A stretch of 64,000 nt of DNA from an uncultured delta proteobacterium. Lineage in GTDB: Bacteria; Desulfobacterota; Binatia; UBA9968. The DNA is taken from assembly GCA_963771465.1 (NCBI GenBank), contig CAVYTU010000001.1:32001-96000 (forward strand), read 5' to 3'. The position numbers were made by a program, and so were the translations under genes. The notes under the pieces are model-generated. The model saw nothing but the letters and a program-made list of their open reading frames with translations, did not search any database and was not told where the DNA came from. This document shows, piece after piece, positions 1 to 64,000 of this stretch; the first letter of the stretch is position 1, and each line of letters opens with the position of its first letter.

Positions 1-929
1 TCATCGGACTGTCCTTCGTTATTCCAGTTGGCGGCCCATTCGCTCAGCAAAAACCCAAGCTCAAACCGCTGCACATCGCGCTGGCGAATAACTCGGTCAG
101 CATGGCCGCGATCTACGTCGCCAAACATCTCGGTATTTTTGAAAGCTACGGCTACGATGCGCGTGTACTGGTTCTCGAGCCGCGTGCTGGCCTGGCGGCG
201 TTGTTGGCCGGCGAGTTGGATTTTTACACCGCGATCGGTTCGACGGCGCGGGCGGCGTTGCGCGGCGTGCCGGTGCGGGTCGGCTTGGTCGCACTCAATC
301 GATCCGACTTCATGCTGGTCGCCAGTAAAGAAATTCAAACTATCGAACAGATCAAGGGCAAACTGGTCGGCGGCTACACGCCGCAGGGGACGGTGAACGT
401 CATCTTGGCGGAACTGCTTCGGCGCAAGGGCTTACGTGCGGACGAGTACAAAATCATCAATTCAGGTACTGCTCGCGCGGCCGCGCTGATGAGCGGCAAC
501 GTGCCGGTTGCGCTGGTCAATAGTGTCGAGACCGTGAAGCTTGTGAAGCAGGGTTTTCACGTGCTAGCGCGGGCGGCGGATGATCTGGAAATGCCGCAGA
601 GCGGTCTCGGCATGTCGATCGGGTCGATCCAAGCGAAGCGCGAATTTCTCCGCCCCGGCGTGCAAGCCGTGCTCGACGCGATTCGCGTGATTGTGAATCA
701 GAAAGACAAGACTGCGGCGGTGCTGATGAAGCAATTGGCTTTATCACAAGACGAGGCCAATTTCGTCTACGACGCCATTCGTCCAGGTTGGGCCCTCGAC
801 GGCAGACCCACTGCCGGAGCACTAAAGCTTGACGCTGAACTGTCCCGACGTGATATGGGATTGAAAGAACTGCCGAGGCCGGAGCAGACCTACGATTTCT
901 CGATGTTGGATGAACTGGCCAATAGGTAA
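1..929 (+). CDS. NitT/TauT/SsuA-family ABC substrate-binding protein, 5' partial
   Basis: Frame is open from position 3 (IGLSFVIPVGGPFAQQKPKLKPLHIAL...). It has family-like motifs YVAKHLGIFESYG, LLAGELDF and IEQIKGKLVG. Confidence 0.85.
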   Translation, partial: IGLSFVIPVGGPFAQQKPKLKPLHIALANNSVSMAAIYVAKHLGIFESYGYDARVLVLEPRAGLAALLAGELDFYTAIGSTARAALRGVPVRVGLVALNRSDFMLVASKEIQTIEQIKGKLVGGYTPQGTVNVILAELLRRKGLRADEYKIINSGTARAAALMSGNVPVALVNSVETVKLVKQGFHVLARAADDLEMPQSGLGMSIGSIQAKREFLRPGVQAVLDAIRVIVNQKDKTAAVLMKQLALSQDEANFVYDAIRPGWALDGRPTAGALKLDAELSRRDMGLKELPRPEQTYDFSMLDELANR

Positions 930-966
930 ATCGCAGAATACTGATCGTAAAGAAGCGGAGGATTAC

Positions 967-1806
967 ATGCAGTCGGTTTCCAAGGGATATCCAGTCGCAT
1001 GGAGCATGCTATTCATTGTGGCATTTCTCTTAACCATGGCGTTTCCGGATGGGACGGCGTTAGGAAACGACCAGAATAGCCTAGCGCAGTGGCTTTCGGC
1101 GTCGCATCGTACGCCGGGCAATGTAGTGCGCGATGTTCATCGCCATCCGGTCGAGACACTGACGTTCTTTGGCGTCAACGATAACAGCACGGTCGTGGAA
1201 ATACTGCCGGGCAGCAGAGGATACTATCTGGAGCTCCTCGCGCCCTATCTAAAAGCGCGCGGCGTTTACATCGCGGCGAACCGCGACGAGTTAGCCGCGC
1301 CGCAGTATCTCGCCGACCATCAAAAATTCTTGGCGCGGCTCAAAGAAGACGAGGCGATTTTCGCCAAGGTACAAGTGACTAAATTCAACGCCGATCGCCA
1401 CGATATCGCCCGCGCGGGGAGCGCCGATTTCGTCCTGACGTTTCGCAACTTACACAATTGGATGGAGCGCCACGAGATCGACGGTGCGTTGCGTGCTTTC
1501 CACAAAGCGCTCAAGCCGGGCGGAGTGCTGGGCGTCGTCGATCATCGCGGCCGCACCGATATGTCACAGGAAGCGCAAATGAAGCTAGGTTACGTGCGTG
1601 AGGATGTCGCCATCAAGTTAATCGAAAAAGCCGGTTTCAAACTCGCGGCCACGTCAGAGGTCAATGCCAATCCTAAAGACACGAAGGATTATCCTCAAGG
1701 CGTGTGGACGTTGCCGCCGAGCTATCGCCTAGGCGACAAGGACCGCGCACGATACCAAGCCATTGGTGAGAGCGACCGTTTCACGCATAAGTTTGTAAAG
1801 CACTAG
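967..1806 (+). CDS. Predicted exported class I SAM-dependent methyltransferase (COG4798-like)
   Basis: Motifs RHPVETLTFFG, VVEILPG, DFVLTFRNLHNW, LKPGGVLGVVDHR, VWTLPP and IGESDRF. Hydrophobic N-terminus. GGAG lies upstream of ATG 967. Confidence 0.85.
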   Translation: MQSVSKGYPVAWSMLFIVAFLLTMAFPDGTALGNDQNSLAQWLSASHRTPGNVVRDVHRHPVETLTFFGVNDNSTVVEILPGSRGYYLELLAPYLKARGVYIAANRDELAAPQYLADHQKFLARLKEDEAIFAKVQVTKFNADRHDIARAGSADFVLTFRNLHNWMERHEIDGALRAFHKALKPGGVLGVVDHRGRTDMSQEAQMKLGYVREDVAIKLIEKAGFKLAATSEVNANPKDTKDYPQGVWTLPPSYRLGDKDRARYQAIGESDRFTHKFVKH

Positions 1807-1859
1807 CTCCGACCGTCTGTACTGCTCGCTGTTCTCCAGCAGCGCATGATTCCCCAGCG

Positions 1860-1889
1860 TTGACAGAATCGCATGGCTTCGGATAAGTT
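1860..1889 (+). promoter_or_regulatory. Candidate sigma70 promoter
   Basis: TTGACA-18 nt-TAAGTT upstream of the 1946 gene. Confidence 0.35.
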
Positions 1890-1945
1890 CGGGCGCAATT
1901 TGCCGGTTGGCGCCTCACTCACCACTATTATCGGAGGTATTGTGC

Positions 1946-2785
1946 ATGTTCTGCACCCAGTGCGGTAATCAAGTAGAAATAGGAAAAAACTTCTGCCGAA
2001 AGTGTGGCGCTAAAGTCGCTAACCCCGCCCAACACGCGCCCGATAACTCTTCCTCAGACTTGGAGAGCTATTCTTCTAAAACCGTTATTCAAACTCCCAC
2101 GCACGTCACCCCGGCGCCGAACCGAATCAGAGACGTTGAAACGGTGGCTACACAAACACGACACGGCGGCGCAGGAGTCGGTAAACCGGCAATGATTATC
2201 GCTGGCGTTGTAGCTATCATCGCACTGGGCGCGGGTGTTTACTTCGGTACGGATTTGTTGCGCCAAGCGCCGCAACAACCGCCTGCCATCGATGCGCCGA
2301 TACCACCGCCTGCGCTGCCTGAGGCGCCGCCAGCGGAAACCGCACAGGCTCCAAGCGAGAGTAAAGAAAGCGACCTGTGGGAGCCAATACAACCGCCGCC
2401 CGCCGGACCGCAGCCTCCGATTCATGCCGAACCCCGTGCGCCAGCGCCACTCGCACCTGCAAATCCGGTTGCTCCAAACGAAGCGCCCGCGCCGCTTCCT
2501 GGCGCACCGCGTGACCGTGGCGAACAGCCGCAGCCGACCCGGCCGGCGCCACCAGCTCAAGTTCGACTCACACCGTCTGTCGGCACTTTTGAAACGATTC
2601 GATCGACGACCGTGTTTGCCCAACCGTCGACTTCATCGAAGATTGTCTCGAACATCGATCGCGGCATTCGCGTAAATGTTGTCGCATCGAATGCCCAATG
2701 GCTGGAGCTGCGGTCGCGTTTTGGCAATCCGCCGGGATATATCCGGCGCGAACATACCCGACCCCTTGGCCGAGCTGATCAATGA
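1946..2785 (+). CDS. Zinc-ribbon / single TM / Pro-rich linker / SH3-like domain membrane protein
   Basis: N-terminal MFCTQCG...FCRKCG, TM segment IIAGVVAIIALGAGVYF, Pro/Ala-rich linker, C-terminal SH3b-like segment (VFAQPS...WLELRS...GYI). GGAGG RBS. Confidence 0.8.
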   Translation: MFCTQCGNQVEIGKNFCRKCGAKVANPAQHAPDNSSSDLESYSSKTVIQTPTHVTPAPNRIRDVETVATQTRHGGAGVGKPAMIIAGVVAIIALGAGVYFGTDLLRQAPQQPPAIDAPIPPPALPEAPPAETAQAPSESKESDLWEPIQPPPAGPQPPIHAEPRAPAPLAPANPVAPNEAPAPLPGAPRDRGEQPQPTRPAPPAQVRLTPSVGTFETIRSTTVFAQPSTSSKIVSNIDRGIRVNVVASNAQWLELRSRFGNPPGYIRREHTRPLGRADQ

Positions 2786-2938
2786 GTGAGAATTTCACGG
2801 CGCGAGAAATCAAAAATACCCCAAACCGTATCAGCTGAAAATATCGAAACAGCCATGCTCACGTTGATGGTTACGAGTCACCATTGAACTCATTATCGTT
2901 CAGTCAACATTGCTACCGATGAAAAGGAGAAATCAATA

Positions 2939-4072
2939 ATGGCCGTTGCCGCTCATTTGAAATCCATGGATCTGCTCATGTTCGCACGCGCTTCGGAAGG
3001 ATTGACTCACGTCCGCGGCATGGTCGTCAGTTTTCTCGCTTTCGTTATCGGCGGAGCATTTATTGTTTTGGGACTCTACGTCGCGACGTCGACAACCAAC
3101 GTCATGGGGCGAATATTTTTGCTCTTTTGCTGGTTGATGTATGCGCTCATCGCCGGCACCGGTGTTTCGGCCACCGGCATTATGTTGCTCGATAAAGCGC
3201 GCGAATCCCAGCCCCGCTCTTCAAGCGATGCGCTGATTTTCGGTTTGATCTGTCTGCTCAAGCTGTGGCTCATCGGCTTGGGCATGTTTATTGCCGGCCT
3301 ACTCGTCATGCTGGTGCCCGCTGTGGTTTATTTTATTTGCAAAATTCCCGGGGTCGGGCCGCTGCTGCTTTTTTTCGCTCATCCGGTTCTCGTCCTCTGC
3401 GCCGGCGCGTTGATCTTTTTTACTTCCATCTTCATGACCTTAATCGTGCCCGCCTTGTGGGACGGGGATACGATCGCGCAAGCGGCCGCGAAGACCATTG
3501 CGATTTTAAAAGAACGCGCCGTGGCGACGGTGCTCTATTTGCTCGTGATGGGAGTCGTGACGGCGATAATTTTGGGTATCATGGCTGCGGTGATTCTGCC
3601 GGGTTTCGTTTCCATGACCGGCTTGGCTACAAGCATCATCGGCGCCAAGCTCGCCGGTGGTGTGTCGATGTTGAGCAACCTTCCCTATGCAATGATGTAT
3701 CTCACCAGCGGCGAGAGCGGCCACATGGTGGCGCTGGCATTGGCAACTGCCATGTTATTCATGCTCGGCGTCGCGGCGGCGCTCCAGGTACAACTCATGG
3801 GCATTAATCTGGTTTATCTCGGAGCTTCCGAAGGCGTCGACACCAGTGGCGCGGCAAACATGCTCAAGCGCCAATTCGATCAGGCGAAAGCAAAAGCCGA
3901 TGAGGCTAAGCAGCGCGCTACCGCGGCAGCGGAACGAGCGCGGCAAGCCGCGCAGCAAGCGCGCGCTACCCAGTTGCCCACGCAAGCTGAAGCTAATAAT
4001 TGTCCCAAGTGCAATGCAGCTTATTCGGTCGATGATGTGTTCTGCGAGAACTGTGGGCAAAAATTGAAATAA
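2939..4072 (+). CDS. Multi-pass membrane protein with coiled coil and C-terminal zinc ribbon
   Basis: Several hydrophobic helices, an Ala/Gln/Lys-rich helix, then CPKCNA...FCENCG. AGGAG RBS. Confidence 0.8.
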   Translation: MAVAAHLKSMDLLMFARASEGLTHVRGMVVSFLAFVIGGAFIVLGLYVATSTTNVMGRIFLLFCWLMYALIAGTGVSATGIMLLDKARESQPRSSSDALIFGLICLLKLWLIGLGMFIAGLLVMLVPAVVYFICKIPGVGPLLLFFAHPVLVLCAGALIFFTSIFMTLIVPALWDGDTIAQAAAKTIAILKERAVATVLYLLVMGVVTAIILGIMAAVILPGFVSMTGLATSIIGAKLAGGVSMLSNLPYAMMYLTSGESGHMVALALATAMLFMLGVAAALQVQLMGINLVYLGASEGVDTSGAANMLKRQFDQAKAKADEAKQRATAAAERARQAAQQARATQLPTQAEANNCPKCNAAYSVDDVFCENCGQKLK

Positions 4073-4112
4073 TTCGTTGCACGACCACCAAGCGATTTTT
4101 TCAGCGTCTGCA

Positions 4113-4550
4113 TCAAGCCTCGGGTTTGAATTTCGGCAGCCAGACTTTCTCCGAAGCTTTCTCGAACTGGACCGTGACTTTCATGCCAAGCTTCACGTCT
4201 TCTACCGGGCAACCGATGATATTGGTTATCAAGCGCGGGCCCTCTGCCAAGTCGACCCAGGCGATGACGTAAGGAATATCCGGTTCGAAGGATTTAGAAG
4301 CGGCACGGCCGACGACTTGCCGTATGACCGTGAACGAATAGACCTCGCCTTTGCCACTCATCGGCGTCCACTCGACTTTTTCGCTGCCGCACTCGTTGCA
4401 CGACGGTCGCGGCGTCCAGACCCAGGCGTTGCAGTCATGGCAACGTTGAATGATCAGTTTCTGTTGCGCCGCGGCGTCCCAGAAGGGTTTTGCTTCGGTA
4501 GTGATCGCGGGAAGGGGTTTGCTGACATCGAGTTCTGCCATGATTGTCAC
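4113..4550 (-). CDS. DUF35 Zn-ribbon/OB-fold protein (ChsH2-like)
   Basis: Motifs PFWDAA, QRCHDC...RPSCNECG, SGKGEVYSFTV and LAEGPRLITNI. Overlaps the thiolase stop by 4 bp. Confidence 0.9.
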   Translation of the reverse strand: MTIMAELDVSKPLPAITTEAKPFWDAAAQQKLIIQRCHDCNAWVWTPRPSCNECGSEKVEWTPMSGKGEVYSFTVIRQVVGRAASKSFEPDIPYVIAWVDLAEGPRLITNIIGCPVEDVKLGMKVTVQFEKASEKVWLPKFKPEA

Positions 4551-5740
4551 ATTTCATTTCCTAGAATAGCCACTGCGCAGCAGCCGAGATTTTTGCCGTA
4601 GGGCAGTACGCCCAAGCCCGAGATCAAGCCAATCTTGGCATTTGGCACTTGCCGGTCGCCGCCTTCGCCGCGCAGTTGGCGCACACCTTCGAGAATATGA
4701 TGCACTCCGCCCGCGGTCGACGGTTGGCCGCAGTTAATGATCCCGCCGCCGGTTTGAATCGGCAGTTGGCCCTTAAATGTAAAATCGGTGCTCTCGAAAA
4801 ACTTGAGATCGCCTTTGTCGCAAAAACCGAGATCTTCGATCTGCAGATAGACGACGATGATGTAGTCGTCGTAGAGTTCGAGAAAATTAATGTCCTTGTG
4901 CTTTACACCGGCCATCGCCATGGCGACGCGCCCGGCGTCTTTGACGCCCATGGTCAGCGCATCGGAACCGGCTCGCGGGCCGTAGGATGGATTGCTGCGC
5001 TCGCCGAAGCCTTTCACCCAAATCGGCTTCTTACGCAGCGTTTTGGCGCGTTCGGGCGAAGCCAAGATGTATGCCTTGCCGCCGTTGGCCGGCATGACGC
5101 AATCGAGCAAGCGCACCGGATCGGCGACTAGACGAGAATTTTTATAATCGTCGACGGTGATCGGTTTACGCAGATAGCCGAGCGGATTCAAGCTCGCGTG
5201 ATAGCGGCCGGCCACGGCGATCTTGCCGAGATGATCGAGGGTGGTGCCGTATTCATGCATGTGGCGGCGCATGACCATGGCGATCTTGCTGTTGGGTCCC
5301 ATTGTTCCGTAGGGAATTTCCCAGTCGCGCATGTCGCCGGGCTGAATGCCGCCGCCCCAGTGCTCGGAAAACGGCGCGGCGGCGCCGATGACGAGGGCGA
5401 GATCGATGAAACCGGCGTTGATCGCCGCGGACATTCCGCCGATTAGAGAGACCGCGCCGGCGCCGCCAGTAGCGCCACCGAGCAAGAAGCCCGGCGTGAT
5501 GCCAAGAATCTCGGAGACTTCTTCCGGCCAGAACGGTTGCGGATACGCGGTGGGAATCGTCACACCCAAACCCTGACCTTGAAAGTCCTTGAGGCTCAAG
5601 CCGGCGTCTTCCAACGCCAGATGCATCGCCCAGGAAAGATATTCAGCGCTCGATTTGCGCGGCTCGCCGGGCTTGGAGCCGAGGCGATCGGTCGGCGTAT
5701 CGCCGATACCAACGATTGCTGCTTTGTTTGTTATGCTCAT
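4547..5740 (-). CDS. Thiolase-fold protein of the SCP2/Ltp2 type
   Basis: Motifs AAIVGIG, PVRLLDC, ELYDDY and GGIINCG...EGVRQLRGE...RQVPNA. Paired with a DUF35 gene. Confidence 0.88.
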   Translation of the reverse strand: MSITNKAAIVGIGDTPTDRLGSKPGEPRKSSAEYLSWAMHLALEDAGLSLKDFQGQGLGVTIPTAYPQPFWPEEVSEILGITPGFLLGGATGGAGAVSLIGGMSAAINAGFIDLALVIGAAAPFSEHWGGGIQPGDMRDWEIPYGTMGPNSKIAMVMRRHMHEYGTTLDHLGKIAVAGRYHASLNPLGYLRKPITVDDYKNSRLVADPVRLLDCVMPANGGKAYILASPERAKTLRKKPIWVKGFGERSNPSYGPRAGSDALTMGVKDAGRVAMAMAGVKHKDINFLELYDDYIIVVYLQIEDLGFCDKGDLKFFESTDFTFKGQLPIQTGGGIINCGQPSTAGGVHHILEGVRQLRGEGGDRQVPNAKIGLISGLGVLPYGKNLGCCAVAILGNEM

Positions 5741-5811
5741 GATCAATCCAATTGTTTTCAGCCGGACCATAGGACAGCGCTGTTCTCATTTCAAGGATAA
5801 ACTTGCTCGGC

Positions 5812-5840
5812 TTGACAGCCGTGTGACGTGCCGGTACCAC
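5812..5840 (+). promoter_or_regulatory. Candidate sigma70 promoter
   Basis: TTGACA-17 nt-TACCAC upstream of the 5872 gene. Confidence 0.4.
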
Positions 5841-5871
5841 TGCTTGAAAGACTCGGACGGATTGGACGAAT

Positions 5872-6876
5872 ATGACCAATGAATCGCAAAAACTCTTGCT
5901 CGGTTTCGCCATCCTAGTTCTCTCGCTGCTGCCAATACCTCGTCCAGTGCAGGCGCAGAAATTTGTTCACGCCTACTCGTCGATCAGCGCGCTCAACGCA
6001 ACCTTCTGGATTATCCAAGACGCCGGCATCGCCAAACAAGAAGGCCTCGATACTGAGTTGGTGTATATTCCAAGCTCATCGACCGTGGCGCAGGCGACGC
6101 TCGCTGGCGAGGTCGTGATCTCCCCGGCCAACGGTCAGGTGATCGCGGATGTCGGACTTCAAGGCGGCGATTTGATCGCCATGGGCGGCATCACCAACGT
6201 CGTTGCATTCTACATCATGGCCACGCCGGAGATTAAAACCATTGCCGATTTGAAAGGAAAAACCGTTGGCGTCACTCGTTTCGGCTCATCCGGCGACGTC
6301 GGTATGCGAATGTTTTTAACCAAATACGGCCTGGAGCCGGTCAAAGATGTGCCGATGATTCAGCTCGGCGGGCTGCCGGAAATCGCCGCGGCGATGGGCA
6401 AGCGCACCGTGCATGCCTCGGCATTTTCCCAACCCATGGCCTACGTCGCCCAACAGGGCGGCGCGCATTCGCTGGCGAATCTGGCGAAAGAAAACATACC
6501 GTTTCTCCACGTCGGCGTGACCACGACGCGTAAATTCATGCGCGAACGGCGCGCCCAGGCCAAGGCCTATCTGCGCGCCTACGGCCGCGCGGTGCACTTC
6601 ATGCACACCAGAAAGGAAGAAACCAAAGCGATTGTTACCAAATACACCAAAATCAAAGATCAAGGCATGCTCGACGGCACTCTGACTTATGGTTACGACT
6701 TCATCGAAAAAGTGCCGCTGGTAAAACCCGCCGGCTTTCAAGTTACGCTGGACGACATCGCCAAGAAAAATCCAAAAGCTAAGACGGCCAAGCCGGAGCA
6801 ATTCTACGACAACAGTTTGGTGCAGGAGCTGATCGACGAAGGTTTCTTCGTGAAACTGTGGGGGAGAATACCGTGA
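5872..6876 (+). CDS. NitT/TauT-family ABC substrate-binding protein
   Basis: Signal peptide plus motifs QEGLDTELVYI and IADLKGKTVGVTRFGS. Confidence 0.9.
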   Translation: MTNESQKLLLGFAILVLSLLPIPRPVQAQKFVHAYSSISALNATFWIIQDAGIAKQEGLDTELVYIPSSSTVAQATLAGEVVISPANGQVIADVGLQGGDLIAMGGITNVVAFYIMATPEIKTIADLKGKTVGVTRFGSSGDVGMRMFLTKYGLEPVKDVPMIQLGGLPEIAAAMGKRTVHASAFSQPMAYVAQQGGAHSLANLAKENIPFLHVGVTTTRKFMRERRAQAKAYLRAYGRAVHFMHTRKEETKAIVTKYTKIKDQGMLDGTLTYGYDFIEKVPLVKPAGFQVTLDDIAKKNPKAKTAKPEQFYDNSLVQELIDEGFFVKLWGRIP

Positions 6877-7889
6877 GCCAAATTCGTAAACGTGCTCGTG
6901 GTTCGATCGGCTGGTGCGCCGCTGCACTATTAGTACTCGTAGTGAATCACTCGCAGGCCCATGCCCAGAAGCTGGTCATCGCCTGGACTTCCGTCAGCGC
7001 CTTCAACTCGCCGTTTTGGATCATGCCGGAGGTGGGATTTTACAAGCAGGAAGGTTTGGATGTCGACACGATCTTCATCCTCAGCTCGCCCACGGCCGCG
7101 AAGGCGACGTTGGCCGGCGATATCGCCATCAGCGCGCAGAATAGCCAGGTGGTCGCCGATTCCGGTCTTGCCGGCGGCGATTTGGTCGCCATCGGCGCGG
7201 CGGTCAACATGGTACCTTTTTATCTGATGTCCACGCCCGAGATCAGGACGATCGCTGATCTCAAAGGCAAATCGGTTGGCATCTCGCGATTCGGCGCAGC
7301 GAGCGATTTCGGCACCCGGATGTTCCTTGCCAAACATGGCTTGGAAGCCAACAAAGATGTCGCCTTCGTGCAGATCGGCGGCCAGCCCGAGATCGCCGCG
7401 GCGCTGGCAAAAAAACTGATCGCCGCCGCAGCCATGTCTCAGCCGATGGCCGCCGTCGCTGAACAGCAAGGCGCGCGGCTGCTCGCTAACATGGTCAAAG
7501 ACGAAATTCCCTTTGTCCACTTGGCCATCACCACGACCCGGCGCTTCATCAAGGACAAACGGCCGCAAGCCAAAGCGTTCATGCGCGCCTACGCGCGAGC
7601 AATGCACTTCCTCTACACGCGCAAGGAAGAAAGCCTGATAATATTTCAAAAATATACCAAGGTGAAAGATGCCAAGATTTTAGAAAGCACACTCAAGTAC
7701 GGCTATGAGTTCATGGAGAAAGTACCGCTGGTCAAAGCGGCCGGGTTCCAAGTGACATTGGACGAAATCGGCCGCAGCAATCCCAAGGCGAAACAAGCCA
7801 AGGCGCAGCAGTTTTTCGACAACAGCCTGATTCAAGAACTCCTCGACGAGGGTTTTTTCACCAAGCTTTGGGGCAAGAGTCCGCTCTAG
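6873..7889 (+). CDS. NitT/TauT-family ABC substrate-binding protein, tandem paralog of 5872
   Basis: GTGA overlap with the upstream gene. Shares long blocks with it (IADLKGK, EKVPLVKxAGFQVTLD, DNSLxQELxDEGFFxKLWG). Confidence 0.9.
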   Translation: MSQIRKRARGSIGWCAAALLVLVVNHSQAHAQKLVIAWTSVSAFNSPFWIMPEVGFYKQEGLDVDTIFILSSPTAAKATLAGDIAISAQNSQVVADSGLAGGDLVAIGAAVNMVPFYLMSTPEIRTIADLKGKSVGISRFGAASDFGTRMFLAKHGLEANKDVAFVQIGGQPEIAAALAKKLIAAAAMSQPMAAVAEQQGARLLANMVKDEIPFVHLAITTTRRFIKDKRPQAKAFMRAYARAMHFLYTRKEESLIIFQKYTKVKDAKILESTLKYGYEFMEKVPLVKAAGFQVTLDEIGRSNPKAKQAKAQQFFDNSLIQELLDEGFFTKLWGKSPL

Positions 7890-7970
7890 ACTTTTCCACT
7901 GCCGCCAGCCGCGGGATTCGCTCCGCGATCAACATTCTGCTAAAATTTCGCTGGTTGCTTAACTATTTCA

Positions 7971-9884
7971 ATGCCCCTTTTGCGTCTGGAAAACATCTCC
8001 CATGCCTACGGCCATGTGCCGTTGCTCACTGATGTCGACTTTCAAGTCGATGCCGGCGAGCGCGTCTGTTTGATCGGCCGCAACGGCACCGGCAAGACGA
8101 CATTGTTTCGCGTGATTACCGGCAGTCTGACGCCGGACGAGGGCGAAGTTTGGCGCGTGGAAACCATGCGCGTCGCACATCTCGAGCAGGAAGTGCCACC
8201 GGATACCGAGCAAACGATCTTCGAAGTCGTCGCCGAAGGCCTTGGCGAGTTGGGCGCGCTGCTCGCTCAGTATCACAACCTGACGCATCATCCCGAATTG
8301 GCCAATCGCGACTCCTTACGCGCGTTGGCACAGCTCCAGACGCGCATCGAGACGCTCGATGGCTGGAACATCAATCAGAAAGTCGAAACCGTGCTTACGC
8401 GCTTGAATCTCCCCGAAGACAAGCTTCTCGCCGATTGCTCCGGCGGTACCCGGCGCCAAGTCATGCTGGCGCGGGCACTGGTCAGCGAGCCGGATTTGCT
8501 GTTGCTCGACGAACCGACCAACCATCTCGATATCAACGCCATCACCTGGCTGGAAAAGTATTTGCTCAATTACAACGGCGCGGTCATGTTCATCACCCAT
8601 GACCGCACCTTCGTGCGCCGACTGGCGACGCGCATCGTCGAACTCGACCGCGGCAAGCTAACTTCCTTTCCCGGCGACTTCGATGGCTATCTGCAAAAGA
8701 AAGACGAGCTTTTGGAAATCGAAGAGCGCGCCGCCGCCAAGTTCGATAAGAAGCTCGCTGAGGAAGAAGTCTGGATTCGCCGCGGCGTCAGAGCGCGACG
8801 CACACGCAATGAAGGTCGGGTGCGCGTGCTGCAAGCGCTGCGCAAGGAAAAAGCCGAACGCCTCGACGCCCAGAGCAAAGCGCGATTCAGCATCGATGCC
8901 GGCGCCGCTTCCGGCAAGTTGGTCGTCGACGTGCGCCGAGTGAGTTTTCGCTATGGTGAGAATACGATCATTCGCGATCTTTCGACCCGTATTCTGCGCG
9001 GCGATCGGGTCGGCATCATCGGCCCCAACGGCTCCGGTAAAAGCACGTTGCTAAAGCTTATTCTCGGCGAGCTCGAGCCGACGACTGGAGAAGTGGTTCT
9101 CGGCACGCGACTACAATTGGCTTACTTCGATCAGCACCGGCGCATGCTCGATGCGGACAAAACCGTGCGGGAAAATCTCAGCGACTCGGATTACGTCACT
9201 GTCCGAGGCCGTTCGCGCCATGTGATCGGCTATTTAAAAGACTTTCTCTTTCCACCCCAGCGTATCGATTCGCCGGTACAAGCACTCTCCGGCGGAGAAC
9301 GGAATCGGCTGTTGCTGGCAAAGATCTTTACGCAATCGGCGAATATGATGGTGCTCGATGAACCGACCAATGATTTGGACGTCGACACGCTGGAGCTGCT
9401 GGAAGAACTGCTGTCCGAATACGAGGGAACGCTGCTGATCGTCAGCCACGACCGAACCTTTCTCGACAACGTCGTCACCAGTACTTTGGTGTTCGAAGGC
9501 GACGGAACGTTTAACGAATACGCCGGCGGCTACGACGACTGGGAACGTTACCAGCGGCAAATTCCCGAAGCCACCACGACGACCAAGCCGCCCGTAACGG
9601 CGCGACCCGTGGCGAGTCCAATGGAAGCAAGGCTGAGCGACAAGCCGCGCAAACTAAGCTACAAGGAACAGCGCGAGCTGGAAGCATTGCCGGGCAAGAT
9701 CGAGGCGCTGGAAAGCGAGCAGGCTGAGCTTCACAGCCGCTTGGGCCAGCCCGATTTCTATCGGCAAGCCGGCGCTAAGATCACGGCAACCATGGAGCGA
9801 ATCGAAGCGGTGAAGAGTGACCTCGAAGCGTGCTATGAACGCTGGCAGACGCTGGAGTCGATCGCTCCAACTGCGGATCGATAG
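7971..9884 (+). CDS. uup: ABC-F family ATPase Uup
   Basis: Two ABC domains (GRNGTGKT, GPNGSGKS, LSGGERNRL, LDEPTN twice), EEVWIRRGVRARRTRNEGRVR linker, and C-terminal KLSYKEQRELEALP coiled coil. Confidence 0.92.
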   Translation: MPLLRLENISHAYGHVPLLTDVDFQVDAGERVCLIGRNGTGKTTLFRVITGSLTPDEGEVWRVETMRVAHLEQEVPPDTEQTIFEVVAEGLGELGALLAQYHNLTHHPELANRDSLRALAQLQTRIETLDGWNINQKVETVLTRLNLPEDKLLADCSGGTRRQVMLARALVSEPDLLLLDEPTNHLDINAITWLEKYLLNYNGAVMFITHDRTFVRRLATRIVELDRGKLTSFPGDFDGYLQKKDELLEIEERAAAKFDKKLAEEEVWIRRGVRARRTRNEGRVRVLQALRKEKAERLDAQSKARFSIDAGAASGKLVVDVRRVSFRYGENTIIRDLSTRILRGDRVGIIGPNGSGKSTLLKLILGELEPTTGEVVLGTRLQLAYFDQHRRMLDADKTVRENLSDSDYVTVRGRSRHVIGYLKDFLFPPQRIDSPVQALSGGERNRLLLAKIFTQSANMMVLDEPTNDLDVDTLELLEELLSEYEGTLLIVSHDRTFLDNVVTSTLVFEGDGTFNEYAGGYDDWERYQRQIPEATTTTKPPVTARPVASPMEARLSDKPRKLSYKEQRELEALPGKIEALESEQAELHSRLGQPDFYRQAGAKITATMERIEAVKSDLEACYERWQTLESIAPTADR

Positions 9885-9897
9885 TCACGCCCAAGCA

Positions 9898-10131
9898 ATG
9901 ACATCTTGCAAACATTCAACTCTCGAACTCATCCCAGAGCGCAAGAGCACGGTTCGATGCAAGCATTGTCATCTCACCATGTCCGCCGAGGACTTGGGCG
10001 ATAGTTATTGTCCCGAATGTTTCGATAGGCTCGGCGCAAAGCACTACGAGTTTGAATCCGTATCGGCTGCCGACGGCAAGGTGGTACGTTATCGCTGCGA
10101 GGAATGCGGCGCGATCATTGCGACGAGCTAA
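9898..10131 (+). CDS. Small Cys-rich putative zinc-binding protein
   Basis: 77 aa containing CKH, CKHC, CPEC and CEEC. Confidence 0.65.
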   Translation: MTSCKHSTLELIPERKSTVRCKHCHLTMSAEDLGDSYCPECFDRLGAKHYEFESVSAADGKVVRYRCEECGAIIATS

Positions 10132-10159
10132 TCAATCCCGTGATGAAAGGACGAAACCG

Positions 10160-10633
10160 ATGACTGACGATAAGGACACACTCGTATTAGCGGCGGAAGA
10201 ATTGGAACGACTTTGGGCCGAGCATCTCAAAGGTGAGTTCGAGACCCGAGATGTCGAGGCGACGCTGGCGACAATGGTCGAGGATGCCTACGTCAATCAC
10301 ATGCCGGTCAATACCGGCGCGCGTGGCAAGCAGGCGTTACGCGCTTTTTACCGTGATGACTTTATTCCGTCATGGCCTGAGGATGTCCAGATGACGCCGG
10401 TGAATCGCGTCGTCGGTGCGGCACAGTTGGTCGACGAGTTGCACTGCGAGTTCACCCATAGCCGGCCGATGCCGTGGTTTTTGCCGAACGTGGCTCCAAC
10501 GCACAAACGAATTTCGGTGGACTTCGTCGTGGTCGTGCAATTTCGCGGCGACAAGCTCGCCTGCGAACGGATCTATTGGGATCACGCCGGAGTGCTACGA
10601 CAAGCTGGACTTCTTAAGGACGACTTCGTGTAG
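10160..10633 (+). CDS. SnoaL-like / NTF2-fold ester cyclase family protein
   Basis: Motifs EFETRDVEATLATM, YVNHMPV, QLVDE and ERIYWD. Confidence 0.85.
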   Translation: MTDDKDTLVLAAEELERLWAEHLKGEFETRDVEATLATMVEDAYVNHMPVNTGARGKQALRAFYRDDFIPSWPEDVQMTPVNRVVGAAQLVDELHCEFTHSRPMPWFLPNVAPTHKRISVDFVVVVQFRGDKLACERIYWDHAGVLRQAGLLKDDFV

Positions 10634-10651
10634 GATTACTACCTAGAATCA

Positions 10652-11374
10652 TCATTGTGCCGGCCAGGTCGATAGCAGCCTGCCATAGTTATTAACGGAA
10701 CTCTTAACGCCAAGCATCGATAGCATGTTCCAAATCATCGCCGGATTGCTGGCGATCACCGGTACGTTGAGCGCATCTTCAACTCTCTGGAGGATCGGCA
10801 ACGGGTCCATGGTGGCGCCTTGAAAGTAGATCGCATCCGCTGGTGGATGACTTTGATAGGTCTTAACCACCAAATCGAAAAGTTGTTCGGCGGTAAGATC
10901 GACACCGGAGCCGGCTTTCCGCCCTTCGAACGCCGGTCCGAGGTAAACGGTAAAACCGATAGCGTTGAGATGATCTTTGATTACCGCATCCGATTTGGCA
11001 TCGAAGGGCGTCATCAAAAGCACGGACTTCGCGGCGAAGACTTTGAGCGCGGCGACCGCTGACGAAACCGCGGTCGCGACGGGAAGGCGAATGGCCTCGC
11101 TGACTTTCACATCGATGCCGGGATTGAACAAGCCGATGAATCCGCCGGTCAGGATCAATCCTGCGACTTCATTTCGTTTCACAAAGTCGGTCGCGATGGC
11201 AATCACCTGATCCGCTTTGCCAGCTAAATCCTGATACGATTCGCCTAACAGACCGAGGCCTTCGTGAATCAGCGAGACACCGGGCGGAAGCAGATTGTCG
11301 ACATGTTTAAAGTGCGGCCGGTTCGGCGTCGCCGGGGACAGTAAGCCGAGGCGGATATCTTGCTTGGTTGCCAT
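10652..11374 (-). CDS. Maleate isomerase / arylmalonate decarboxylase (Asp/Glu racemase fold) homolog
   Basis: Motifs SAVAALKVF, LLMTPF, ADAIYF and VPVIASNPAMIW...YGRLL. GGAG upstream of ATG 11374. Contains no Cys. Confidence 0.8.
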   Translation of the reverse strand: MATKQDIRLGLLSPATPNRPHFKHVDNLLPPGVSLIHEGLGLLGESYQDLAGKADQVIAIATDFVKRNEVAGLILTGGFIGLFNPGIDVKVSEAIRLPVATAVSSAVAALKVFAAKSVLLMTPFDAKSDAVIKDHLNAIGFTVYLGPAFEGRKAGSGVDLTAEQLFDLVVKTYQSHPPADAIYFQGATMDPLPILQRVEDALNVPVIASNPAMIWNMLSMLGVKSSVNNYGRLLSTWPAQ

Positions 11375-11540
11375 TGCTCTCTCCAATTGGAACAGCTCGG
11401 CTATAACATGAAAAAGCGTAATGGGTGAAGAGTGGCGCGATCGATCGACGCCGCTTAAGTATTCATCGCCGTATGAGATTGACCCGAAGACGTCAATCTC
11501 GCATAGTCGAAATTCACAATTCGTGAGAGCGGAGGTTCTC

Positions 11541-12539
11541 GTGCAGTTTCGTATCGCTGCGGTCGATTTGGTTAGCAACACCTGTTTCCCCGCGTTGGCG
11601 GCAGATGAGTTGGGTTTTTTCAAAAGCGAAGGATTGGATGCGCGCATCGAGCTCGTCCCCATGCTCGGTGCAACCAAGGCGTTACGCCAAGGTAGCGCCG
11701 ATGCGATGATCGCCGGCTCGGTGTTCGATATCCTCACCGAATTTCCCAACTGGAAGGGGGCAAAAATCGCCGTCACGCTGTCGCAAGGCGCGCCCTGGCT
11801 GCTGGTGGTACGAGCCAATCTCGACGCCAGGCGCGGCGATTTGAATGCTCTCAAAGGCCTGCGTATCACGGCGGCCAAAGGTCCTGACCTGGTACTCAAG
11901 CAATTGCTGAAAAGCGGCGGCTTCGAAGTCGGCCGCGATGTCGAAATCGTCGAACTGCCAGGCGCAAAGTCGCGTGACGTATCCTTTGGCGTGTTTGCTG
12001 CGCGGGCGCTGGAAGCGGGTCAGATCGACGGCTTTTGGGCCAATGCCATGGGCGGAGAGACGGCAACGACCAGCGGCGCGGGAAAAATTCTCATCGACGT
12101 GCGTCGCGGCGATGATCCGGCCGAGATTCGTTTCTGTACCTTCGCTGGCATGGCAACCACCGATAATTTTATCGCTCGCGAACCCGAGGCTATGGCTGCG
12201 GCGGTGCGCGCGATTGTCAAAGCGCAAAAGGCGTTGCGCGCCGATCCGTCACTGGCGCGCCAAGTCGGCCAACGCAAGTTTCCCAAGGACGCTGCGGAAC
12301 TAATCGCTAACGTGGTCGCCCGTGACGTGGAATTCTACGATCCGATCATCCGAGAAGAAATGGTTTCAAAAATGAACCGCTTCGCGCAAACCGTCGGGCA
12401 GCTGTCCGGACCGGTGGCCTTTGAGGACGTTGTGGCCGTGCGCTATCGGGAACTGTGGCGGCTTGTAAAGATTGTCAACCGTGTTCTGTGCGGAGAAGAA
12501 ATTTTCCTATCCGCTATCTACCAACTTGGAACTCGTTGA
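11541..12539 (+). CDS. NitT/TauT-family substrate-binding-like protein without an obvious signal peptide. True stop probably 12468.
   Basis: Motifs ELGFFKSEGLD, LKGLRI and LEAGQIDG. GGAGG before GTG 11541. Removing one base near 12461 gives a TAA at 12466-12468 and removes the overlap with the convergent gene. Confidence 0.8.
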   Translation: MQFRIAAVDLVSNTCFPALAADELGFFKSEGLDARIELVPMLGATKALRQGSADAMIAGSVFDILTEFPNWKGAKIAVTLSQGAPWLLVVRANLDARRGDLNALKGLRITAAKGPDLVLKQLLKSGGFEVGRDVEIVELPGAKSRDVSFGVFAARALEAGQIDGFWANAMGGETATTSGAGKILIDVRRGDDPAEIRFCTFAGMATTDNFIAREPEAMAAAVRAIVKAQKALRADPSLARQVGQRKFPKDAAELIANVVARDVEFYDPIIREEMVSKMNRFAQTVGQLSGPVAFEDVVAVRYRELWRLVKIVNRVLCGEEIFLSAIYQLGTR

Positions 12540-13233
12540 GTACGCTTTCGAAAGTGTCAAAATCCGCCAGCGTTCTTAACGCAGCGAAAGTCGGAAATAT
12601 CATCGGCAGCTCATTGTTGTTGAACATCTGCATCGCACGGTCTGGGGTGAGCCAAAGACTATGCGCGACTTCGTAGGAAGTCGACAGCGGTGTTTGTCCT
12701 TGGGGTAGCGCGGCAATAAAAAAGCGCGTCTCGAAACGCATGGCAACTTGCGATGGCGTTTGCCAATAGGAAAAGTGGGCTAGGCTGCCGAGATCGCAGC
12801 TGAGCTGTTCGCTTTCGAGCAATTCGACAAAGGTGAGCGATTTCTTCAGCAGCGCTGCGTGTTTTTTTGCCAACTGGACCGAGCGGTTGGTATCGAGGGT
12901 TAACGGCGCACCGGATCGTTCCGCGGCCAGCAGCACGCCAACTTCTTCAAAAACTTCTCTGACGCCGGCGATCCAAAAACCCATCGCTTCAACCGGCCTG
13001 TAATGGGCGCCGAGAATTTTCCGCGCCTGCTTCGCTGTCAGGCCGGTAGAGCGTTCGATCATGCGCGCGGCGAAATCGTCTTTCGTGACCGTGCCGCCGG
13101 GATAGCAGTACATTCCGCCTAAAAAGGGCATGCCGTCGGGACGGCGCGTCAGGAAAACTTCAAAGCCGCGACCTTCCGCGGGTCGAAGTAGGATAACCGT
13201 CGCCGCTTGTTTAGGTTTACGAGTTTCAGTCAT
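12514..13233 (-). CDS. NUDIX hydrolase (NUDT19-like)
   Basis: Motifs AATVILLR, YPGG, GVREVFEEVG, WQTP...RFETRFF and IFPT. Confidence 0.88.
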   Translation of the reverse strand: MTETRKPKQAATVILLRPAEGRGFEVFLTRRPDGMPFLGGMYCYPGGTVTKDDFAARMIERSTGLTAKQARKILGAHYRPVEAMGFWIAGVREVFEEVGVLLAAERSGAPLTLDTNRSVQLAKKHAALLKKSLTFVELLESEQLSCDLGSLAHFSYWQTPSQVAMRFETRFFIAALPQGQTPLSTSYEVAHSLWLTPDRAMQMFNNNELPMIFPTFAALRTLADFDTFESVLNEFQVGR

Positions 13234-13994
13234 CGAACGTGCAAGATGATTTCGGAATCGAAAGCATTTCTGCAGGGCGCGCCGAGACAGTGAAAGGTTT
13301 CGAATTGCGAGCGCGCCTGCGAGAGAAATATTACGCTCGATGAAACCGTCCCGGAAGTTTCCCGATGCACGCAGATGGCGTCGCCGGGATTATCCGAGCC
13401 GTCGCCCAGCGAATGATCGCTGAGAATAGATTGCAACGCCGCCAGCCATTGCTTGGGTTGCGTATCATTCTCGCTCAAGGGATTCATCAAGCTGGCGAAG
13501 CGCTCGTGGGCGCGCTTGGCTTTGGCCGAATTGAGGTCAAAGTCCGCCGCGCTGCTGAAAACATGCAAGCCGGGTTGTAAAACTTGCGTGATTATCTTCG
13601 GGTCATCGTTGTAGGCGATATAAGCGTTGTGCTTGTCGGCGAAAACGATGGTGAAGGGATTGTATCGATATCGGTCCGCATCGATGCGCTGGCGGGCTGC
13701 GTTGGCTGACTCCAATTGCAACAGTTCCATGCACAGCGCGCCGCGTGAACGCGCCACGGTTGCCGGCAGCGCATCGCCGTTGATGCGCCGGTTGAGAATG
13801 CCAACCATGACGCCCGCGTCGTTCACGCCGAGCCATGTGCCGCCGGCGCGCAGATCTTTGCCGGCGATGATTTTGGGTTCATCGTCCATTAGCACCGGCG
13901 GCGCCGATGGCCGGTCAAAATGTTCATCCCGGTTAGCCGCGACCACCATCGGGTACGCGTCGAAGCAACGAAAGTAAAGCGCCAACGTACACAC
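13230..13994 (-). CDS. NRDE/TANGO2 family protein
   Basis: GTG start gives MCTL (Ntn-type Cys2). Motifs AANRDE, DLRAGGTWLG, SRG and GTVSSS. Confidence 0.9.
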   Translation of the reverse strand: MCTLALYFRCFDAYPMVVAANRDEHFDRPSAPPVLMDDEPKIIAGKDLRAGGTWLGVNDAGVMVGILNRRINGDALPATVARSRGALCMELLQLESANAARQRIDADRYRYNPFTIVFADKHNAYIAYNDDPKIITQVLQPGLHVFSSAADFDLNSAKAKRAHERFASLMNPLSENDTQPKQWLAALQSILSDHSLGDGSDNPGDAICVHRETSGTVSSSVIFLSQARSQFETFHCLGAPCRNAFDSEIILHVR

Positions 13995-14105
13995 AACGTC
14001 TTCCATTACAGAATGCTTGCAGTTTCCGCAATCGCTCCGCCCCACCCGTTATTTGTTGTTGCGAAATGATTATGTTAGCCTCGCAGAAAATCGGAAAGGA
14101 CAACT

Positions 14106-15065
14106 ATGTTTCAATCGGTCGACGAAGTGATCTCAGGCTTGGCCAAGGAGAAGTATCTGTGCAACAAAAACGTCGCCACGGTGGTGTATCTGGGCACGTC
14201 GTTGGAAAAACCGCTGCTGGTCGAAGGTCCGGCGGGGGTAGGGAAGACCGAGTTGGGAAAAGTTCTCGCCGATTCGCTGGGCTTGGAGTTGATTCGCTTG
14301 CAATGTTACGAGGGGCTCGACGAGGCCAAGGCTTTATACGAATGGGAGTACGCCAAGCAACTGCTCTACACGCAAATCCTCAAAGATAAGATCGGCGAGA
14401 TACTCCAAGGTGCCAAGACGCTCCAAGAAGCGGTCGACCACGTCGCCAATCAGGACGGCGTGTTTTTCTCGGATCGGTTTCTTTTGCCGCGTCCGTTACT
14501 GCGCGCGCTGCTGTCAGAAAAGCGCGTGGTTTTGTTAATTGACGAAATCGATAAGTCCGACGCCGAATTTGAAGCCTTCTTGCTCGAAATTTTGAGCGAC
14601 TTCCAGATCACCGTGCCCGAGATCGGCACGCTCAAGGCCAAGCATATTCCGTTGGTCGTGCTCACCAGCAATAACAGCCGGGAAATGTCCGATGCGCTCA
14701 AGCGCCGCTGCCTTCATCTCTATTTGGATTTTCCCGATCCCGAACGGGAGAAGGAAATTATCAAGCTCAAAGTCCCCGGCGTCGGCAATAAGTTGGCCGA
14801 CGAAGTCGTGCGTTTGCTGCACCGGCTACGCAAGCTCGATCTAAAAAAGACCCCGAGCATCAGCGAAACGCTCGACTGGGTGCGCGCCCTGACGCTGCTC
14901 AACATCAAAGAGCTGGATAATGAATTGGTCGAGCAGACCCTGTCGACACTCATGAAGTACGAAGCCGACGTTCGTAAAGCTCATCAAGAGCTCAAAGCCT
15001 TCCTCGCCGAAAAGCAGGCGCAGCAGCCAAGCGCCGGCGGCAGCGAAAAGGATCACTTGCACTAA
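14106..15065 (+). CDS. MoxR-family AAA+ ATPase (CoxD-like)
   Basis: Motifs EGPAGVGKTE, RLQCYEGLD, LYEWEY, LIDEIDK, SDALKRRC and KTPSISETLDW. Confidence 0.92.
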   Translation: MFQSVDEVISGLAKEKYLCNKNVATVVYLGTSLEKPLLVEGPAGVGKTELGKVLADSLGLELIRLQCYEGLDEAKALYEWEYAKQLLYTQILKDKIGEILQGAKTLQEAVDHVANQDGVFFSDRFLLPRPLLRALLSEKRVVLLIDEIDKSDAEFEAFLLEILSDFQITVPEIGTLKAKHIPLVVLTSNNSREMSDALKRRCLHLYLDFPDPEREKEIIKLKVPGVGNKLADEVVRLLHRLRKLDLKKTPSISETLDWVRALTLLNIKELDNELVEQTLSTLMKYEADVRKAHQELKAFLAEKQAQQPSAGGSEKDHLH

Positions 15066-15077
15066 GGTTTTTCACCA

Positions 15078-16485
15078 ATGGAAGCGCGCGTTATCGAATT
15101 CGCCAACGTGCTCCGCCGTAATGGCATCCGTGTTTCGTTGTCGGAAAACATGGATGCCTTTCGCGCGCTTGGGCTGCTCGGCATCGCCGATCCGCTGCTG
15201 TTTCGCAACGCTTTGCGCGCGACCCTGGTGAAACGCACCGGCGACGTGAAACCCTTCGAAGAACTCTTCGATTATTTCTTTCTCGGTATCGGCCAAGCGC
15301 TCGACGCGCTCGACCGCAAGATCATGGACGAGCTCGGTCTCACGCCGGAGCAATTTCAGGAGATGCTCGAACAGATCCAAAAGCTGCTGAAAGAGATGGA
15401 AGGGGACTTATCCGAGCTCACCAAAGCGCTCTTACAAAACAATCGCGGCGAGCTCGAGCGTTTGCTGCGCCAGGCGATGGAGCAGGAGATGCAAAACGGC
15501 ACGCCGGAAAGCCTGCGCCATACGCCGTACACGCGCATGATGATGCGCGCTCCAGCTCGACCGGGTGCAAAGCGAGATCGAACGCTTCAAGGGTATGTTG
15601 CAGATGCTCGGCGAGACCGGCGAAGATTTGCAAAACGTCATGCGCTATCTGGATGAACGTATGCGCGATCTGAACCGGCTGTTGCGCGAGATCATCCAGC
15701 AGGAGCAGCGCAAACAAGGCGCCGAACCGCGCGACTACAGCCAGCGCAGCGCGTTGGCCGACAAGAGCTTTTCGTTTTACACCGAAGACGATATCCGGCG
15801 CATGAACGATGCCGTCGCGCGCTTGGCCCAGCGGCTAAAGAATCGCCTGTCGGTACGGCGCAAGAAAGCCGCGCGCGGCCGTTTCAACGTCAAAGAGACG
15901 CTGCGTAAAAACTTACAATACGGCGGCGTACCTTTCGACATTCAGCTCGACCGGCGCAAGAAGACCAAGCCGCAGGTGATGGTGCTATGCGATATTTCCG
16001 ACTCGGTGTTGAACGCATCGCGCTTTATGTTGCAGTTCGTTTACTCGGTGCAGGATCTCTATTCCAAAGTCCGTAGCTTCGTCTTCGTCGCCGATATCGG
16101 CGAGGTGACAAAATTGTTCGAAGAACACGAGATCTCGACGGCGGTGGAGAAGGCGCTCAAAGGCGATGTGATCGATGTTTTTTCCCATTCCAACTTTGGC
16201 CGCGCCTTCGAACAGTTTCATCGAAACTTTTTTCCGGCTATCACGACAAAAACCACCGTGCTGATCATCGGCGACGGTAGAAATAATTACAACCGGCCCA
16301 GCGACTGGGTGCTGCGCGAGATCAAGCGAAAAGCCAAACAGCTGATCTGGCTTAACCCGGAAAGCCGCATGACTTGGGGCATCGGCGACAGCGAGATGCC
16401 GCGCTATGCGCCGCATTGCCATATCGCCGAGGAATGCCGCAGCATCAATCAGCTCTACAAGATCGTCGATTTGATCGCGCCGTGA
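15078..16485 (+). CDS. CoxE-like VWA-domain protein, split by a +1 frameshift near 15548
   Basis: N-terminus FANVLRRNGIRVS in one frame. MIDAS DISDS, GDGRNNY and WLNPE...WGIGDSEM are in the other frame. Removing one base in ATGCGCGCTCCAG joins ...RMMMR-LQLDRVQSE. Confidence 0.85.
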
Positions 16486-16490
16486 CCGTC

Positions 16491-17858
16491 ATGGCAAAGA
16501 AACTCTTCATCCAAACCTACGGCTGCCAGATGAACCAGTACGATTCCGAGCGCATCGCTCAGGTGATGACCCGGAGCGGCTATGTTCAGACCGAGCGCAT
16601 CGATGCGGCGGATTTGATTTTGCTCAACACGTGCAGCGTCCGCGATAAGGCTGAACAAAAAGTATACAGCGCGCTTGGCAACTGGAAGGAATTCAAAGAC
16701 CATCGCGATGGTGTGATCATCGGTGTCGGCGGCTGCGTCGCGCAGCAGGAAGGCGAAAACCTTTTAAAACGCGTCCCCCATCTGGATATCGTGTTCGGCA
16801 CCCATAACATTCATAAGTTGCCTGAGTTGGTCGAACAGGTTGAATCCGAGCGCGCCCGGCCGGTTGAAGTGACTTTTTACCGCGACCCGGCATACATGGA
16901 AGATGTCGATGGCAGAACGCAAGTCCATGGGGCGAAAGCCTATGTGACGATCATGCAGGGCTGCAACAAAGTCTGTAGCTTTTGCATCGTGCCCCATGTG
17001 CGCGGCCGCGAGGTCAGCCGTCCGAGCGCAAAAATTATCGCCGAGATCGAATCGTTGGTCGCCCAAGGCGTCAAAGAAGTGATGCTCTTGGGCCAGAACG
17101 TCAACTCCTACGGCAAGCTTACCCCAGGTGAATGGAGCTTCGCCGAGCTTTTGCGCCGCGTCGACGCGATCGACGGTTTAGAGCGCATTCGCTTCACGAC
17201 GTCGCATCCACAAGATTTGTCATCGGAGTTGATCGAGGCTTTCGCCAACTGCGCGCATTTATGCGAACATCTCCATTTACCGGTTCAATCAGGCTCAGAC
17301 AGCGTCCTCGCGCGCATGCGCCGCGGCTACACGCGGCAGGAATATTTGGACCGTCTCATGCGCTTGCGCGATCGCTGTCCACAAGTCGTGTTCAGCACCG
17401 ATATTATCGTCGGCTTTCCAAGAGAAACCGACGCCGAATTCGCACAGACTCTAGAATTGCTAGAGTCAGTCAAGTATGATGAAATCTACTCGTTCATGTA
17501 TTCACCTCGGCCACAGACAGTCGCAGCGAAACTCTTTGACGACGACGTTCCCAAGGGCGTTAAAAAAGAACGTCTAACGAAAGTGCAAACGTTGCAGCGG
17601 GAAATATCGCTGGGAAAGAATCGCCAGCGTATCGGTGAGCGCGAGGAAATATTCTTCGACGGCCCCTCGAAGCTTAAAAACGGACAATTGATGGGACGCA
17701 CGCGCACGAATCGAATTGTCAATGTTGCGGCACCAGCGAGTCTCATCGGACAGATTGTTCCAGTGAGAATCACCAGCGCCACTGCTAACTCGTTGCTCGG
17801 TGAAGTGTTGTGGGATAAGTCTGGGGCGGACTCGCAGTTGGAAGGGAACAGGCTATGA
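16491..17858 (+). CDS. miaB: tRNA-i6A37 methylthiotransferase MiaB
   Basis: TYGCQMN, NTCSVR, GGCVAQ, radical-SAM CNKVCSFC, LLGQNVNSY, RFTTSHP and a C-terminal TRAM domain. Confidence 0.95.
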   Translation: MAKKLFIQTYGCQMNQYDSERIAQVMTRSGYVQTERIDAADLILLNTCSVRDKAEQKVYSALGNWKEFKDHRDGVIIGVGGCVAQQEGENLLKRVPHLDIVFGTHNIHKLPELVEQVESERARPVEVTFYRDPAYMEDVDGRTQVHGAKAYVTIMQGCNKVCSFCIVPHVRGREVSRPSAKIIAEIESLVAQGVKEVMLLGQNVNSYGKLTPGEWSFAELLRRVDAIDGLERIRFTTSHPQDLSSELIEAFANCAHLCEHLHLPVQSGSDSVLARMRRGYTRQEYLDRLMRLRDRCPQVVFSTDIIVGFPRETDAEFAQTLELLESVKYDEIYSFMYSPRPQTVAAKLFDDDVPKGVKKERLTKVQTLQREISLGKNRQRIGEREEIFFDGPSKLKNGQLMGRTRTNRIVNVAAPASLIGQIVPVRITSATANSLLGEVLWDKSGADSQLEGNRL

Positions 17859-18382
17859 GCAAAAAGGAAGACACCATCGAGATGTCGGTTGGCGGATTAA
17901 CCTTGGATCCAGTGACCAAAACCCCGATTGTGATTTTGAAAGATACCGAGAACAAGCTCAATTTGCCGATCTGGATCGGCTTGCTCGAAGCGACCGCGAT
18001 GGCGACCGAGATCGAAGGCATAAAGATGGCTCGGCCGATGACTCACGACCTGCTCAAAACCATCTTGGGCGAATTCGGCTGCGCCGTCGAATCGGTGGAG
18101 ATAACCGAGCTCAAAGAAAACACTTATTATGCGTCGGTCAATTTGAGCGTCGCCGGCCGCCAAGTCATGATCGATTCGCGGCCGAGCGATGCGATCGCTC
18201 TGGCGCTGCGGACCAAGAGTCCGATTTACGTCGCTAAAGCTGTCCTTGAGGCATCGAGCGTATTGCAGCAAAGCGATGAAGGTAAAGAACCGCCGGTAGA
18301 AAACATTTCCAATGTATCCCAAGAAAAATGGTCCGAGATTCTCGAAAAAATGGGCCCGGGCGATTTTAAGTATAAGCAATAG
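17855..18382 (+). CDS. Bifunctional nuclease family protein (DUF151)
   Basis: Motifs LPIWIG, RPMTHDL and IDSRPSDAIALA. Confidence 0.92.
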   Translation: MSKKEDTIEMSVGGLTLDPVTKTPIVILKDTENKLNLPIWIGLLEATAMATEIEGIKMARPMTHDLLKTILGEFGCAVESVEITELKENTYYASVNLSVAGRQVMIDSRPSDAIALALRTKSPIYVAKAVLEASSVLQQSDEGKEPPVENISNVSQEKWSEILEKMGPGDFKYKQ

Positions 18383-18466
18383 CCTAGAATCGTACCGCCG
18401 GTCTAGCCGACTTTCATGGCGAACCTTTCCGCGCACCCTGAAAAGTATTTCACGACGCAAGGGAAC

Positions 18467-19151
18467 ATGGCTACTGCAAGCAAAAGAATATCTAGAAAAG
18501 AACTGCGCCAACCGGATTCGTTTCAACTTGGCACAGAAAAAGCGCTTGAATTCTATAAAGGTCATCAAGCGCTAGTGATTCAGCGGTATCGCTGCGTTGA
18601 TTGTTATCCTGTTGGCGATCTGGGGTTGGCAAGTCTACAAGGACAATCAGAACGTCACCGCATCTATTGAGTTCAATAAAGCGTTGGTAGCCTACCAAGA
18701 AAACAAATATCCCGAAGCGCTTGCCGCTTTTGAAAAAGTTCAAACTTACCGATGGTCGCGTTATGCGAGTTTATCGCACTTGTACCAGGCGAATATCTAT
18801 TTGGCGACCAACGATCTCGACAAAGCGCTCAATTCGGGTCAGCGAGCCGTGACGGCGACCAAACCAAATACGATGTTTCGCCAACTCGCACTGATGGCGT
18901 TGGCAGCCGCCGAAGAGCGCAAGAATCAATGTAAGACTGCGATCGAGCATTTCAACGAAGCACAAAAGATCGCAGGACCATTACAAAGCAGCGCGATATT
19001 GGGCAAAGCTCGATGCGCGGAGCAAATTGGCGACAAAGCCGCAGCGATCGCTGCGTACAAGGACTACGTGAAAGAGAATCCCGGTTCGCCAATGGGGCTC
19101 AAGCTTACTGAGTTGGAATCGGCCAGCGTGGCTCAGCCAGCGGCTAAGTGA
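18467..19151 (+). CDS. YfgM-like membrane-anchored TPR protein, split by a +1 frameshift near 18580
   Basis: MATASKRISRKELRQPDSF N-terminus. Removing one T in GTGATTCAGC gives VISGIAALIVILLAIWGW (TM) followed by TPR-like helices. Confidence 0.8.
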
Positions 19152-19171
19152 TTCCAAGGCATCATGAGGTT

Positions 19172-19199
19172 ACGTCTGATAAGAAATATTATGTAAACT
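19172..19199. other. dif site (XerC/XerD recombination site)
   Basis: ACGTCTGATAA-GAAATA-TTATGTAAACT has the 11-6-11 layout, with a right arm matching the XerD-arm consensus TTATGT(T/A)AA(A/C)T. It is intergenic, at the point where gene orientation flips. Confidence 0.85.
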
Positions 19200-19297
19200 A
19201 AAAGATATACCGTGTAATTCACTCCATCAACATCCCCTCAATAATATCCGAAGCGCCCTTCTCCTCATCTCCGCGACCGTAACGGAATCACTTAACG

Positions 19298-20455
19298 CTA
19301 GAAATAGCGCCATAGCCACCATTTCTCAAAACCGATTTTAGCCCAGTAGATTAACTTTGAAGGACCCAGCGTTCTTGGGTCTGTTACTCCGAATGGCGGC
19401 CAGCCGGTCGGATAAGTCGTTCGATTTGCCGCGGCGCGTCCAGCGCCGAACGCCAGCAGTCATATGGTATGGAGCCATAGATCGACCGGCCGTCCTTTGC
19501 CGGTGATCTCGACGGCCAGATTCTGCGCCAGCACGTCGGCTTCTTGATGCGCCACGCCGCCGGCTTTTGACGCCGGCATATCGGCGCAATCGCCGATTGC
19601 GTAAACGTTGTCCCATTTGGTTTGCAACGTGTCGTAGTCAACGCGGATGCCCGTTTCCGTATCGGCGAGGCCGCTGTCGAGTAAAACCTGAGCCGGCCGA
19701 TGTGGCGGCACCATGACCAACAGATCGTAGGAAATATTGTAATTATACAAACCTTGGACGATTTTCTTTTCCGGATCGATGGCACGCACCACGAACTCAT
19801 AATTCTGCTTGATGCCGCGACGCTTGCTTTCCGCGTCCATCCACACGACCGGATCATGGGCTTCGCCAGTGGGCTCGGCCTCACGGGTAAAATACTCGAT
19901 CTCGACGCGATCGCGAATGCCTTTGTGACGGAAATAGCCGTCGAGCATCCACTGCGCCTCATAGGGCGCCGGCGGGCAGCGATAAGGACCAAGCGGTACG
20001 CCGACAACTACCCTGCCACCGCGAAAACTCGCCAGGCTGTCACGCAAGCGAACCGCTGACTCCATTTCCCAAGGATGCTGCGACGATTCGGCGAAGCCAG
20101 AAACCAAATCGGGTCGCGTCTGCAAGCCGAGAGAAACGATGAGATAGTCGTAGCTTATTTTTTCTTTTTCCAGGGCGATTTCTTGGCGCACGGGATCGAT
20201 GCCGTTGATCTCAGATTGAACTACTCTAACGTTGCGTTTTTCGAGAATTTTTAGACTGCGGCTGATATCGTGCGGCTGGCGCTCGCCGAGCATGACAAAA
20301 AGAAATGCCGGCATAAAAATATGATCAGGGCGGCGGTCGATTAGAATAACGTCATGATCGGCGCCGAGCTTGCGACCCAACTGCGTCGCGGCCACGACAC
20401 CGCCGCAGCCGCCGCCCAAAATGACGATTTTCTTGCGTCGCGATAAAAGTTGCAT
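19298..20455 (-). CDS. Sulfide:quinone oxidoreductase-like flavoprotein (type III-like), probable selenoprotein with UGA at 19460-19462
   Basis: Motifs GGGCGG, CPPAPYE, VYAIGD and KAGGVAHQEA. Reading through the TGA adds LLAFGAGRAA...PSKLIYWAKIGFEKWWLWRYF*, the normal SQR-type C-terminus, giving 385 aa. Confidence 0.85.
19427..19458 (-). promoter_or_regulatory. Candidate bacterial SECIS hairpin
   Basis: Directly 3' of the UGA: lower stem UGCUG/CGGCA, upper stem GCGUUCG/UGGACGC, and a G-initiated loop GCGC. Confidence 0.55.
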
Positions 20456-20463
20456 GTCGAAAA

Positions 20464-20670
20464 TTACGCCAGGTTTTCCTTGTCGCCGAAGCGCTGCTTT
20501 GAGCGTTGAGCCAAGCCTTGCAGGTTTCTCAATCGCTGCTCGCGCCAGAGCCTCTGTTCTTTTTTACCGTCGGCAGTGAGCTCTTTGCCGAAACCGGAGG
20601 TCGAGCGCAAAAGCCAAATCATCAGCTTGTCAGAAAGGTCTTTAATCCATTCCATAAGGTTCATCCGCAC
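20464..20670 (-). CDS. Small hypothetical protein
   Basis: 68-aa ORF filling the gap between the aldolase and SQR genes and ending 8 bp before the SQR start. Amphipathic N-terminus. Confidence 0.45.
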   Translation of the reverse strand: MRMNLMEWIKDLSDKLMIWLLRSTSGFGKELTADGKKEQRLWREQRLRNLQGLAQRSKQRFGDKENLA

Positions 20671-20719
20671 ACACTTCGGCAGGTTAGAAATCTAGCGGGC
20701 ATTATTACCGATTATTAAG

Positions 20720-21688
20720 CTATCTGAGGAAAGTATCGATTTGCCTTAGCTTTTCGCTGGCATCGAGCAAACCTTGCGGGGTTGGGCCCGCTTCGCCGAT
20801 CAGTCCGACTTGACGCAGAAACTGACCGATCTGTTCATGGTCGCGCGGACTGACAGGCGTGTAAGGACGGCAGGGATTACCGATATCGACGCCGAAATGT
20901 TTCATCGCCGACTTCATCACCGGCGGCAAGCCATAGGCGCCCCACTTGCCCGGGAACAAGGCATAGCAGCGTGCCCAAAAGCGCGCCGTGTCCAGATCGC
21001 CGGCGCGAAATGCTTTGACGATCTGCGCGCCGATACGAGTGCCTGGAGGCGGCATGGTCGCACCCGATCCACCGAGCATCAACGTCACCAGCAACGGCTG
21101 CATTGTCGTGAAATAATGGCCGCGGCCAGCGAGCTCGATTTGCTCGATCAATCGCGAGATTTTCGTAATGTCCCGTGAGCTTTCCTTGAAGTAACGAATA
21201 TTATCGATCTCGCTGATCTTGACGAAGGCATCCTGCGGCGGATCGGCGCCTGGCCCGGGATTGTGATAGCAAGTAACCGGCAACGGACTCGCCGACGCCA
21301 CTTGGGTGTAGAACTCCATCAGCTCCGCGATGGTCGGTTGCCCGCCCCAGGGGCGAAGCGGCATCAGCACTTGAATAAAATCGCCGCCCACTTTCGCCGA
21401 GTAGTCGGCCAGTTCGATGACTTCGCGTGGCGCCGGGCTGGAGCAACCGAGTATCACGGGAACACGTTTGGCGATCATTTCGGTGGCGACTTTGAGAACT
21501 TCTTTGCGCTCGTCGCGCGACAGCATTGTGTATTCGGCCGCCTCGACCGCGGCGACGGTGATCGCGTCGCAGTCAGGCACGAGAAATTCAATTTCTTTTT
21601 CGAGCGCCTTGTAGTCGATCCGATCCTGTTCGTCGAAAGGCGTCAGGCATGCGCCGATGATCCCGCTGATGGGTTTGGTTGTTGCCAT
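20720..21688 (-). CDS. Dihydrodipicolinate synthase/class I aldolase family protein
   Basis: Motifs LTPFD, RVPVILG, CYHNP (Tyr) and YFKESS (Schiff-base Lys). The GTTGE motif is replaced by AVEAAE. Confidence 0.85.
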   Translation of the reverse strand: MATTKPISGIIGACLTPFDEQDRIDYKALEKEIEFLVPDCDAITVAAVEAAEYTMLSRDERKEVLKVATEMIAKRVPVILGCSSPAPREVIELADYSAKVGGDFIQVLMPLRPWGGQPTIAELMEFYTQVASASPLPVTCYHNPGPGADPPQDAFVKISEIDNIRYFKESSRDITKISRLIEQIELAGRGHYFTTMQPLLVTLMLGGSGATMPPPGTRIGAQIVKAFRAGDLDTARFWARCYALFPGKWGAYGLPPVMKSAMKHFGVDIGNPCRPYTPVSPRDHEQIGQFLRQVGLIGEAGPTPQGLLDASEKLRQIDTFLR

Positions 21689-21692
21689 AACG

Positions 21693-22349
21693 CTAATTCA
21701 AAACTTCCGCGATGATGCGCGCGTGGCCGGCATCGCTGCCTTTGATGCGTAGCGGCAGCGCCATGATGCGCGTGCGTTTGCCGATGATGCTGCCGATATT
21801 GGTGACGTTCTCCGCGATCAAGACATTATTGCCGAGCAGTGTGCGATGCACCGGAAAATCAAATCCCTTGGGTCTCAGCGGCGTCGGCAGATCGACGGTG
21901 ATGCAATCGATGCCGAACATCTTGATGCCCTTCTTGACCATCCATTCGGCGGCGTCGACGGAAAGATAAGGATGCAGATTGTAATCCGGGCTATCGAACT
22001 TCTCGTCCCAGCCTGTGTGAAGCATGAGAATATCGCCGCGATTGACCTCGACCCCGGACGATTCGAAATCCTTGGCCGTCACTTCTTCGCCGCCGTTCTT
22101 CTTCACGCTGACCACCGCGCCGGTGCCGACGAAGGCGTCTATGGGCAATTCGTCGATCGATTTGCCATTGGCAACGATGTGAATCGGCGCGTCGACGTGA
22201 GTGCCGGCGTGGCACGGCAACGAGAGTTCCGTCACGTTCAGCGGATGGCCCTTTTCCAAGCTCAAAAATTTTGTTACATGAACATCCGGTAAGATCGGAA
22301 TCTTCGGCATGCCGTCATAAATCACCCTAGATAGATCGATCATTTCCAT
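21693..22349 (-). CDS. Cyclase / kynurenine formamidase family metal hydrolase
   Basis: Motifs IDLS, HAGTHVDAPIH, LHTGW and IAEN. Confidence 0.92.
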   Translation of the reverse strand: MEMIDLSRVIYDGMPKIPILPDVHVTKFLSLEKGHPLNVTELSLPCHAGTHVDAPIHIVANGKSIDELPIDAFVGTGAVVSVKKNGGEEVTAKDFESSGVEVNRGDILMLHTGWDEKFDSPDYNLHPYLSVDAAEWMVKKGIKMFGIDCITVDLPTPLRPKGFDFPVHRTLLGNNVLIAENVTNIGSIIGKRTRIMALPLRIKGSDAGHARIIAEVLN

Positions 22350-22365
22350 GGCCGATTCTCCTTCG

Positions 22366-23106
22366 TCATTTTCCCCCGCGCCAGCGCGCGTAGAGAGGAT
22401 CTTTATCGACAAACGCGCGCTTGATACCGTCGAAGGCGAGCCAAAACTGATCCAACGTCTTCTGCACCGAAGCGCGCACGGCGACCTGCTGCGGTTCGCT
22501 TACTGCATAACGTTCCACAGCTAGCGGTCCAACTTTCATATGTTCTTCGTCGACACCCATATGCAAAGTCCAGTAGCGAATATCTTCAGACTCGCGATTG
22601 AAACCGTAATGCTTGGTGAGCCCATTGACGATGCGAGTCATGCGCTCGTTCGCAGTTCCTTCGAGGCAGAATCCCTGACACGCATATAGCTCCAACCAAC
22701 TGCGTTGGAACATCAACAATTCGCGCCAATCGAGAAAGGCTTGGGTCTCGGGAGTCGGCTCAACCCGATCGAGCTCTTCTTTGCTCCAGCCACCGGCTTT
22801 GGCGAAACGAATGAAAAGCTGCTTATGGCTATCGGTTCCAGTGATCTCCCCTGTCCCCTCCTCGACAACATTCTCAATCCACATCTTTTCCAACTCGGGA
22901 TCGTCAGGACAGCGCGCCAGCATCGCCGCGATCGGTTTCGGAAAGGGTTTTGGGAAGAACAAATAAAACTGTCCAATGAAACCCTTGAGCGCATCGCGAT
23001 CGAGTTTGCCTTCCTCGATCATGGCGATAATCGGATGATCCTTCGAATGCTTAGCGCGCACTATCTGCTGGATCTCTTTAATAAACTCCGTGCTCGATTT
23101 TGCCAT
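22366..23106 (-). CDS. Heme-oxygenase-like diiron (TenA/PqqC/CADD) protein
   Basis: Ligand pattern EE...H (VVEEGTGEITGTDSH), LEG and HMGVDEEH. Confidence 0.8.
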   Translation of the reverse strand: MAKSSTEFIKEIQQIVRAKHSKDHPIIAMIEEGKLDRDALKGFIGQFYLFFPKPFPKPIAAMLARCPDDPELEKMWIENVVEEGTGEITGTDSHKQLFIRFAKAGGWSKEELDRVEPTPETQAFLDWRELLMFQRSWLELYACQGFCLEGTANERMTRIVNGLTKHYGFNRESEDIRYWTLHMGVDEEHMKVGPLAVERYAVSEPQQVAVRASVQKTLDQFWLAFDGIKRAFVDKDPLYARWRGGK

Positions 23107-23550
23107 GAAGCTTAACTCCCAAAATTAACCGCCTGTTGCAACGACCCGGCAAGCTTTGAACTCACGGGATGAGAACTAGTAATCCGTCGTGCCAAATTGC
23201 TGGATAGTATGAACTCTTACCACAAGGGAAAATCAGAGAAAAGCGAGTCGCCGCAATTGTTATTCCCGCGCTAATCGGCGCGCTGGACTCTATCGTGACT
23301 GAGCTCCGTTCTTAACTTAAGATTGCGGCGCAAGCTGAAATTAAAAAACTACTGTTGCCGTTATCGTCCGAGCGGTCCATCCCATCAAACCAAGTTCATA
23401 CATTAGACAACTATCATAGTGGCAGATTACCAGAGTGATCACCGCACCTACGTAAAAATAACCTGCGAGCGGGTAAAGATTGCTCTAGGGTCGACCCATC
23501 GAAGCGTGTAAGTCGTTGTATCATCGCGACTTGGTTATTTCTCCTGTTAT

Positions 23551-23566
23551 CGGTCCAAGTTTTGCT
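23551..23566 (+). promoter_or_regulatory. Candidate sigma54 -24/-12 element
   Basis: CGGTCCAAGTTTTGCT (GG-N10-GC with TTGC), about 45 bp upstream of 23611. Confidence 0.35.
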
Positions 23567-23610
23567 CAACAAATGCCTATAGCGCTCGATAGAAAAGGGG
23601 ATCGTTCGAG

Positions 23611-23841
23611 ATGACCAATAGCGAAATTGCCGACGCTTGGGCGGAACACTACCCCAAACGCCACGATCGGCAGGTTTCGCAGCAGGTTTGCACTCTGATC
23701 AGTGAATTGGTCCGCGCCAAAAGCAACTTGGACTCATCATACATTAGCCCTGGGTTCAGGGTTATCGTCGTATTGGATACGATTGGAATTCCGGGAGAAC
23801 AATTCGAGACAGTCAAAGGCGAAGAAACCGCACGTCGTTAA
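23611..23841 (+). CDS. Small hypothetical protein (WAxx[YF]PKRHD family)
   Basis: AGGGG RBS. Homologous along its length to the convergent ORF at 23995-24237. Confidence 0.7.
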   Translation: MTNSEIADAWAEHYPKRHDRQVSQQVCTLISELVRAKSNLDSSYISPGFRVIVVLDTIGIPGEQFETVKGEETARR

Positions 23842-23994
23842 ACTCTCGGGTGATGTACTTCTTTTTCTCTGTTTTTTTGGTGGCAAAGGGACCGAAAGCT
23901 TTCGGTAAAATCCCCAACAAGCTTCGCAGTACTCAGGACGAACGAAAAACAATTCGGACGTAGGAAAAATTGCATTCGTCGGTACGCGCCTCCA

Positions 23995-24237
23995 TCACAA
24001 GAATGCGTCCTCGGTTTCTTTTGCAAACTCAAAGAACTCGTCCTTGGGAACTTTGAAATGCCCGAGAGCGTGATGGAGTTTATCCGACCAAGAGCCGTAG
24101 GGTATTATCTTATTCGCTCGTCCGGTAATGATGTAATACATCGTAGCGCAGACGGTCTTCGAGCGTTCACTGTCGTGACGTTTGGGGAAGTTTATCGCCC
24201 ATAGGCGTGCGACTTCCTCGTCGGCGATTTGGACCAT
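23995..24237 (-). CDS. Small hypothetical protein (WAxx[YF]PKRHD family)
   Basis: GAGGAG RBS. Homologous to 23611-23841. Confidence 0.72.
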   Translation of the reverse strand: MVQIADEEVARLWAINFPKRHDSERSKTVCATMYYIITGRANKIIPYGSWSDKLHHALGHFKVPKDEFFEFAKETEDAFL

Positions 24238-24294
24238 GCACTCCTCAGTCGCTTTAACGTGCTCGTTTCGCCACTCCTTATAACATAGCTGGCC

Positions 24295-24310
24295 GGCAAG
24301 AAAGCAACCG
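24295..24310 (-). promoter_or_regulatory. Candidate sigma54 -24/-12 element
   Basis: CGGTTGCTTTCTTGCC on the minus strand (GG-N10-GC with TTGC), upstream of 24237. Confidence 0.35.
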
Positions 24311-24351
24311 CATTCTTCAGATATCGGAGATCTTTCTAGTGAGGCAACAAC

Positions 24352-24379
24352 AAAAAAGCCCTTGATTTCTCAAGGGCTT
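24352..24379 (-). terminator. Rho-independent terminator
   Basis: AAGCCCTTGA-GAAA-TCAAGGGCTT, a 10-bp stem running into a U-tract on the minus strand. Confidence 0.75.
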
Positions 24380-24384
24380 GAAAG

Positions 24385-24430
24385 TGGATCGAGTGATCGG
24401 GTCGAACCGATGATCTTCTATTTAGCAAAC
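24385..24430 (-). pseudogene. Degenerate tRNA 3' half (Gly-like), possible att-site scar
   Basis: Minus strand GTTTGCTAAATAGAAGATC-ATCGG-TTCGAC-CCGAT-CACTCGA-TCCA shows a T-arm, a TCCA end and an anticodon-loop-like TTGCTAA. No 5' half is visible. Confidence 0.55.
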
Positions 24431-24896
24431 ACAAAAAGCATGGGAAGCGACGATGAAAGTTCTTTTGAATCAACCCAGAGATTCGCTGCTCTTCCCTCTT
24501 GCTACTGACAAAAAGTGAAAACTTTTTCAGTTTTCTACCGGTCAGTGAATCCAAAAAAGCCGCTATCGCATGCATACTGATCATTGTCATCGGTTCCCCT
24601 GTCATCGCAGAGCGAATTCTTAAGATTGAACGGTAGGAGGTACCGTTACGGTTCAGTGAATTGGTTCGTAGGAAATAGTTTTCAATTATTTACCTGACCT
24701 TCCAGATGAGCGGCCGTCGGACATGGCTCCGCCCCTTTCGAACCCACAGCAGGGCGCTCGATGCTTCAATGCAAAATACTGTTAGTTAGTTGGGGACTGC
24801 CGGGCGGTTGCCGGCAGGTGAGAAACCAGGTGGGAAGAGGACACTCGCGCAGTTCGATACCCACGGAACAAAAAGAACGCGCGCCAAACGGGCGGC

Positions 24897-26474
24897 TTAG
24901 TCGATGACGATCCGATTACGTACTTCCTTGACGCCGGGAACGCTCAGCGCGGCGCGCACCGCGGCCAACTTCTGGCGCGGCGAGGCTACCCGGCCTTCAA
25001 GATATACCAAACCATCATCGACCCGGGACACTTGCACACCGAGAATGGCGCGATCGTGAATTGCCTTGTAAATTTCAAGTTCCAATCGTTGTTCTAACAC
25101 GGCGGCATCGCCCGATGATCGCACCGGCGTAGATGATTTTATGATTGCGCGTTTGTTGGCCGCGACTTGGGACGACGACTTCGCTGGCGTCTCGACTTTT
25201 CGATCGCTCCCTGGTGTGGCTGTGCCGTCGTGGCCCAAAACAACGTCGGAGTCTGCATGGTTGTTCAAGCTTTCCGTAAGCGGCGCTGTCTCGGGCGAAA
25301 TTTCTGTTGGATTCGGTGTCAGCGCCTGTGCCGGTCGCGCGCTTCCATTGGCACGGCCGAAGCCCGTCCAATGTTCAAAGTAAGCACTGATGGCCGGTAG
25401 CGACAACAACTTTTCCTGCACAGCGAAGAACAGCAACGTGCCGATCAGCAGAGACAAGACGAAAATACTGGCATAATTCCGCGTATGCACGGCGCGACGT
25501 TTGCGGGAGTGAGCAGAGCGGTAACCCATGTCCATCACCAACGGTTCGAACTGCGGTGCCGTGTCGATTGCGCTCGGCGGCCTTTCCCAAACCGGGCGAA
25601 ACTCCTGCGCGCGAGCCCCCTGGGTCGCTGAGCCAACTTCGGCAGCAACCGGCACTTCGGAAATATCGACGAGTTGCAGTTCTTGCGCCGCCTCAACGAT
25701 GTCGTCCACCGACACCCAGCGGCGTCCAGCGGCGCAGGCGATCAACAACGCATTATCGCAGATAACGTTGACAAGCCGAGGTATCCCTTTCGAATAGCGC
25801 GCAATCCGTTTGACGCACTCGCTGTCGAATAAGTCGCGGCGCGTGTACTTAACCGTCTTCAATCGCGAAGCGATGTATAAACCGACGTCGCTTTCCTCCA
25901 AGGGGCGGATTCGGCAGCGCAGCGCCACCCGCTGTTTAAGCTGGACTAGTTCGGGACGATCCAATTTTTCCACCAAACCCGGCTGACCGACTAGAATAAT
26001 TTGGATCAGCTTTTCGGTATCGGTTTCGAGGTTAGAAAGCAGCCGCAACTCTTCGAGCATCGTGATGCTCATGCTTTGGGCTTCGTCGACCATGAGGGTG
26101 ACGATGTGACCTTTTTCGAGCTGCTCGATCAGAAAATCATACAACTGCATCATCATGGACAACCGGTCACCGTCGGCTACGGGAGTCATACCCAAATCGC
26201 GCAACACGCCACGCAAAAGCTCGAGGAAGCTAAGATGTGGATCAAATACGCAGGCGCTGTGAACATGGGTTTCGAGGCTATTGATCAGCCGTTTCAAAAC
26301 CGTCGTTTTGCCGGTACCCGCTTCACCAGTGACGACAATAAAACCTTTGCGCGCGTCGATTCCATAACGCACCGTGGCGAAGGCTTCTTCATAACACGAG
26401 TTGACGAAGAAAAATCGCGAATCCGGAGTGACATTGAATGGTGATTCGCTAAATCCGAAGTGTTCGTTGTACAT
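24897..26474 (-). CDS. ExeA/GspA-family AAA ATPase with TM helix and C-terminal BON domain
   Basis: MYNEHFGFSESPF, GEAGTGKT, VDEAQ, LVGQP and GIPRLVNVICDNALL. C-terminal VYLEGRV...ALSVPGVKEVRNRI. Confidence 0.88.
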   Translation of the reverse strand: MYNEHFGFSESPFNVTPDSRFFFVNSCYEEAFATVRYGIDARKGFIVVTGEAGTGKTTVLKRLINSLETHVHSACVFDPHLSFLELLRGVLRDLGMTPVADGDRLSMMMQLYDFLIEQLEKGHIVTLMVDEAQSMSITMLEELRLLSNLETDTEKLIQIILVGQPGLVEKLDRPELVQLKQRVALRCRIRPLEESDVGLYIASRLKTVKYTRRDLFDSECVKRIARYSKGIPRLVNVICDNALLIACAAGRRWVSVDDIVEAAQELQLVDISEVPVAAEVGSATQGARAQEFRPVWERPPSAIDTAPQFEPLVMDMGYRSAHSRKRRAVHTRNYASIFVLSLLIGTLLFFAVQEKLLSLPAISAYFEHWTGFGRANGSARPAQALTPNPTEISPETAPLTESLNNHADSDVVLGHDGTATPGSDRKVETPAKSSSQVAANKRAIIKSSTPVRSSGDAAVLEQRLELEIYKAIHDRAILGVQVSRVDDGLVYLEGRVASPRQKLAAVRAALSVPGVKEVRNRIVID

Positions 26475-26530
26475 ATGACTTAAGGATATTGATTTTGGTT
26501 TATAGTTTTCAGTTTCAGTCGAGCTGCTCA

Positions 26531-28141
26531 TTACTTAAGCCGTTCAAAAAACGCATCTTCTTTATGGACGTAGCCCTCGGCGATTCCCCTCTCCCGCGAT
26601 CGTATCAGCATATAATCGCCGCGCCGCTCGACCAATTGAATACGTGTGCCGGCGTGCAGGGTCGTGACGATATCGGCTTCCGATGTCGGTTGTTTGCGCA
26701 CGAAGGAATCGTCAACGACCAGGTAATCGATAAGTGCCCGATTGGCGGATGCGGTATTCACCCGCTCGTTATCGCCGTGCCGGACATTTTTTGAGCGGGT
26801 CTGGGGCGTCACGAGATCTGGTGTGGACGAAAAGTCGGAACTGGCAATGCTGTCGCGCTCACGAGTCATCGGCAGGCGACTTTGGTTTGCCGGAACTGGC
26901 GCGGGCGTTTGTCGCCGTGGCACGGGAATCTCGATCCTTACATCATCGGCGCTTTCTTCGCGCGCTATGAACACCCGGTAAATCCGCCCCGGAAGCGGCG
27001 CAATCACTTGTGTCACCCTGGTAAGATTAGCGCTCATCGGTTCAAATGAATCAGGCCTCTGCTGTGTCGCGATCACCCCGGCGATGATCAATGCAAGTAT
27101 GGCGAATCCTAATATCAGCCCTGCCCTTTTGCTCTCGGGGGGGCCGGATAGCTCGGGACGTGCCTGTGGAACAATCGGCGGCACGGTCGTGATATCCGAC
27201 CGCGAAAACTCCTCGGCTCGATCATCGGCCATTTCATCAATGACCGTTAGTACGCGATTGTCCACCGGAACGGCCGCGCTCCGTGCCCCCGGCAGCGTCG
27301 GCTCTTTCAGCGCCCAAGGCATCCTATGAGCTGGCAATACGGCAAGTTGTAAATCCTCTGCGACTTCGTCGATAGTTTCGACTCCAACGTGGCGCTGCGA
27401 CGTGGCGCATGCGATCAGCAGAGCGTTATCGCAAATAACATTGATCAGCCGAGGAATGCCAGATGAAAATGCCGTGATCCGTTTGATCGCCGGCGTTCTA
27501 AAAATCGTCTCCCCGCTGTATCCTGCCACCCGCAACCGGTATTCGATATAAGAACGAATCTCTTCACTCTCCAGCGCCCGTAGCTTGGAGCGCAGCGTCA
27601 CGCGTTGCCTGAGATCAAACGACGGCGTTGATAATCGCGTGTCGAGGAGCGGCTGACCGACCAACACGACCTGCAAAAGCCGCTCGTCGTTCTTTTGGAG
27701 ATCCGAAAGCAGCCCTAGTTCATCGAGCATCGCATCGTCGAGATCCTGGGCTTCGTCGAGTAGCAGCGTGACGATGCAGTTCTGTTCGTGTTGATTGACG
27801 AGATAGCTGTTAAGTTCCTGCACCATCGTCACGCGATCGGGAGAGCACGGTGACAAACCAAAGGCGCCCAAGGCGCACTGCAACAATTCACCAAAAGTCA
27901 CATGGGGGTCGAGAATGCACGCTGTATGCACACGACTGGGAGAGTTCTGAATGAAACGCTTGAGCAGCGTGGTTTTACCGGTACCGGCTTCGCCTGTGAT
28001 GACGATTATCCCCTTGCGCTGCTCGATACCGTGGCAGAGCGTCGCGAATGCCTCCTGAAGCGACGCGTTGAGGAAAAAAAATCGCGGGTCAGGAGTCAGA
28101 TTGAAAGGCGATTCGCGTAGATTGAAATAGTCCTCGTACAT
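26531..28141 (-). CDS. ExeA/GspA-family AAA ATPase with TM helix and C-terminal SH3-like domain
   Basis: MYEDYFNLRESPF, GEAGTGKT, LDEAQ and GIPRLINVICDNALL. C-terminal VRKQPT...GYVHK. Confidence 0.88.
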   Translation of the reverse strand: MYEDYFNLRESPFNLTPDPRFFFLNASLQEAFATLCHGIEQRKGIIVITGEAGTGKTTLLKRFIQNSPSRVHTACILDPHVTFGELLQCALGAFGLSPCSPDRVTMVQELNSYLVNQHEQNCIVTLLLDEAQDLDDAMLDELGLLSDLQKNDERLLQVVLVGQPLLDTRLSTPSFDLRQRVTLRSKLRALESEEIRSYIEYRLRVAGYSGETIFRTPAIKRITAFSSGIPRLINVICDNALLIACATSQRHVGVETIDEVAEDLQLAVLPAHRMPWALKEPTLPGARSAAVPVDNRVLTVIDEMADDRAEEFSRSDITTVPPIVPQARPELSGPPESKRAGLILGFAILALIIAGVIATQQRPDSFEPMSANLTRVTQVIAPLPGRIYRVFIAREESADDVRIEIPVPRRQTPAPVPANQSRLPMTRERDSIASSDFSSTPDLVTPQTRSKNVRHGDNERVNTASANRALIDYLVVDDSFVRKQPTSEADIVTTLHAGTRIQLVERRGDYMLIRSRERGIAEGYVHKEDAFFERLK

Positions 28142-28238
28142 TGTCGTGTGCCGCGCTATGAGTATCGGTCGTGACGACGATCTAAAGGCGCATTAAATTG
28201 TGGAATTTGGTGACGGCCAGAGTAGGACGGACTGCCGG

Positions 28239-29765
28239 TTATTCCTTGAACACCTTCTTGTCCAAACCATATAATCGCATCTTACGGGAAAGCGTACGCA
28301 CGCCAATGCGGCAGATTTTTGCGGTCAGACCGACGTTACCGTCGAAAACTTTCAGTTTCTGGGAAATGTAGAACTTCTCCCTTTCCCGCAGCCAGTGACG
28401 CAGCGAACCCGAAGTGGCAATTTCGCTCCTATCTTGGCCTGAATCGAGAGTCCCGGCGGGCAGTATGACATTTTCGATGATCCTACCGGGTGCCAACATG
28501 ATCGCGTGATCGAGCACATTCTGCAGCTCGCGAATGTTGCCTGGCCACGAATAGTCCATCAATTGGCTCAGCACTTTAGTCGACACATTGACGATCCGCT
28601 TACTCTTCGCCATCGGATGATCCTGCAAATAGTTCTGAATCAGCAATGGAAGATCGATTTGACATTCGCGCAACGGGATGAGGTGGATCGGCAGCGCATT
28701 AATCTTCTCATAAAAATCCGCTCTCATAGTCCCTTTGGCAACATTGGCTTTAAGCGATGCGCTGCTGCCAGCGACCAGGCGGATATCGACGTGGACACTA
28801 TCAGCGGCGCCGCCGCACCGAAGCCTTCGCGCTTCGATCAGTCGCAACATCGTTTCTTGCACCGCCAGCGGCATTCTGTCGATCTCGTCGACGAACAGCG
28901 TGCCGCGGTGCGCTGCTGCAATCTTTCCGGGTATAGCTATTCGGTATCCGTTTAGCGCACCCGATTCAGATCCGAATAGCTCACGCTCCAGCATCTCTTC
29001 TGAGAAATCCGCGCAACTAATGGCCACGAACGGGCCGTTGCGGCGCGCGCTACGATGATGAATCGCATGGGCGACCAATTCCTTGCCGGTGCCGGGTTCC
29101 CCGTGCACCAGGACGGTGGCGTCATTGGGCGACGCCAAGCGGATGATTTCGAAGACACGCTGCATCTGCGGCGTCTGACTCAACATTTCGCTGAACTGAT
29201 AGCGCTCCTTTAGCCAGCGCCGCAGCTGACGAATCTCCATGGCCGCTCGAGTACCTTCCAGCGCAGCGCGGGTTGATTCCAACACCGCTTCCGGATCGAA
29301 AGGCTTGGAGACGAAATCTCGGGCGCCGAGTTTTAACACATCCACGGCGGTCTGAATTTCGGCATCGCCGGTAATTGCGATAACCGGGAGCTCGGGATAT
29401 TTTTGACATGTTCGCGAGATAAACTGCACACCCTCCATGCCCGGCAGCTTGAGATCGGTGATGACAAAATCAATATCGTCCTCTTCGAGCCGGTGCAGCG
29501 CCTCTTCCGCGGAGGATAGCGTGACCACCGAATAGCCGCTTTCCGCGTACGCGCGTTGCAACTGTTGGCGCGTCGCTGGGTCGTCGTCAACGACCATCAC
29601 GTTAGGGCGCGGTCCGTCATCGGCACGAGGCGCGCTGCAAATTTGACTTTCGTTTGTGTGCGGCTCCGGCGAAACAAGAGCCACGCCGTCCATCCAGGCT
29701 CGCGCTGCTTCAGACGGCGCGGCATACTGCCACTTTGGCAACATCAAATAGCCACCTTCCGACAC
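28239..29765 (-). CDS. NtrC-like response regulator (REC-AAA-HTH) with a degenerate sigma54-contact loop
   Basis: VVDDD, ITDLKLPG, GEPGTGKE, FVDEID, WPGNIRELQN and a Fis-type HTH. GAFTGA is replaced by GALNGY. Start codon uncertain. Confidence 0.88.
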   Translation of the reverse strand: MSEGGYLMLPKWQYAAPSEAARAWMDGVALVSPEPHTNESQICSAPRADDGPRPNVMVVDDDPATRQQLQRAYAESGYSVVTLSSAEEALHRLEEDDIDFVITDLKLPGMEGVQFISRTCQKYPELPVIAITGDAEIQTAVDVLKLGARDFVSKPFDPEAVLESTRAALEGTRAAMEIRQLRRWLKERYQFSEMLSQTPQMQRVFEIIRLASPNDATVLVHGEPGTGKELVAHAIHHRSARRNGPFVAISCADFSEEMLERELFGSESGALNGYRIAIPGKIAAAHRGTLFVDEIDRMPLAVQETMLRLIEARRLRCGGAADSVHVDIRLVAGSSASLKANVAKGTMRADFYEKINALPIHLIPLRECQIDLPLLIQNYLQDHPMAKSKRIVNVSTKVLSQLMDYSWPGNIRELQNVLDHAIMLAPGRIIENVILPAGTLDSGQDRSEIATSGSLRHWLREREKFYISQKLKVFDGNVGLTAKICRIGVRTLSRKMRLYGLDKKVFKE

Positions 29766-30140
29766 CCGGACACTGTGCCAGGGGTCTGATCAGATTAAAA
29801 AAGTCCCCAATTGTCGTGCTAGTTTTTAGACAGAATAGCGCTTTGGGCGGCGCACCATTTGCAACTCAACCCCTTGGCTCAGTCAGTCCGCTAAGATGAA
29901 CTTACCATTATGTATGTGGAATCCTGATAGATTTACCGCAGACGACAAAGCTGGGATTTACGCACCGAGAAACCGGCAGGTTCAGGCGGCGAACACAGCC
30001 CCCGGGTGTGTTATCAGCTATCGTTGATTGCACTTAACAAAGCTACGGTGCGATCTATGCGAGCTAACAAGTCAAAAAATCGGCCACCGTCGCGCCAACC
30101 AACTCGGCGCTCACGGGTGCAGCGATCTTAACCGCTTGAG

Positions 30141-30335
30141 CTATGCATGCACGCGATGGTCGTCGTGATAAGAATCGCCCGGCACATTTTTGGCCGTAAG
30201 CCCGAGCCGCCGCGCCTCAAGGAAGCAGTAATAGCAGACCGTCAGATCGAGAAGGAGTAGTCCGCCATCTTGGCTCATCACGCGGTACGTCTTGCCGTTA
30301 GTCAATCCGCCGCAACGCTGACATTCACAATTCAT
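30141..30335 (-). CDS. Small CxxC...CxxC protein
   Basis: 64 aa, MNCECQRCGG...TVCYYCFLEARRLG. Lies directly behind a sigma54 motif. Confidence 0.55.
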   Translation of the reverse strand: MNCECQRCGGLTNGKTYRVMSQDGGLLLLDLTVCYYCFLEARRLGLTAKNVPGDSYHDDHRVHA

Positions 30336-30349
30336 GATGGAACAAGACC

Positions 30350-30364
30350 GCAAAGAATGTGCCA
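30350..30364 (-). promoter_or_regulatory. sigma54 promoter
   Basis: TGGCAC-ATTCT-TTGC, an exact match to the -24/-12 consensus. Confidence 0.65.
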
Positions 30365-30569
30365 CCAGCTTGCGACTAATATCGCTTTTAAAAACCGTCG
30401 GCAACAAAAGCACTTACGGTCAGAGTGCCATCCTACGTCTGATAATCCCATCAATTCTGACCGGTTTTACCGACAGATTGGTTTGGCATACAGAGGAAAA
30501 TTACTATCGAGCTGACCCAACGAATAATTCTCCCCGTTCTGCGGCGTCATCCATACTTTGTTCGTTCTA

Positions 30570-31934
30570 TTAGAGCAACGCAACGTTGGTTTGGCCAAGG
30601 TCCTTCACTGCGTTACGTGTGTCGAAGATCAACGGGCTAAATTTTGCGATCATCGCATAGTCAAAAATGGAGTGATCAGTCAGAATGGCGATCAGATCCA
30701 TCGACTGCATAAGCTGGGGAGTCAGCTCTTGTGAGTCGATCAATTTTTCATTGACGGAAATTGTCGGAACGTAGGGATCACAAAAGTGAATCTCGGCACC
30801 TTTCTCGTCCAAACCGGCGAGAATCTGCAGCGCCGGCGACTCGCGTACGTCGTTGGTGTTGCGTTTATAGGCGACCCCCAAAGCCAATATCTTCGCGCCG
30901 TTCAAACATTTGTGCTTCTCGTTGAGCGCGTCGCTGATGCAGCGGATGACAAACGCCGGCATTTGACTGTTAATTTGGCGGGCGAGTTCGATCAGCCGCG
31001 GCTCGCAGCCTTTCATGCGCGCTTTCCAAGTCAGGTAATAGGAACCGACCGGAATGTGGTGGCCGCCGAGTCCGGGACCTGGATAAAACGGCATAAACCC
31101 AAACGGTTTTGATTTTGCTGCTTCGATCACTTCCCAAACGTTGATGCCGAAGCTGTGACAGGTCAACGCCATTTCATTAGCCAGCGCGATATTCACGCTG
31201 CGAAAAGTATTTTCCAGCAGCTTCACCATTTCGGCGCAGTCGGTGGACGACACCTTGAGCACCTGGTCGATGAACTGCCGGTAGAACGCCTGCGCCACAT
31301 CGGCGCACCGCGGTGTAATTCCACCGACGACTTTGGGAATACTCCTAGTTCTATAGATCTGATTACCGGGATCGATGCGCTCCGGCGAATAAGCCAAGAA
31401 GAAATCGCTTCCCACTTTGAGACCCGATTCGTTCAGAATCGGTAAAACCACTTCGCGAGTCGTGCCCGGATAAGTCGTGCTCTCGAGAATGATCAACTGG
31501 CCAGGGCGAATGTGATTGCGGATCACCTCAACGCCAGCGATCACGTAAGACAGTTCGGGATCTTTGTTTTTTCCGAGCGGCGTCGGTACGCAGATATTGA
31601 TCGTGTCGAGATCACCCACCGCCGCCAACGACTGGGTCGCCCGAAGTTTTTTCTCTGCGACGAAAGACGCGATCATTTCGCTGGGCACGTCTGGGATATC
31701 GGAAATCCCGGCATTGATCGAGTTGACTTTTTCTTTGTTGAAGTCGATGCCGGTGACCTGGAATCCCGCGTTGGCCATCTCGACGGCCAAAGACAACCCA
31801 ACGTAGCCCAAGCCAATGACGCCTACCTTGGCCGTGTGACCGCGGATCCGGCGCTTGAGCTCCCGCATCAGACGGGGCGCTTGCACCTCAACGGATTCGG
31901 CATGAATCAAAGTTGTCTCACGCTTAGCCGCCAT
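30570..31934 (-). CDS. UDP-GlcNAc/GDP-mannose 6-dehydrogenase family protein (WbpA/WecC-like), catalytic Cys replaced by His
   Basis: GLGYVG, CVPTP, ESTTYPG, SPERIDPG, KLLENTFR and AYKxxTNDVRESP are present. It reads GGHHIP where the family has GGHCIP. Confidence 0.88.
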   Translation of the reverse strand: MAAKRETTLIHAESVEVQAPRLMRELKRRIRGHTAKVGVIGLGYVGLSLAVEMANAGFQVTGIDFNKEKVNSINAGISDIPDVPSEMIASFVAEKKLRATQSLAAVGDLDTINICVPTPLGKNKDPELSYVIAGVEVIRNHIRPGQLIILESTTYPGTTREVVLPILNESGLKVGSDFFLAYSPERIDPGNQIYRTRSIPKVVGGITPRCADVAQAFYRQFIDQVLKVSSTDCAEMVKLLENTFRSVNIALANEMALTCHSFGINVWEVIEAAKSKPFGFMPFYPGPGLGGHHIPVGSYYLTWKARMKGCEPRLIELARQINSQMPAFVIRCISDALNEKHKCLNGAKILALGVAYKRNTNDVRESPALQILAGLDEKGAEIHFCDPYVPTISVNEKLIDSQELTPQLMQSMDLIAILTDHSIFDYAMIAKFSPLIFDTRNAVKDLGQTNVALL

Positions 31935-32109
31935 GAAATATCCTTCTAAAAACGGGTTGCATCGGAATTTTCAGCCAATTTTGCAATATCGCTAAAAGCA
32001 CTCCTGGGTTTTGGCTAGCTGGACACTAGGGTAATCTCGGATCATGTTGTCGAATGCGCCACCGGGCAACACCGCTTCGGCCATCTTCCTTCGTCGATAC
32101 AACGATCCA

Positions 32110-34032
32110 TTAAATCGACTGACTGGCGACGCGCCACTTTCGCACGGCGGCTTTCTGAGCCTGTTGGCGTCGGATGAAATCCGAGGAGTCGGCATCGAGC
32201 GGCCGATAAGTCGGCACCATTTCATACAACATATCGAGCGCCAGGGGGGTTTTACCGTTGAGCGCCAGCTGTTCCATCTCCTCAACTTTGCGCACGACAT
32301 CGTCGAAATCAGGAATCCAGCCCGACTGCACGCGCGTGATCTTTTCCGCTTCGGCGAGCACGATCTTTTCATCCATTGCGACCAGTTCTTCGCGCAGCTT
32401 CTCGCCCGGTCGCAGTCCAACGATCTGAATGGCGATATCGTCCTCGGGAATGAATCCGGCCAGTTGAATTAAGTGGCGTGCCATCTCCATCAAGCTGAGC
32501 TGCTCGCCCATGTCGAGCACGAAAATCTCGCCGCCGCGCGCCAAGGAGCCCGCTTGTAAAACCAACTGCACCGCTTCCGCGATCGTCATGAAGTAACGGC
32601 AAACCTCAGGGTGAGTGACGGTTACCGGCCCGCCCCGCTCGATTTGCTTGAGAAATAGCGGCACGACGCTGCCATTACTGCCGAGCACATTACCGAAGCG
32701 TACGGCCGCAAAAATCGTTTCGCTAGTTTGCCTGGCCAGCGCTTGAACATACATTTCGCAGAGGCGCTTGGTTGCGCCCATGACGTTGGTCGGATTGACG
32801 GCTTTGTCGGTTGAGATCAATATGAAACGCTCCATTTTTTTGCGCAGCGCGAGTTGGATCAGACGATGCGTACCGACCACATTATTGAGCATCGCTTCGC
32901 CGGGGTAGTCTTCCATCATCGGCACGTGCTTGTAGGCGGCGGCATGGAAAATAATTTGGGGCGTGTACTCCGCATACATTTTTTCCAATGAACGGACGTT
33001 TTTGATATCGGCGAGAACCGCCACTTGGCGCACCTCCGGACGGGCGCGGCGCAATTCCATGTTGATGTCGTAGAGCGCGCTCTCGGCATTATCCAGGAGG
33101 ATCACGCACGCCGGCTCATATTGGGCGATCTGCCGGCTCAACTCCGAACCGATGGAACCGCCGGCACCGGTGATCAACACCCGTTTGCCGCGCACCAGTT
33201 CGCGCACGGGTTCGAGGCTCAAGTCGATCGGCGGGCGGTCGAGCAAATCCTCAATCGAGAGCTTCTGAATCTGACTAACCACGACGCGGCTGTCGTCAAG
33301 TTTCGCCAACGGCGGTAGAGTTTTGATGGGAATTTTATAGGCCGTGAGATCGTTTAAAATCTTGCGTACTTGAGCGCCCGTCGCGCTGGGAATCGCCAGC
33401 AGGATTTCATCGGGATGAGTTGCCCCGACGATTCTTTGAATGTCGACGCGCGACCCGAGCACCGGAACGCCATGGATATGCTGACCGATCTTGGCCTGAT
33501 TGTCATCGATAAAACCGATGGGTTCATAGCGATAGAGCGCGCCGTTGTTGCGCATATCGCGCACGATCATTTCGGCCGCGTCACCCGCGCCATAAATTAA
33601 AACACGGCGCCCGTCTTTTAAGTGAAATGCCATCGATGGGAGCCGGCGGCTAAGTCTGACCCCACCCATAAAAAAGATCAGCACCAGCGAGTCGATGATG
33701 AAGATCGACCGGGGATAATCGATTTGACCCAAGTAAAAGTGGACAACACCGTAGAAGATCGCACTGCTGAGGGTTACGCCGGCGATAATGTTGCGCAACT
33801 CGAGGATGCTGGTATAGCGCCACAAGCCTTCGAACAGCCGAAACGGTATGAACGTAGCGGCGCGGATTATAATCAGCCCGAGAAGCATGTCGAGGAAAAG
33901 TGCGATTTCCTTTGCCGGAATGTTGCCGTCAAACTTGAGCCAAAAGGCCAAATAGTTCGATACCACGATTAACCCAAGGTGAAGCGCAACGATGGGCAAC
34001 CGCCGGTACTTGATGAGTGTAGCTTTTAACAT
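32110..34032 (-). CDS. Membrane-bound nucleotide-sugar 4,6-dehydratase (CapD/WbpM/PglF family)
   Basis: Four N-terminal TM segments, IYGAGDA, TGAGGSIGSE, HAAAYKHVP, STDKAVNPTNVMGATK and GLRPGEKL. Confidence 0.92.
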   Translation of the reverse strand: MLKATLIKYRRLPIVALHLGLIVVSNYLAFWLKFDGNIPAKEIALFLDMLLGLIIIRAATFIPFRLFEGLWRYTSILELRNIIAGVTLSSAIFYGVVHFYLGQIDYPRSIFIIDSLVLIFFMGGVRLSRRLPSMAFHLKDGRRVLIYGAGDAAEMIVRDMRNNGALYRYEPIGFIDDNQAKIGQHIHGVPVLGSRVDIQRIVGATHPDEILLAIPSATGAQVRKILNDLTAYKIPIKTLPPLAKLDDSRVVVSQIQKLSIEDLLDRPPIDLSLEPVRELVRGKRVLITGAGGSIGSELSRQIAQYEPACVILLDNAESALYDINMELRRARPEVRQVAVLADIKNVRSLEKMYAEYTPQIIFHAAAYKHVPMMEDYPGEAMLNNVVGTHRLIQLALRKKMERFILISTDKAVNPTNVMGATKRLCEMYVQALARQTSETIFAAVRFGNVLGSNGSVVPLFLKQIERGGPVTVTHPEVCRYFMTIAEAVQLVLQAGSLARGGEIFVLDMGEQLSLMEMARHLIQLAGFIPEDDIAIQIVGLRPGEKLREELVAMDEKIVLAEAEKITRVQSGWIPDFDDVVRKVEEMEQLALNGKTPLALDMLYEMVPTYRPLDADSSDFIRRQQAQKAAVRKWRVASQSI

Positions 34033-34163
34033 CAGAAGATCTCCCATATCGCTAGGAAGTCGCGGCAATGACCGCCCGCGCTGCTAGTGGTGGCCCGCAT
34101 GGAATAAAAGAGCCGTTAAAACAGCCGACAGGTAATTAGAAAACTCAGAACGTTCGCTGGCGC

Positions 34164-35150
<987 letters not shown>

Positions 35151-35187
35151 TTATCCTCCTATTCTGAGTGCGCCTTGGGCGCGAGCT

Positions 35188-35325
35188 ATTCTCGATACCT
35201 CGATGCGTTAGCGCCCAAGTTTGAAAAACCGCAAACGCTAGCGGAAGTCCTTCGTTGGTTTCGGCAAGCTGACCTAGCCAATGTCCGGGTCAAGTATGGC
35301 TCGAATGGTATTGTCGGAAATGCCC
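35188..35325 (+). pseudogene. Inverted C-terminal remnant of a SAM-dependent methyltransferase
   Basis: ILDT[frameshift]DALAPKFEKPQTLAEVLRWFRQADLANVRVKYGSNGIVG resembles, from recall, the C-terminus of polysaccharide-locus methyltransferases. Confidence 0.5.
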
Positions 35326-35408
35326 ACCCAAATTGGCGCGGTGTATCCTTCATTCTGACAGTTCCGTTCAACCGGGGACGCTGGAGGTGGATCGACAAAG
35401 CGCATTCG

Positions 35409-36450
35409 TTATTTGGCAGCCAGACGAACCAATCTTAAATTTGTGTCGTCGTACTTGTTCGTGTGCGCCTCCCTGCGGGCTATCTTCCAAGTCCGCATCC
35501 ACCAGCAGTCGAACCAGATCTTTGAATTGGGTCTCGGCTTCCCAACCCAAATTGTTTTTTGCTTTGGTCGGATCGCCGATCAAACAATCCACTTCGGCCG
35601 GGCGATAATACTTCGGATCGATCTCGATGAATTCGCGCCAATCCAAGCCGACGCAGGAAAACGCTTCTGACACAAATTTCTGAACTGAGTGAGTTTTGCC
35701 GGTTGCGATCACATAGTCATCGGGCTCGTCTTGTTGCAGCATTAACCACATCGCTTCGACATATTCTTTGGCGTAGCCCCAATCGCGCTGAGCATCGAGG
35801 TTGCCGAGGTAAAGCTTGTCTTGTACACCCACCTTGATACGGGCCGCGGCGCGAGTGATCTTGCGGGTCACGAAAGTCTCTCCACGTCGGGGTGATTCAT
35901 GGTTAAACAGGATGCCATTGCAGGCAAACATTCCGTAACTCTCACGGTAATTGACCGTGGCCCAATAGGAGTACAGTTTTGCTACGCCGTAAGGACTGCG
36001 TGGATGAAACGGCGTCGTCTCCCTTTGTGGTGTTTCTCTGACTTTACCGAACAATTCCGAGCTGCTCGCTTGATAGAACTTTGCTCTAAGTCCCGTTTCT
36101 CGAATCGCTTCTAAAATTCGTATCGTCCCAAGTGCCGTGACATCGCCGGTGTATTCTGGAATGTCAAAACTTACGCGCACATGACTTTGTGCCGCCAAAT
36201 GGTAGATCTCATCCGGCTGAATCCGGTAGAGTAACTTAATCAGGTTCGTCGAATCAGCGATATCGCCATAATGTAAAAACAGTCGCACGCCATTGATATG
36301 TGGATCTTCATAAAGATGATTTATCCGTCCCGTATTAAAAGTTGATGCCCGACGAATAATGCCATGCACCTCATAGTCCTTAGCCAAAAGTAACTCCGCC
36401 AAGTACGATCCGTCCTGCCCGGTTATACCGGTGATCAATGCTTTTTTCAC
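35409..36450 (-). CDS. gmd: GDP-mannose 4,6-dehydratase, probable +1 error near 35488
   Basis: [31 protein letters not shown] and [15 protein letters not shown]. Removing one base gives [12 protein letters not shown]...* at 35409. The uncorrected ORF ends at 35368. Confidence 0.95.
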
Positions 36451-36520
36451 CACAGTTCCTCTGCTGTTCTGGAAATAGATTTTGCCACTCTCGTTGGCAA
36501 AGCCACGATCTCAAGGAAAG

Positions 36521-37294
36521 TTAAACGGCCCGTGCCACGGCCAAGGCATTCCACGTTGTCGTATCGGGATCTCGATCAAATTCGGGAAACGCTCCTAGTC
36601 TCACCGGTATGAACCCGGAAGATTCGAGAAAGAGATCGAGCTCGAGGGGAAAAAAATAACGCATACGATGAGTCTCTTCGGTTTGCCCGGCCAGCCGCTC
36701 CCCTTCTATTTTCCACAACCGATAGCTCACTTTGCACAGATGGCGTTGAATATCGAGTTCACCGCTTGCAACGCGCAGAATTTGGCAGCGGTCCGTTGGA
36801 ATCACTTTAACGCGCTCGCTTGGGCCCTGGCAGAGTACCGCCGGACCGTACCAGACATCAAATATGAAAAGCCCCCCGGAGTGGAGGTGCTTTCTGGCCG
36901 TGCGCAGCGCAGCCAGGACGTCCCTATTCTCCAACTGATAACCCAGTACCGCAAACATCATGATGGACGCGTCAAAAGCCCGTTGCAATTGCACACTGCG
37001 GATATCGTCTTGATAGAAATTCGCTTTGCCATTGATTTGCTGGCTGATTGCTTTCTTGCGGGCAGACTCGAGCATTCCTGCGGAACGGTCTACCCCCACG
37101 ATTTCATAGCCTAGCTGAGCAAGCGGCAGAGCATGGTTCCCCGTACCACATCCCAAGTCCAACACCGTGCGAACTGGTCCATTTCCGTAAGCCTGTAGGA
37201 GGCGATCGATTAACTTACATTCCTCGACGTAATCTTTGTCTTGATAAAGCGTGTCGTATGCATCGGCATATTCGGCGCCGAACAGCTCGCTCAT
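36521..37294 (-). CDS. Class I SAM-dependent methyltransferase
   Basis: Motifs YDTLYQDKDY, VLDLGCGTG and FDVWYGPAV. Confidence 0.88.
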   Translation of the reverse strand: MSELFGAEYADAYDTLYQDKDYVEECKLIDRLLQAYGNGPVRTVLDLGCGTGNHALPLAQLGYEIVGVDRSAGMLESARKKAISQQINGKANFYQDDIRSVQLQRAFDASIMMFAVLGYQLENRDVLAALRTARKHLHSGGLFIFDVWYGPAVLCQGPSERVKVIPTDRCQILRVASGELDIQRHLCKVSYRLWKIEGERLAGQTEETHRMRYFFPLELDLFLESSGFIPVRLGAFPEFDRDPDTTTWNALAVARAV

Positions 37295-38424
37295 GAAAGC
37301 ACCTCGTGAACGGCGTCACAGACTTGGGCAATTTGTTCCGCTGTTAGCGCCAGTCCAGAAGGAAGATACAAGCCCTGACGCGCAATCCGCTCGGCTACCG
37401 GATGTCGGTCGACCAAAAACAAACCCCTTTGATGAAACGCCGGCTGTTCATGTAATCCCAGAAAAAACGGCCTGGTCTCGATGCCCCGTTGCTTTAACCT
37501 CTCAGCAAGCACGGTTGCGTCCATGCCGGCTTCTTCAGTGAGGACAACACCGTACATCCAATACACGTTGCGAGCCCAGGGCTCTTCCACCGGCAACTGC
37601 AGATTTTTTGTGCCGGCGAGGCGACGGCTGTATTCATGGCCCATCCAGCGCTTGCGCGCGATAATTTCCTCAATGCGTTCCACCTGGGCAACTCCAAGCG
37701 CTGCCTGGAGGTTTGTCAAACGAAAATTGAATCCGAGTTCGTCGTGATGAAAACGGCGATTTCCCTTAAAACAAAGATTTCGCATAGAGCGGACTTTCTG
37801 AGCGAGTTCCGGATCGTCAGTAAGAACCATGCCGCCCTCACCGGTCGTGATAAGTTTGTTGGCGTAGAAGCTAAAGCAGCTTAGGGTTCCAAAACTGCCA
37901 CAACGCCGCCAGGTAGGATGAGTCGTATGGCGGCCAGCCAGATATTCAGCTCCGTGAACTTCCGCCGCGTCTTCAATAACGGCGAGTCCATGGCTCTCAG
38001 CCAAATCTAAAATCGGATCCATGTCGACCGGATGTCCGTAGATGTGAACCGGCATAATCGCACGAGTTCTATTGGTGATCTTGTCCTTAACCTGGGCCAC
38101 GTCCATACACCATGTGCGCGGATCGCAATCAATCAAAACCGGAACCCCGCCGTTATAAACTACAGCAAGCGCGCAGGAGATAATCGTAAAAGTGGGTAAG
38201 ATGACCTCCTCTCCAGCTTTCAACCCTAGACACGCGACTGCTGCTTGCAAAGCGACCGTGCCATTGCTCACGCCAATGCCATACCGACGTCCACAGTAGC
38301 TGGCCCAGCCATTTTCAAACTGGTCAATGTAACGCCCCGCAGAAGAAATCCAGCCAGTGCGCAGACAGTCCGCGACATATTCTGACTCACGTGGGCCTAA
38401 CAGTGGCTCATTCACCGAAATCAT
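37291..38424 (-). CDS. DegT/DnrJ PLP aminotransferase, GDP-perosamine synthase-like
   Basis: Motifs WISSAG, SNGT, VHIYGHP, EDAAE and SFYANKLITTGEGGM. Near gmd. Confidence 0.9.
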   Translation of the reverse strand: MISVNEPLLGPRESEYVADCLRTGWISSAGRYIDQFENGWASYCGRRYGIGVSNGTVALQAAVACLGLKAGEEVILPTFTIISCALAVVYNGGVPVLIDCDPRTWCMDVAQVKDKITNRTRAIMPVHIYGHPVDMDPILDLAESHGLAVIEDAAEVHGAEYLAGRHTTHPTWRRCGSFGTLSCFSFYANKLITTGEGGMVLTDDPELAQKVRSMRNLCFKGNRRFHHDELGFNFRLTNLQAALGVAQVERIEEIIARKRWMGHEYSRRLAGTKNLQLPVEEPWARNVYWMYGVVLTEEAGMDATVLAERLKQRGIETRPFFLGLHEQPAFHQRGLFLVDRHPVAERIARQGLYLPSGLALTAEQIAQVCDAVHEVLS

Positions 38425-38434
38425 TGCTGTGGTT

Positions 38435-38836
38435 CTAGAACCGCTCTTTTTCGTCTTCGCCGGTGTACGGGCCCTGCTTTATCTCTAGAAATACCGTGTC
38501 CTCGAGCATACGAAAACCGTGTCCTCCAGCGACCATCAGCATGATATCGCCCGAACGAAGCTCGCGAGTAGCAACCAGTTCCCGGCTGTCGTTGTAGATG
38601 TCGATCTCACAATGCCCGCGCTGGACAACCAAAACCTCCGCGGTGCCCACGAGGTGACGTTCAAGAGGCCGGTGATCATGGCGCTGAATTACACCTCCAG
38701 CGGGATAAACGACAAATCCGACCTGCTGCTTAAAGTCAGGCGGAGTGACGAATGTGGTCTCGGCCGGCCTCGCCTCCGCTCGAATAATGTAAGCCAGCGG
38801 TTTTTCGTCACACACGATCTGCTCAAGGTGTTCCAT
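38435..38836 (-). CDS. Cupin-fold protein of sugar loci
   Basis: Cupin motifs HDH...EVL and GGHGF...EIKQGPY. Confidence 0.8.
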   Translation of the reverse strand: MEHLEQIVCDEKPLAYIIRAEARPAETTFVTPPDFKQQVGFVVYPAGGVIQRHDHRPLERHLVGTAEVLVVQRGHCEIDIYNDSRELVATRELRSGDIMLMVAGGHGFRMLEDTVFLEIKQGPYTGEDEKERF

Positions 38837-39018
38837 AAAAATAACGATCTTTTCTGACTCCGAGAAGTCAAGGATTCAATGCGTGTTTTCGGTGATCTGA
38901 ATATCTAGGTGGTGACTCACTTGATTTCCAAGGTACTCGATCAGCTCTCGAATAAAACGAAAGTGTTACCTGCACGCAACCTATACGCGGCCTAATCCGG
39001 GGATATGGGAATCAGCAA

Positions 39019-41016
39019 TCAATTGGTTGGCGTATTGATCTCCACTACCGGTCCCTTCTGCCCCTGGAGATTTAAAACCCACCGGCTTGCCACCTGCACA
39101 CGGCCGCCGTCGCGGCTGGCATGCAGGAGTTTGCCCTCCCATCGTCCGCTTTGAACGAGTTCGGATTCGATCTCTTGCAATGGTTTCGGAAATTGCGTCT
39201 GCAGAAGATCGTGGCTAACTTTGCCTAAGGCTTCCTCTTTCCTCCAGCCATAAAGCTCCTCGGCGCGGCGGTTCCAGGAGTTAATTGTACCCTCCATGGA
39301 GCGAACCATGATGCTTTCGTTTAGGGGTTCGAAAAGATCCTCATGCTCTTTTCCGATCACTTCCGGCTGCTCAACCAATAGCTTTTCGCGAATAGTTGAG
39401 CGCGCGGATTTACCCGTGTTGCGGTTGACAATCCAATTGGGCGGTTTTAGGTAAACTGCACGTGGAGTCAGGCCTAGTTTTGCTACGATTGTATTACGCA
39501 CCGCTCGCTCAATTTCGAGGGTGGATTTCAGGCCTTCATCGGTTTCCGCCTCAGCCACAACGATGACATCCTCCGTCGCGAACTCGGCATTATGCAAGCC
39601 AAACGCTACGGATCGCCCCGCAGAAACGGCAGGATGATTGCAAACGAGCTTCTCAATATCGTGGAGATTAATGTTCTTCCCTCCGGCAGCCATACCTCCA
39701 GAGCGAACACGATCCTTCGCTTCTTCCAGTATCTCGATCAGACGGTTACGAAAATCATCCGGAGTGTAAGAAGATAATCGGCGGCAGCCCGCGTCCATCA
39801 AAGCACGTCGCAGATTCTGGTCAGTCCAGATTCGATAAATACCCTCAGCTATAGATTCCACCGATCGTGGATCCACCAACACCGCGGCGTCGCCAACCTG
39901 TTCGCGAACACCGCGAATGTCCGAGGTCAGCACCGGGCATCGAAAAGCCCAGGCTTCCAACACCGGAATGTTTGTCGGGCCAAAAAAAGTCGGCATGACC
40001 AGCGCGATCGCTTCAGAATAGAGCGCCGACATGTCTTGTTCCGGAACATACCCGAGATCGTGTATCTGATTTTCTATTCCTAGGTTGGACCGGAGCGACA
40101 TAACCGCATTGTAGGTATTCTCCCGTATGTCTCCGCTGTGAGATCCGCAAAAAACAATGGGAACATTTGTATGTTGTTCCCTTTTCAACAGGCTCAGCGC
40201 CTGCACAATACGCGCATGATTCTTGTGTGGCCAGAACTGCGCCGGATAGAACAGGTACCGCTCCGGCAAATGATAAGCTGTGCGAACTCTCTTTCGCTCG
40301 GTTTCCGATATCCCTGTGGCAAGGTACGTTGCAGACAAGTACGGTAGTATTTTAATTTTATCTTCGGTGACTCCATACGGCCCATAAAAATTGAGAATGT
40401 CTTCCTTGCCCACTTCGGATTCGGCAATAATCAACGTCGCACAACGGCAGGCGTTGCGAAACATATACTCGCGATATTCCCACTCGCCGTTTGCCGAAAC
40501 CTCGGGAAACTGCGGTTGAAGTCTATGTTGTAGGTCGTGAATCGATATCACGTAAGGCATTCCGGCCTCAAAACAGATCGGCGTCGGGTAAGTATATAAA
40601 AGCAAGTCCAGTTTTGCCCGTAGGAAACAATCCCGCAGATCGCCTCGATACTTGATGACTTCCGGATCGGGAAGCGTCCGCGGCTCGGGTTTCGGACCGT
40701 TTCGCGAGTTAACTAATTGCCTTCGTAACCATCGCAAAGCTTCACGGTGCAGGCCTTCCCCGATCAGCCACCGTATTCCATCCGCGACACGTTGGCTCCA
40801 TGGAAGTGGTGGGACTGTGATAATCGACTCCATTTCCCAACGGTCCCGCGTTAATGAGATCAAAGGCGTATCGCGCGTCGTATTATTTAAGAGCAGAACA
40901 AACTGATCGTTACAGCCGTTCTCTAACCAGGTATTTAATCCATGGACTATATTCTGGCTGTACTGGTACACACCACCGCCCTCAGGATTCCAACTCGGAA
41001 GAATTCCGATTCGCAT
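39019..41016 (-). CDS. GT4 glycosyltransferase fused to an adenylation-enzyme C-terminal subdomain and a PAS domain
   Basis: GT4 part: HDLQH, YPAQFWPHKNH and PTNIPVLEA. Then GGKNINLHDIE...VAFG...TGKSAR (FAAL-like). Then WNRRAEELYGW...WEG...SRW (PAS). Confidence 0.88.
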   Translation of the reverse strand: MRIGILPSWNPEGGGVYQYSQNIVHGLNTWLENGCNDQFVLLLNNTTRDTPLISLTRDRWEMESIITVPPLPWSQRVADGIRWLIGEGLHREALRWLRRQLVNSRNGPKPEPRTLPDPEVIKYRGDLRDCFLRAKLDLLLYTYPTPICFEAGMPYVISIHDLQHRLQPQFPEVSANGEWEYREYMFRNACRCATLIIAESEVGKEDILNFYGPYGVTEDKIKILPYLSATYLATGISETERKRVRTAYHLPERYLFYPAQFWPHKNHARIVQALSLLKREQHTNVPIVFCGSHSGDIRENTYNAVMSLRSNLGIENQIHDLGYVPEQDMSALYSEAIALVMPTFFGPTNIPVLEAWAFRCPVLTSDIRGVREQVGDAAVLVDPRSVESIAEGIYRIWTDQNLRRALMDAGCRRLSSYTPDDFRNRLIEILEEAKDRVRSGGMAAGGKNINLHDIEKLVCNHPAVSAGRSVAFGLHNAEFATEDVIVVAEAETDEGLKSTLEIERAVRNTIVAKLGLTPRAVYLKPPNWIVNRNTGKSARSTIREKLLVEQPEVIGKEHEDLFEPLNESIMVRSMEGTINSWNRRAEELYGWRKEEALGKVSHDLLQTQFPKPLQEIESELVQSGRWEGKLLHASRDGGRVQVASRWVLNLQGQKGPVVEINTPTN

Positions 41017-41893
41017 GAGTCAACCTCTTCGATAGGTGCTTTATAAAACGTCTCTTTGCCGCGGTGATCAGCCCAAGGCCGAATGGCCACCAGATCACCG
41101 CCCGGATGGAGCAGCGACTCGCGTGTTTCTCTTCTTTAGCTTTGTGATAGAAAAACGCTGCCCGTTGGTAATGATGGGCCAGAACTTTCGGCCCTAAGTG
41201 CCGAAGGATCGACCAACGATGTTTTTGGATAATTTGCTCATAGCCCATCGCTTCTTTGCGTGAGTCTTTTGAAATGGTATTTGCATGGCGACAATCGTAT
41301 AGAAACGTTGGCTCGGGCACGAACTCAAAAGTAAAATGCCGAGCAAGTTTGATCGCGGCATCCCATTCTTGATATGCAACGATGTTTTCATCGAGGTAGC
41401 CGAGACGGCCAAAAGCAGTCCGGGAAATGAAAAGTCCCTGGAACATTGGCCCAGGCCTCCGCAGGAGTTCGCGATAAACATGGCCTTCTAACGGTGGCAC
41501 ACCGAAGAGTTCCATGTTTTCTTCTTTCAAGACATAGCATTCCGAGTGCACCACCTGAGACCCGTTTTCTGTCGCCTTGAACCTAACCTCCAGACTATGT
41601 GGAAGCCATCGGTCGTCAGAGTCCAGAAACGCAATCCAATCGCCGCGGGCAACACGAAGGGCTGTGTTACGAGCTGCCTGCGCGCCTTTTCGCTCGTTGT
41701 GCTCGATCAGGCATATTCGACTGTCCTTCTTCATCCACTCTCGAACGACTGAGCTTGTAGCATCGGTAGAACCATCATTGACAATTAGAGCTTCCCAGTT
41801 CTGATACGTCTGGCTTACGAGACTTTCTAGCGCTTCGCGAATTATGAAGTCTCTATTAAAGGCGGGGACAACAACGCTAACTAACGGCGGCAT
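40982..41893 (-). CDS. GT2 glycosyltransferase
   Basis: Motifs VSVVVPAFN, NDGSTD, ARN and FLDSDD. Confidence 0.9.
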   Translation of the reverse strand: MPPLVSVVVPAFNRDFIIREALESLVSQTYQNWEALIVNDGSTDATSSVVREWMKKDSRICLIEHNERKGAQAARNTALRVARGDWIAFLDSDDRWLPHSLEVRFKATENGSQVVHSECYVLKEENMELFGVPPLEGHVYRELLRRPGPMFQGLFISRTAFGRLGYLDENIVAYQEWDAAIKLARHFTFEFVPEPTFLYDCRHANTISKDSRKEAMGYEQIIQKHRWSILRHLGPKVLAHHYQRAAFFYHKAKEEKHASRCSIRAVIWWPFGLGLITAAKRRFIKHLSKRLTHANRNSSELES

Positions 41894-42035
41894 GGCTTTA
41901 CCTGACAAGAATCCCAAATAGGATCCACTAAATTATGTTCTCCCTGCAGAGCGTCTACTAGCAGATCTCTGTTGATTAAGTGAGCTGGCCGCTCGCCGGA
42001 TATCCAACGGTACGAGATTTAGAAATCAGAAAAGC

Positions 42036-43365
42036 TCATTGTACCGCGTGCTGAGTACGATCATGTGATGCTTGAACACTTATTTCTCCGGCAACAAAAA
42101 CAACGCCTTGTGTTTGAGATTCCGGAATCCGTCCCGACCGATATACGTCGGCCGGTTCCACATTAAGCACTAGCGCTCTTTCGACACGGTCAATCCAATC
42201 CCTTTGATCTTCCACCAAGCTCAATGTAATGAAATATCTTCCCGGTAATAGAGGCACGTTCGGAATATGGAGAGACGCAATGCCGCTATCCGCGGCTCTC
42301 AAAACATTTCTGTCGTTCGCGGCGATATAGTTATCCAATGTAAGAATTCGCCGATGATATTGATCTTCGAGTGCAAAACCGAAGATGGGATTCCTGATCG
42401 CACGACTGCACTGAAACTGGTAGTATATTTTTACACTTTCTCCCATCATAATAGAGTTGTTTTTGACTCCGTTCCGGTCCAAAATCCAAGCCTTTCGCAA
42501 GGCTTTTTCCTGAGAGTGAGATCGTCTAGAGTACTGAGTTAGATCAATTTCTGGCCGCTCTCTATCCATACTATCTGTATCCAAGCCAGCTTCGAGGTAA
42601 CGTGAAGTAACCGTGCGCGTGTCGCCGTCTTGTTTAAGCCCCCCTTCTTGAATCCAGAGTATTCGCTGACAGAGTGCTTGGATTGCGGGCATACTGTGGC
42701 TAACGAACAATACGGTTCGCCCGCCTTTGGCGACATCGCCCATTTTTCCTAGGCATTTTCTTTGAAAGGCGGCATCGCCGACCGCTAGGACTTCGTCGAC
42801 AATCAAAATTTCCGGCTCCAGATGTGCGGCAACGGCAAATGCCAGGCGAACGTACATCCCGCTCGAATAGCGTTTAACCGGGGTATCAATAAACTTTTCG
42901 ATCTCGGCGAACGCGACGATGTCGTCGAATTTCTTTACAATTTCTCCCTTCCTCATGCCTAAGATCGCGCCGTTGAGATAGATGTTCTCGCGACCCGTAA
43001 GCTCGGCATGAAACCCGGTCCCCACTTCTAGAAGTGATCCAACCCGTCCGTAAATTTTCTGCTCTTCCCGTCGTGGGATCCGTGATGCGCGAGAGGATCT
43101 TGAGAAGTGTGCTCTTTCCGGCACCGTTTCGACCGATAATTCCGACGACTTCTCCCTGCCCGATTTCGAACGAAACATCTCTGAGCGCCCAGATGCTATC
43201 CGGCGACTCCGACCGCTCACCGGCCGCAAGATCGTGGCCATTGGAGCGAAAGAGGGACCGCAGGCCATCTGTAATCTGATCGCGCAGTGTATCGTGCCGC
43301 TGTTTTACGAGACCGATCTTGTATTGCTTGGACAGATGTTCAACTCGAATTGCAGTATCGCTCAT
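42036..43365 (-). CDS. wzt: Wzt polysaccharide ABC exporter ATPase with C-terminal carbohydrate-binding domain, +1 frameshift near 43057
   Basis: [10 protein letters not shown] is in one frame. [14 protein letters not shown] and DEVLAVGD are in the next frame. An extra A in GAAAATTTAC separates them. Confidence 0.9.
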
Positions 43366-43409
43366 TTTCGCCGTTAAACCTCGGCTTAATTTCAAATGTG
43401 GCGTTAAGT

Positions 43410-43644
43410 TCCGTCGGCTCGGTAATGCGGAGAGCCATTTTAAGGAGCGCGCTCTTTTTCTTAGCAGTCTCGATTGGAGTGCCAAGAACGTCTCCTCTGT
43501 TGAATTCCAGGGAGGCATCTTTAGACATCCAATATCGTAGCCTGATAAACGCGAGTCCTGCTTGCTTAGTGTGGAGGTGTTGCCCTTGGGATGAAACCAC
43601 CGACAACAGAATGTCCGGAAGTGATCGCGTAAGGCGTCGTGCAC
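43410..43644 (-). pseudogene. Decayed 5' fragment of a second wzt
   Basis: YWMSKDASLEFNRGDVLGTPIETAKKKSALLKMALRITEPT aligns with [41 protein letters not shown] of the adjacent Wzt. HDALRD in another frame matches HDTLRD. Confidence 0.7.
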
Positions 43645-43659
43645 GGGTTGCGCATTCCT

Positions 43660-44523
43660 TCACACCACATCGGCGAATGTACGCTCTGTATATTTAAAAT
43701 ATATAAACCCGGGAACCAGCAGGGCCAACACCATAAGAGCGCTTGTGAGAATCACTCCAAAATCAGGGCTCTCTCTCCCCAGCAGAGCCCACCGAAAACC
43801 TTCGATGACTCCTGCCATCGGATTCAGACTGTAGAGACCACGCCAATTTTCTGGAATCAGACTTACCGGATAGACGATCGGCGAAGCGAACATCCACAAC
43901 TGGATCACAAAGGGAACCGTGTGGCCGACATCCCGATATCTCACGTTGAGTGCTGAGAGCCAAAGCCCCACCGCCAGAGACGTGAATATGACAATTAACA
44001 AAAAGAGCGGCAGCGCAAGAATTCTCCAAGTGGGCATGGTGCCGAACCAGATCATCATAGTAACGAAAATGACAAGCGATATGGCGAAATCGACCAGCGG
44101 CGATAAGATTCCGGAAATGGGGAGAAGAAGCCGCGGGAAGTATATTTTTGAAATAAGTTGTGCATTGCCGACTATGCTGTCACTGCCGCGTGTAAGCGAG
44201 CTGACGAAAAGGCTCCATGGCAGCAGCGCTGAGTACGCAAAGATAGGGTATGGCAGTCCGTCGGATGGAATTTTAGCAACTCTGCCAAAAATAGCGGTGA
44301 AGAGAATCACAGTTAGCAGGGGCTGAAGCACGACCCAACCGATACCAATGAAGGTCTGGCGATATCGGACCTTCAAATCGCGCCACACAAGAAAATAAAG
44401 CAATTCCCTGTATTCCCATAAGGCTTTTAGGTCCAGACGTAGGATAGTCTTCCGAGGCTCAATCACGATTGTCGGTTCGCGAAAGACAGGAAACGAGGAT
44501 ACTTCTGTCATTCTGCTAGACAC
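43660..44523 (-). CDS. wzm: Wzm polysaccharide ABC exporter permease
   Basis: Motifs YRELLYFLVWRDLKVRYRQT, KIYFPR, YRDV, LNPM and ERTFADV. Confidence 0.93.
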   Translation of the reverse strand: MSSRMTEVSSFPVFREPTIVIEPRKTILRLDLKALWEYRELLYFLVWRDLKVRYRQTFIGIGWVVLQPLLTVILFTAIFGRVAKIPSDGLPYPIFAYSALLPWSLFVSSLTRGSDSIVGNAQLISKIYFPRLLLPISGILSPLVDFAISLVIFVTMMIWFGTMPTWRILALPLFLLIVIFTSLAVGLWLSALNVRYRDVGHTVPFVIQLWMFASPIVYPVSLIPENWRGLYSLNPMAGVIEGFRWALLGRESPDFGVILTSALMVLALLVPGFIYFKYTERTFADVV

Positions 44524-44761
44524 TCTATGTATTCTCCCTAAGTTTCGTTTGGTGTCGTTTCATCATGAGTGAGAATCCCAACTATCATCAATCGCTAGGT
44601 GTTTGCCCCAATTCAGGCCCGCATAACTGAATGTATTCCGAGGTGCTAGACGAATGAGTCTGCTGGCTCCGAGCACCGTTTCTCTATGCCTCCTGCGGCT
44701 CATGCGCGTCGGATGAAACGGTATCGTTTGTAGCCTTTACTCTGAGCAATAGCTGCGCAAG

Positions 44762-46324
44762 CTAGGTGCCGTTCGGATCGGTAAATGCCGATGATGAGGG
44801 TTTTTTCATAGAAACGTCGGCCGGTTTTGGCCAAATGGATGATCTTACATGGGTACCGTTCGGAGAGGCTGTGGCGCGAAGCAGCTCTTTATACCAATCG
44901 AGATAAGTCTCCACCTCCAGGTGCAAGTCAAATCGCTCCCGAGCGTCTTTTGCCGCGTTTTGGCCGAGGCGCGCGCCCAATGAAGGGTCGGCAAGCAGCC
45001 GTCTGATGCCGATGGCCATAGCTTCAGGATCTCCCGGCGCGACTAGCAGCCCCGTCGCCTGATCCATAGGATAGGTATTGAGGCGCGCGCCCTGGGAAAC
45101 GGCACCGGCCAAATCCAGCCCTTTCACCTGCTCCGGGATCCCCCCGACAGCCGACCCGATCACAGGCGTGCCACAGGCAAGCGCTTCTAGCACTGTGTTA
45201 GGAAAGGTATCGACCTTGGCGCCGTGGAGATAGAGATCCGCCGCCTGATAATAGCGCGCCACCTCGGCGGGATCATTTTGATAAGGAACAAATCGCACTT
45301 CTCCTTGGCCGATTCGTTCTGCCGGTGCGCTCTCCCCGACTGCTAGGAAAATCAGCGGCCGCTCCGTCGCCCTCGCCGTGACTCGGGCAATCGCTTCTCG
45401 CATGGTCTGATAGTCCTTGAAAATATTTCTCCGGATGCCGTTAGCCGTGAACAATACGATGTCGGCGTCCTGAGGCAGCCCTAGTGTCGCCCGTGCTTTA
45501 TCTTTGGGCGCGGCGCGAAACACGCTCAAGTTTATGCCGTAGGGGATGACCCTCGCTTGATCGATTGCTGGAGCAAGAATCGATTGCTGCACTTTTTCCA
45601 TCAACCAGCGGGACGGAGTCGCCACGTGAAACCGACTTTTTAAAAAAATTCCGCGCTTGCGGCGCCAGTTGCGAGCCGTAGCATCGCGGCTGATTGCCGG
45701 ATAAATCGTCAGATCCGGACAGTTACCACAGCCGATTTTCCAACGTTCACACGCGAACGAATGAGCGCAGTGCCCACTTAGCAGCCAGGCGTCATGCAGC
45801 GTAAAAACCAGCGGTGCGCGGCGCGAGAGCCACGCCAGTGCGCGGAGATCAAAGTACCCGCCATGGAGATTGTGACAGTGAACGATGTCCGGTTCATGGG
45901 GTGGCAATTGAAGCAGCCGATGGGTGCCGGGATAGTTGAAGTTTTCCACACCGAGCCGCGCCTGCAGCTCACGTCGCGGATCCACCAGGGTCCGCAAGAG
46001 AGCTTGAACCCGGCTAACCGCAAGCTCTTTTATTCCGTAGGACTGCAACCGCTTCTCCACACAGAGCAAGATCCGGCCGCGGGAATTTTTATCATTCGGT
46101 CGTGGTATCGGGATGATGTTTGGGTCGTTGCTGCGTTTTTTGCCGACGGCCAGCCATGAATCATGTTCAAGCACCCGATAGCTCCGGAAGAGATCCCAGG
46201 CCACTTTCTCTGCGCCGCCGCCGATATCGACGGTACTCACCTGAAGGATGCGTAACGGTGGCTCGCCTCGTATGGCGCGCGCACGACCACAGGCTAAATG
46301 TTCTTCTTCAGTGTTGGTTGGCAT
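44762..46324 (-). CDS. GT4 glycosyltransferase (WcaC-like)
   Basis: Motifs GGAE, HNLHGGY, TLHDAWLLSGHCAH and DTFPNTVLEALACGTPV. Confidence 0.9.
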   Translation of the reverse strand: MPTNTEEEHLACGRARAIRGEPPLRILQVSTVDIGGGAEKVAWDLFRSYRVLEHDSWLAVGKKRSNDPNIIPIPRPNDKNSRGRILLCVEKRLQSYGIKELAVSRVQALLRTLVDPRRELQARLGVENFNYPGTHRLLQLPPHEPDIVHCHNLHGGYFDLRALAWLSRRAPLVFTLHDAWLLSGHCAHSFACERWKIGCGNCPDLTIYPAISRDATARNWRRKRGIFLKSRFHVATPSRWLMEKVQQSILAPAIDQARVIPYGINLSVFRAAPKDKARATLGLPQDADIVLFTANGIRRNIFKDYQTMREAIARVTARATERPLIFLAVGESAPAERIGQGEVRFVPYQNDPAEVARYYQAADLYLHGAKVDTFPNTVLEALACGTPVIGSAVGGIPEQVKGLDLAGAVSQGARLNTYPMDQATGLLVAPGDPEAMAIGIRRLLADPSLGARLGQNAAKDARERFDLHLEVETYLDWYKELLRATASPNGTHVRSSIWPKPADVSMKKPSSSAFTDPNGT

Positions 46325-46368
46325 TAAGAATCTATCCCGGCTGGCGCAGTCAAATAACGTTACTACAA

Positions 46369-47403
46369 TCAGATGGGTTGAGTAGTCGCCGAATGAGATT
46401 GGCTGAATTCGGCGGATGCAAAAGGCGTGAGGCTCCCCAGGCGCTCTCGCTCGTGTACGATGATGTTACTAAGCAGTTCGCGAAGATCCATCGATGGTTC
46501 ATATCCAATGACGCTCTCAACTTTGGTTAAATCCGGCAAACGCCGCCGCATATCTTCGAAACCCTCCTCATAGGCTTGGTCGTAGGGAACAAATACGATC
46601 TCGGCGGAGCTATGGGTCATTTCCTTGACCATTTTTGCAAGCTCAAGGATCGATATTTCTTTCGTATGGCCGACGTTGAAAACTTCTCCGTAAGCTCTGG
46701 GGTGTTGAATCAGTTTGATCATGGCGCCGACAACATCGCCGACCCACGTAAAGGAGCGTTGCTGTTTTCCGTCACCATAAACGGTGAGCGCTTTGTCGGA
46801 AAGAGCCTGGCGCACGAAACGCGGCACAACCATTCCGTACTGCCCGGTTTGCCGCGGGCCGATGGTGTTGAAAATCCGCAAGACGACAGTAGGTAATCCC
46901 TTTTCCTTGTAATAGGCCTTGGCGAGAAACTCGTCGATAATTTTTGACGCGGCATAACACCACCGCGACCGCGAAGTCGCTCCCAATATCAAGTCGTCTT
47001 CCTCGTTAAACTTTACGCGCTCCGACTTTCCGTACACTTCCGAAGTCGAAACGAGCAGCGCAGGCTTACGTTTGCGGGCGCAGAGTTCAAGGATCAGCTC
47101 AGTGGCCTTGATATTCGTTTCGATCGTCCTGACCGGCTGTTCGACGATTAGCCGCACGCCCACGGCGGCTGCGAGGTGGAACACGAGATCCGCGCGGTCC
47201 ACCAATTCCATCAGCAGGGGGCGGTTCATGACGGTGTCGAGCGCGTATGAGAAATGCGGGTTTGCCTTGAGATGCGCTATATTTTCGATGCCTCCAGTCG
47301 ATAGATCGTCGATCACTTCCACGCGCCACCCCAATCGTAGAAGAGCGTCGGCGAGGTGTGATCCGATAAAACCCGCGCCTCCCGTAATAAGTGCTGTAGT
47401 CAT
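46369..47403 (-). CDS. NAD-dependent nucleotide-sugar epimerase/dehydratase
   Basis: Motifs TGGAGFIGSHL, HLAAAVGV, STSEVYG and YAASK. GGAGG RBS. Confidence 0.92.
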   Translation of the reverse strand: MTTALITGGAGFIGSHLADALLRLGWRVEVIDDLSTGGIENIAHLKANPHFSYALDTVMNRPLLMELVDRADLVFHLAAAVGVRLIVEQPVRTIETNIKATELILELCARKRKPALLVSTSEVYGKSERVKFNEEDDLILGATSRSRWCYAASKIIDEFLAKAYYKEKGLPTVVLRIFNTIGPRQTGQYGMVVPRFVRQALSDKALTVYGDGKQQRSFTWVGDVVGAMIKLIQHPRAYGEVFNVGHTKEISILELAKMVKEMTHSSAEIVFVPYDQAYEEGFEDMRRRLPDLTKVESVIGYEPSMDLRELLSNIIVHERERLGSLTPFASAEFSQSHSATTQPI

Positions 47404-47435
47404 TTGTTCCTCCTGATTGTTTGAATACTTCCTGG

Positions 47436-48479
47436 TTAGCCGCCCAGCCATGCGCCGAGGCGACGGCTAAATTCATCTCCGCCCCAATCCCGCACCAGGA
47501 AACGAGGTAGCTGAAAGCGATCGGTGGTCGGCTCGACAACTGCAGGAAAGTTCGCGCAAGCGCCGAGATAACCCGCATGCGCGACGAACCCCGCTGTCTC
47601 CTCGGTATAATCCGACTTCGCACCGAATGGGTACGCAAAACTTCGGACTGGCCGGCCGAGGATTTCCTCTAGATTGCTTTTGCTCCGCTCTATTTCCACA
47701 CGTTGAGCACGTGCTGGCAGATGGGAAAAAACCGGGTGGGTTACCGAATGCGAACCAACCTCGACCAGATCTCCTTCAGCAAGATCGATGACTTCCGCGG
47801 GCGAAAGTGCCGCGCGGTGGCTCAGCGGGACCGCTCCAGCACCTACCCATTTGGTCAACTCGTCCAATACATGACGTCGCTCAGCTTCATGTAAAGGGCG
47901 AAGCAGTCTGTGCAATTCGCGATACACTGACTGCCGCGGGCCGGGATCATGGCGCTCCGAGATATTCCAACGCCGCTCGCAAGCGCCTCGGCCACATGCG
48001 TTTGCCGATGGGCTCAAATTCCACTGATGAAGCTTTCCTGAAATATCCAAACTGAGGGTTGATGGTAAGGTGGCATATTGAAGCAATACCTTCTCCAATT
48101 CATCCCACCAAAAATCTCGTTCGCCGCCGAGATAGCCCGTCGTGACAAAGACGGTTGCCGGTACATCATAACGTTCTAGTACCGGCTTGGCACTGATCAA
48201 GTTGTCCGCATAACCATCGTCAAAAGTCACGATCACGCCACGAGGAAGAGACTTTCCGTCGCGCACTGCGGTGATCAAATCGAGAAGGCGAACGGGATAA
48301 CCTTCTCTGCGCAGCACTTCAACTTGTTCGGCGAAATGGCGCGGCGTGACCGCAAGCAACTGCGGATCGGAAGCCAGATCAGCCACGCGATGATACGCGA
48401 GAACAACCGGCCCGGGAAAAAAAAGATTGGTATACGGCTGCGCGAGCCGGCGCAATCTTCCGAGGCCCCGTATCGTCAT
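47436..48479 (-). CDS. Polysaccharide deacetylase (CE4)
   Basis: Motifs LAYHRV, TFDDGY, GSHSVTH and FAYPFG. Confidence 0.9.
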   Translation of the reverse strand: MTIRGLGRLRRLAQPYTNLFFPGPVVLAYHRVADLASDPQLLAVTPRHFAEQVEVLRREGYPVRLLDLITAVRDGKSLPRGVIVTFDDGYADNLISAKPVLERYDVPATVFVTTGYLGGERDFWWDELEKVLLQYATLPSTLSLDISGKLHQWNLSPSANACGRGACERRWNISERHDPGPRQSVYRELHRLLRPLHEAERRHVLDELTKWVGAGAVPLSHRAALSPAEVIDLAEGDLVEVGSHSVTHPVFSHLPARAQRVEIERSKSNLEEILGRPVRSFAYPFGAKSDYTEETAGFVAHAGYLGACANFPAVVEPTTDRFQLPRFLVRDWGGDEFSRRLGAWLGG

Positions 48480-49243
48480 AAACTGTCGACCTTCTTCACC
48501 GCTCTGACCGTAATCAACAACTCGTAATCAGGATCACGAAATTCAAGTTCGTCAGGGCGCAGCTCTTCCTGGGCTAATCCGTGTAGAAACGCGTTTGCAG
48601 CGAGGACATTCCCATAGCTTTCAACGCTAACGTTCTCCGGCCCGAACACTTCTTCAAAAATCCTTCGCGCGGATGCTGTAGTAAACCGCCAGTAATCGCC
48701 CCATCGATCCATATCGTAACGACTGATTTGGCTGATACCCGGAACAGTCGCCAGGAGAACGCCGCCGGGCCCGAGAATACGGTGCAGCGACAAGATCGCG
48801 GCCTGAAAGTTGTAAATAAACTGCAAGGTCTGGGTAAAGATAATGCAGTCAAAACTGTCTGATGGAATAGAGTTCTCGCCGGCCAAATCGCCGACGAGCG
48901 TTGCTTTGGGATTTCCTTCCTGAACGTAAAGCACGTCCGATTTGATTACGCGATCGCGACCGAAACGAGTCGTGTAGGCATTATCTGCGACTTCGAGAAC
49001 GCGGCCATGAATATCGCCTGCGTGCCGGCCGAGAAATTGTTCAATATAGTAGCGATCGATGCACAGGCCACGATCGAATCCGAAGACCCGACTGACCGGC
49101 GTAACGCGTCGAAGATTTCCGAAACGGACCCAACCGATCAAGGGGGACAAGCACACAGCCCGCTGTTGCAATCGCAGCCATTGACGAATGGACGACGGCA
49201 ATATTTGGCGAGCCAAATCTAGCGTTTGAGTGGTCGCGGTCAT
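48476..49243 (-). CDS. SAM-dependent methyltransferase
   Basis: Motifs FGFDRG..IDRYYIE, FDCIIFTQTL and DYWRFT. Confidence 0.85.
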   Translation of the reverse strand: MTATTQTLDLARQILPSSIRQWLRLQQRAVCLSPLIGWVRFGNLRRVTPVSRVFGFDRGLCIDRYYIEQFLGRHAGDIHGRVLEVADNAYTTRFGRDRVIKSDVLYVQEGNPKATLVGDLAGENSIPSDSFDCIIFTQTLQFIYNFQAAILSLHRILGPGGVLLATVPGISQISRYDMDRWGDYWRFTTASARRIFEEVFGPENVSVESYGNVLAANAFLHGLAQEELRPDELEFRDPDYELLITVRAVKKVDSL

Positions 49244-49281
49244 TGTGATTCAGACTGTCGCGCCGAACACGTTACAAGGAT

Positions 49282-51231
49282 TCAATGAACTTGCAACACC
49301 TGATACGGCCCGAAACGGCGTGCGAGACGAAACCGATTGTCGGCCGGAACGTCAACGTGTTGATGGGCGGCTTCATCTTTCGCAGTCGTGCTGGTTTGTA
49401 CGATGCGGTATTCATCCTCAGATGAAACACCTTCCGCGCATTGATTCTTGTTGGTGATGTCATGTCGATGTTTGAACAGCAGATCAAAATCAGCTCCAAC
49501 TTTATAGCGGGGGTCGATGCCGTGATAGGTAGCCATAAATCTGTAGATATAGGTCTGGTAACCGATCGCCACGTTCTGTTTACCGTATAATTTGATTTGG
49601 TCGGCTAAATAGTCGATGACCTGAATCTGCTCGCCCTTTCTTCCCGACCAGCCTTCAGTTAGCCATGCGCTAGCCCGCGCGAGCAGCAAGGAGTTGCCGG
49701 CGATCCCCATGATCACGAGAATGGAAACTATACGTGTGACAGTCGGGGAAAACCCCAGTTTGGACGGCAAATAAGTGACGGCGGCGGCGAGGGTTATAAC
49801 TTGCAGCGGCCACAACCACCAAAATCTTTCGAGACGCTCTAGCTCAGTCAATGCGAGCATAATCATCCACGGTACAACGAGGCTGGTCACGAAAACTCCC
49901 ATTCTCCACGGCCGCTGTGCGGCGCCTCCAACCAAAACCGCAACGAGTCGACCGAACCCACCGGCTATTGTCTGTTTAAGCATTACGAGTATAAAGCCCG
50001 CGAACAGAAATATCGCCTGCAGGATCCGTACGTTCATAAGCGTCGAAGCCTCCAACCTCTCGTCCATACTCAAAAAACGCGCGACCGTGAGTTCATTCAC
50101 CAATAGACCCAGGAGAAGCGCGGCGATACCAACATAATTAAGAATAACGGGCCAGGCGATCTTTCGGTTGGTCGACTCGAAGCTGAAATTGCTTAGGCTC
50201 TGAGCGAGCAAGAGGAAAAGTCCGATCACCATCAGTACGAGGAGCGCGGCGTCCACTCCGGAAAATTTTGCAGCATGATGAAAATTAGCGATCAAAAGAT
50301 GATTCATTATGAGACTGGCGCGGCCCCATAGTGGACTCAGTCCCTGGACGAAGTTGCGCCAAATACCGTCGTAACGGTTCGGCGGTGGTGGCGCGGTGAA
50401 AACCGCGGAGGCGGAACCGTTCTCCCAGCTTTTCGGCGCCAAGCCTGGATCACACCAAAATTCCTTGAAATTGCTCAAGCGCATTTGTTGACGATAGACT
50501 TGGGATTTAAGATCGGCGAAATCTCGGCTTGCTTCGAATCGCAGATAAGGGTACCAAACAGCTGCAGCAAGAACCGTGATGAACGCTATGGGTGCCAACC
50601 GCACCGGAGGACGATAGAGAAACCAAACTACGGGAATAATGAATAAAGCCGGCGCCATCTCTAAAAACATGTACATCCCGACAGCCCAGATGAAAGCGGC
50701 GGCCGCTAGATACCATGGGTTCTTCCTTTCCACCCACTTTCCAATCCAGTAGCTCATCCACACGTAAAAAAAAGGGTGAGAGCGCACCCAGGAGCTTTGG
50801 GCAAATAACAAACCCAACTCCGACAAACCCCACAGCGTCACGGCCAAGTAGGCGCATGCGGTTCCGAAAAAGTCACGCGCAAGAAAGAAAATACCAAACA
50901 AAGTTCCGACATATAGCAAAGCGGACGCGGGGAACTCAAAAAGTCGAGGATCGCTGAAACTCACCGCACCTGGAATCATCAACCAGGTGATTCCGGGCGG
51001 CGTGTAGGAGCCAAAGCTCGTCAAGGTGCCTTTGTGCGGAATCTCCCCTGCGTTTACGAACGCCTGGGCGTCATCCATGTAAGGGATCAGATCGAAATTG
51101 AAGGTCCTTGTATTCCATCCCTGAAAAGCCAACAGCAAGCCGACCGCCGCGACGAGACCAATAAGAATTGTGGAACAAACGATAGGCTTCGGCAGATTCA
51201 TTCTCTCGGCTGCCATAACGGGTATTGTCAA
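49282..51231 (-). CDS. Multi-pass membrane protein, possibly a GT-C fold transferase or ligase
   Basis: More than 10 hydrophobic helices, an N-terminal loop with a conserved-looking Asp and GxxxSFGSYTPP, and location in a glycan locus. Confidence 0.6.
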   Translation of the reverse strand: MTIPVMAAERMNLPKPIVCSTILIGLVAAVGLLLAFQGWNTRTFNFDLIPYMDDAQAFVNAGEIPHKGTLTSFGSYTPPGITWLMIPGAVSFSDPRLFEFPASALLYVGTLFGIFFLARDFFGTACAYLAVTLWGLSELGLLFAQSSWVRSHPFFYVWMSYWIGKWVERKNPWYLAAAAFIWAVGMYMFLEMAPALFIIPVVWFLYRPPVRLAPIAFITVLAAAVWYPYLRFEASRDFADLKSQVYRQQMRLSNFKEFWCDPGLAPKSWENGSASAVFTAPPPPNRYDGIWRNFVQGLSPLWGRASLIMNHLLIANFHHAAKFSGVDAALLVLMVIGLFLLLAQSLSNFSFESTNRKIAWPVILNYVGIAALLLGLLVNELTVARFLSMDERLEASTLMNVRILQAIFLFAGFILVMLKQTIAGGFGRLVAVLVGGAAQRPWRMGVFVTSLVVPWMIMLALTELERLERFWWLWPLQVITLAAAVTYLPSKLGFSPTVTRIVSILVIMGIAGNSLLLARASAWLTEGWSGRKGEQIQVIDYLADQIKLYGKQNVAIGYQTYIYRFMATYHGIDPRYKVGADFDLLFKHRHDITNKNQCAEGVSSEDEYRIVQTSTTAKDEAAHQHVDVPADNRFRLARRFGPYQVLQVH

Positions 51232-51402
51232 TCTCTCGAAGCTCGTCGCCGCATACTCATCGACACCGGTCCCTCTGCAGATTCCAGATGGGAATTTGTA
51301 GAATTGAGCCGGGATAGTGAAGGTAGGTCAATTAGGTGCTGCTCATCTTACACCGGCAGGCACCACGAACAGCGGCATGTTCCTAAGCGCGTAGTGTCGG
51401 TC

Positions 51403-52392
51403 TTAATTCCTCAGGGTCGTAGCGCAAGCCGTCTTAATTCGATTGCTCAAATAGGTCGCGGCCTCAGTCAGGAGACTTCGGCTCACGGCGCTGTAATACG
51501 CCGGGATAAATGGCAGCGCGAAGGCTGCTTTAACCCATACGGGGAACGAAAGTCGCTGCCGATAAATGCCGCTCCAACGTTCGTAATAACAACCCCAGTT
51601 CATTCGATCGATGGTATCTTTTACCTCCCGCCATTCGGCGGGGTGAGCGGCAGCAAATTGCTGAAGCTTTGGATCGGAATTGACGAATTGCAATAATTCT
51701 CGGGTTGCCCGGGCTATATCGTCGATGCTGATAGACAATCCATGGCTTGCTTGATAGACCCGAAAGCGGAAGGTCGCGCGCGAACTCATGGCAACATGAT
51801 TGTCTAAGCAAAGCTTCACCACCAGAGCATCATCATGGCTATGGCCTCTCCATAATTCCGGGTATCCGCCGCACGCCCTTAAGGCCTGAGTCCGGGAAAA
51901 AAACGACGCGAGTCCGGCAAATTTGTATTGAGAGGTTCGCCATAAGCTTTGGATAAATTCCGGACCGCTGACGATAGGCGGAAGATCGTCGCTTGAAGTT
52001 CTGATCGTCTTTCCGGACTCGTCCATGATTTCCTGTCTCGACAAAGCAACCGACGCGCTGGGATAACGGGCCAACAAGGCGGCCATTTCGGAGACGAAAT
52101 TGGGGCTGATTTCATCATCATCGCACAAAATCATGAAATATTTTCCTGATGCCCGCTGTATAATCTGATTGAAATGGGTCGGCATGCTGACAATGGAAGG
52201 GCTTTGGCGAAATTTAAAAGGTTTCGAATAGTGTCGCCGAACCAGCTGCGGCACCTCGCCGCCGTTGAGCCCGTTATCCGACACTATCAGTTCGATCGCG
52301 GGATAGTTTTGTTCGCTGACGCTTCGAAGAACGTTCGGAAGAAATCCAAGTCGCTTGTAGACAGGAACACCGATAGTAACTAAGTCGCTCAT
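51403..52392 (-). CDS. GT2 glycosyltransferase
   Basis: Motifs VTIGVPVY, IVSDNG and LCDDD. Confidence 0.88.
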   Translation of the reverse strand: MSDLVTIGVPVYKRLGFLPNVLRSVSEQNYPAIELIVSDNGLNGGEVPQLVRRHYSKPFKFRQSPSIVSMPTHFNQIIQRASGKYFMILCDDDEISPNFVSEMAALLARYPSASVALSRQEIMDESGKTIRTSSDDLPPIVSGPEFIQSLWRTSQYKFAGLASFFSRTQALRACGGYPELWRGHSHDDALVVKLCLDNHVAMSSRATFRFRVYQASHGLSISIDDIARATRELLQFVNSDPKLQQFAAAHPAEWREVKDTIDRMNWGCYYERWSGIYRQRLSFPVWVKAAFALPFIPAYYSAVSRSLLTEAATYLSNRIKTACATTLRN

Positions 52393-52411
52393 AAAGGTTC
52401 AGCCACAGGAT

Positions 52412-53338
52412 TTAGCAGCCAGAGGGCGCTTCAGCGCCTGATTCTTCTCTGAGCTTGCCGCCTTCACGGTGGCGAGCCGGCTTTACCAACCCGTCAGCCG
52501 CCGAATACAACGGATGGTCGAAGAAATGGGCCAGATAAACCATGTCCACCCATTCTTGTTGATCGTATGGCTTGGGCAGAAAATACTTGAGGCCGTACAT
52601 CGGCGAGATTTTTCTCATCGCGTGCGCCGCGTTAAACTCCCGGATGGCTAAACGCTCGCCCGTGAAATCCGAATAGATATGCCCCAAAATATCGTCGAAG
52701 TAACAGTAGATGCGCGGCAGAAGAATTTTTCTATCCGCCTCAAAAAGCTTAAATGCCTGCATCGTTGAACTGTAATAATCGAGATCAAAAGAAATGAACC
52801 CGACCGGAGCGGGATTAGAAGCCAGAAATGCTGGGAGGGTATTTTCGACCGGACCCAGCACCAGCTCCGCCCTTGTAAGACGCTTTTTAAGCCGTCCCAC
52901 GTCCATGGGAAATGCTCCTTCCACCCACAAACTGGGCAGGTCGCGATAATCGGTCGGCTTGGGCAATCCAATCCCGGTGTCGAAACCGTAGACACTGATA
53001 CCAACGCCTAAAATCGCCTCGACCTTTTCGGCTATCTGATCGAGGGCAACCAAACCATTGCCTCCCGCCACGCCAAACTCGATCACCGATACCCGTTTCA
53101 TACCGAGCGCTTTGGCAAGATGCGCAGCTTGCAAAACGCCCCACGCGTAATTAGGTCTGAAACCTGATGTGCTTTCCTGATGGATTTGCGTGAGTAACGA
53201 ATTCAACCAAGGATAAGCAAGATCGCTATCTTCAGTTATCTTGGGACTCACGACGACCGGTTCTTCCGCCCAATTTTTCAGCAACCGAATGCCTCCGAGT
53301 GTTTTTCTAAGCAGCCCCTTCGTCACCTTTTTTAACAT
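52412..53338 (-). CDS. TylF/MycF-like methyltransferase-fold protein
   Basis: Motifs EFGVAGG, YGFDT..GLP, DLDYYSST and YFDD. Confidence 0.75.
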   Translation of the reverse strand: MLKKVTKGLLRKTLGGIRLLKNWAEEPVVVSPKITEDSDLAYPWLNSLLTQIHQESTSGFRPNYAWGVLQAAHLAKALGMKRVSVIEFGVAGGNGLVALDQIAEKVEAILGVGISVYGFDTGIGLPKPTDYRDLPSLWVEGAFPMDVGRLKKRLTRAELVLGPVENTLPAFLASNPAPVGFISFDLDYYSSTMQAFKLFEADRKILLPRIYCYFDDILGHIYSDFTGERLAIREFNAAHAMRKISPMYGLKYFLPKPYDQQEWVDMVYLAHFFDHPLYSAADGLVKPARHREGGKLREESGAEAPSGC

Positions 53339-53394
53339 GCATCTCCTCCTTCCTAGAAAATTTTTTCTGTCACGATTACAGCTTATAGGATTTA

Positions 53395-54450
53395 TCACTC
53401 ATTCAATGGCGTGTTGATCTCCACTACCTTTCCCGAATACGCCTTTGGATCATCCAAGACCCACCGACTTTCTACCACGATCCGACTACCGTCGCGGGCG
53501 GCATGCACCAGCTTGCCTTCCCATTTTCCGTTTTGAAGGAGTATGGCATCGATCTTTTCCAACGGTTCGGGAAACTCCGTCCGGAGAAGGTTATGGCTTA
53601 CCTTGCCTAGGGCCTCCTCTTTCCTCCAGCCATACAATCGCTCTGCGCCATAATTCCAGAAATTAATTTTACCATCTATGGTGCGAGTCATGACGATGTC
53701 TTTACTGTCAGATTCTTCAGTTGACAAACGATTGATGATGAAGGCTTTGCCGTCCCAGCCAAATTCTTTGTACGGTGTTGCCTTCAGGCGCGGATTTCGT
53801 TCCAGCCATTCGTTGAAAGCTTTCTGTTCTCCCAATTCTTCACGGTTTGCAAAACAATACCAATCATCGAAAATGATTATACTGCCATCTACAAGATAGG
53901 GTTCGACGAAGGTCAAAACCGGCACTGTTGACTCATAGACATCACAATCCACATTTACGATGGCCGCAGCCCGGAGAGCGAGTTTTTCTTCCGTTTCATG
54001 ATTGAGTGTATCCGAGTACCAGCCGGGGATCAGCTCCACTCGGCTCATATCCACATCGGCGTGCACAAGGTTGTTACGCACCTCGAGCAAGCCGCCGGAA
54101 AAAATTCCCGGCGGAAACGCTTTTGCTTCACTCTTGTTCACATTGAGTGTAGGAATTCCTTGAAAAGAATCGAAGCCGTAGAACTTCATATCCGACAGCG
54201 ATCCAAAGCGTTTGGAAAGATGATAGGCGGCAATCATGCTACCACCCATCCACATGCCAAATTCGAGATAGTCGCCTTTCACCTCGGCCCAATGCACGTA
54301 TTCGAGACATGCACTGAGCATTGCCTCTTTTCGGTTATATTGCACCAGCTCCTGGATTTTAGGTAGGTACTTATGTCGCACCGCTGGCTTGTTTAAGTAG
54401 TTGATAATCGGTCGAGCGATAAATTTGAGAAGTCTAGACAAAATTTTCAT
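53395..54450 (-). CDS. TylF/MycF O-methyltransferase fused to a C-terminal PAS domain
   Basis: GDYLEFG, GFDSFQG, GWYSDTL, VDCDVYES and FDDW, followed by WNYGAERLYGW...WEG...SRW. Confidence 0.88.
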   Translation of the reverse strand: MKILSRLLKFIARPIINYLNKPAVRHKYLPKIQELVQYNRKEAMLSACLEYVHWAEVKGDYLEFGMWMGGSMIAAYHLSKRFGSLSDMKFYGFDSFQGIPTLNVNKSEAKAFPPGIFSGGLLEVRNNLVHADVDMSRVELIPGWYSDTLNHETEEKLALRAAAIVNVDCDVYESTVPVLTFVEPYLVDGSIIIFDDWYCFANREELGEQKAFNEWLERNPRLKATPYKEFGWDGKAFIINRLSTEESDSKDIVMTRTIDGKINFWNYGAERLYGWRKEEALGKVSHNLLRTEFPEPLEKIDAILLQNGKWEGKLVHAARDGSRIVVESRWVLDDPKAYSGKVVEINTPLNE

Positions 54451-54520
54451 CCTCTTGGCAGGAGATTACTTTAGATCCACCTGTCTGGCTATTATGAGTG
54501 ACCTAAAGCGGTGGACTGCT

Positions 54521-55495
54521 CTAAGCAACGAGTGGAGAGTCCCAATGGGACGTGCTTTGTAACCGCTCTCTGTACCAATCGATCGTATGCGCCAAACCCG
54601 TTTTCAACGGCGTCCGTGGCTTCCAGCCGAGCTTTGCATCGGCGGCGCTCATGTCCGCCACCCGCACGGGTTCAGCGGGCCGGTCCGGCAGCGCGTTGAA
54701 TTGCGGCGCCACTTCAGCATCCATTAGCTCGACGATCTGATTAACTACGACGCGAATCGGGACAAGCACACCCGAGCCGAGATCGATCGTCTGCCCTTCG
54801 ATGTCCGGCGCGCTTGCCGCGGCCAGAAAGCCGTCGATGACATCGTCAATGTAAACCCAGTCGATTTCTTGGCGGCCGCTTGAGAGCGTCGGCGCCTGAT
54901 TTTTTAGCAGCGACAGTATTACGTGAGGGATCAGCTTCCGTTCGTCCTGACGGGGACCATACGTCATAAACGGTCGCACCATGACCACCGGAAAATTGTA
55001 AAGCTTATGAAACATTCGCGCATAGGCGCCGCTCGCCCACTTGGCTGCGGCATAAGGCGAACCCGGTGTAATGTCAGATCCGTCCTGCGGCGGCTCGGTC
55101 AAGGAAGCCGCAAGAATCAACCGGCGGCAACCGACATCTGTGGCGGCCGTGAGCAGATTAACGGTACTGACAAGTAAGCTATGGAAGGTCGGCAAAACCA
55201 ATTCGCACTCGGGATGGGCAGTCGCCAAACCGGAGAGATGAAAAATAGTGTCAGGTTTGATCTCCTGCAATAAGCTGCGCGCACTGGCACCATCGGCCAT
55301 ATCGCCTTGCCACCAGCGAATGCTATCGGCTTCTGAATCACGCCGACCACGGGAAACGGCATGAATCTCCGCGCCCTCTTTGACTAAGCTGCGGCACAAA
55401 TGAGAGCCGAGAAATCCACTGGCCCCCGTGACGACAATTTTTGCCGCGGTAAGGTTCCTTGGCCGAAATTGCGCATGTGTCTTGCCTGCTGTCAT
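54521..55495 (-). CDS. NAD-dependent sugar epimerase/reductase
   Basis: Motifs TGASGFLGSHL, YAAAK and TYGP. Confidence 0.88.
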   Translation of the reverse strand: MTAGKTHAQFRPRNLTAAKIVVTGASGFLGSHLCRSLVKEGAEIHAVSRGRRDSEADSIRWWQGDMADGASARSLLQEIKPDTIFHLSGLATAHPECELVLPTFHSLLVSTVNLLTAATDVGCRRLILAASLTEPPQDGSDITPGSPYAAAKWASGAYARMFHKLYNFPVVMVRPFMTYGPRQDERKLIPHVILSLLKNQAPTLSSGRQEIDWVYIDDVIDGFLAAASAPDIEGQTIDLGSGVLVPIRVVVNQIVELMDAEVAPQFNALPDRPAEPVRVADMSAADAKLGWKPRTPLKTGLAHTIDWYRERLQSTSHWDSPLVA

Positions 55496-55526
55496 TCGCT
55501 TACTTTTTCGCGCGGCTAAAGGCGGA

Positions 55527-56354
55527 TTAGCTAAGAACGGCGAATCTTCCAAGTGCCTGAGTTAAACCTTCTGGCGTACCGATATCGCAGTATGGCTTGG
55601 CGGAAACCGTTACGGCTTGGGTCCGCACCCCATCGCTTATTGCGGCCTGAATCACGTGGCCTACAGAAAGCTCCGATGGAGTGGTCGCAAACTTTTTCTT
55701 GGCTGCGAGATAAGCGTGCATGAACTCCGTGAAAGCAGGCGTCCAAACGGCGACGTCCCAGCTGTATTGCAATTGAGTTTCTCGCGGTTGAATGAGCAGG
55801 TTCGTCACCCGGCCATCTTCTGTAATCTCAACCATATCCATTTTTTGTGGCCGGTCTGCGGGGAAAACGCCCAAGACAATATCCGCGTGGCCGCGCGCCT
55901 GCTGTGAAAGCAATTCACAGAAAGCATCGTCTCCTTCAAACAGAATATCGGGAAACCCAAAAGCGACGACTGAATGGCGCACGAACGGATAAGCTTCATC
56001 TAAAGTATAAGGAGGACCCGAAGTCGCGCCAACGACACAATAGCCGAGATGCATGCCAAGCATCGATCCATCGCGCAAATATGCCGGAATGTCCCATTTT
56101 CCTTCTCGTACCACGATATAGGCCTTGGTAATATCCGCCCGCCGCATCTTCTCTAGTAAGTAATGACACGCCACCTTTGGCCGTTGCTCGTTTCCATCAG
56201 CGCCCCGCTTCCATCCAATCGGGTACAACTCCTTACTAAAAGGTAGCGGTGCCAAGCGGGTTGCATGCCCGGCCGCGGGAATGAGACCCAGCACTTCGTT
56301 AGGACGCGCGATTGGACCCGTGCTCCTGCTTGCAAATAGCGGTTCCGAGTTCAT
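55527..56354 (-). CDS. Sugar-1-phosphate nucleotidyltransferase (RmlA-like)
   Basis: Motifs PAAGHATRLAPLPFSKEL and DIGTPE. Confidence 0.85.
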   Translation of the reverse strand: MNSEPLFASRSTGPIARPNEVLGLIPAAGHATRLAPLPFSKELYPIGWKRGADGNEQRPKVACHYLLEKMRRADITKAYIVVREGKWDIPAYLRDGSMLGMHLGYCVVGATSGPPYTLDEAYPFVRHSVVAFGFPDILFEGDDAFCELLSQQARGHADIVLGVFPADRPQKMDMVEITEDGRVTNLLIQPRETQLQYSWDVAVWTPAFTEFMHAYLAAKKKFATTPSELSVGHVIQAAISDGVRTQAVTVSAKPYCDIGTPEGLTQALGRFAVLS

Positions 56355-56479
56355 AACTAAACAGGAAAACAAGATGAGCAATCGGAGTGGCCGGCATCAC
56401 ATGACTCTTGCTCCGCACCGCCGCAAAGCGATGGCTCAGAGAGCAACCGCGGTTGTTGGATGATGGCGGCCGTATTTGA

Positions 56480-56745
56480 GACGTAATACCGCCTCGATAT
56501 GCTCTGGAGTTTTGGGCGCATCCGACAAACTCACGATCCATTCGTCGACTTGAGAAGCATAACTGAAGCGGCGTCGGCGATTTAGAGGTTCTTTACCATG
56601 CCGTTCTTAGCCGTCGGTATGTACTTACCGCGCATTTCGGCGCAACCGAGCGTCTCGACAGCGACTATCCTGCTTCATCAGGATGGCGACACCGACCAAG
56701 CCGTAGTCGCCCTATTTGTCCTTGACTATCGCGACAACCAGCGAC
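56480..56745 (-). pseudogene. Remnant of an FkbH-family gene (C-terminal part)
   Basis: Minus strand reads VKDK*GDYGLVGVAIL, then LGCAEMRGKYIPTAKNGMVKNL*. These match FkbH motifs DxFGDYGLVG and GEYIPTAKNGMV, with stops and the intervening MSCRVLGR block missing. Confidence 0.7.
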
Positions 56746-56804
56746 CGCGCTCCTTGCGCCACAAACTCATAGCAACCTGCGAATGCACACTCTCATCCGA
56801 TTAG

Positions 56805-57740
56805 TTAAACGGTAGGTTTTTCTAAAAATGGCGGCTGAAAAACTAGCTCTCCGTCGCCAAGCGGTTCGTCGTCATAGAGGCCAATGACCTTCTCAGGAAT
56901 ACGGGAAAAATCGGTGCCGCGCATGAAGTCTCTCAGGGAAGTTCCGGTAGCAGCGGAATCCACATTGAGCGCGCCTATCTTGGCCTTGACGTCGTCAATA
57001 TGGACGGTCCGGAAGTCGATGCTGAATCGCGTCTTTCCCGAGCTATTGGGGACCGCCGAATGCAACTGAGCTCCGGAAAATAAAATGACTCCACCCACAG
57101 GCGGGATCGGCCGTAACTGCGGCTCGAGCTCAATGGCTTCTTCGGGCCGGGGCTGGTTCTGCAAATAATCGTCGAAATTATCGGCGGCCGACTTACGCGC
57201 GTATTTGTTCCAACGATAGTGATTGAACTGGCTCGAACCGTTGCGCACCGGTTCCTTCCAGTAGCGTGGGTGAAAGGCCAAGGCGCTGGTCATTCCAATA
57301 GGATAAACGGGCAACCACCAGTTCTGCTGGCAAAAAGGCGCTGAATACCACGTGTCCCTGTGCGGATGAATGCCATACGTCAAGCCTGACGCCTGCTGGC
57401 CCGCATGCGTAACCGATTTTAAACGTGGAACGTCGAAATAGGTTTTGCTCAGATCGCAGCCAAATTCTTCGAGGATTCCCTGCAGCAGGCCTTTTGATCG
57501 CGGATGATGGACAAACCTCGGCTTGAGTCGAGCCAAAATCGCCACGTATTCATCGGCCGGCAGGTGGTGCTGCGCTACTTGAGGATCGAAAGAACCGAAC
57601 GCTTCTTCAATCAGCTCGCGAGCAAATTCGCACAATGCCAGTATGCTGGGGCGTGCGGAGAACACAAAGAGCTCGCCCTCATAAATAGATTGTCGCCGCA
57701 CCCGATCATCGACATCGGAATCAATATAGATTGAATCCAT
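56805..57740 (-). CDS. Putative Fe(II)/2-oxoglutarate oxygenase-fold protein
   Basis: HRD...H triad (HPHRDTWY, QLHSA) and RFSIDFR. AGGAG RBS. Confidence 0.65.
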   Translation of the reverse strand: MDSIYIDSDVDDRVRRQSIYEGELFVFSARPSILALCEFARELIEEAFGSFDPQVAQHHLPADEYVAILARLKPRFVHHPRSKGLLQGILEEFGCDLSKTYFDVPRLKSVTHAGQQASGLTYGIHPHRDTWYSAPFCQQNWWLPVYPIGMTSALAFHPRYWKEPVRNGSSQFNHYRWNKYARKSAADNFDDYLQNQPRPEEAIELEPQLRPIPPVGGVILFSGAQLHSAVPNSSGKTRFSIDFRTVHIDDVKAKIGALNVDSAATGTSLRDFMRGTDFSRIPEKVIGLYDDEPLGDGELVFQPPFLEKPTV

Positions 57741-57945
57741 CTTGCACGCTCCTAGGTCAAATCTTCGCAGAGCAGGTGTATCGGTCTAAGCCGCAGGGTA
57801 TCGATCAGAACAGGGTGTAAATAAAAGGCGCCATGTTCGAACTTTGACCAAAAAAACTCAAACTCGTCACCATCAACAACAGCGCGAAAACCGGAGTCCC
57901 GCGTCTACCCATATCCGCTTCTGGGGGATCGCCAATAACATGACG

Positions 57946-59250
57946 TCACACCCCGTGTGCAAGCAAACCCTGGTCAAGCAGGCGGCCGGCCGCCTGCTTG
58001 ACCAGGGCGAAACTCAACCCCGATTTCGCGGCGATATCGAGCAAAGAACTTTCTCCGTCGGAGTAGTTGAGAATCCAGAGCATGGCCAACTGATTGCTCT
58101 TGTCGTTGGCCTCACCGCCGACGCTGCCGTACAAGCCGCGCTTTCCTAGCTGCGGCTCGCATTTCGGATTTCGATTGATGTAGCGGTGATTGTTTTCAAG
58201 GAGATCAAAGATCGATAGGCATTTATTAAAAGAATCAACCAGAGATTCGCTTTTGAGAAACTCAAGATTATCGGCCGACGTATGATATTCGGGAAAGCTG
58301 TCATGAGGGGATCGCATAAAGCAACCCACGGGCAGATTAAAGCCGGGTGAACAAAACTGTCTCTCGTCATAGCCGAAAGGTGAAAACTCGAGAATCTTGT
58401 GCGGCTCTCCATAATCTTTCAGTACCTGAATAGCCGCACGATCAATCTCCGCGTCGCCGCGCCGGCTTTTCTTGTAAGTGATTTTGCCCGAGTCACCGAC
58501 ACACGCCAGGATCAGCCCGTGCTTGATCTTGCTGACCCGCGTCTCATTCAAGCTCAACCAGGCAATCGAGCCGATACATCCCGGAGTATAAAGGAAGCGA
58601 TATGAATATCGTTGCGAATCGGGATGCAGCGTTGCGGCCAAAAAGACCGCCAACGCTATGCCGGAGAGATTATCGTTGGCGAGGGATGGATGGCAGATGT
58701 GAGTGGAAACCAAAATCTCATCATCGGTCTGGCCGGGGACAAAATATTCTCCATAGGTCAGCTCGCCGTCTTTGAGCGACGAGTTGATGAAGACTTCATA
58801 CTCACCATCCGGCAGCGTCGCAAGCTGCTTGTGGCTGAGGCAAAACCCCCAATTCTCTTTATAATAGGAGGTGCGATAAGGGATCCAGTCGGGGTGTTCG
58901 GGTAGAGTAAACAGGTGCGATTTCAATTCTGTAAAGGAGAGTTTTTGGTTCACAGGTGTGCTGTAGTTTAAAACATGAAGATTACAATTTTGAAAATCGA
59001 CGATTTTTTGCCCGCTGGGATTTTTGATGTAGGCACCCGTGATGTTCCATTCCTTAGGGATCGTCCAATCAAAAACCGTCGTTCCACTGGGCACGCTATG
59101 AATGGTCAATGGAATATAATCCTGAAGGATCTTGAGCGTCTCCCGCACACCGTCACCTGTGAGACTGCGGCAAATCGGATAAAGCCTCCGGATGAGTTGG
59201 TACATTCCTTCAGCAAAATCCGGCTCCTGGAAAGAAAGCAGATTGCTCAT
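57946..59250 (-). CDS. DUF4910 aminopeptidase-like protein of polysaccharide loci
   Basis: Motifs PICRSLTGDGVR, WIPYRTSYY, HICHPSLANDNLSG, GYDERQFCSPGFNLP, EYHTSAD and CEPQLGKRGLY. Confidence 0.9.
   Translation of the reverse strand: MSNLLSFQEPDFAEGMYQLIRRLYPICRSLTGDGVRETLKILQDYIPLTIHSVPSGTTVFDWTIPKEWNITGAYIKNPSGQKIVDFQNCNLHVLNYSTPVNQKLSFTELKSHLFTLPEHPDWIPYRTSYYKENWGFCLSHKQLATLPDGEYEVFINSSLKDGELTYGEYFVPGQTDDEILVSTHICHPSLANDNLSGIALAVFLAATLHPDSQRYSYRFLYTPGCIGSIAWLSLNETRVSKIKHGLILACVGDSGKITYKKSRRGDAEIDRAAIQVLKDYGEPHKILEFSPFGYDERQFCSPGFNLPVGCFMRSPHDSFPEYHTSADNLEFLKSESLVDSFNKCLSIFDLLENNHRYINRNPKCEPQLGKRGLYGSVGGEANDKSNQLAMLWILNYSDGESSLLDIAAKSGLSFALVKQAAGRLLDQGLLAHGV
57968..58007. repeat. Perfect 40-bp palindrome with no spacer
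   Basis: CCCTGGTCAAGCAGGCGGCC|GGCCGCCTGCTTGACCAGGG. Both strands encode LVKQAAGRLLDQG. Confidence 0.95.
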
Positions 59251-59415
59251 CGAGTTCCTAAGTGAGAAAAACACCTACATTTCAGGGTCACCAGGTGGTT
59301 CATTCTTTCTTTAAGCAATCCTCATTCTTTGACCAGACCACCGTCTCCACGAACCGTTTTCAACTGAAAACACGCGTTTCTCGCTCGCCTCAAGTTTGCG
59401 TGCAAACGCCGGACA

Positions 59416-60234
59416 TCACATTCGAGAATTGCAAATCAGCGGATCTTCCTCGGTTGGTAGCTTAAGGATTATCGCCTGACCGGTGGGTAGCGTTATGGGA
59501 GATTCCGGCTTATCCGCAAAATACTCGTCCACCGCGTCTTTTTCGCCGCGCGCCGCGGCGAAGGCGTATTCATCAAACAACAAAACACCCCCCGGAACGA
59601 GCCGTGGGTAAAAGTAACTGCAGCAATCCAACGTCGACTGATAAACATCGACGTCCAAATGGGCGAAAGCGTAGCGGTGGTCCTCCAGGCCGCGAAAGGT
59701 CCCCGGAATCCAGCCACAGCGAACGTCGATTATATTTCTAAATTCGCTTAACAAACCTTCCACTTTTTCCAGCGATTCGGCGGCATACTGTCCTTCGAAG
59801 AACCACTGATCCTTTTCGCCGCTTAGTTTGGGCAATCCTTGAAAGCTGTCAAATAGATACAGCTTTTTCTGCGCCCCATTGCCGAGTATTCGAGCAAGCA
59901 AAAGCGCGGTGCCGCCGTTCCATACTCCGCATTCGGCAAAGTCTCCCGCCAGATGACGCGCGTAACGCGCCAAGCTGATCAATATGTAACAGCGGTCGGG
60001 TGAAACCAATGTGTAAGGCTCAGCACCTTCATAGACGGATTGAAATTCCGGGTGTCCCGACCAGGGACTGAAAAGCGGACAAGGACCCACCCATTGAGAA
60101 TAGTATTGTGACTCTTTAACCGTCATTGCCGCTTTGAAGTCCACGTCTAAAACGTTCGGTTGACTCAGAGCATGAATCTCATAGCCCAGCCGATGTAAAA
60201 CCGCTTTGCAGCCGCGCTTTATATGCTGGATCAT
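59416..60234 (-). CDS. TylF/MycF family O-methyltransferase
   Basis: Motifs GDFAECGVWNGG, FDSFQGLP, HLDVDVY and FDEY. Confidence 0.9.
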   Translation of the reverse strand: MIQHIKRGCKAVLHRLGYEIHALSQPNVLDVDFKAAMTVKESQYYSQWVGPCPLFSPWSGHPEFQSVYEGAEPYTLVSPDRCYILISLARYARHLAGDFAECGVWNGGTALLLARILGNGAQKKLYLFDSFQGLPKLSGEKDQWFFEGQYAAESLEKVEGLLSEFRNIIDVRCGWIPGTFRGLEDHRYAFAHLDVDVYQSTLDCCSYFYPRLVPGGVLLFDEYAFAAARGEKDAVDEYFADKPESPITLPTGQAIILKLPTEEDPLICNSRM

Positions 60235-60247
60235 GACGTTCTACCGA

Positions 60248-61492
60248 TCAACCGATCACCCTCACCTTGGGAACAGGAAGAATAAACTTTCCGCCGCGGC
60301 GTAAATACTCTGCTTGCTGCGCCATAATCTCTTCGACAAAATTCCACGCCAGCAGCAGCACGTAGTCAGGCTGGTCCGATAGCAATCGCTCTGCAGGCAC
60401 AACAGGAATGTGCATTCCCGGTGTGTACCGTCCCTGTTTCAACGGGCTGCGATCGGCGATGTACTCGAGTAGATCGGAGCCAATCTCCAAAAAACTGAGC
60501 AGTGTGTTGCCTTTAGCCGGCGCTCCGTAACCGACCACGCGTTTACCTTGATCGCGGAGCCTGCTTAGCGTTCGGTGCAAATCCTCTTTGATGGTCATCG
60601 CCCGCTCCGCCAGACGCTGAAAGGTCCTAAACTGGTCCAGCCCATTAGCCCGCTCATTGTCGAGAAGAGCCACGACTTCCGGCTCGACATCGCCCTCGCC
60701 GTGGTTTTTGACAAATACCCGCAGCTGCCCATGGTGGAGTGGTAGCCGTTCCGCGGCGACGACATGCATCCCATTGGCCGCGAACAAACGGCGCATCGGG
60801 TCCAAGGCCCAGTAAGACACATGCTCATGATAGATCGTGTCGAACGCGACTTGTTCCACCAGATCCAAGAGATAGTGCGCTTCGATGACAAAAGTGCCAC
60901 CGGGCTTCAATACCGTCTTGATACCGCGAATGAAATCCTCAAGATTCTGGATATGGGGAAACGTGTTGGTGGCGGTAATCACGGATGCTTTGCCCCATCG
61001 CTCGACGACCCGCTTCGCGGTTTCCAAGTTAAAGAGCGCCGTGCAGCGCTCGAGGCCGTTTTGTGCGGTAAGCTCAGCCAGATTTTGCGCCGGATCGACA
61101 CCCAAGGTTCTCACCCCGTACCGTTTGAATCCCTGGAGCAGAGTCATGTCATTACAGCCAATGTCGATGACCAGATCATCCGCGCCCAACCGGCAACGTT
61201 CAGTGATATTGTCGCTGAGGTCCCACAAATGATTCTTTAGGGTTTCTGAGGCCGACGAAACGTATAAATAGTCATCGAACATCGCGTGCGGCGGCACCTG
61301 TTCTGTCAATTGCACGTGGTGACAACTGTGACAGAAGCCGATTTTCAGCGGAAACTTGGGTTCCTCTGCATCGATGTCCTCTTTGGCGATAAACTTATTG
61401 GCGAGCGCAGTACTGCCGAGATCTAAGAATTGTTCAACGCTGGGCTCGACGCAGAGAATGCATTGACCGCGACTCTGGTGGTTTTGTTCCAT
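60248..61492 (-). CDS. NDP-hexose C-methyltransferase
   Basis: Zn-binding CILC...CHSC, DIGCND, FDTIYHEH, YGAPAKGNTLL and LLAWNF. Confidence 0.9.
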   Translation of the reverse strand: MEQNHQSRGQCILCVEPSVEQFLDLGSTALANKFIAKEDIDAEEPKFPLKIGFCHSCHHVQLTEQVPPHAMFDDYLYVSSASETLKNHLWDLSDNITERCRLGADDLVIDIGCNDMTLLQGFKRYGVRTLGVDPAQNLAELTAQNGLERCTALFNLETAKRVVERWGKASVITATNTFPHIQNLEDFIRGIKTVLKPGGTFVIEAHYLLDLVEQVAFDTIYHEHVSYWALDPMRRLFAANGMHVVAAERLPLHHGQLRVFVKNHGEGDVEPEVVALLDNERANGLDQFRTFQRLAERAMTIKEDLHRTLSRLRDQGKRVVGYGAPAKGNTLLSFLEIGSDLLEYIADRSPLKQGRYTPGMHIPVVPAERLLSDQPDYVLLLAWNFVEEIMAQQAEYLRRGGKFILPVPKVRVIG

Positions 61493-61510
61493 TTGAACTC
61501 CGTGCACGAT

Positions 61511-62533
61511 TCAGTGGGCGAACGGCAACACCAAATGCGATCCATGCACCTCATGCGTGACTGGTACTTCGGTAAGAGTGCAGAGCGCTTGGCGCACGCT
61601 TTGTTGCTTTTCCGGCTTGACGATAAAGAGCAAAAACCCGCCTCCGCCAGCGCCGCAAAGCTTGCCTCCCTCCGCTCCTGCCGACATCGCTCTTTGATAC
61701 CATTGATCGATTTGCCCGGTGCTGATGGTGCTCGCCAGCTGCCGTTTCAATTGCCAGCTTTCGTTTAGTATTTGACCGAATTTTTCCGCATCAAAGTGCC
61801 CGTTAGAGGTCAGCGCTTGCAACTCGTACGCGTGGTTTCGCATAGTGAGCAAAGACTCCATTTGGGCCGCAGTATTGGCCTTCTGCTCGCTCAGCACCGA
61901 ACCGGAATCGCGCTGATGTCCGGTCCAAAACATCAAAATGTTGGCGAACAGCTCTGTGAGCCCCCCGTTCGCAACGCGCTGCGGCTCGACGGTGACGGCG
62001 CCACCGGGTTTGAAGCAGAAGAAATTGAGCCCGCCGAACGCCGCCGCATATTGGTCCTGTTTGCCAATGGGTTGTTTCAGGACGTCGATCTCGATGTGGC
62101 AGGCTTCTTCGGCCAATTGCCCTGCCGAAACGCGCTCGCCACGAAACGCATGGAGCGCATTCAATAAACCTACGGCAAAGCTGCTGGAGCCGCCGAGACC
62201 CGTGGAGGCAGGCAGATCGGCGACTGTACTGACGTAAATGGGCGGCTTGATTTCCAGTAACTGAAGACATTCGCGCGCGATATCGTTCTCGATCTCGTTG
62301 ATTGAGTTCACTTGCTCGCTTTTGGAGTAATTGACTCGAATGGCTTCGTTGAAAACGCTGCCATGGCGTTTAACGGTCACATAGATATATTTGTCGATAG
62401 CGGTGCTAAAGACTGCGCCGTGTTCGCAATTGTAGAAGTCCGACAAATCAGTCCCGCCTCCCGCAAAACTGACCCGCAGCGGGGTCCTCGTGATGACGAG
62501 ACCCGGATCGTTAATGTTCAACCGATTAACCAT
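61511..62533 (-). CDS. GHMP sugar kinase (HddA-like heptose-7-phosphate kinase)
   Basis: Motifs PLRVSFAGGGTD, PASTGLGGSS, GKQDQY and GGKLCGAGGGGF. Confidence 0.9.
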   Translation of the reverse strand: MVNRLNINDPGLVITRTPLRVSFAGGGTDLSDFYNCEHGAVFSTAIDKYIYVTVKRHGSVFNEAIRVNYSKSEQVNSINEIENDIARECLQLLEIKPPIYVSTVADLPASTGLGGSSSFAVGLLNALHAFRGERVSAGQLAEEACHIEIDVLKQPIGKQDQYAAAFGGLNFFCFKPGGAVTVEPQRVANGGLTELFANILMFWTGHQRDSGSVLSEQKANTAAQMESLLTMRNHAYELQALTSNGHFDAEKFGQILNESWQLKRQLASTISTGQIDQWYQRAMSAGAEGGKLCGAGGGGFLLFIVKPEKQQSVRQALCTLTEVPVTHEVHGSHLVLPFAH

Positions 62534-62975
62534 TCTTCAGCGACCAATCATAGGGAATTTCCGAACTAAACGGGTCCATGCGAATCATTTCGTCCGGGTC
62601 ATGCGGCTCGGTGGCGCAATTGGCGAGGATTACCATTTTATCGCCGAATGCCTTATAGCCGTTGGCGATGCCCGGCGGCATTTGCACCAAGACATAATTG
62701 TCCTCGCCCAGAAACACTTCCTGGAGCTCGCCACGGGTCGGCGACTTTTCGCGTTTGTCGTACATGACCAGTTTGGCGCGACCCGACAGGACTGCGTTAT
62801 TGATGGTCATCGATTTGTGCACATGCCACGCCTTTACGACACCGGGCCAGGCGCAGGAAAAATAAATTTCCCCGAAGCGAATGAAATGCGGGTCTGTCGC
62901 TTTCACCATGTGCATGATCTTGCCCCGCTCATCAGCGATTTGCCGCAGAGGAATGATTTTGACTCCGTCGATCAT
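62526..62975 (-). CDS. RmlC-like NDP-sugar 3,5-epimerase
   Basis: MIDGVKIIPL, DERG, VKAWHVH, DKREKSPT and PPGIANG. ATGA overlap with the upstream gene. Confidence 0.88.
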   Translation of the reverse strand: MIDGVKIIPLRQIADERGKIMHMVKATDPHFIRFGEIYFSCAWPGVVKAWHVHKSMTINNAVLSGRAKLVMYDKREKSPTRGELQEVFLGEDNYVLVQMPPGIANGYKAFGDKMVILANCATEPHDPDEMIRMDPFSSEIPYDWSLKNG

Positions 62976-64000
62976 CGCAGTGCCCCCGCTTCTGAATAGG
63001 CTTCGCGTTGCGCCGGGCGATTCCATTCGAGGGATTCGTCCAGCTGGTCGGTTTTGAGCAAGTGGCGCAGCCAGCGCAGTCGAGTAAACCGCTTGTCCGC
63101 CAAATCATCGGCGCTTAGGCCGATCTCCAGGAATTTTCGCCAGAGATCTCCAGCCCCGCGTTCGGCGGTCCAGCGAAATTTGAAATCGGGAAATGTGCGC
63201 GCGAATTTGCCGAAGTCGGCTTTATACGTGCGCTGATCGGCGCTGCTTTTGGCCTCGAGCGTGAGGCTGCAGTTGGGGACGGTTTGGGTGACGATATAGG
63301 CTAGGTCGAGAATTGTATAATTGAGCTCATTGGCTCCACTGTTGAACGCCTGGTTGTGAACTTGTTCAAGCGGTGCCTCGAGGACGGTCATGAATGCCGC
63401 TGCCACGTCTTGAATATGGATCACCGGTCGCCACGGCTTGCCGTCGCCGTGCACTACCACCCTGCCTGTGGTGTGCGCAGTGGCAACCAGGTCATTCAAG
63501 ACCGTGTCGAAGCGCATTCTGGGCGAGATCCCGTAGATTGTGCCATTGCGCAAAAACGTAGGCGAAAAGCTGTCAGCGGCTAATTTCGCGATTGCTTGCT
63601 CGGCCAAAACTTTCGAACGCGCATACTCTGTGCGCGGGTCGAGGGGCGATGTTTCGTCGACCACGCTGGCTTCGGACATGCCGTACATGATGCAAGATGA
63701 CGAAAACAGAAAGCGCTCGACTCCGGCCGCTTTAGCGTATTCAGCCAAGCGGACGCTGGCTTCACAGTTGATTTGACGCGTCCAATTGGCGTCGAGGTTG
63801 CCGATCGGATCGTTGCTCAAAGCGGCAAGATGAATCACCGCGTCGTAACCGCGCAAGTCGTCGGGACGAATCTGGCGAATGTCTTTGTTGATGGAACGAA
63901 TCGGCATCGGATCGGGGACCAGCGTGCAGGAGCTGAAGTAGCCCGTGTCAAGGCCGACCACGTCATGGCCCGCTTGCACCAGCAGCGGCGCCAGCACCGA
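62972..64000 (-). CDS. SDR nucleotide-sugar epimerase/dehydratase, 5' partial
   Basis: Motifs HLAALSNDP, SSSCIMYG, YARSK, RFDTVLN and DGKPWRP. Confidence 0.88.
   Translation of the reverse strand, partial: SVLAPLLVQAGHDVVGLDTGYFSSCTLVPDPMPIRSINKDIRQIRPDDLRGYDAVIHLAALSNDPIGNLDANWTRQINCEASVRLAEYAKAAGVERFLFSSSCIMYGMSEASVVDETSPLDPRTEYARSKVLAEQAIAKLAADSFSPTFLRNGTIYGISPRMRFDTVLNDLVATAHTTGRVVVHGDGKPWRPVIHIQDVAAAFMTVLEAPLEQVHNQAFNSGANELNYTILDLAYIVTQTVPNCSLTLEAKSSADQRTYKADFGKFARTFPDFKFRWTAERGAGDLWRKFLEIGLSADDLADKRFTRLRWLRHLLKTDQLDESLEWNRPAQREAYSEAGALR

Follow-up and report, generated by a model that had tools for sequence, protein, structure and literature searches.

A separate, order-wide clade of predicted selenocysteine-containing SQR-type flavoproteins in uncultured Binatia

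Described seleno-SQRs and the solved enzymes

In the six-type classification of SQRs, type III is reported for, e.g., Caldivirga maquilingensis and Methylacidiphilum (PMC10205796). A Sec subtype of type III SQR, with selenocysteine (Sec) in the motif HxxU, was predicted in 2025 (Xiao & Zhang 2025, PMC12013277), and the catalogue table of a review lists the NF049943 family with the motif HxxU and credits it to deep-Sep (Zhang et al. 2026, PMC13188914). In this study, we found in the window, which is the whole stretch of 64,000 nucleotides that was analysed, a gene that the evidence supports as a conserved selenoprotein gene of the kind already described in 2025, and which belongs to a separate, order-wide clade missed by current models and annotations. 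Database proteins 86-88% identical to the query carry the source label Candidatus Binatia. Our literature search returned no paper on selenocysteine or selenoproteins in Binatia or Binatota, and the groundwater-MAG selenoprotein survey of Deng et al. 2026 (Cell Rep) may list the clade.

Like the members of NF049943, the predicted protein belongs to the SQR superfamily with the same domain layout, has its putative Sec in the same column with His at position -3 (HxxU), and has Cys forms alongside the Sec forms. However, although NF049943 (SQR_III_seleno) is its best NCBIfam match, the score is 265.5 bits (259.3 bits on DNA) against a curated cut-off of 525, which lies within the range of ordinary Cys homologues (363 for P0128 and 255 for P0127), whereas the NF049943 member P0159 reaches 525.3 even in truncated form. 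This member is about 36% identical to the protein described here. Around the shared column, NF049943 has DGHAT-U-MVVTG in its Sec forms and DGHST-C-FIVTG in its Cys forms, and this gene has LHTI-U-LLAFG. The hairpins behind the UGA differ: the one here has 6 bp, the loop UGGAC and a distance of 11 nt, and that of NF049943 has 8 bp, GGUC and 17 nt. In the order that carries this gene, only the Sec form was found among the genomes of the class sample, whereas the NF049943 rows over the cut-off comprise 7 with and 13 without a TGA. The label "type III" for this gene comes solely from the name of NF049943.

Among solved enzymes, the best relative is human mitochondrial SQOR (type II; 6oi5, 6oi6, 8dhk), with an E value of 2.5e-35, 25% identity and a Foldseek TMq of 0.83, followed in sequence similarity by the Acidianus enzyme, flavocytochrome c sulfide dehydrogenases and the Aquifex enzyme. 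In human SQOR, Cys201 and Cys379 are reported to be joined by a Cys-S-S-S-Cys trisulfide carrying the bridging sulfane sulfur, the acceptor groove leads to Cys379, which faces the acceptor channel, and a C-terminal membrane helix is present (PMC12589024). Sequence alignment pairs Cys201 with Cys160 of the protein described here and Cys379 with its codon 332, so that the human enzyme has Cys at both positions whereas this gene has Cys160 and the TGA. Type I SQRs (Aquifex aeolicus 3hyv, Acidithiobacillus ferrooxidans 3t31 and related) share the fold over nearly the full length (TMq 0.86), albeit with weaker sequence similarity (E 1e-18 and 1e-11); the Foldseek alignments to the human, Aquifex and Acidithiobacillus enzymes cover about 385-410 columns. 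Type I enzymes have a third Cys linking FAD, and no aligned counterpart of it was found in this protein.

The read-through gene, its redox pair and its hairpin

The open reading frame 19460..20455 on the minus strand starts with ATG at 20455 and has 331 codons, ending in ...LWLHTI, before the TGA at 19462..19460. Past this TGA, 53 further sense codons (LLAFGAGRAAANRT...KIGFEKWWLWRYF) follow in frame up to the TAG at 19300..19298, exactly as the first-pass annotation of this DNA had read it. The features of the gene are as follows.

19298..20455, minus strand: read-through coding sequence of an SQR-type flavoprotein with predicted Sec at codon 332, 385 codons plus TAG (frame, Pfam, match to human SQOR, structural model)
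20399..20419, minus strand: N-terminal dinucleotide-binding glycine motif GGGCGGV, residues 13-19 (Pyr_redox_2 and NAD_binding_8 matches)
19976..19978, minus strand: TGC codon of Cys160 in CPPAPYE, the first redox Cys (aligned with human SQOR Cys201)
19460..19462, minus strand: in-frame TGA, U332, probably read as Sec in place of the second redox Cys (alignment, 30/30 loci)
19449..19459, minus strand: spacer of 11 nt between the UGA and the hairpin (sequence and RNAalifold consensus)
19432..19448, minus strand: SECIS-like hairpin CGGCGC-UGGAC-GCGCCG, with a stem of 6 bp and a loop of 5 nt (consensus structure from RNAalifold for 30 orthologues)
19301..19459, minus strand: tail after the UGA, 53 codons, residues 333-385 (pN/pS, structural model)
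19304..19357, minus strand: Trp-rich C-terminal helix, residues 367-384 (AlphaFold2 model)

The read-through protein carries the Pfam domains Pyr_redox_2 and FCSD_central, and G14 and G19 of the glycine motif are invariant in a 59-sequence alignment (A3). The two-dinucleotide-binding-domain flavoprotein fold and the FAD motifs that mark the SQR family are thus found by Pfam, by modelling and by Foldseek alike. With the 59-sequence alignment as input, AlphaFold2 gave a model with a mean pLDDT of 94.2 and a pTM of 0.93. In this model residue 332 lies within strand 329-337, and the tail supplies the rest of this strand, the strands 340-347 and 358-366, and the helix 367-384. Since U332 lies inside a strand and the tail forms two more strands and a helix, a product of 331 residues would, according to the model, be without part of its fold. 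The Trp-rich helix 367-384 is likely, by analogy, to bind the membrane. Work on the Caldivirga type III enzyme reportedly relates its C-terminal helix to membrane binding. The C-terminal helix of SQRs is likewise described as binding the membrane in PMC12589024.

The proposal of the first-pass annotation was that Sec occupies the second catalytic Cys position, which raises the question of what homologues have in this column. We aligned the query with P0106 and the 150 best representatives (152 sequences in total), the library being 1.84 billion 50%-identity cluster representatives. The column of codon 332 is Cys in 110 of the 125 other sequences having a residue there, the column of the first Cys is Cys in the large majority, and 109 of the 152 aligned sequences have Cys at both redox positions; in A3, C332 is at least 90% conserved. 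Furthermore, P0106 (385 aa, 71% identical) is a natural Cys form that reads LHTI-C-LLAF without a gap. The homologues, including human SQOR with its Cys379, therefore do have Cys where this gene has TGA, and this column, together with the conserved TGA and the Sec machinery described below, supports the proposal. Judging from these comparisons, the TGA at codon 332 very probably encodes Sec. The existence of the natural Cys form P0106 means that Sec is not indispensable. The tail behind the TGA had also been taken for the expected SQR tail, and this is borne out by its fusion through Cys in P0106 and by the strands and helix of the SQR fold that it forms in the model.

The hairpin had been placed directly after the UGA and given a loop with G in first position. 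A GC-rich hairpin is indeed present, but it does not follow directly, since the 11-nt spacer 19459..19449 lies in between. The loop in the window is UGGAC with G second, whereas in four of the 30 orthologues (L033, L038, L049, L050) the loop closes to a 3-nt GGN with G first. The spacing of 11 nt and a G in the loop match the bacterial SECIS consensus. Folded alone, the hairpin has a dG of -8.4 to -11.9 kcal/mol in all 30 loci. A 17-nt hairpin of -10.6 kcal/mol or lower at the same spacing occurs at 24 of the 127,920 window positions on both strands, and one of -8.4 kcal/mol or lower follows 4 of the 2,039 TGA triplets of the window, including this one; none of the other three TGA-plus-hairpin sites of the window lies in an open frame. 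A hairpin of this kind is thus rarely expected by chance.

The stem of the hairpin also codes for the conserved peptide G-A-G-R-A. Among 69 fourfold codons with invariant first two bases, the third base is kept in at least 27 of 28 orthologues in only four, and three of these four frozen third positions are those of the codons +5, +8 and +9, which are exactly the third positions within the stem. The loop codons +6 and +7 show three or four different third bases among the orthologues. RNAalifold detected no compensatory double changes in the stem across the 30 loci, where the changes seen are three single wobble-compatible ones and one broken terminal base pair, so that the structural support comes from the frozen synonymous sites and not from covariation. 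With its 6 bp the hairpin is also short, the 81 nt around the UGA fold no better than shuffles (z = +0.78), and an Rfam scan of 19250..19550 gave no relevant family. From the frozen sites and the spacing, we infer that the hairpin is a candidate SECIS which would direct Sec insertion.

Conservation of the TGA and the readings of this codon

Conservation of the TGA among relatives had been named as a check of the Sec proposal. Matches at the DNA level were found in 53 of the 61 related genomes. One TGA is present in each of the 52 matches that extend across codon 332 (68-100% protein identity). These come from 51 of the 61 genomes, which belong to ten genera in three families of a single order, and the five rows without a stop are matches not reaching codon 332. 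In the 30 loci that were fetched, among which one (L048) has a frameshift further upstream and another (L035) ends at a contig edge, LHTI-TGA-LL is present in 30/30, and the check favours the proposal. Two of these loci, L044 (G005) and L047 (G035), are from genomes flagged as unpublished, and without both of them all counts hold (28/28), so that no conclusion depends on these two loci. The Ile codon preceding the UGA is ATA in 28 of 28 orthologues. When the class was sampled evenly, 18 of the 19 genomes belonging to the three families of the order had the TGA form, and these 18 orthologues with one TGA are additional to, or overlap with, those above. The TGA form was not found in the other families of the class sample, where two genomes have Cys forms of 35% identity, and no close homologue at E <= 1e-80 was found outside the order in 300 other genomes sampled across the phylum.

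The tail is conserved as a protein sequence. In pairwise comparisons of 28 gap-free orthologues (378 pairs), the mean pN of the tail is 0.080 as compared to a pS of 0.589, and the corresponding values of the gene body are 0.131 and 0.680. Because pN is far below pS, the tail is under purifying selection, which indicates that it is translated in this frame. Synonymous sites around the TGA are saturated (pS about 0.6), and the TGA is invariant. As a separate observation, the SQR gene is frameshifted (L048, G020) or split (G021, G026, G045) upstream of the TGA in some genomes, which may reflect assembly error or decay.

The source genome (6.9 Mb, 19 contigs) contains the complete Sec machinery that had been named as a prerequisite. 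The genes selA (614 bits), selB (359 bits) and selD (376 bits) lie in a row on another part of the genome outside the window (C14:197319-201637), and a tRNA-Sec is present (76.7 bits), which ARAGORN calls tRNA-SeC with the anticodon tca. The selD gene of this genome itself holds one in-frame TGA, so that selenophosphate synthetase would also be a selenoprotein here. Among the relatives, selA is above the cut-off in 56 of 61. On the same contig, at C14:13177-14205 on the minus strand, a translation-factor-like GTPase (L007) scores 85.7 bits to the selB model, below the cut-off, and has one in-frame TGA, which may be a candidate recoding site, the border of two genes or a frameshift.

Databases list a shorter protein. 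Of the 120 nearest database entries, 118 have a length of 331 aa and one has 327 aa, P0106 alone being full length, which is the truncation by automated pipelines that the first-pass annotation had expected. If the TGA were a genuine stop, the product would be a protein of 331 residues and the 53 downstream codons an untranslated remnant, and the 119 matches annotated at 327-331 aa, along with the fact that TGA does terminate in these genomes, would fit. However, annotated lengths are a product of gene callers and not evidence of termination. Moreover, purifying selection on the tail is as strong as in the gene body, the tail is kept in frame down to 68% identity and is fused through Cys in P0106, and in the model it makes three strands and the helix of the SQR fold. 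We consider a genuine stop very improbable. The concern that the TGA at 19460 is a sequencing or assembly error, or that the gene is a recent pseudogene, carries practically no weight: the frameshifted and split copies mentioned above would fit it, but 51 separately assembled genomes of ten genera share the TGA in this gene, its position is verified in 30 loci, and it is unchanged throughout despite saturated synonymous sites. Sequencing error is thereby excluded.

Read-through into another residue calls for different evidence. If UGA were decoded as Trp, Cys or Gly, through near-cognate decoding or a variant code, this would by itself account for the conserved tail, and the hairpin could merely slow the ribosome. 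On the other hand, the column is that of a redox Cys, the classic Cys/Sec pair, the source genome has the full Sec machinery and most relatives have selA, and the spacing of the hairpin matches the bacterial SECIS rule. In addition, this very gene ends with TGA in 8 of 28 loci, which means that TGA is still a stop in these bacteria and that the code is not changed. Decoding as one of these other residues is therefore, in our view, only a slim chance. We hold it highly probable that the gene encodes a 385-residue FAD-dependent SQR-type enzyme in which UGA 332 is recoded to Sec through SelB and tRNA-Sec, as directed by the hairpin.

Proposed function, neighbourhood and origin of the Sec forms

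In the proposed mechanism, SelB with Sec-tRNA(Sec) would bind the hairpin while the ribosome stands at the UGA, and Sec332 would be inserted. Sec332, in the position of the C-terminal redox Cys, and Cys160 of CPPAPYE would then flank the flavin. Sulfide would be oxidised, with its sulfur held on a Cys-S...Se-Sec bridge, and electrons would pass from sulfide to FAD and on to a membrane quinone, while the sulfane sulfur would exit from the Sec side and the Trp-rich C-terminal helix would anchor the enzyme on the membrane. The chemistry at Cys160 and Sec332 is put forward by analogy to the Cys201/Cys379 pair of the human enzyme.

The genes around this locus bear on the question of the reaction. 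Upstream of the SQR gene, the following run of genes lies on the same strand.

20464..20670, minus strand: ORF of 68 aa ending 8 nt before the SQR start, with no Pfam match and possible system membership only
20720-21688, minus strand: DHDPS family gene, upstream of the 68-aa ORF
21693-22412, minus strand: cyclase family gene, in the same-strand run
22366-23106, minus strand: haem-oxygenase-like/TENA family gene, in the same-strand run

Downstream of the SQR gene lies a convergent TPR gene. The 68-aa ORF is found upstream of the SQR gene in 30/30 loci with 54-100% identity (tblastn), and the DHDPS gene is adjacent in 30/30 loci with 68-97% identity, above the conservation of the SQR itself in most of the 30. 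Among the 15 ORFs at 12.5-29.8 kb, within about 8 kb of the gene, no sulfur-metabolism partner (persulfide dioxygenase, rhodanese, TusA/DsrE) was found. This result, the conserved neighbours and an identity of only 25% between the clade and any solved SQR would suit a Sec flavoprotein of the SQR fold that carries out another reaction, such as redox chemistry of selenide, persulfide, polysulfide or another thiol or selenol. Along the same line, human SQOR is reported to oxidise selenide (bioRxiv 10.1101/2023.04.13.535674), and the crystal entry 3sz0 is an A. ferrooxidans SQR-selenide. Such a reaction is compatible with Sec at codon 332. Nevertheless, the protein is SQR-like in its two redox positions, its FAD motifs, its fold and its C-terminal helix, and the nearest named family (NF049943) is an SQR, so that we regard another reaction as rather unlikely and continue with the SQR-type reading.

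The relationship of this gene to other Sec forms was examined in a quick FastTree tree of 130 sequences with midpoint root. The query clade (support 1.0) contains three other proteins ending at column 331, and the Cys form P0106 is nested within it; its sisters are three Cys proteins (support 0.91). P0159 falls into another clade, which has 13 members, ten of them Cys forms (support 0.995). This gene and the NF049943 members did not group together in the FastTree tree but form separate clades with many Cys forms between them. A further candidate lineage comes from a Planctomycetales MAG, in which an SQR homologue (L064 1501-2620; JAKEIC010000039.1, P0225) also carries a TGA in this column, with 47 codons of an SQR-type tail behind it. 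It shares with this gene the TGA column, a strong GC-rich hairpin and a genome with selA, but belongs to a different clade, is 33% identical and lacks His at -3 (DGAAS-U). In its nearest relatives, which are about 50% identical, the TGA column is occupied by Cys or His. Judging from its end at column 331, P0164 may also be a Sec form. For P0186, which represents another truncated lineage, no locus was found in the genome contigs.

The separate clades, their Cys-form relatives and the different hairpins make independent gains of Sec likely, albeit not proven by a quick midpoint-rooted tree. We see about an even chance that the C-terminal redox Cys of SQR-type enzymes was replaced by Sec several times independently, in this order, in NF049943 and in the Planctomycetales lineage. 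If so, the fact that Sec is now the sole form in this order (18 of 19 sampled genomes) would point to a real catalytic gain from the mixed sulfur-selenium bridge at the acceptor-facing position, and the enzyme may work with the 68-aa protein that is always adjacent. Since the same Cys position would have turned into Sec in at least three separate lineages, SQR would be a handy natural system for studying Sec in persulfide and trisulfide chemistry.

For annotation, the predicted consequence is that 119 of the 120 closest entries lack the catalytic Sec, three strands and the likely membrane helix. These truncated entries would not be rescued by the curated NCBI model, because the clade scores half of the NF049943 cut-off. 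For the bacteria, the SQR-type reading would mean that the only close SQR homologue of a whole uncultured order depends on selenium, and that sulfide handling is tied to selenium supply in soils and groundwater. Two other genomes of the same phylum (G332 and G360; L054-L063) each contain an NF049943-type SQR in two copies, one with Cys and one with Sec, and these copies are natural paralogue pairs for a comparison of Cys and Sec.

What the first reader, a model, noticed from the sequence alone, without database searches (positions are those of the whole stretch)
39019..54450. Two unrelated glycan-biosynthesis enzymes carry nearly the same C-terminal PAS domain: a candidate sensor-gated or PAS-scaffolded polysaccharide system
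Seen: the GT4 protein (PAS about 39019-39340) and the TylF methyltransferase (PAS about 53395-53710), 14 kb apart, both end in WNxxAExLYGWRKEEALGKVSHxLLxTxFPxPL...GxWEGKLxHAxRDGxR...SRWVL...VVEINTPxN. They stop at almost the same residue and have no kinase, GGDEF or HTH output domain. The DNA differs at synonymous positions, so this is not an assembly duplication. Known: PAS domains usually sit N-terminal to signalling outputs and also dimerise. Inference: a portable PAS tag on glycan enzymes could gate activity by ligand or dock the enzymes into one complex. I do not know of a described system like this.
Basis: partly seen in the sequence, partly recalled or inferred. Interest (0 to 1): 0.85.

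Follow-up and report, generated by a model that had tools for sequence, protein, structure and literature searches.

The report
Portable PAS tag on glycan-building enzymes
Two unrelated sugar-polymer enzymes in one gene cluster end in nearly the same small PAS domain, which belongs to a distinct, apparently undescribed PAS group attached to many kinds of polysaccharide enzymes in soil bacteria; what it does is still untested.

Summary
A GT4 glycosyltransferase (39019-41016, minus strand) and a TylF O-methyltransferase (53395-54450, minus strand) both end in a PAS domain. The two domains are 62% identical over 98 residues (E 2e-38) and 73% identical in DNA. Neither protein has a kinase, GGDEF or HTH domain.

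They sit in a Wzm/Wzt (ABC-transporter-dependent) glycan cluster. Both belong to one well-separated PAS clade (181 of the 220 tree rows, SH-like support 97). The nearest outsiders are histidine-kinase PAS domains at 43-50% identity.

Members of this clade are fused, at either end and through loose polar linkers, to:
- membrane SGNH/AlgX-like proteins (the commonest carrier);
- fatty-acyl-AMP ligases (FAAL);
- GT4 and GT2 glycosyltransferases;
- TylF methyltransferases;
- sugar-nucleotide dehydratases, SDRs and a DegT aminotransferase;
- pyruvyl transferases and Wzt.

None of 179 clade members keeps the D-I/V-T signalling motif, against 141 of 155 kinase-type relatives. The GT4 acquired its tag together with the C-terminal subdomain of a FAAL.

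The tag is under purifying selection (omega 0.16-0.36). However, most genomes and loci hold only one tagged protein, so docking of two different enzymes cannot be the general role.

My best reading is a self-associating, possibly ligand-responsive tether rather than a classical allosteric sensor. The mechanism is unproven.

The parts
39019..41016 (-). Gene for P0001 (665 aa): GT4 glycosyltransferase + FAAL C-terminal subdomain + PAS tag
39760..40677 (-). GT4 catalytic region (residues 114-419 by the Pfam Glyco_transf_4 and Glycos_transf_1 matches)
39370..39684 (-). Relic C-terminal subdomain of a fatty-acyl-AMP/CoA ligase (residues 445-549). It is joined to the GT4 at the position that aligns with the boundary between the ligase's N- and C-terminal subdomains. 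It is as conserved as the GT4 part (69-72% against 68-72% identity).
39022..39351 (-). PAS tag of P0001 (residues 556-665); the stop codon follows directly
53395..54450 (-). Gene for P0002 (351 aa): TylF-family O-methyltransferase + PAS tag
53848..54324 (-). TylF methyltransferase core (Pfam residues 43-201; the fold runs to about residue 241 in the model)
53704..53724 (-). Short linker between the methyltransferase and the PAS (about residues 243-249). Residues 245-249 have pLDDT below 50. In orthologs this linker is 10 to about 50 residues long.
53398..53706 (-). PAS tag of P0002 (residues 249-351)
52412..53398 (-). 328-aa methyltransferase-like ORF with no Pfam match, directly after TylF-PAS with overlapping stop and start. 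Its homolog P0219 (61% identical) carries the same kind of PAS at its own N-terminus.
37291..38424 (-). DegT aminotransferase. Its close homolog P0209 (86% identical) carries an N-terminal PAS plus a linker of the SGNH-family type.
42036..43365 (-). Wzt (ABC ATPase + Wzt_C glycan-binding domain), split by a 1-base frameshift in the A run at 43055-43058
43660..44523 (-). Wzm (ABC-2 permease)

Best explanation
The two C-terminal domains are members of a distinct, strongly conserved clade of cytoplasmic PAS domains. This clade behaves as a portable accessory module of polysaccharide-locus proteins.

The clade derives from S-box PAS domains of histidine kinases. It has lost the D-I/V-T motif and the helical linker through which such domains drive an output. 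It hangs on loose polar linkers at either end of more than ten unrelated enzyme types.

Most likely it works as a self-associating tether, possibly strengthened or weakened by a ligand. It would make the carrier protein oligomeric, or bring tagged proteins together at the assembly and export site. It is unlikely to be a rigid allosteric switch on each catalytic domain.

In this locus it would hold the GT4 and the TylF methyltransferase as dimers or together near Wzm/Wzt.

Shown: the domain, its clade, its fusions, the selection on it, the loss of the signalling motif, and the loose linkers. Inferred: self-association, and any effect on enzyme activity or placement.
For: 1. Discrete clade. Best-domain scores are bimodal, with kinase-type domains at 45-126 bits, enzyme-type mostly at 140-216 bits, and one protein in the 130-139 bin. 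In the tree, 181 rows form one group with SH-like support 97 and a branch of 0.34.

2. Portability. Partner labels need 61 changes on the tree, against a minimum of 17 and a shuffled mean of 133. Partners seen are TM-SGNH/AlgX, FAAL, GT4, GT2, TylF, CDP-glucose-4,6-dehydratase-like, SDR, DegT, pyruvyl transferase, Wzt and DUF616. The tag also moves between neighbouring genes.

3. No classical transmission element. D[IV][TS] occurs at the end of 0 of 179 enzyme-type domains, against 141 of 155 kinase-type domains. 57 of the 179 end within 12 residues of the protein's end, and the linkers are rich in S, T, D, E, R and P. The DIT motif ends signalling PAS domains and leads into the coiled coil (passages read in PMC4810494 and PMC9098866).

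4. Loose tether. The linker between the TylF core and the PAS is 10 to about 50 residues in orthologs. In the model of P0002 both domains have pLDDT above 90, residues 245-249 fall below 50, and pTM is only 0.68.

5. Catalysis does not need the tag. TylF orthologs 73-83% identical overall in the alignment (76-89% over the catalytic part in the BLASTP column: P0008, P0009, P0010, P0012) have other tails instead.

6. The tag is kept by selection. Omega is 0.16 for the PAS against 0.26 for the methyltransferase domain versus L093, though on only 5 synonymous and 3 non-synonymous differences. 37 columns are invariant among 10 sequences from different carriers. In the GT4 lineage the PAS (68-74% identity) and the FAALc piece (69-72%) are as conserved as the GT4 part (68-72%).

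7. Precedent. The non-catalytic C-terminal region of the terminator WbdD oligomerises and recruits the polymerase WbdA in the same kind of pathway (passages read in PMC3482155).
Against: No binding was demonstrated by anything here.

Most carriers stand alone. In the genus, 1 of 7 tag-bearing genomes has two tagged proteins. Of 40 metagenome loci, 1 has two tagged ORFs, though most of those contigs are short. A tether between different tagged enzymes therefore cannot be the general role. It would have to be homotypic, or aimed at an untagged partner that I did not identify.

The very high conservation could equally mark a ligand pocket. It includes H47, W71, H77, S89 and R90, several of which are shared with the kinase-type relatives that are presumably sensors.

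I had no model coordinates, so I could not tell whether the conserved residues line the pocket or a surface.

The window's TylF tag lacks most of the N-terminal cap seen in other members (a 5-residue gap).
Confidence: 0.45

Rival explanations
1. Ligand or redox sensor. Each tag binds a small molecule or cofactor and switches its own enzyme on or off, so that one signal co-ordinates many steps of glycan assembly (one-component control).
For: This is the usual role of PAS domains. The fold is canonical (pLDDT 91), and the best structural matches are sensory PAS domains: 3lyx, NifL, FixL, LOV and DosP. Residues such as H47, T52, P55, W71, S89 and R90 are near-invariant in both enzyme-type and kinase-type members, as expected for a shared pocket. 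Conservation is far above what a mere dimerisation surface usually needs.
Against: 0 of 179 domains keep the DIT motif or a helical linker. The tag works from either end, over linkers of 10 to about 50 disordered residues, on unrelated folds that include a membrane protein and an ABC ATPase. That is hard to reconcile with direct allostery. By my own reading of the sequence, and from recall rather than a tool test, no known cofactor signature is present: there is His where LOV has Cys, and no His in the F-alpha helix as FixL has.
Confidence: 0.3
2. Substrate- or carrier-binding module. The tag binds something common to all carriers, such as an acyl chain, the polyprenyl-linked glycan or a membrane lipid, and so brings the enzymes to their substrate.
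For: The two most abundant carriers are both acyl-handling proteins, namely fatty-acyl-AMP ligases and SGNH/AlgX-like acyltransferases. All carriers act on one class of pathway.
Against: There is no direct evidence. Soluble sugar-nucleotide enzymes (dehydratase, SDR, DegT) do not act on lipid-linked or acylated intermediates, by textbook knowledge of those families. The kinase-type relatives share most of the conserved residues.
Confidence: 0.1
3. Evolutionary passenger. The GT4 and TylF fusions are by-products of deletions and rearrangements in a hypervariable glycan locus. They carry along a PAS that is functional only on its native carriers.
For: P0001 is plainly a deletion-type chimera, with a GT4 joined at the FAAL subdomain boundary. 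P0209 is a PAS plus an SGNH-family linker joined to a DegT, including what looks like the translated leader of that DegT. P0032 has a frameshifted PAS. PAS-less TylF orthologs are common.
Against: In the GT4 lineage the PAS and FAALc parts are as conserved as the catalytic part down to 68-74% identity. The TylF PAS has omega 0.16. TylF-PAS is retained across orthologs that are 65-95% identical.
Confidence: 0.1
4. Assembly or annotation artefact (a duplicated segment or a chimeric contig).
For: None, apart from the similarity itself.
Against: DNA identity is 73%, and 22 of the 61 conserved residues use different codons. Independent metagenome contigs carry each gene: L093 has TylF-PAS with the same neighbours, and a contig of run X1 spans 39000-39517 at about 98% identity.
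Confidence: 0.01

Closest known systems
S-box PAS domains of sensor histidine kinases (e.g. DUF4118-PAS-HisKA and Cache-HAMP-PAS-GAF-HisKA proteins; Pfam PF00989, TIGR00229)
   Same: These are the nearest sequence relatives, at 43-50% identity. They share the core motif (WN..AE..YGW...EA.G..H.LL.T.FP ... G.W.GEL.H...DG...V.SRW), and the model has a canonical PAS fold.
   Different: The enzyme-type clade is separate. It lacks the D-I/V-T motif and the helical linker (0 of 179 against 141 of 155). It has no kinase or other signalling output, and it sits on biosynthetic enzymes.
WbdD of E. coli O9a/O8 (chain-terminating methyltransferase or kinase-methyltransferase with a non-catalytic C-terminal coiled coil)
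   Same: Both belong to the ABC-transporter-dependent pathway with a Wzt that carries a glycan-binding C-terminal domain. In both, a methyltransferase bears a non-catalytic C-terminal module. In WbdD that module oligomerises and recruits the polymerase WbdA (PMC3482155, passages).
   Different: P0002 is a TylF-family methyltransferase with a PAS domain, not a coiled coil. That P0002 terminates chains, or binds the GT4, is untested.
PAS domain of CPS_1291, Colwellia psychrerythraea (PDB 3lyx), and other solved sensory PAS domains (NifL, FixL, LOV, DosP)
   Same: 3lyx is the best sequence match among solved structures (E 7.9e-11 with the profile) and the best fold match (TM 0.80).
   Different: Identity is only 24-25%. 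3lyx comes from a GGDEF signalling protein, and its function is not stated in the entry title.
Receptor modules on polysaccharide synthases, such as PilZ on BcsA and Alg44 (recalled, not tested here)
   Same: A small non-catalytic domain attached to glycan-assembly proteins that gives post-translational control.
   Different: The fold and ligand differ. Those modules sit on the synthase itself, not on a dozen different tailoring, precursor and export proteins.

Membership tests
PAS fold (Pfam PF00989 / NCBIfam TIGR00229) | Profile match above the curated cut-off | tested here: met
   PF00989 gives 29.1 and 29.8 bits against a cut-off of 22.6. TIGR00229 gives 31.9 and 30.8 bits against 22.9.
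PAS fold (Pfam PF00989 / NCBIfam TIGR00229) | Five-stranded antiparallel sheet flanked by helices, and similarity to solved PAS structures | tested here: met
   The AF2 model has pLDDT 91.2 with strands A, B, G, H, I and helices C-F. Foldseek returns 500 matches, topped by 3lyx, 3bwl and NifL at TM 0.75-0.81.
Classical signalling PAS (sensor module of kinases, cyclases, transcription factors) | C-terminal D-I/V-T motif leading into a helical or coiled-coil linker | tested here: not met
   0 of 179 enzyme-type domains have it, against 141 of 155 kinase-type. Both window copies end 4-5 residues after ...EINT.
Classical signalling PAS (sensor module of kinases, cyclases, transcription factors) | A signalling output domain in the same protein | tested here: not met
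   No HisKA, HATPase_c, GGDEF, EAL or HTH family at E <= 0.1 in P0001 or P0002.
Cofactor-binding PAS (LOV, FixL-type haem, NifL-type FAD) | Cofactor-ligating residues (LOV Cys in E-alpha; FixL His in F-alpha) | tested here: inconclusive
   By eye, His 47 sits where LOV has Cys, and helix F (residues 58-68) has no His. The motif positions are recalled and were not aligned to those families with a tool. Cofactor binding cannot be tested with these tools.
GT4 glycosyltransferase | Glyco_transf_4 plus Glycos_transf_1 halves | tested here: met
   PF00534 at 92.3 bits is above its cut-off. PF13439 at 25.7 bits is just under its cut-off of 28.5.
Fatty-acyl-AMP ligase (FAAL / AMP-binding) | N-terminal adenylation subdomain (PF00501) plus C-terminal subdomain | tested here: not met
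   Only the C-terminal subdomain is present (residues 445-549, NF005850 model positions 443-541 of 545). The alignment shows the GT4 replacing everything before the subdomain boundary. P0001 is therefore not a ligase.
TylF/MycF/NovP O-methyltransferase | Profile match above the cut-off | tested here: met
   PF05711 at 77.3 bits against a cut-off of 23.
ABC-transporter-dependent (Wzm/Wzt) glycan pathway | ABC-2 permease plus an ATPase with a Wzt_C glycan-binding domain in the cluster | tested here: met
   PF01061 at 82 bits, PF14524 at 70.3 bits, plus teichoic/galactan exporter ATPase models. However, the wzt gene is frameshifted in this assembly.
WbdD-type chain terminator | Terminal methylation of the glycan, coiled-coil ruler, and binding of the polymerase | not testable with these tools
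   There is no coiled coil, and the activity and partners are unknown.

The most novel reading that the evidence does not exclude
The tag is a previously unrecognised shared control device for glycan assembly. One partner or ligand acts through the same PAS module on precursor, transfer, tailoring and export proteins. In this locus it couples the polymerising GT4 to a chain-capping O-methyltransferase, taking the place of the WbdD coiled-coil ruler.
Probability: 0.12. Interest if true: 0.85.

Novelty: new variant of a known kind. Interest (0 to 1): 0.62.

Why it matters
PAS domains are known as sensors wired to signalling outputs. Here a tight PAS clade is instead attached to at least ten kinds of polysaccharide-pathway proteins, from sugar-nucleotide enzymes to the exporter ATPase, and it lacks the usual transmission motif.

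If the tag assembles or co-regulates these proteins, it would be a new and simple way to organise or switch envelope-glycan synthesis in abundant soil bacteria. It might also serve as a ready-made docking or control tag for glyco-engineering.

The tag is small, folds confidently and has clear controls (natural tag-less orthologs), so the question is directly testable.

My literature searches found no description of it:
- Searches returned no papers.
- In some searches, no listed title or abstract start bore on it. From these listings I opened one paper, PMC11340318.
- The large PAS survey PMC10468136 does not contain the words glycosyltransferase or methyltransferase in its main text. Its supplements were not seen.

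Tried and rejected
- **Complex prediction.** Complex prediction on the two window PAS domains, each as a 33-row alignment, gave no verdict (best score 0.27, mark 0.32, controls not run). I take nothing from it either way.
- **Genome contig scan.** I therefore have no organism names and no census over named genomes.
- **Two-part acylation idea.** I considered that FAAL-PAS and PAS-TM-SGNH form a Dlt-like two-part acylation system docked through their tags. I set this aside. No FAAL-PAS showed among the enzyme-type hits in the genus. The only metagenome locus with FAAL-PAS (L057) has no second tagged ORF within 8 kb upstream and ends about 0.7 kb downstream.
- **Link to the DUF4910 module.** I considered that the tag is tied to it. 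The link is only partial: 4 genomes have both, 3 have the tag only and 4 have DUF4910 only, out of 31.
- **Gene conversion.** Between the two window copies dS is 0.70, and there is one run of 19 identical bases over YGWRKEE. This is suggestive at most and I did not pursue it.
- **RNA-library contigs (X8).** They lie on parts of the locus, but they are contigs from a metatranscriptome library and do not prove transcription.
- **Membrane topology of the SGNH carriers.** A hydropathy scan left it unclear which side the SGNH domain faces in the proteins with a C-terminal PAS.

Full report
**1. The observation**

The region 30-64 kb of the window is one long minus-strand polysaccharide cluster. Two of its proteins end in the same kind of domain.

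- P0001 (39019-41016, 665 aa) has a GT4 glycosyltransferase and a PAS match at residues 563-647.
- P0002 (53395-54450, 351 aa) has a TylF O-methyltransferase and a PAS match at residues 248-331.
- Both PAS matches are above Pfam's cut-off.
- No signalling output family was reported at E <= 0.1.
- The two tails are 61/98 identical (E 2e-38), and nothing else in the proteins is alike.
- The DNA is 73% identical. 22 of the 61 conserved residues use different codons, so this is not an assembly duplicate.
- The own genome holds only these two copies. The next best hit is a histidine-kinase PAS at 43% identity.

**2. The setting**

Between and around the two genes lie:

- Wzm, and Wzt with a Wzt_C glycan-binding domain;
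- two GT2s and a second GT4;
- epimerases and dehydratases;
- a deacetylase;
- several methyltransferases, including a second, untagged TylF and a C-methyltransferase;
- a GHMP kinase, a nucleotidyl transferase, DegT, Gmd, a PglF-like dehydratase and a UDP-sugar dehydrogenase;
- upstream, a sigma-54 response regulator and two AAA_22 ATPases.

This is an ABC-transporter-dependent glycan locus.

**3. P0001 is a three-part chimera**

Residues 445-549 match the C-terminal subdomain of fatty-acyl-AMP/CoA ligases (NF005850, E 2e-10).

A search with residues 436-665 found many proteins of about 670-700 aa that are full ligases ending in the same PAS. These are 51-71% identical over 94-97% of that query region.

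It also found four proteins with the window's own GT4-FAALc-PAS layout: P0123, P0125, P0126 and P0128.

The alignment shows the GT4 joined at the place where the ligases pass from their N- to their C-terminal subdomain.

In the tree, the window's GT4 tag sits inside a group of ligase tags (6 rows, support 97).

Within the GT4 lineage the three parts are equally conserved:

| Part | Identity |
|---|---|
| GT4 | 68-72% |
| FAALc | 69-72% |
| PAS | 68-74% |

The borrowed tail is therefore kept, not decaying.

**4. The tag is a clade of its own**

I pooled the proteins. These pools were seeded with P0002, with P0001 residues 436-665, and with a PAS-only profile.

Best-domain scores against the two-sequence profile are bimodal:

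- 107 kinase-like proteins score 45-126 bits.
- The enzyme carriers score 120-216 bits.
- Only one protein falls in the 130-139 bin.

A FastTree of 220 domains puts 181 rows on one side of a branch of length 0.34 with SH-like support 97. Of the 27 rows labelled low_HK, 26 lie outside that group and the 27th served as the outgroup. The tree has few columns and many forks are open.

In genomes, hits above about 130 bits were on enzymes or membrane proteins, and hits at or below 118 bits were on kinases.

In a sample of 401 genomes of the phylum, no match above the cut-off outside the window's genome was enzyme-type. All of those matches end in ...EINNDIT.RK.

**5. What carries the tag**

The precomputed Pfam lists, my scans and BLAST clustering of the non-PAS parts give these carriers:

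- TM-SGNH/AlgX-like: 58 proteins in the pool
- FAAL plus GT4: 44
- TylF: 8
- dehydratase: 7
- SDR: 7
- GT2: 3
- Wzt: 3
- pyruvyl transferase: 3
- DegT: 2
- a DUF616 glycosyltransferase and two methyltransferase-like families without a Pfam match

That pool is biased by its seeds. A partner-blind sample is the metagenome scan with two PAS peptide patterns. Of its 80 loci, 40 hold an enzyme-type tag. Of 34 classifiable carriers:

| Carrier | Count |
|---|---|
| TM-SGNH/AlgX-like | 28 (25 with the tag at the N-terminus, some doubled; 3 at the C-terminus) |
| Dehydratase | 2 |
| FAAL, SDR, pyruvyl transferase, TylF | 1 each |

The membrane SGNH/AlgX-like protein is thus the main home of the tag. 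GT4 and TylF are minor carriers.

**6. The tag moves between neighbours**

- The ORF right after TylF-PAS (52412-53398) is 61% identical to P0219, which carries the tag at its own N-terminus.
- The window's DegT is 86% identical to P0209. P0209 starts with the tag, continues with the linker typical of the SGNH family, and runs straight into DegT.
- Partner labels need 61 changes on the tree, against a minimum of 17 and a shuffled mean of 133.
- TylF orthologs 73-83% identical overall in the alignment (76-89% over the catalytic part) lack the tag and have other tails. One (P0032) has a frameshifted tag.

**7. Distribution**

In the genus, 7 of 31 genomes have an enzyme-type tag. One of them, G005, is unpublished, so the count and the dehydratase-PAS of L010 rest partly on it.

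Only the window's genome has two tagged proteins. G445 has one protein with two tags.

Four of the five fetched neighbourhoods lie in related glycan loci that share genes with the window. The fifth, L055, shares only an AAA_22 ATPase.

Among the 40 metagenome loci, one (L080) has two tagged ORFs 2.6 kb apart. These are a UDP-sugar-dehydrogenase-like protein with a C-terminal tag (126 bits) and a PAS-TM-SGNH protein. Most contigs are short; 9 are 8 kb or longer.

**8. Selection**

Against the ortholog in L093, which has the same neighbours at 95-99% protein identity:

| Region | Omega | Differences (synonymous / non-synonymous) |
|---|---|---|
| PAS | 0.16 | 5 / 3 |
| Methyltransferase domain | 0.26 | 17.5 / 17.5 |

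These counts are small.

Between the two window copies dS is 0.70, dN is 0.25 and omega is 0.36. 37 columns are invariant among 10 tags from different carriers.

**9. Structure and signalling features**

The tag folds as a canonical PAS (pLDDT 91.2). The nearest solved structures are sensory PAS domains at 16-25% identity.

Full-length P0002 gives two confident domains, a linker (245-249) below pLDDT 50, and pTM 0.68.

The D[IV][TS] motif that closes signalling PAS domains and leads into their coiled coil (PMC4810494 and PMC9098866, passages) is present in 141 of 155 kinase-type domains and 0 of 179 enzyme-type domains. 57 of the 179 end within 12 residues of the protein's end. The linkers that follow internal tags are polar and rich in proline.

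**10. Reading**

Shown:

- a discrete, conserved PAS clade;
- its promiscuous fusion to glycan-pathway proteins;
- loss of the transmission motif;
- loose linkers;
- purifying selection;
- dispensability for the catalytic fold.

Inferred: how it acts.

I favour a self-associating tether, possibly ligand-dependent (0.45), over a cis-acting sensor (0.30), a substrate- or carrier-binding module (0.10) and a passenger (0.10).

The main weakness of the tether reading is that most genomes and loci hold one tagged protein. The partner would then be another copy of the same protein or an untagged component.

WbdD offers a precedent in the same kind of pathway. Its non-catalytic C-terminal region oligomerises and recruits the polymerase (PMC3482155, passages). 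Whether P0002 caps chains is unknown.

**11. Novelty**

My searches of the paper library found no description of this clade or of PAS-tagged glycan enzymes:

- Searches returned no papers.
- In some searches the listed titles and abstract starts held nothing relevant. Of the papers listed there I opened PMC11340318 and PMC3482155.
- The PAS survey PMC10468136 has no occurrence of glycosyltransferase or methyltransferase in its main text (supplements closed).

I rate this a new variant of a known kind.

**12. Limits**

- No organism names are available, because the genome-contig scan failed.
- Names given by sources for related proteins are 'Candidatus Acidoferrales bacterium' (P0150, P0193) and 'Alphaproteobacteria bacterium' (P0126).
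- I had no model coordinates.

Noticed in passing
window 43055-43058 (wzt, 42036-43365, minus strand): The Wzt ATPase gene is split by a 1-base frameshift in a run of four A. The Walker-A half is read in one frame (ORF 42886-43644) and the rest, with Wzt_C, in another (ORF 42036-43268). A soil-metagenome contig about 99% identical (run X1) lacks one base at 43059, which would restore the frame. A low-depth contig of run X5 agrees with the window.
   Followed up: partly
L003 (G000:C15:516189-519437), ORFs 1099-2937 and 162-1238, minus strand: The own genome's histidine kinase carrying the nearest kinase-type PAS is read as two overlapping ORFs of 612 and 358 aa. Its relatives in the genus are single frames of 911-960 aa. 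This is a possible frameshift.
   Followed up: no
proteins P0008, P0010, P0027 (tag-less TylF orthologs): Instead of the PAS, these end in a shared short hydrophobic tail (K-x-LLL-x-WA-x-S-x-LPQ-I/M-F/L). It might be a membrane or partner anchor.
   Followed up: no
L056, L072, L080, L082, L094, L096; window 57946-59274: In 6 of 18 loci examined, a DUF4910/DUF2172/HTH_47 gene lies within about 2 kb upstream of the PAS-TM-SGNH gene, often next to a C-methyltransferase and a GHMP kinase. The window has the same module but no PAS-TM-SGNH gene after DUF4910. In the genus the link is partial: 4 genomes have both, 3 have the tag only and 4 have DUF4910 only, out of 31.
   Followed up: partly
protein P0032: A TylF homolog whose PAS begins normally and then runs out of frame after ...INFWN. 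This is either a broken tag or a sequencing error.
   Followed up: no
window 24897-29765, minus strand: A sigma-54 response regulator and two AAA_22 ATPases (one with SH3_3, one with BON) border the glycan cluster. The same regulator borders the related locus in G019 (L054).
   Followed up: no
window 49282-51231, 56805-57740 and 38435-38836, minus strand: Three ORFs in the cluster (649, 311 and 133 aa) have no Pfam match. The 649-aa one was also checked against NCBIfam without a match. Homologs of the 311-aa one recur next to PAS-TM-SGNH genes (L067, L091).
   Followed up: no
window 39000-54500, run X8: Contigs from a soil metatranscriptome library, 95-99% identical, lie on several genes of the locus (for example 47241-47861 and 52026-53267). 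This hints that a related strain may express the locus, but it is not proof.
   Followed up: partly
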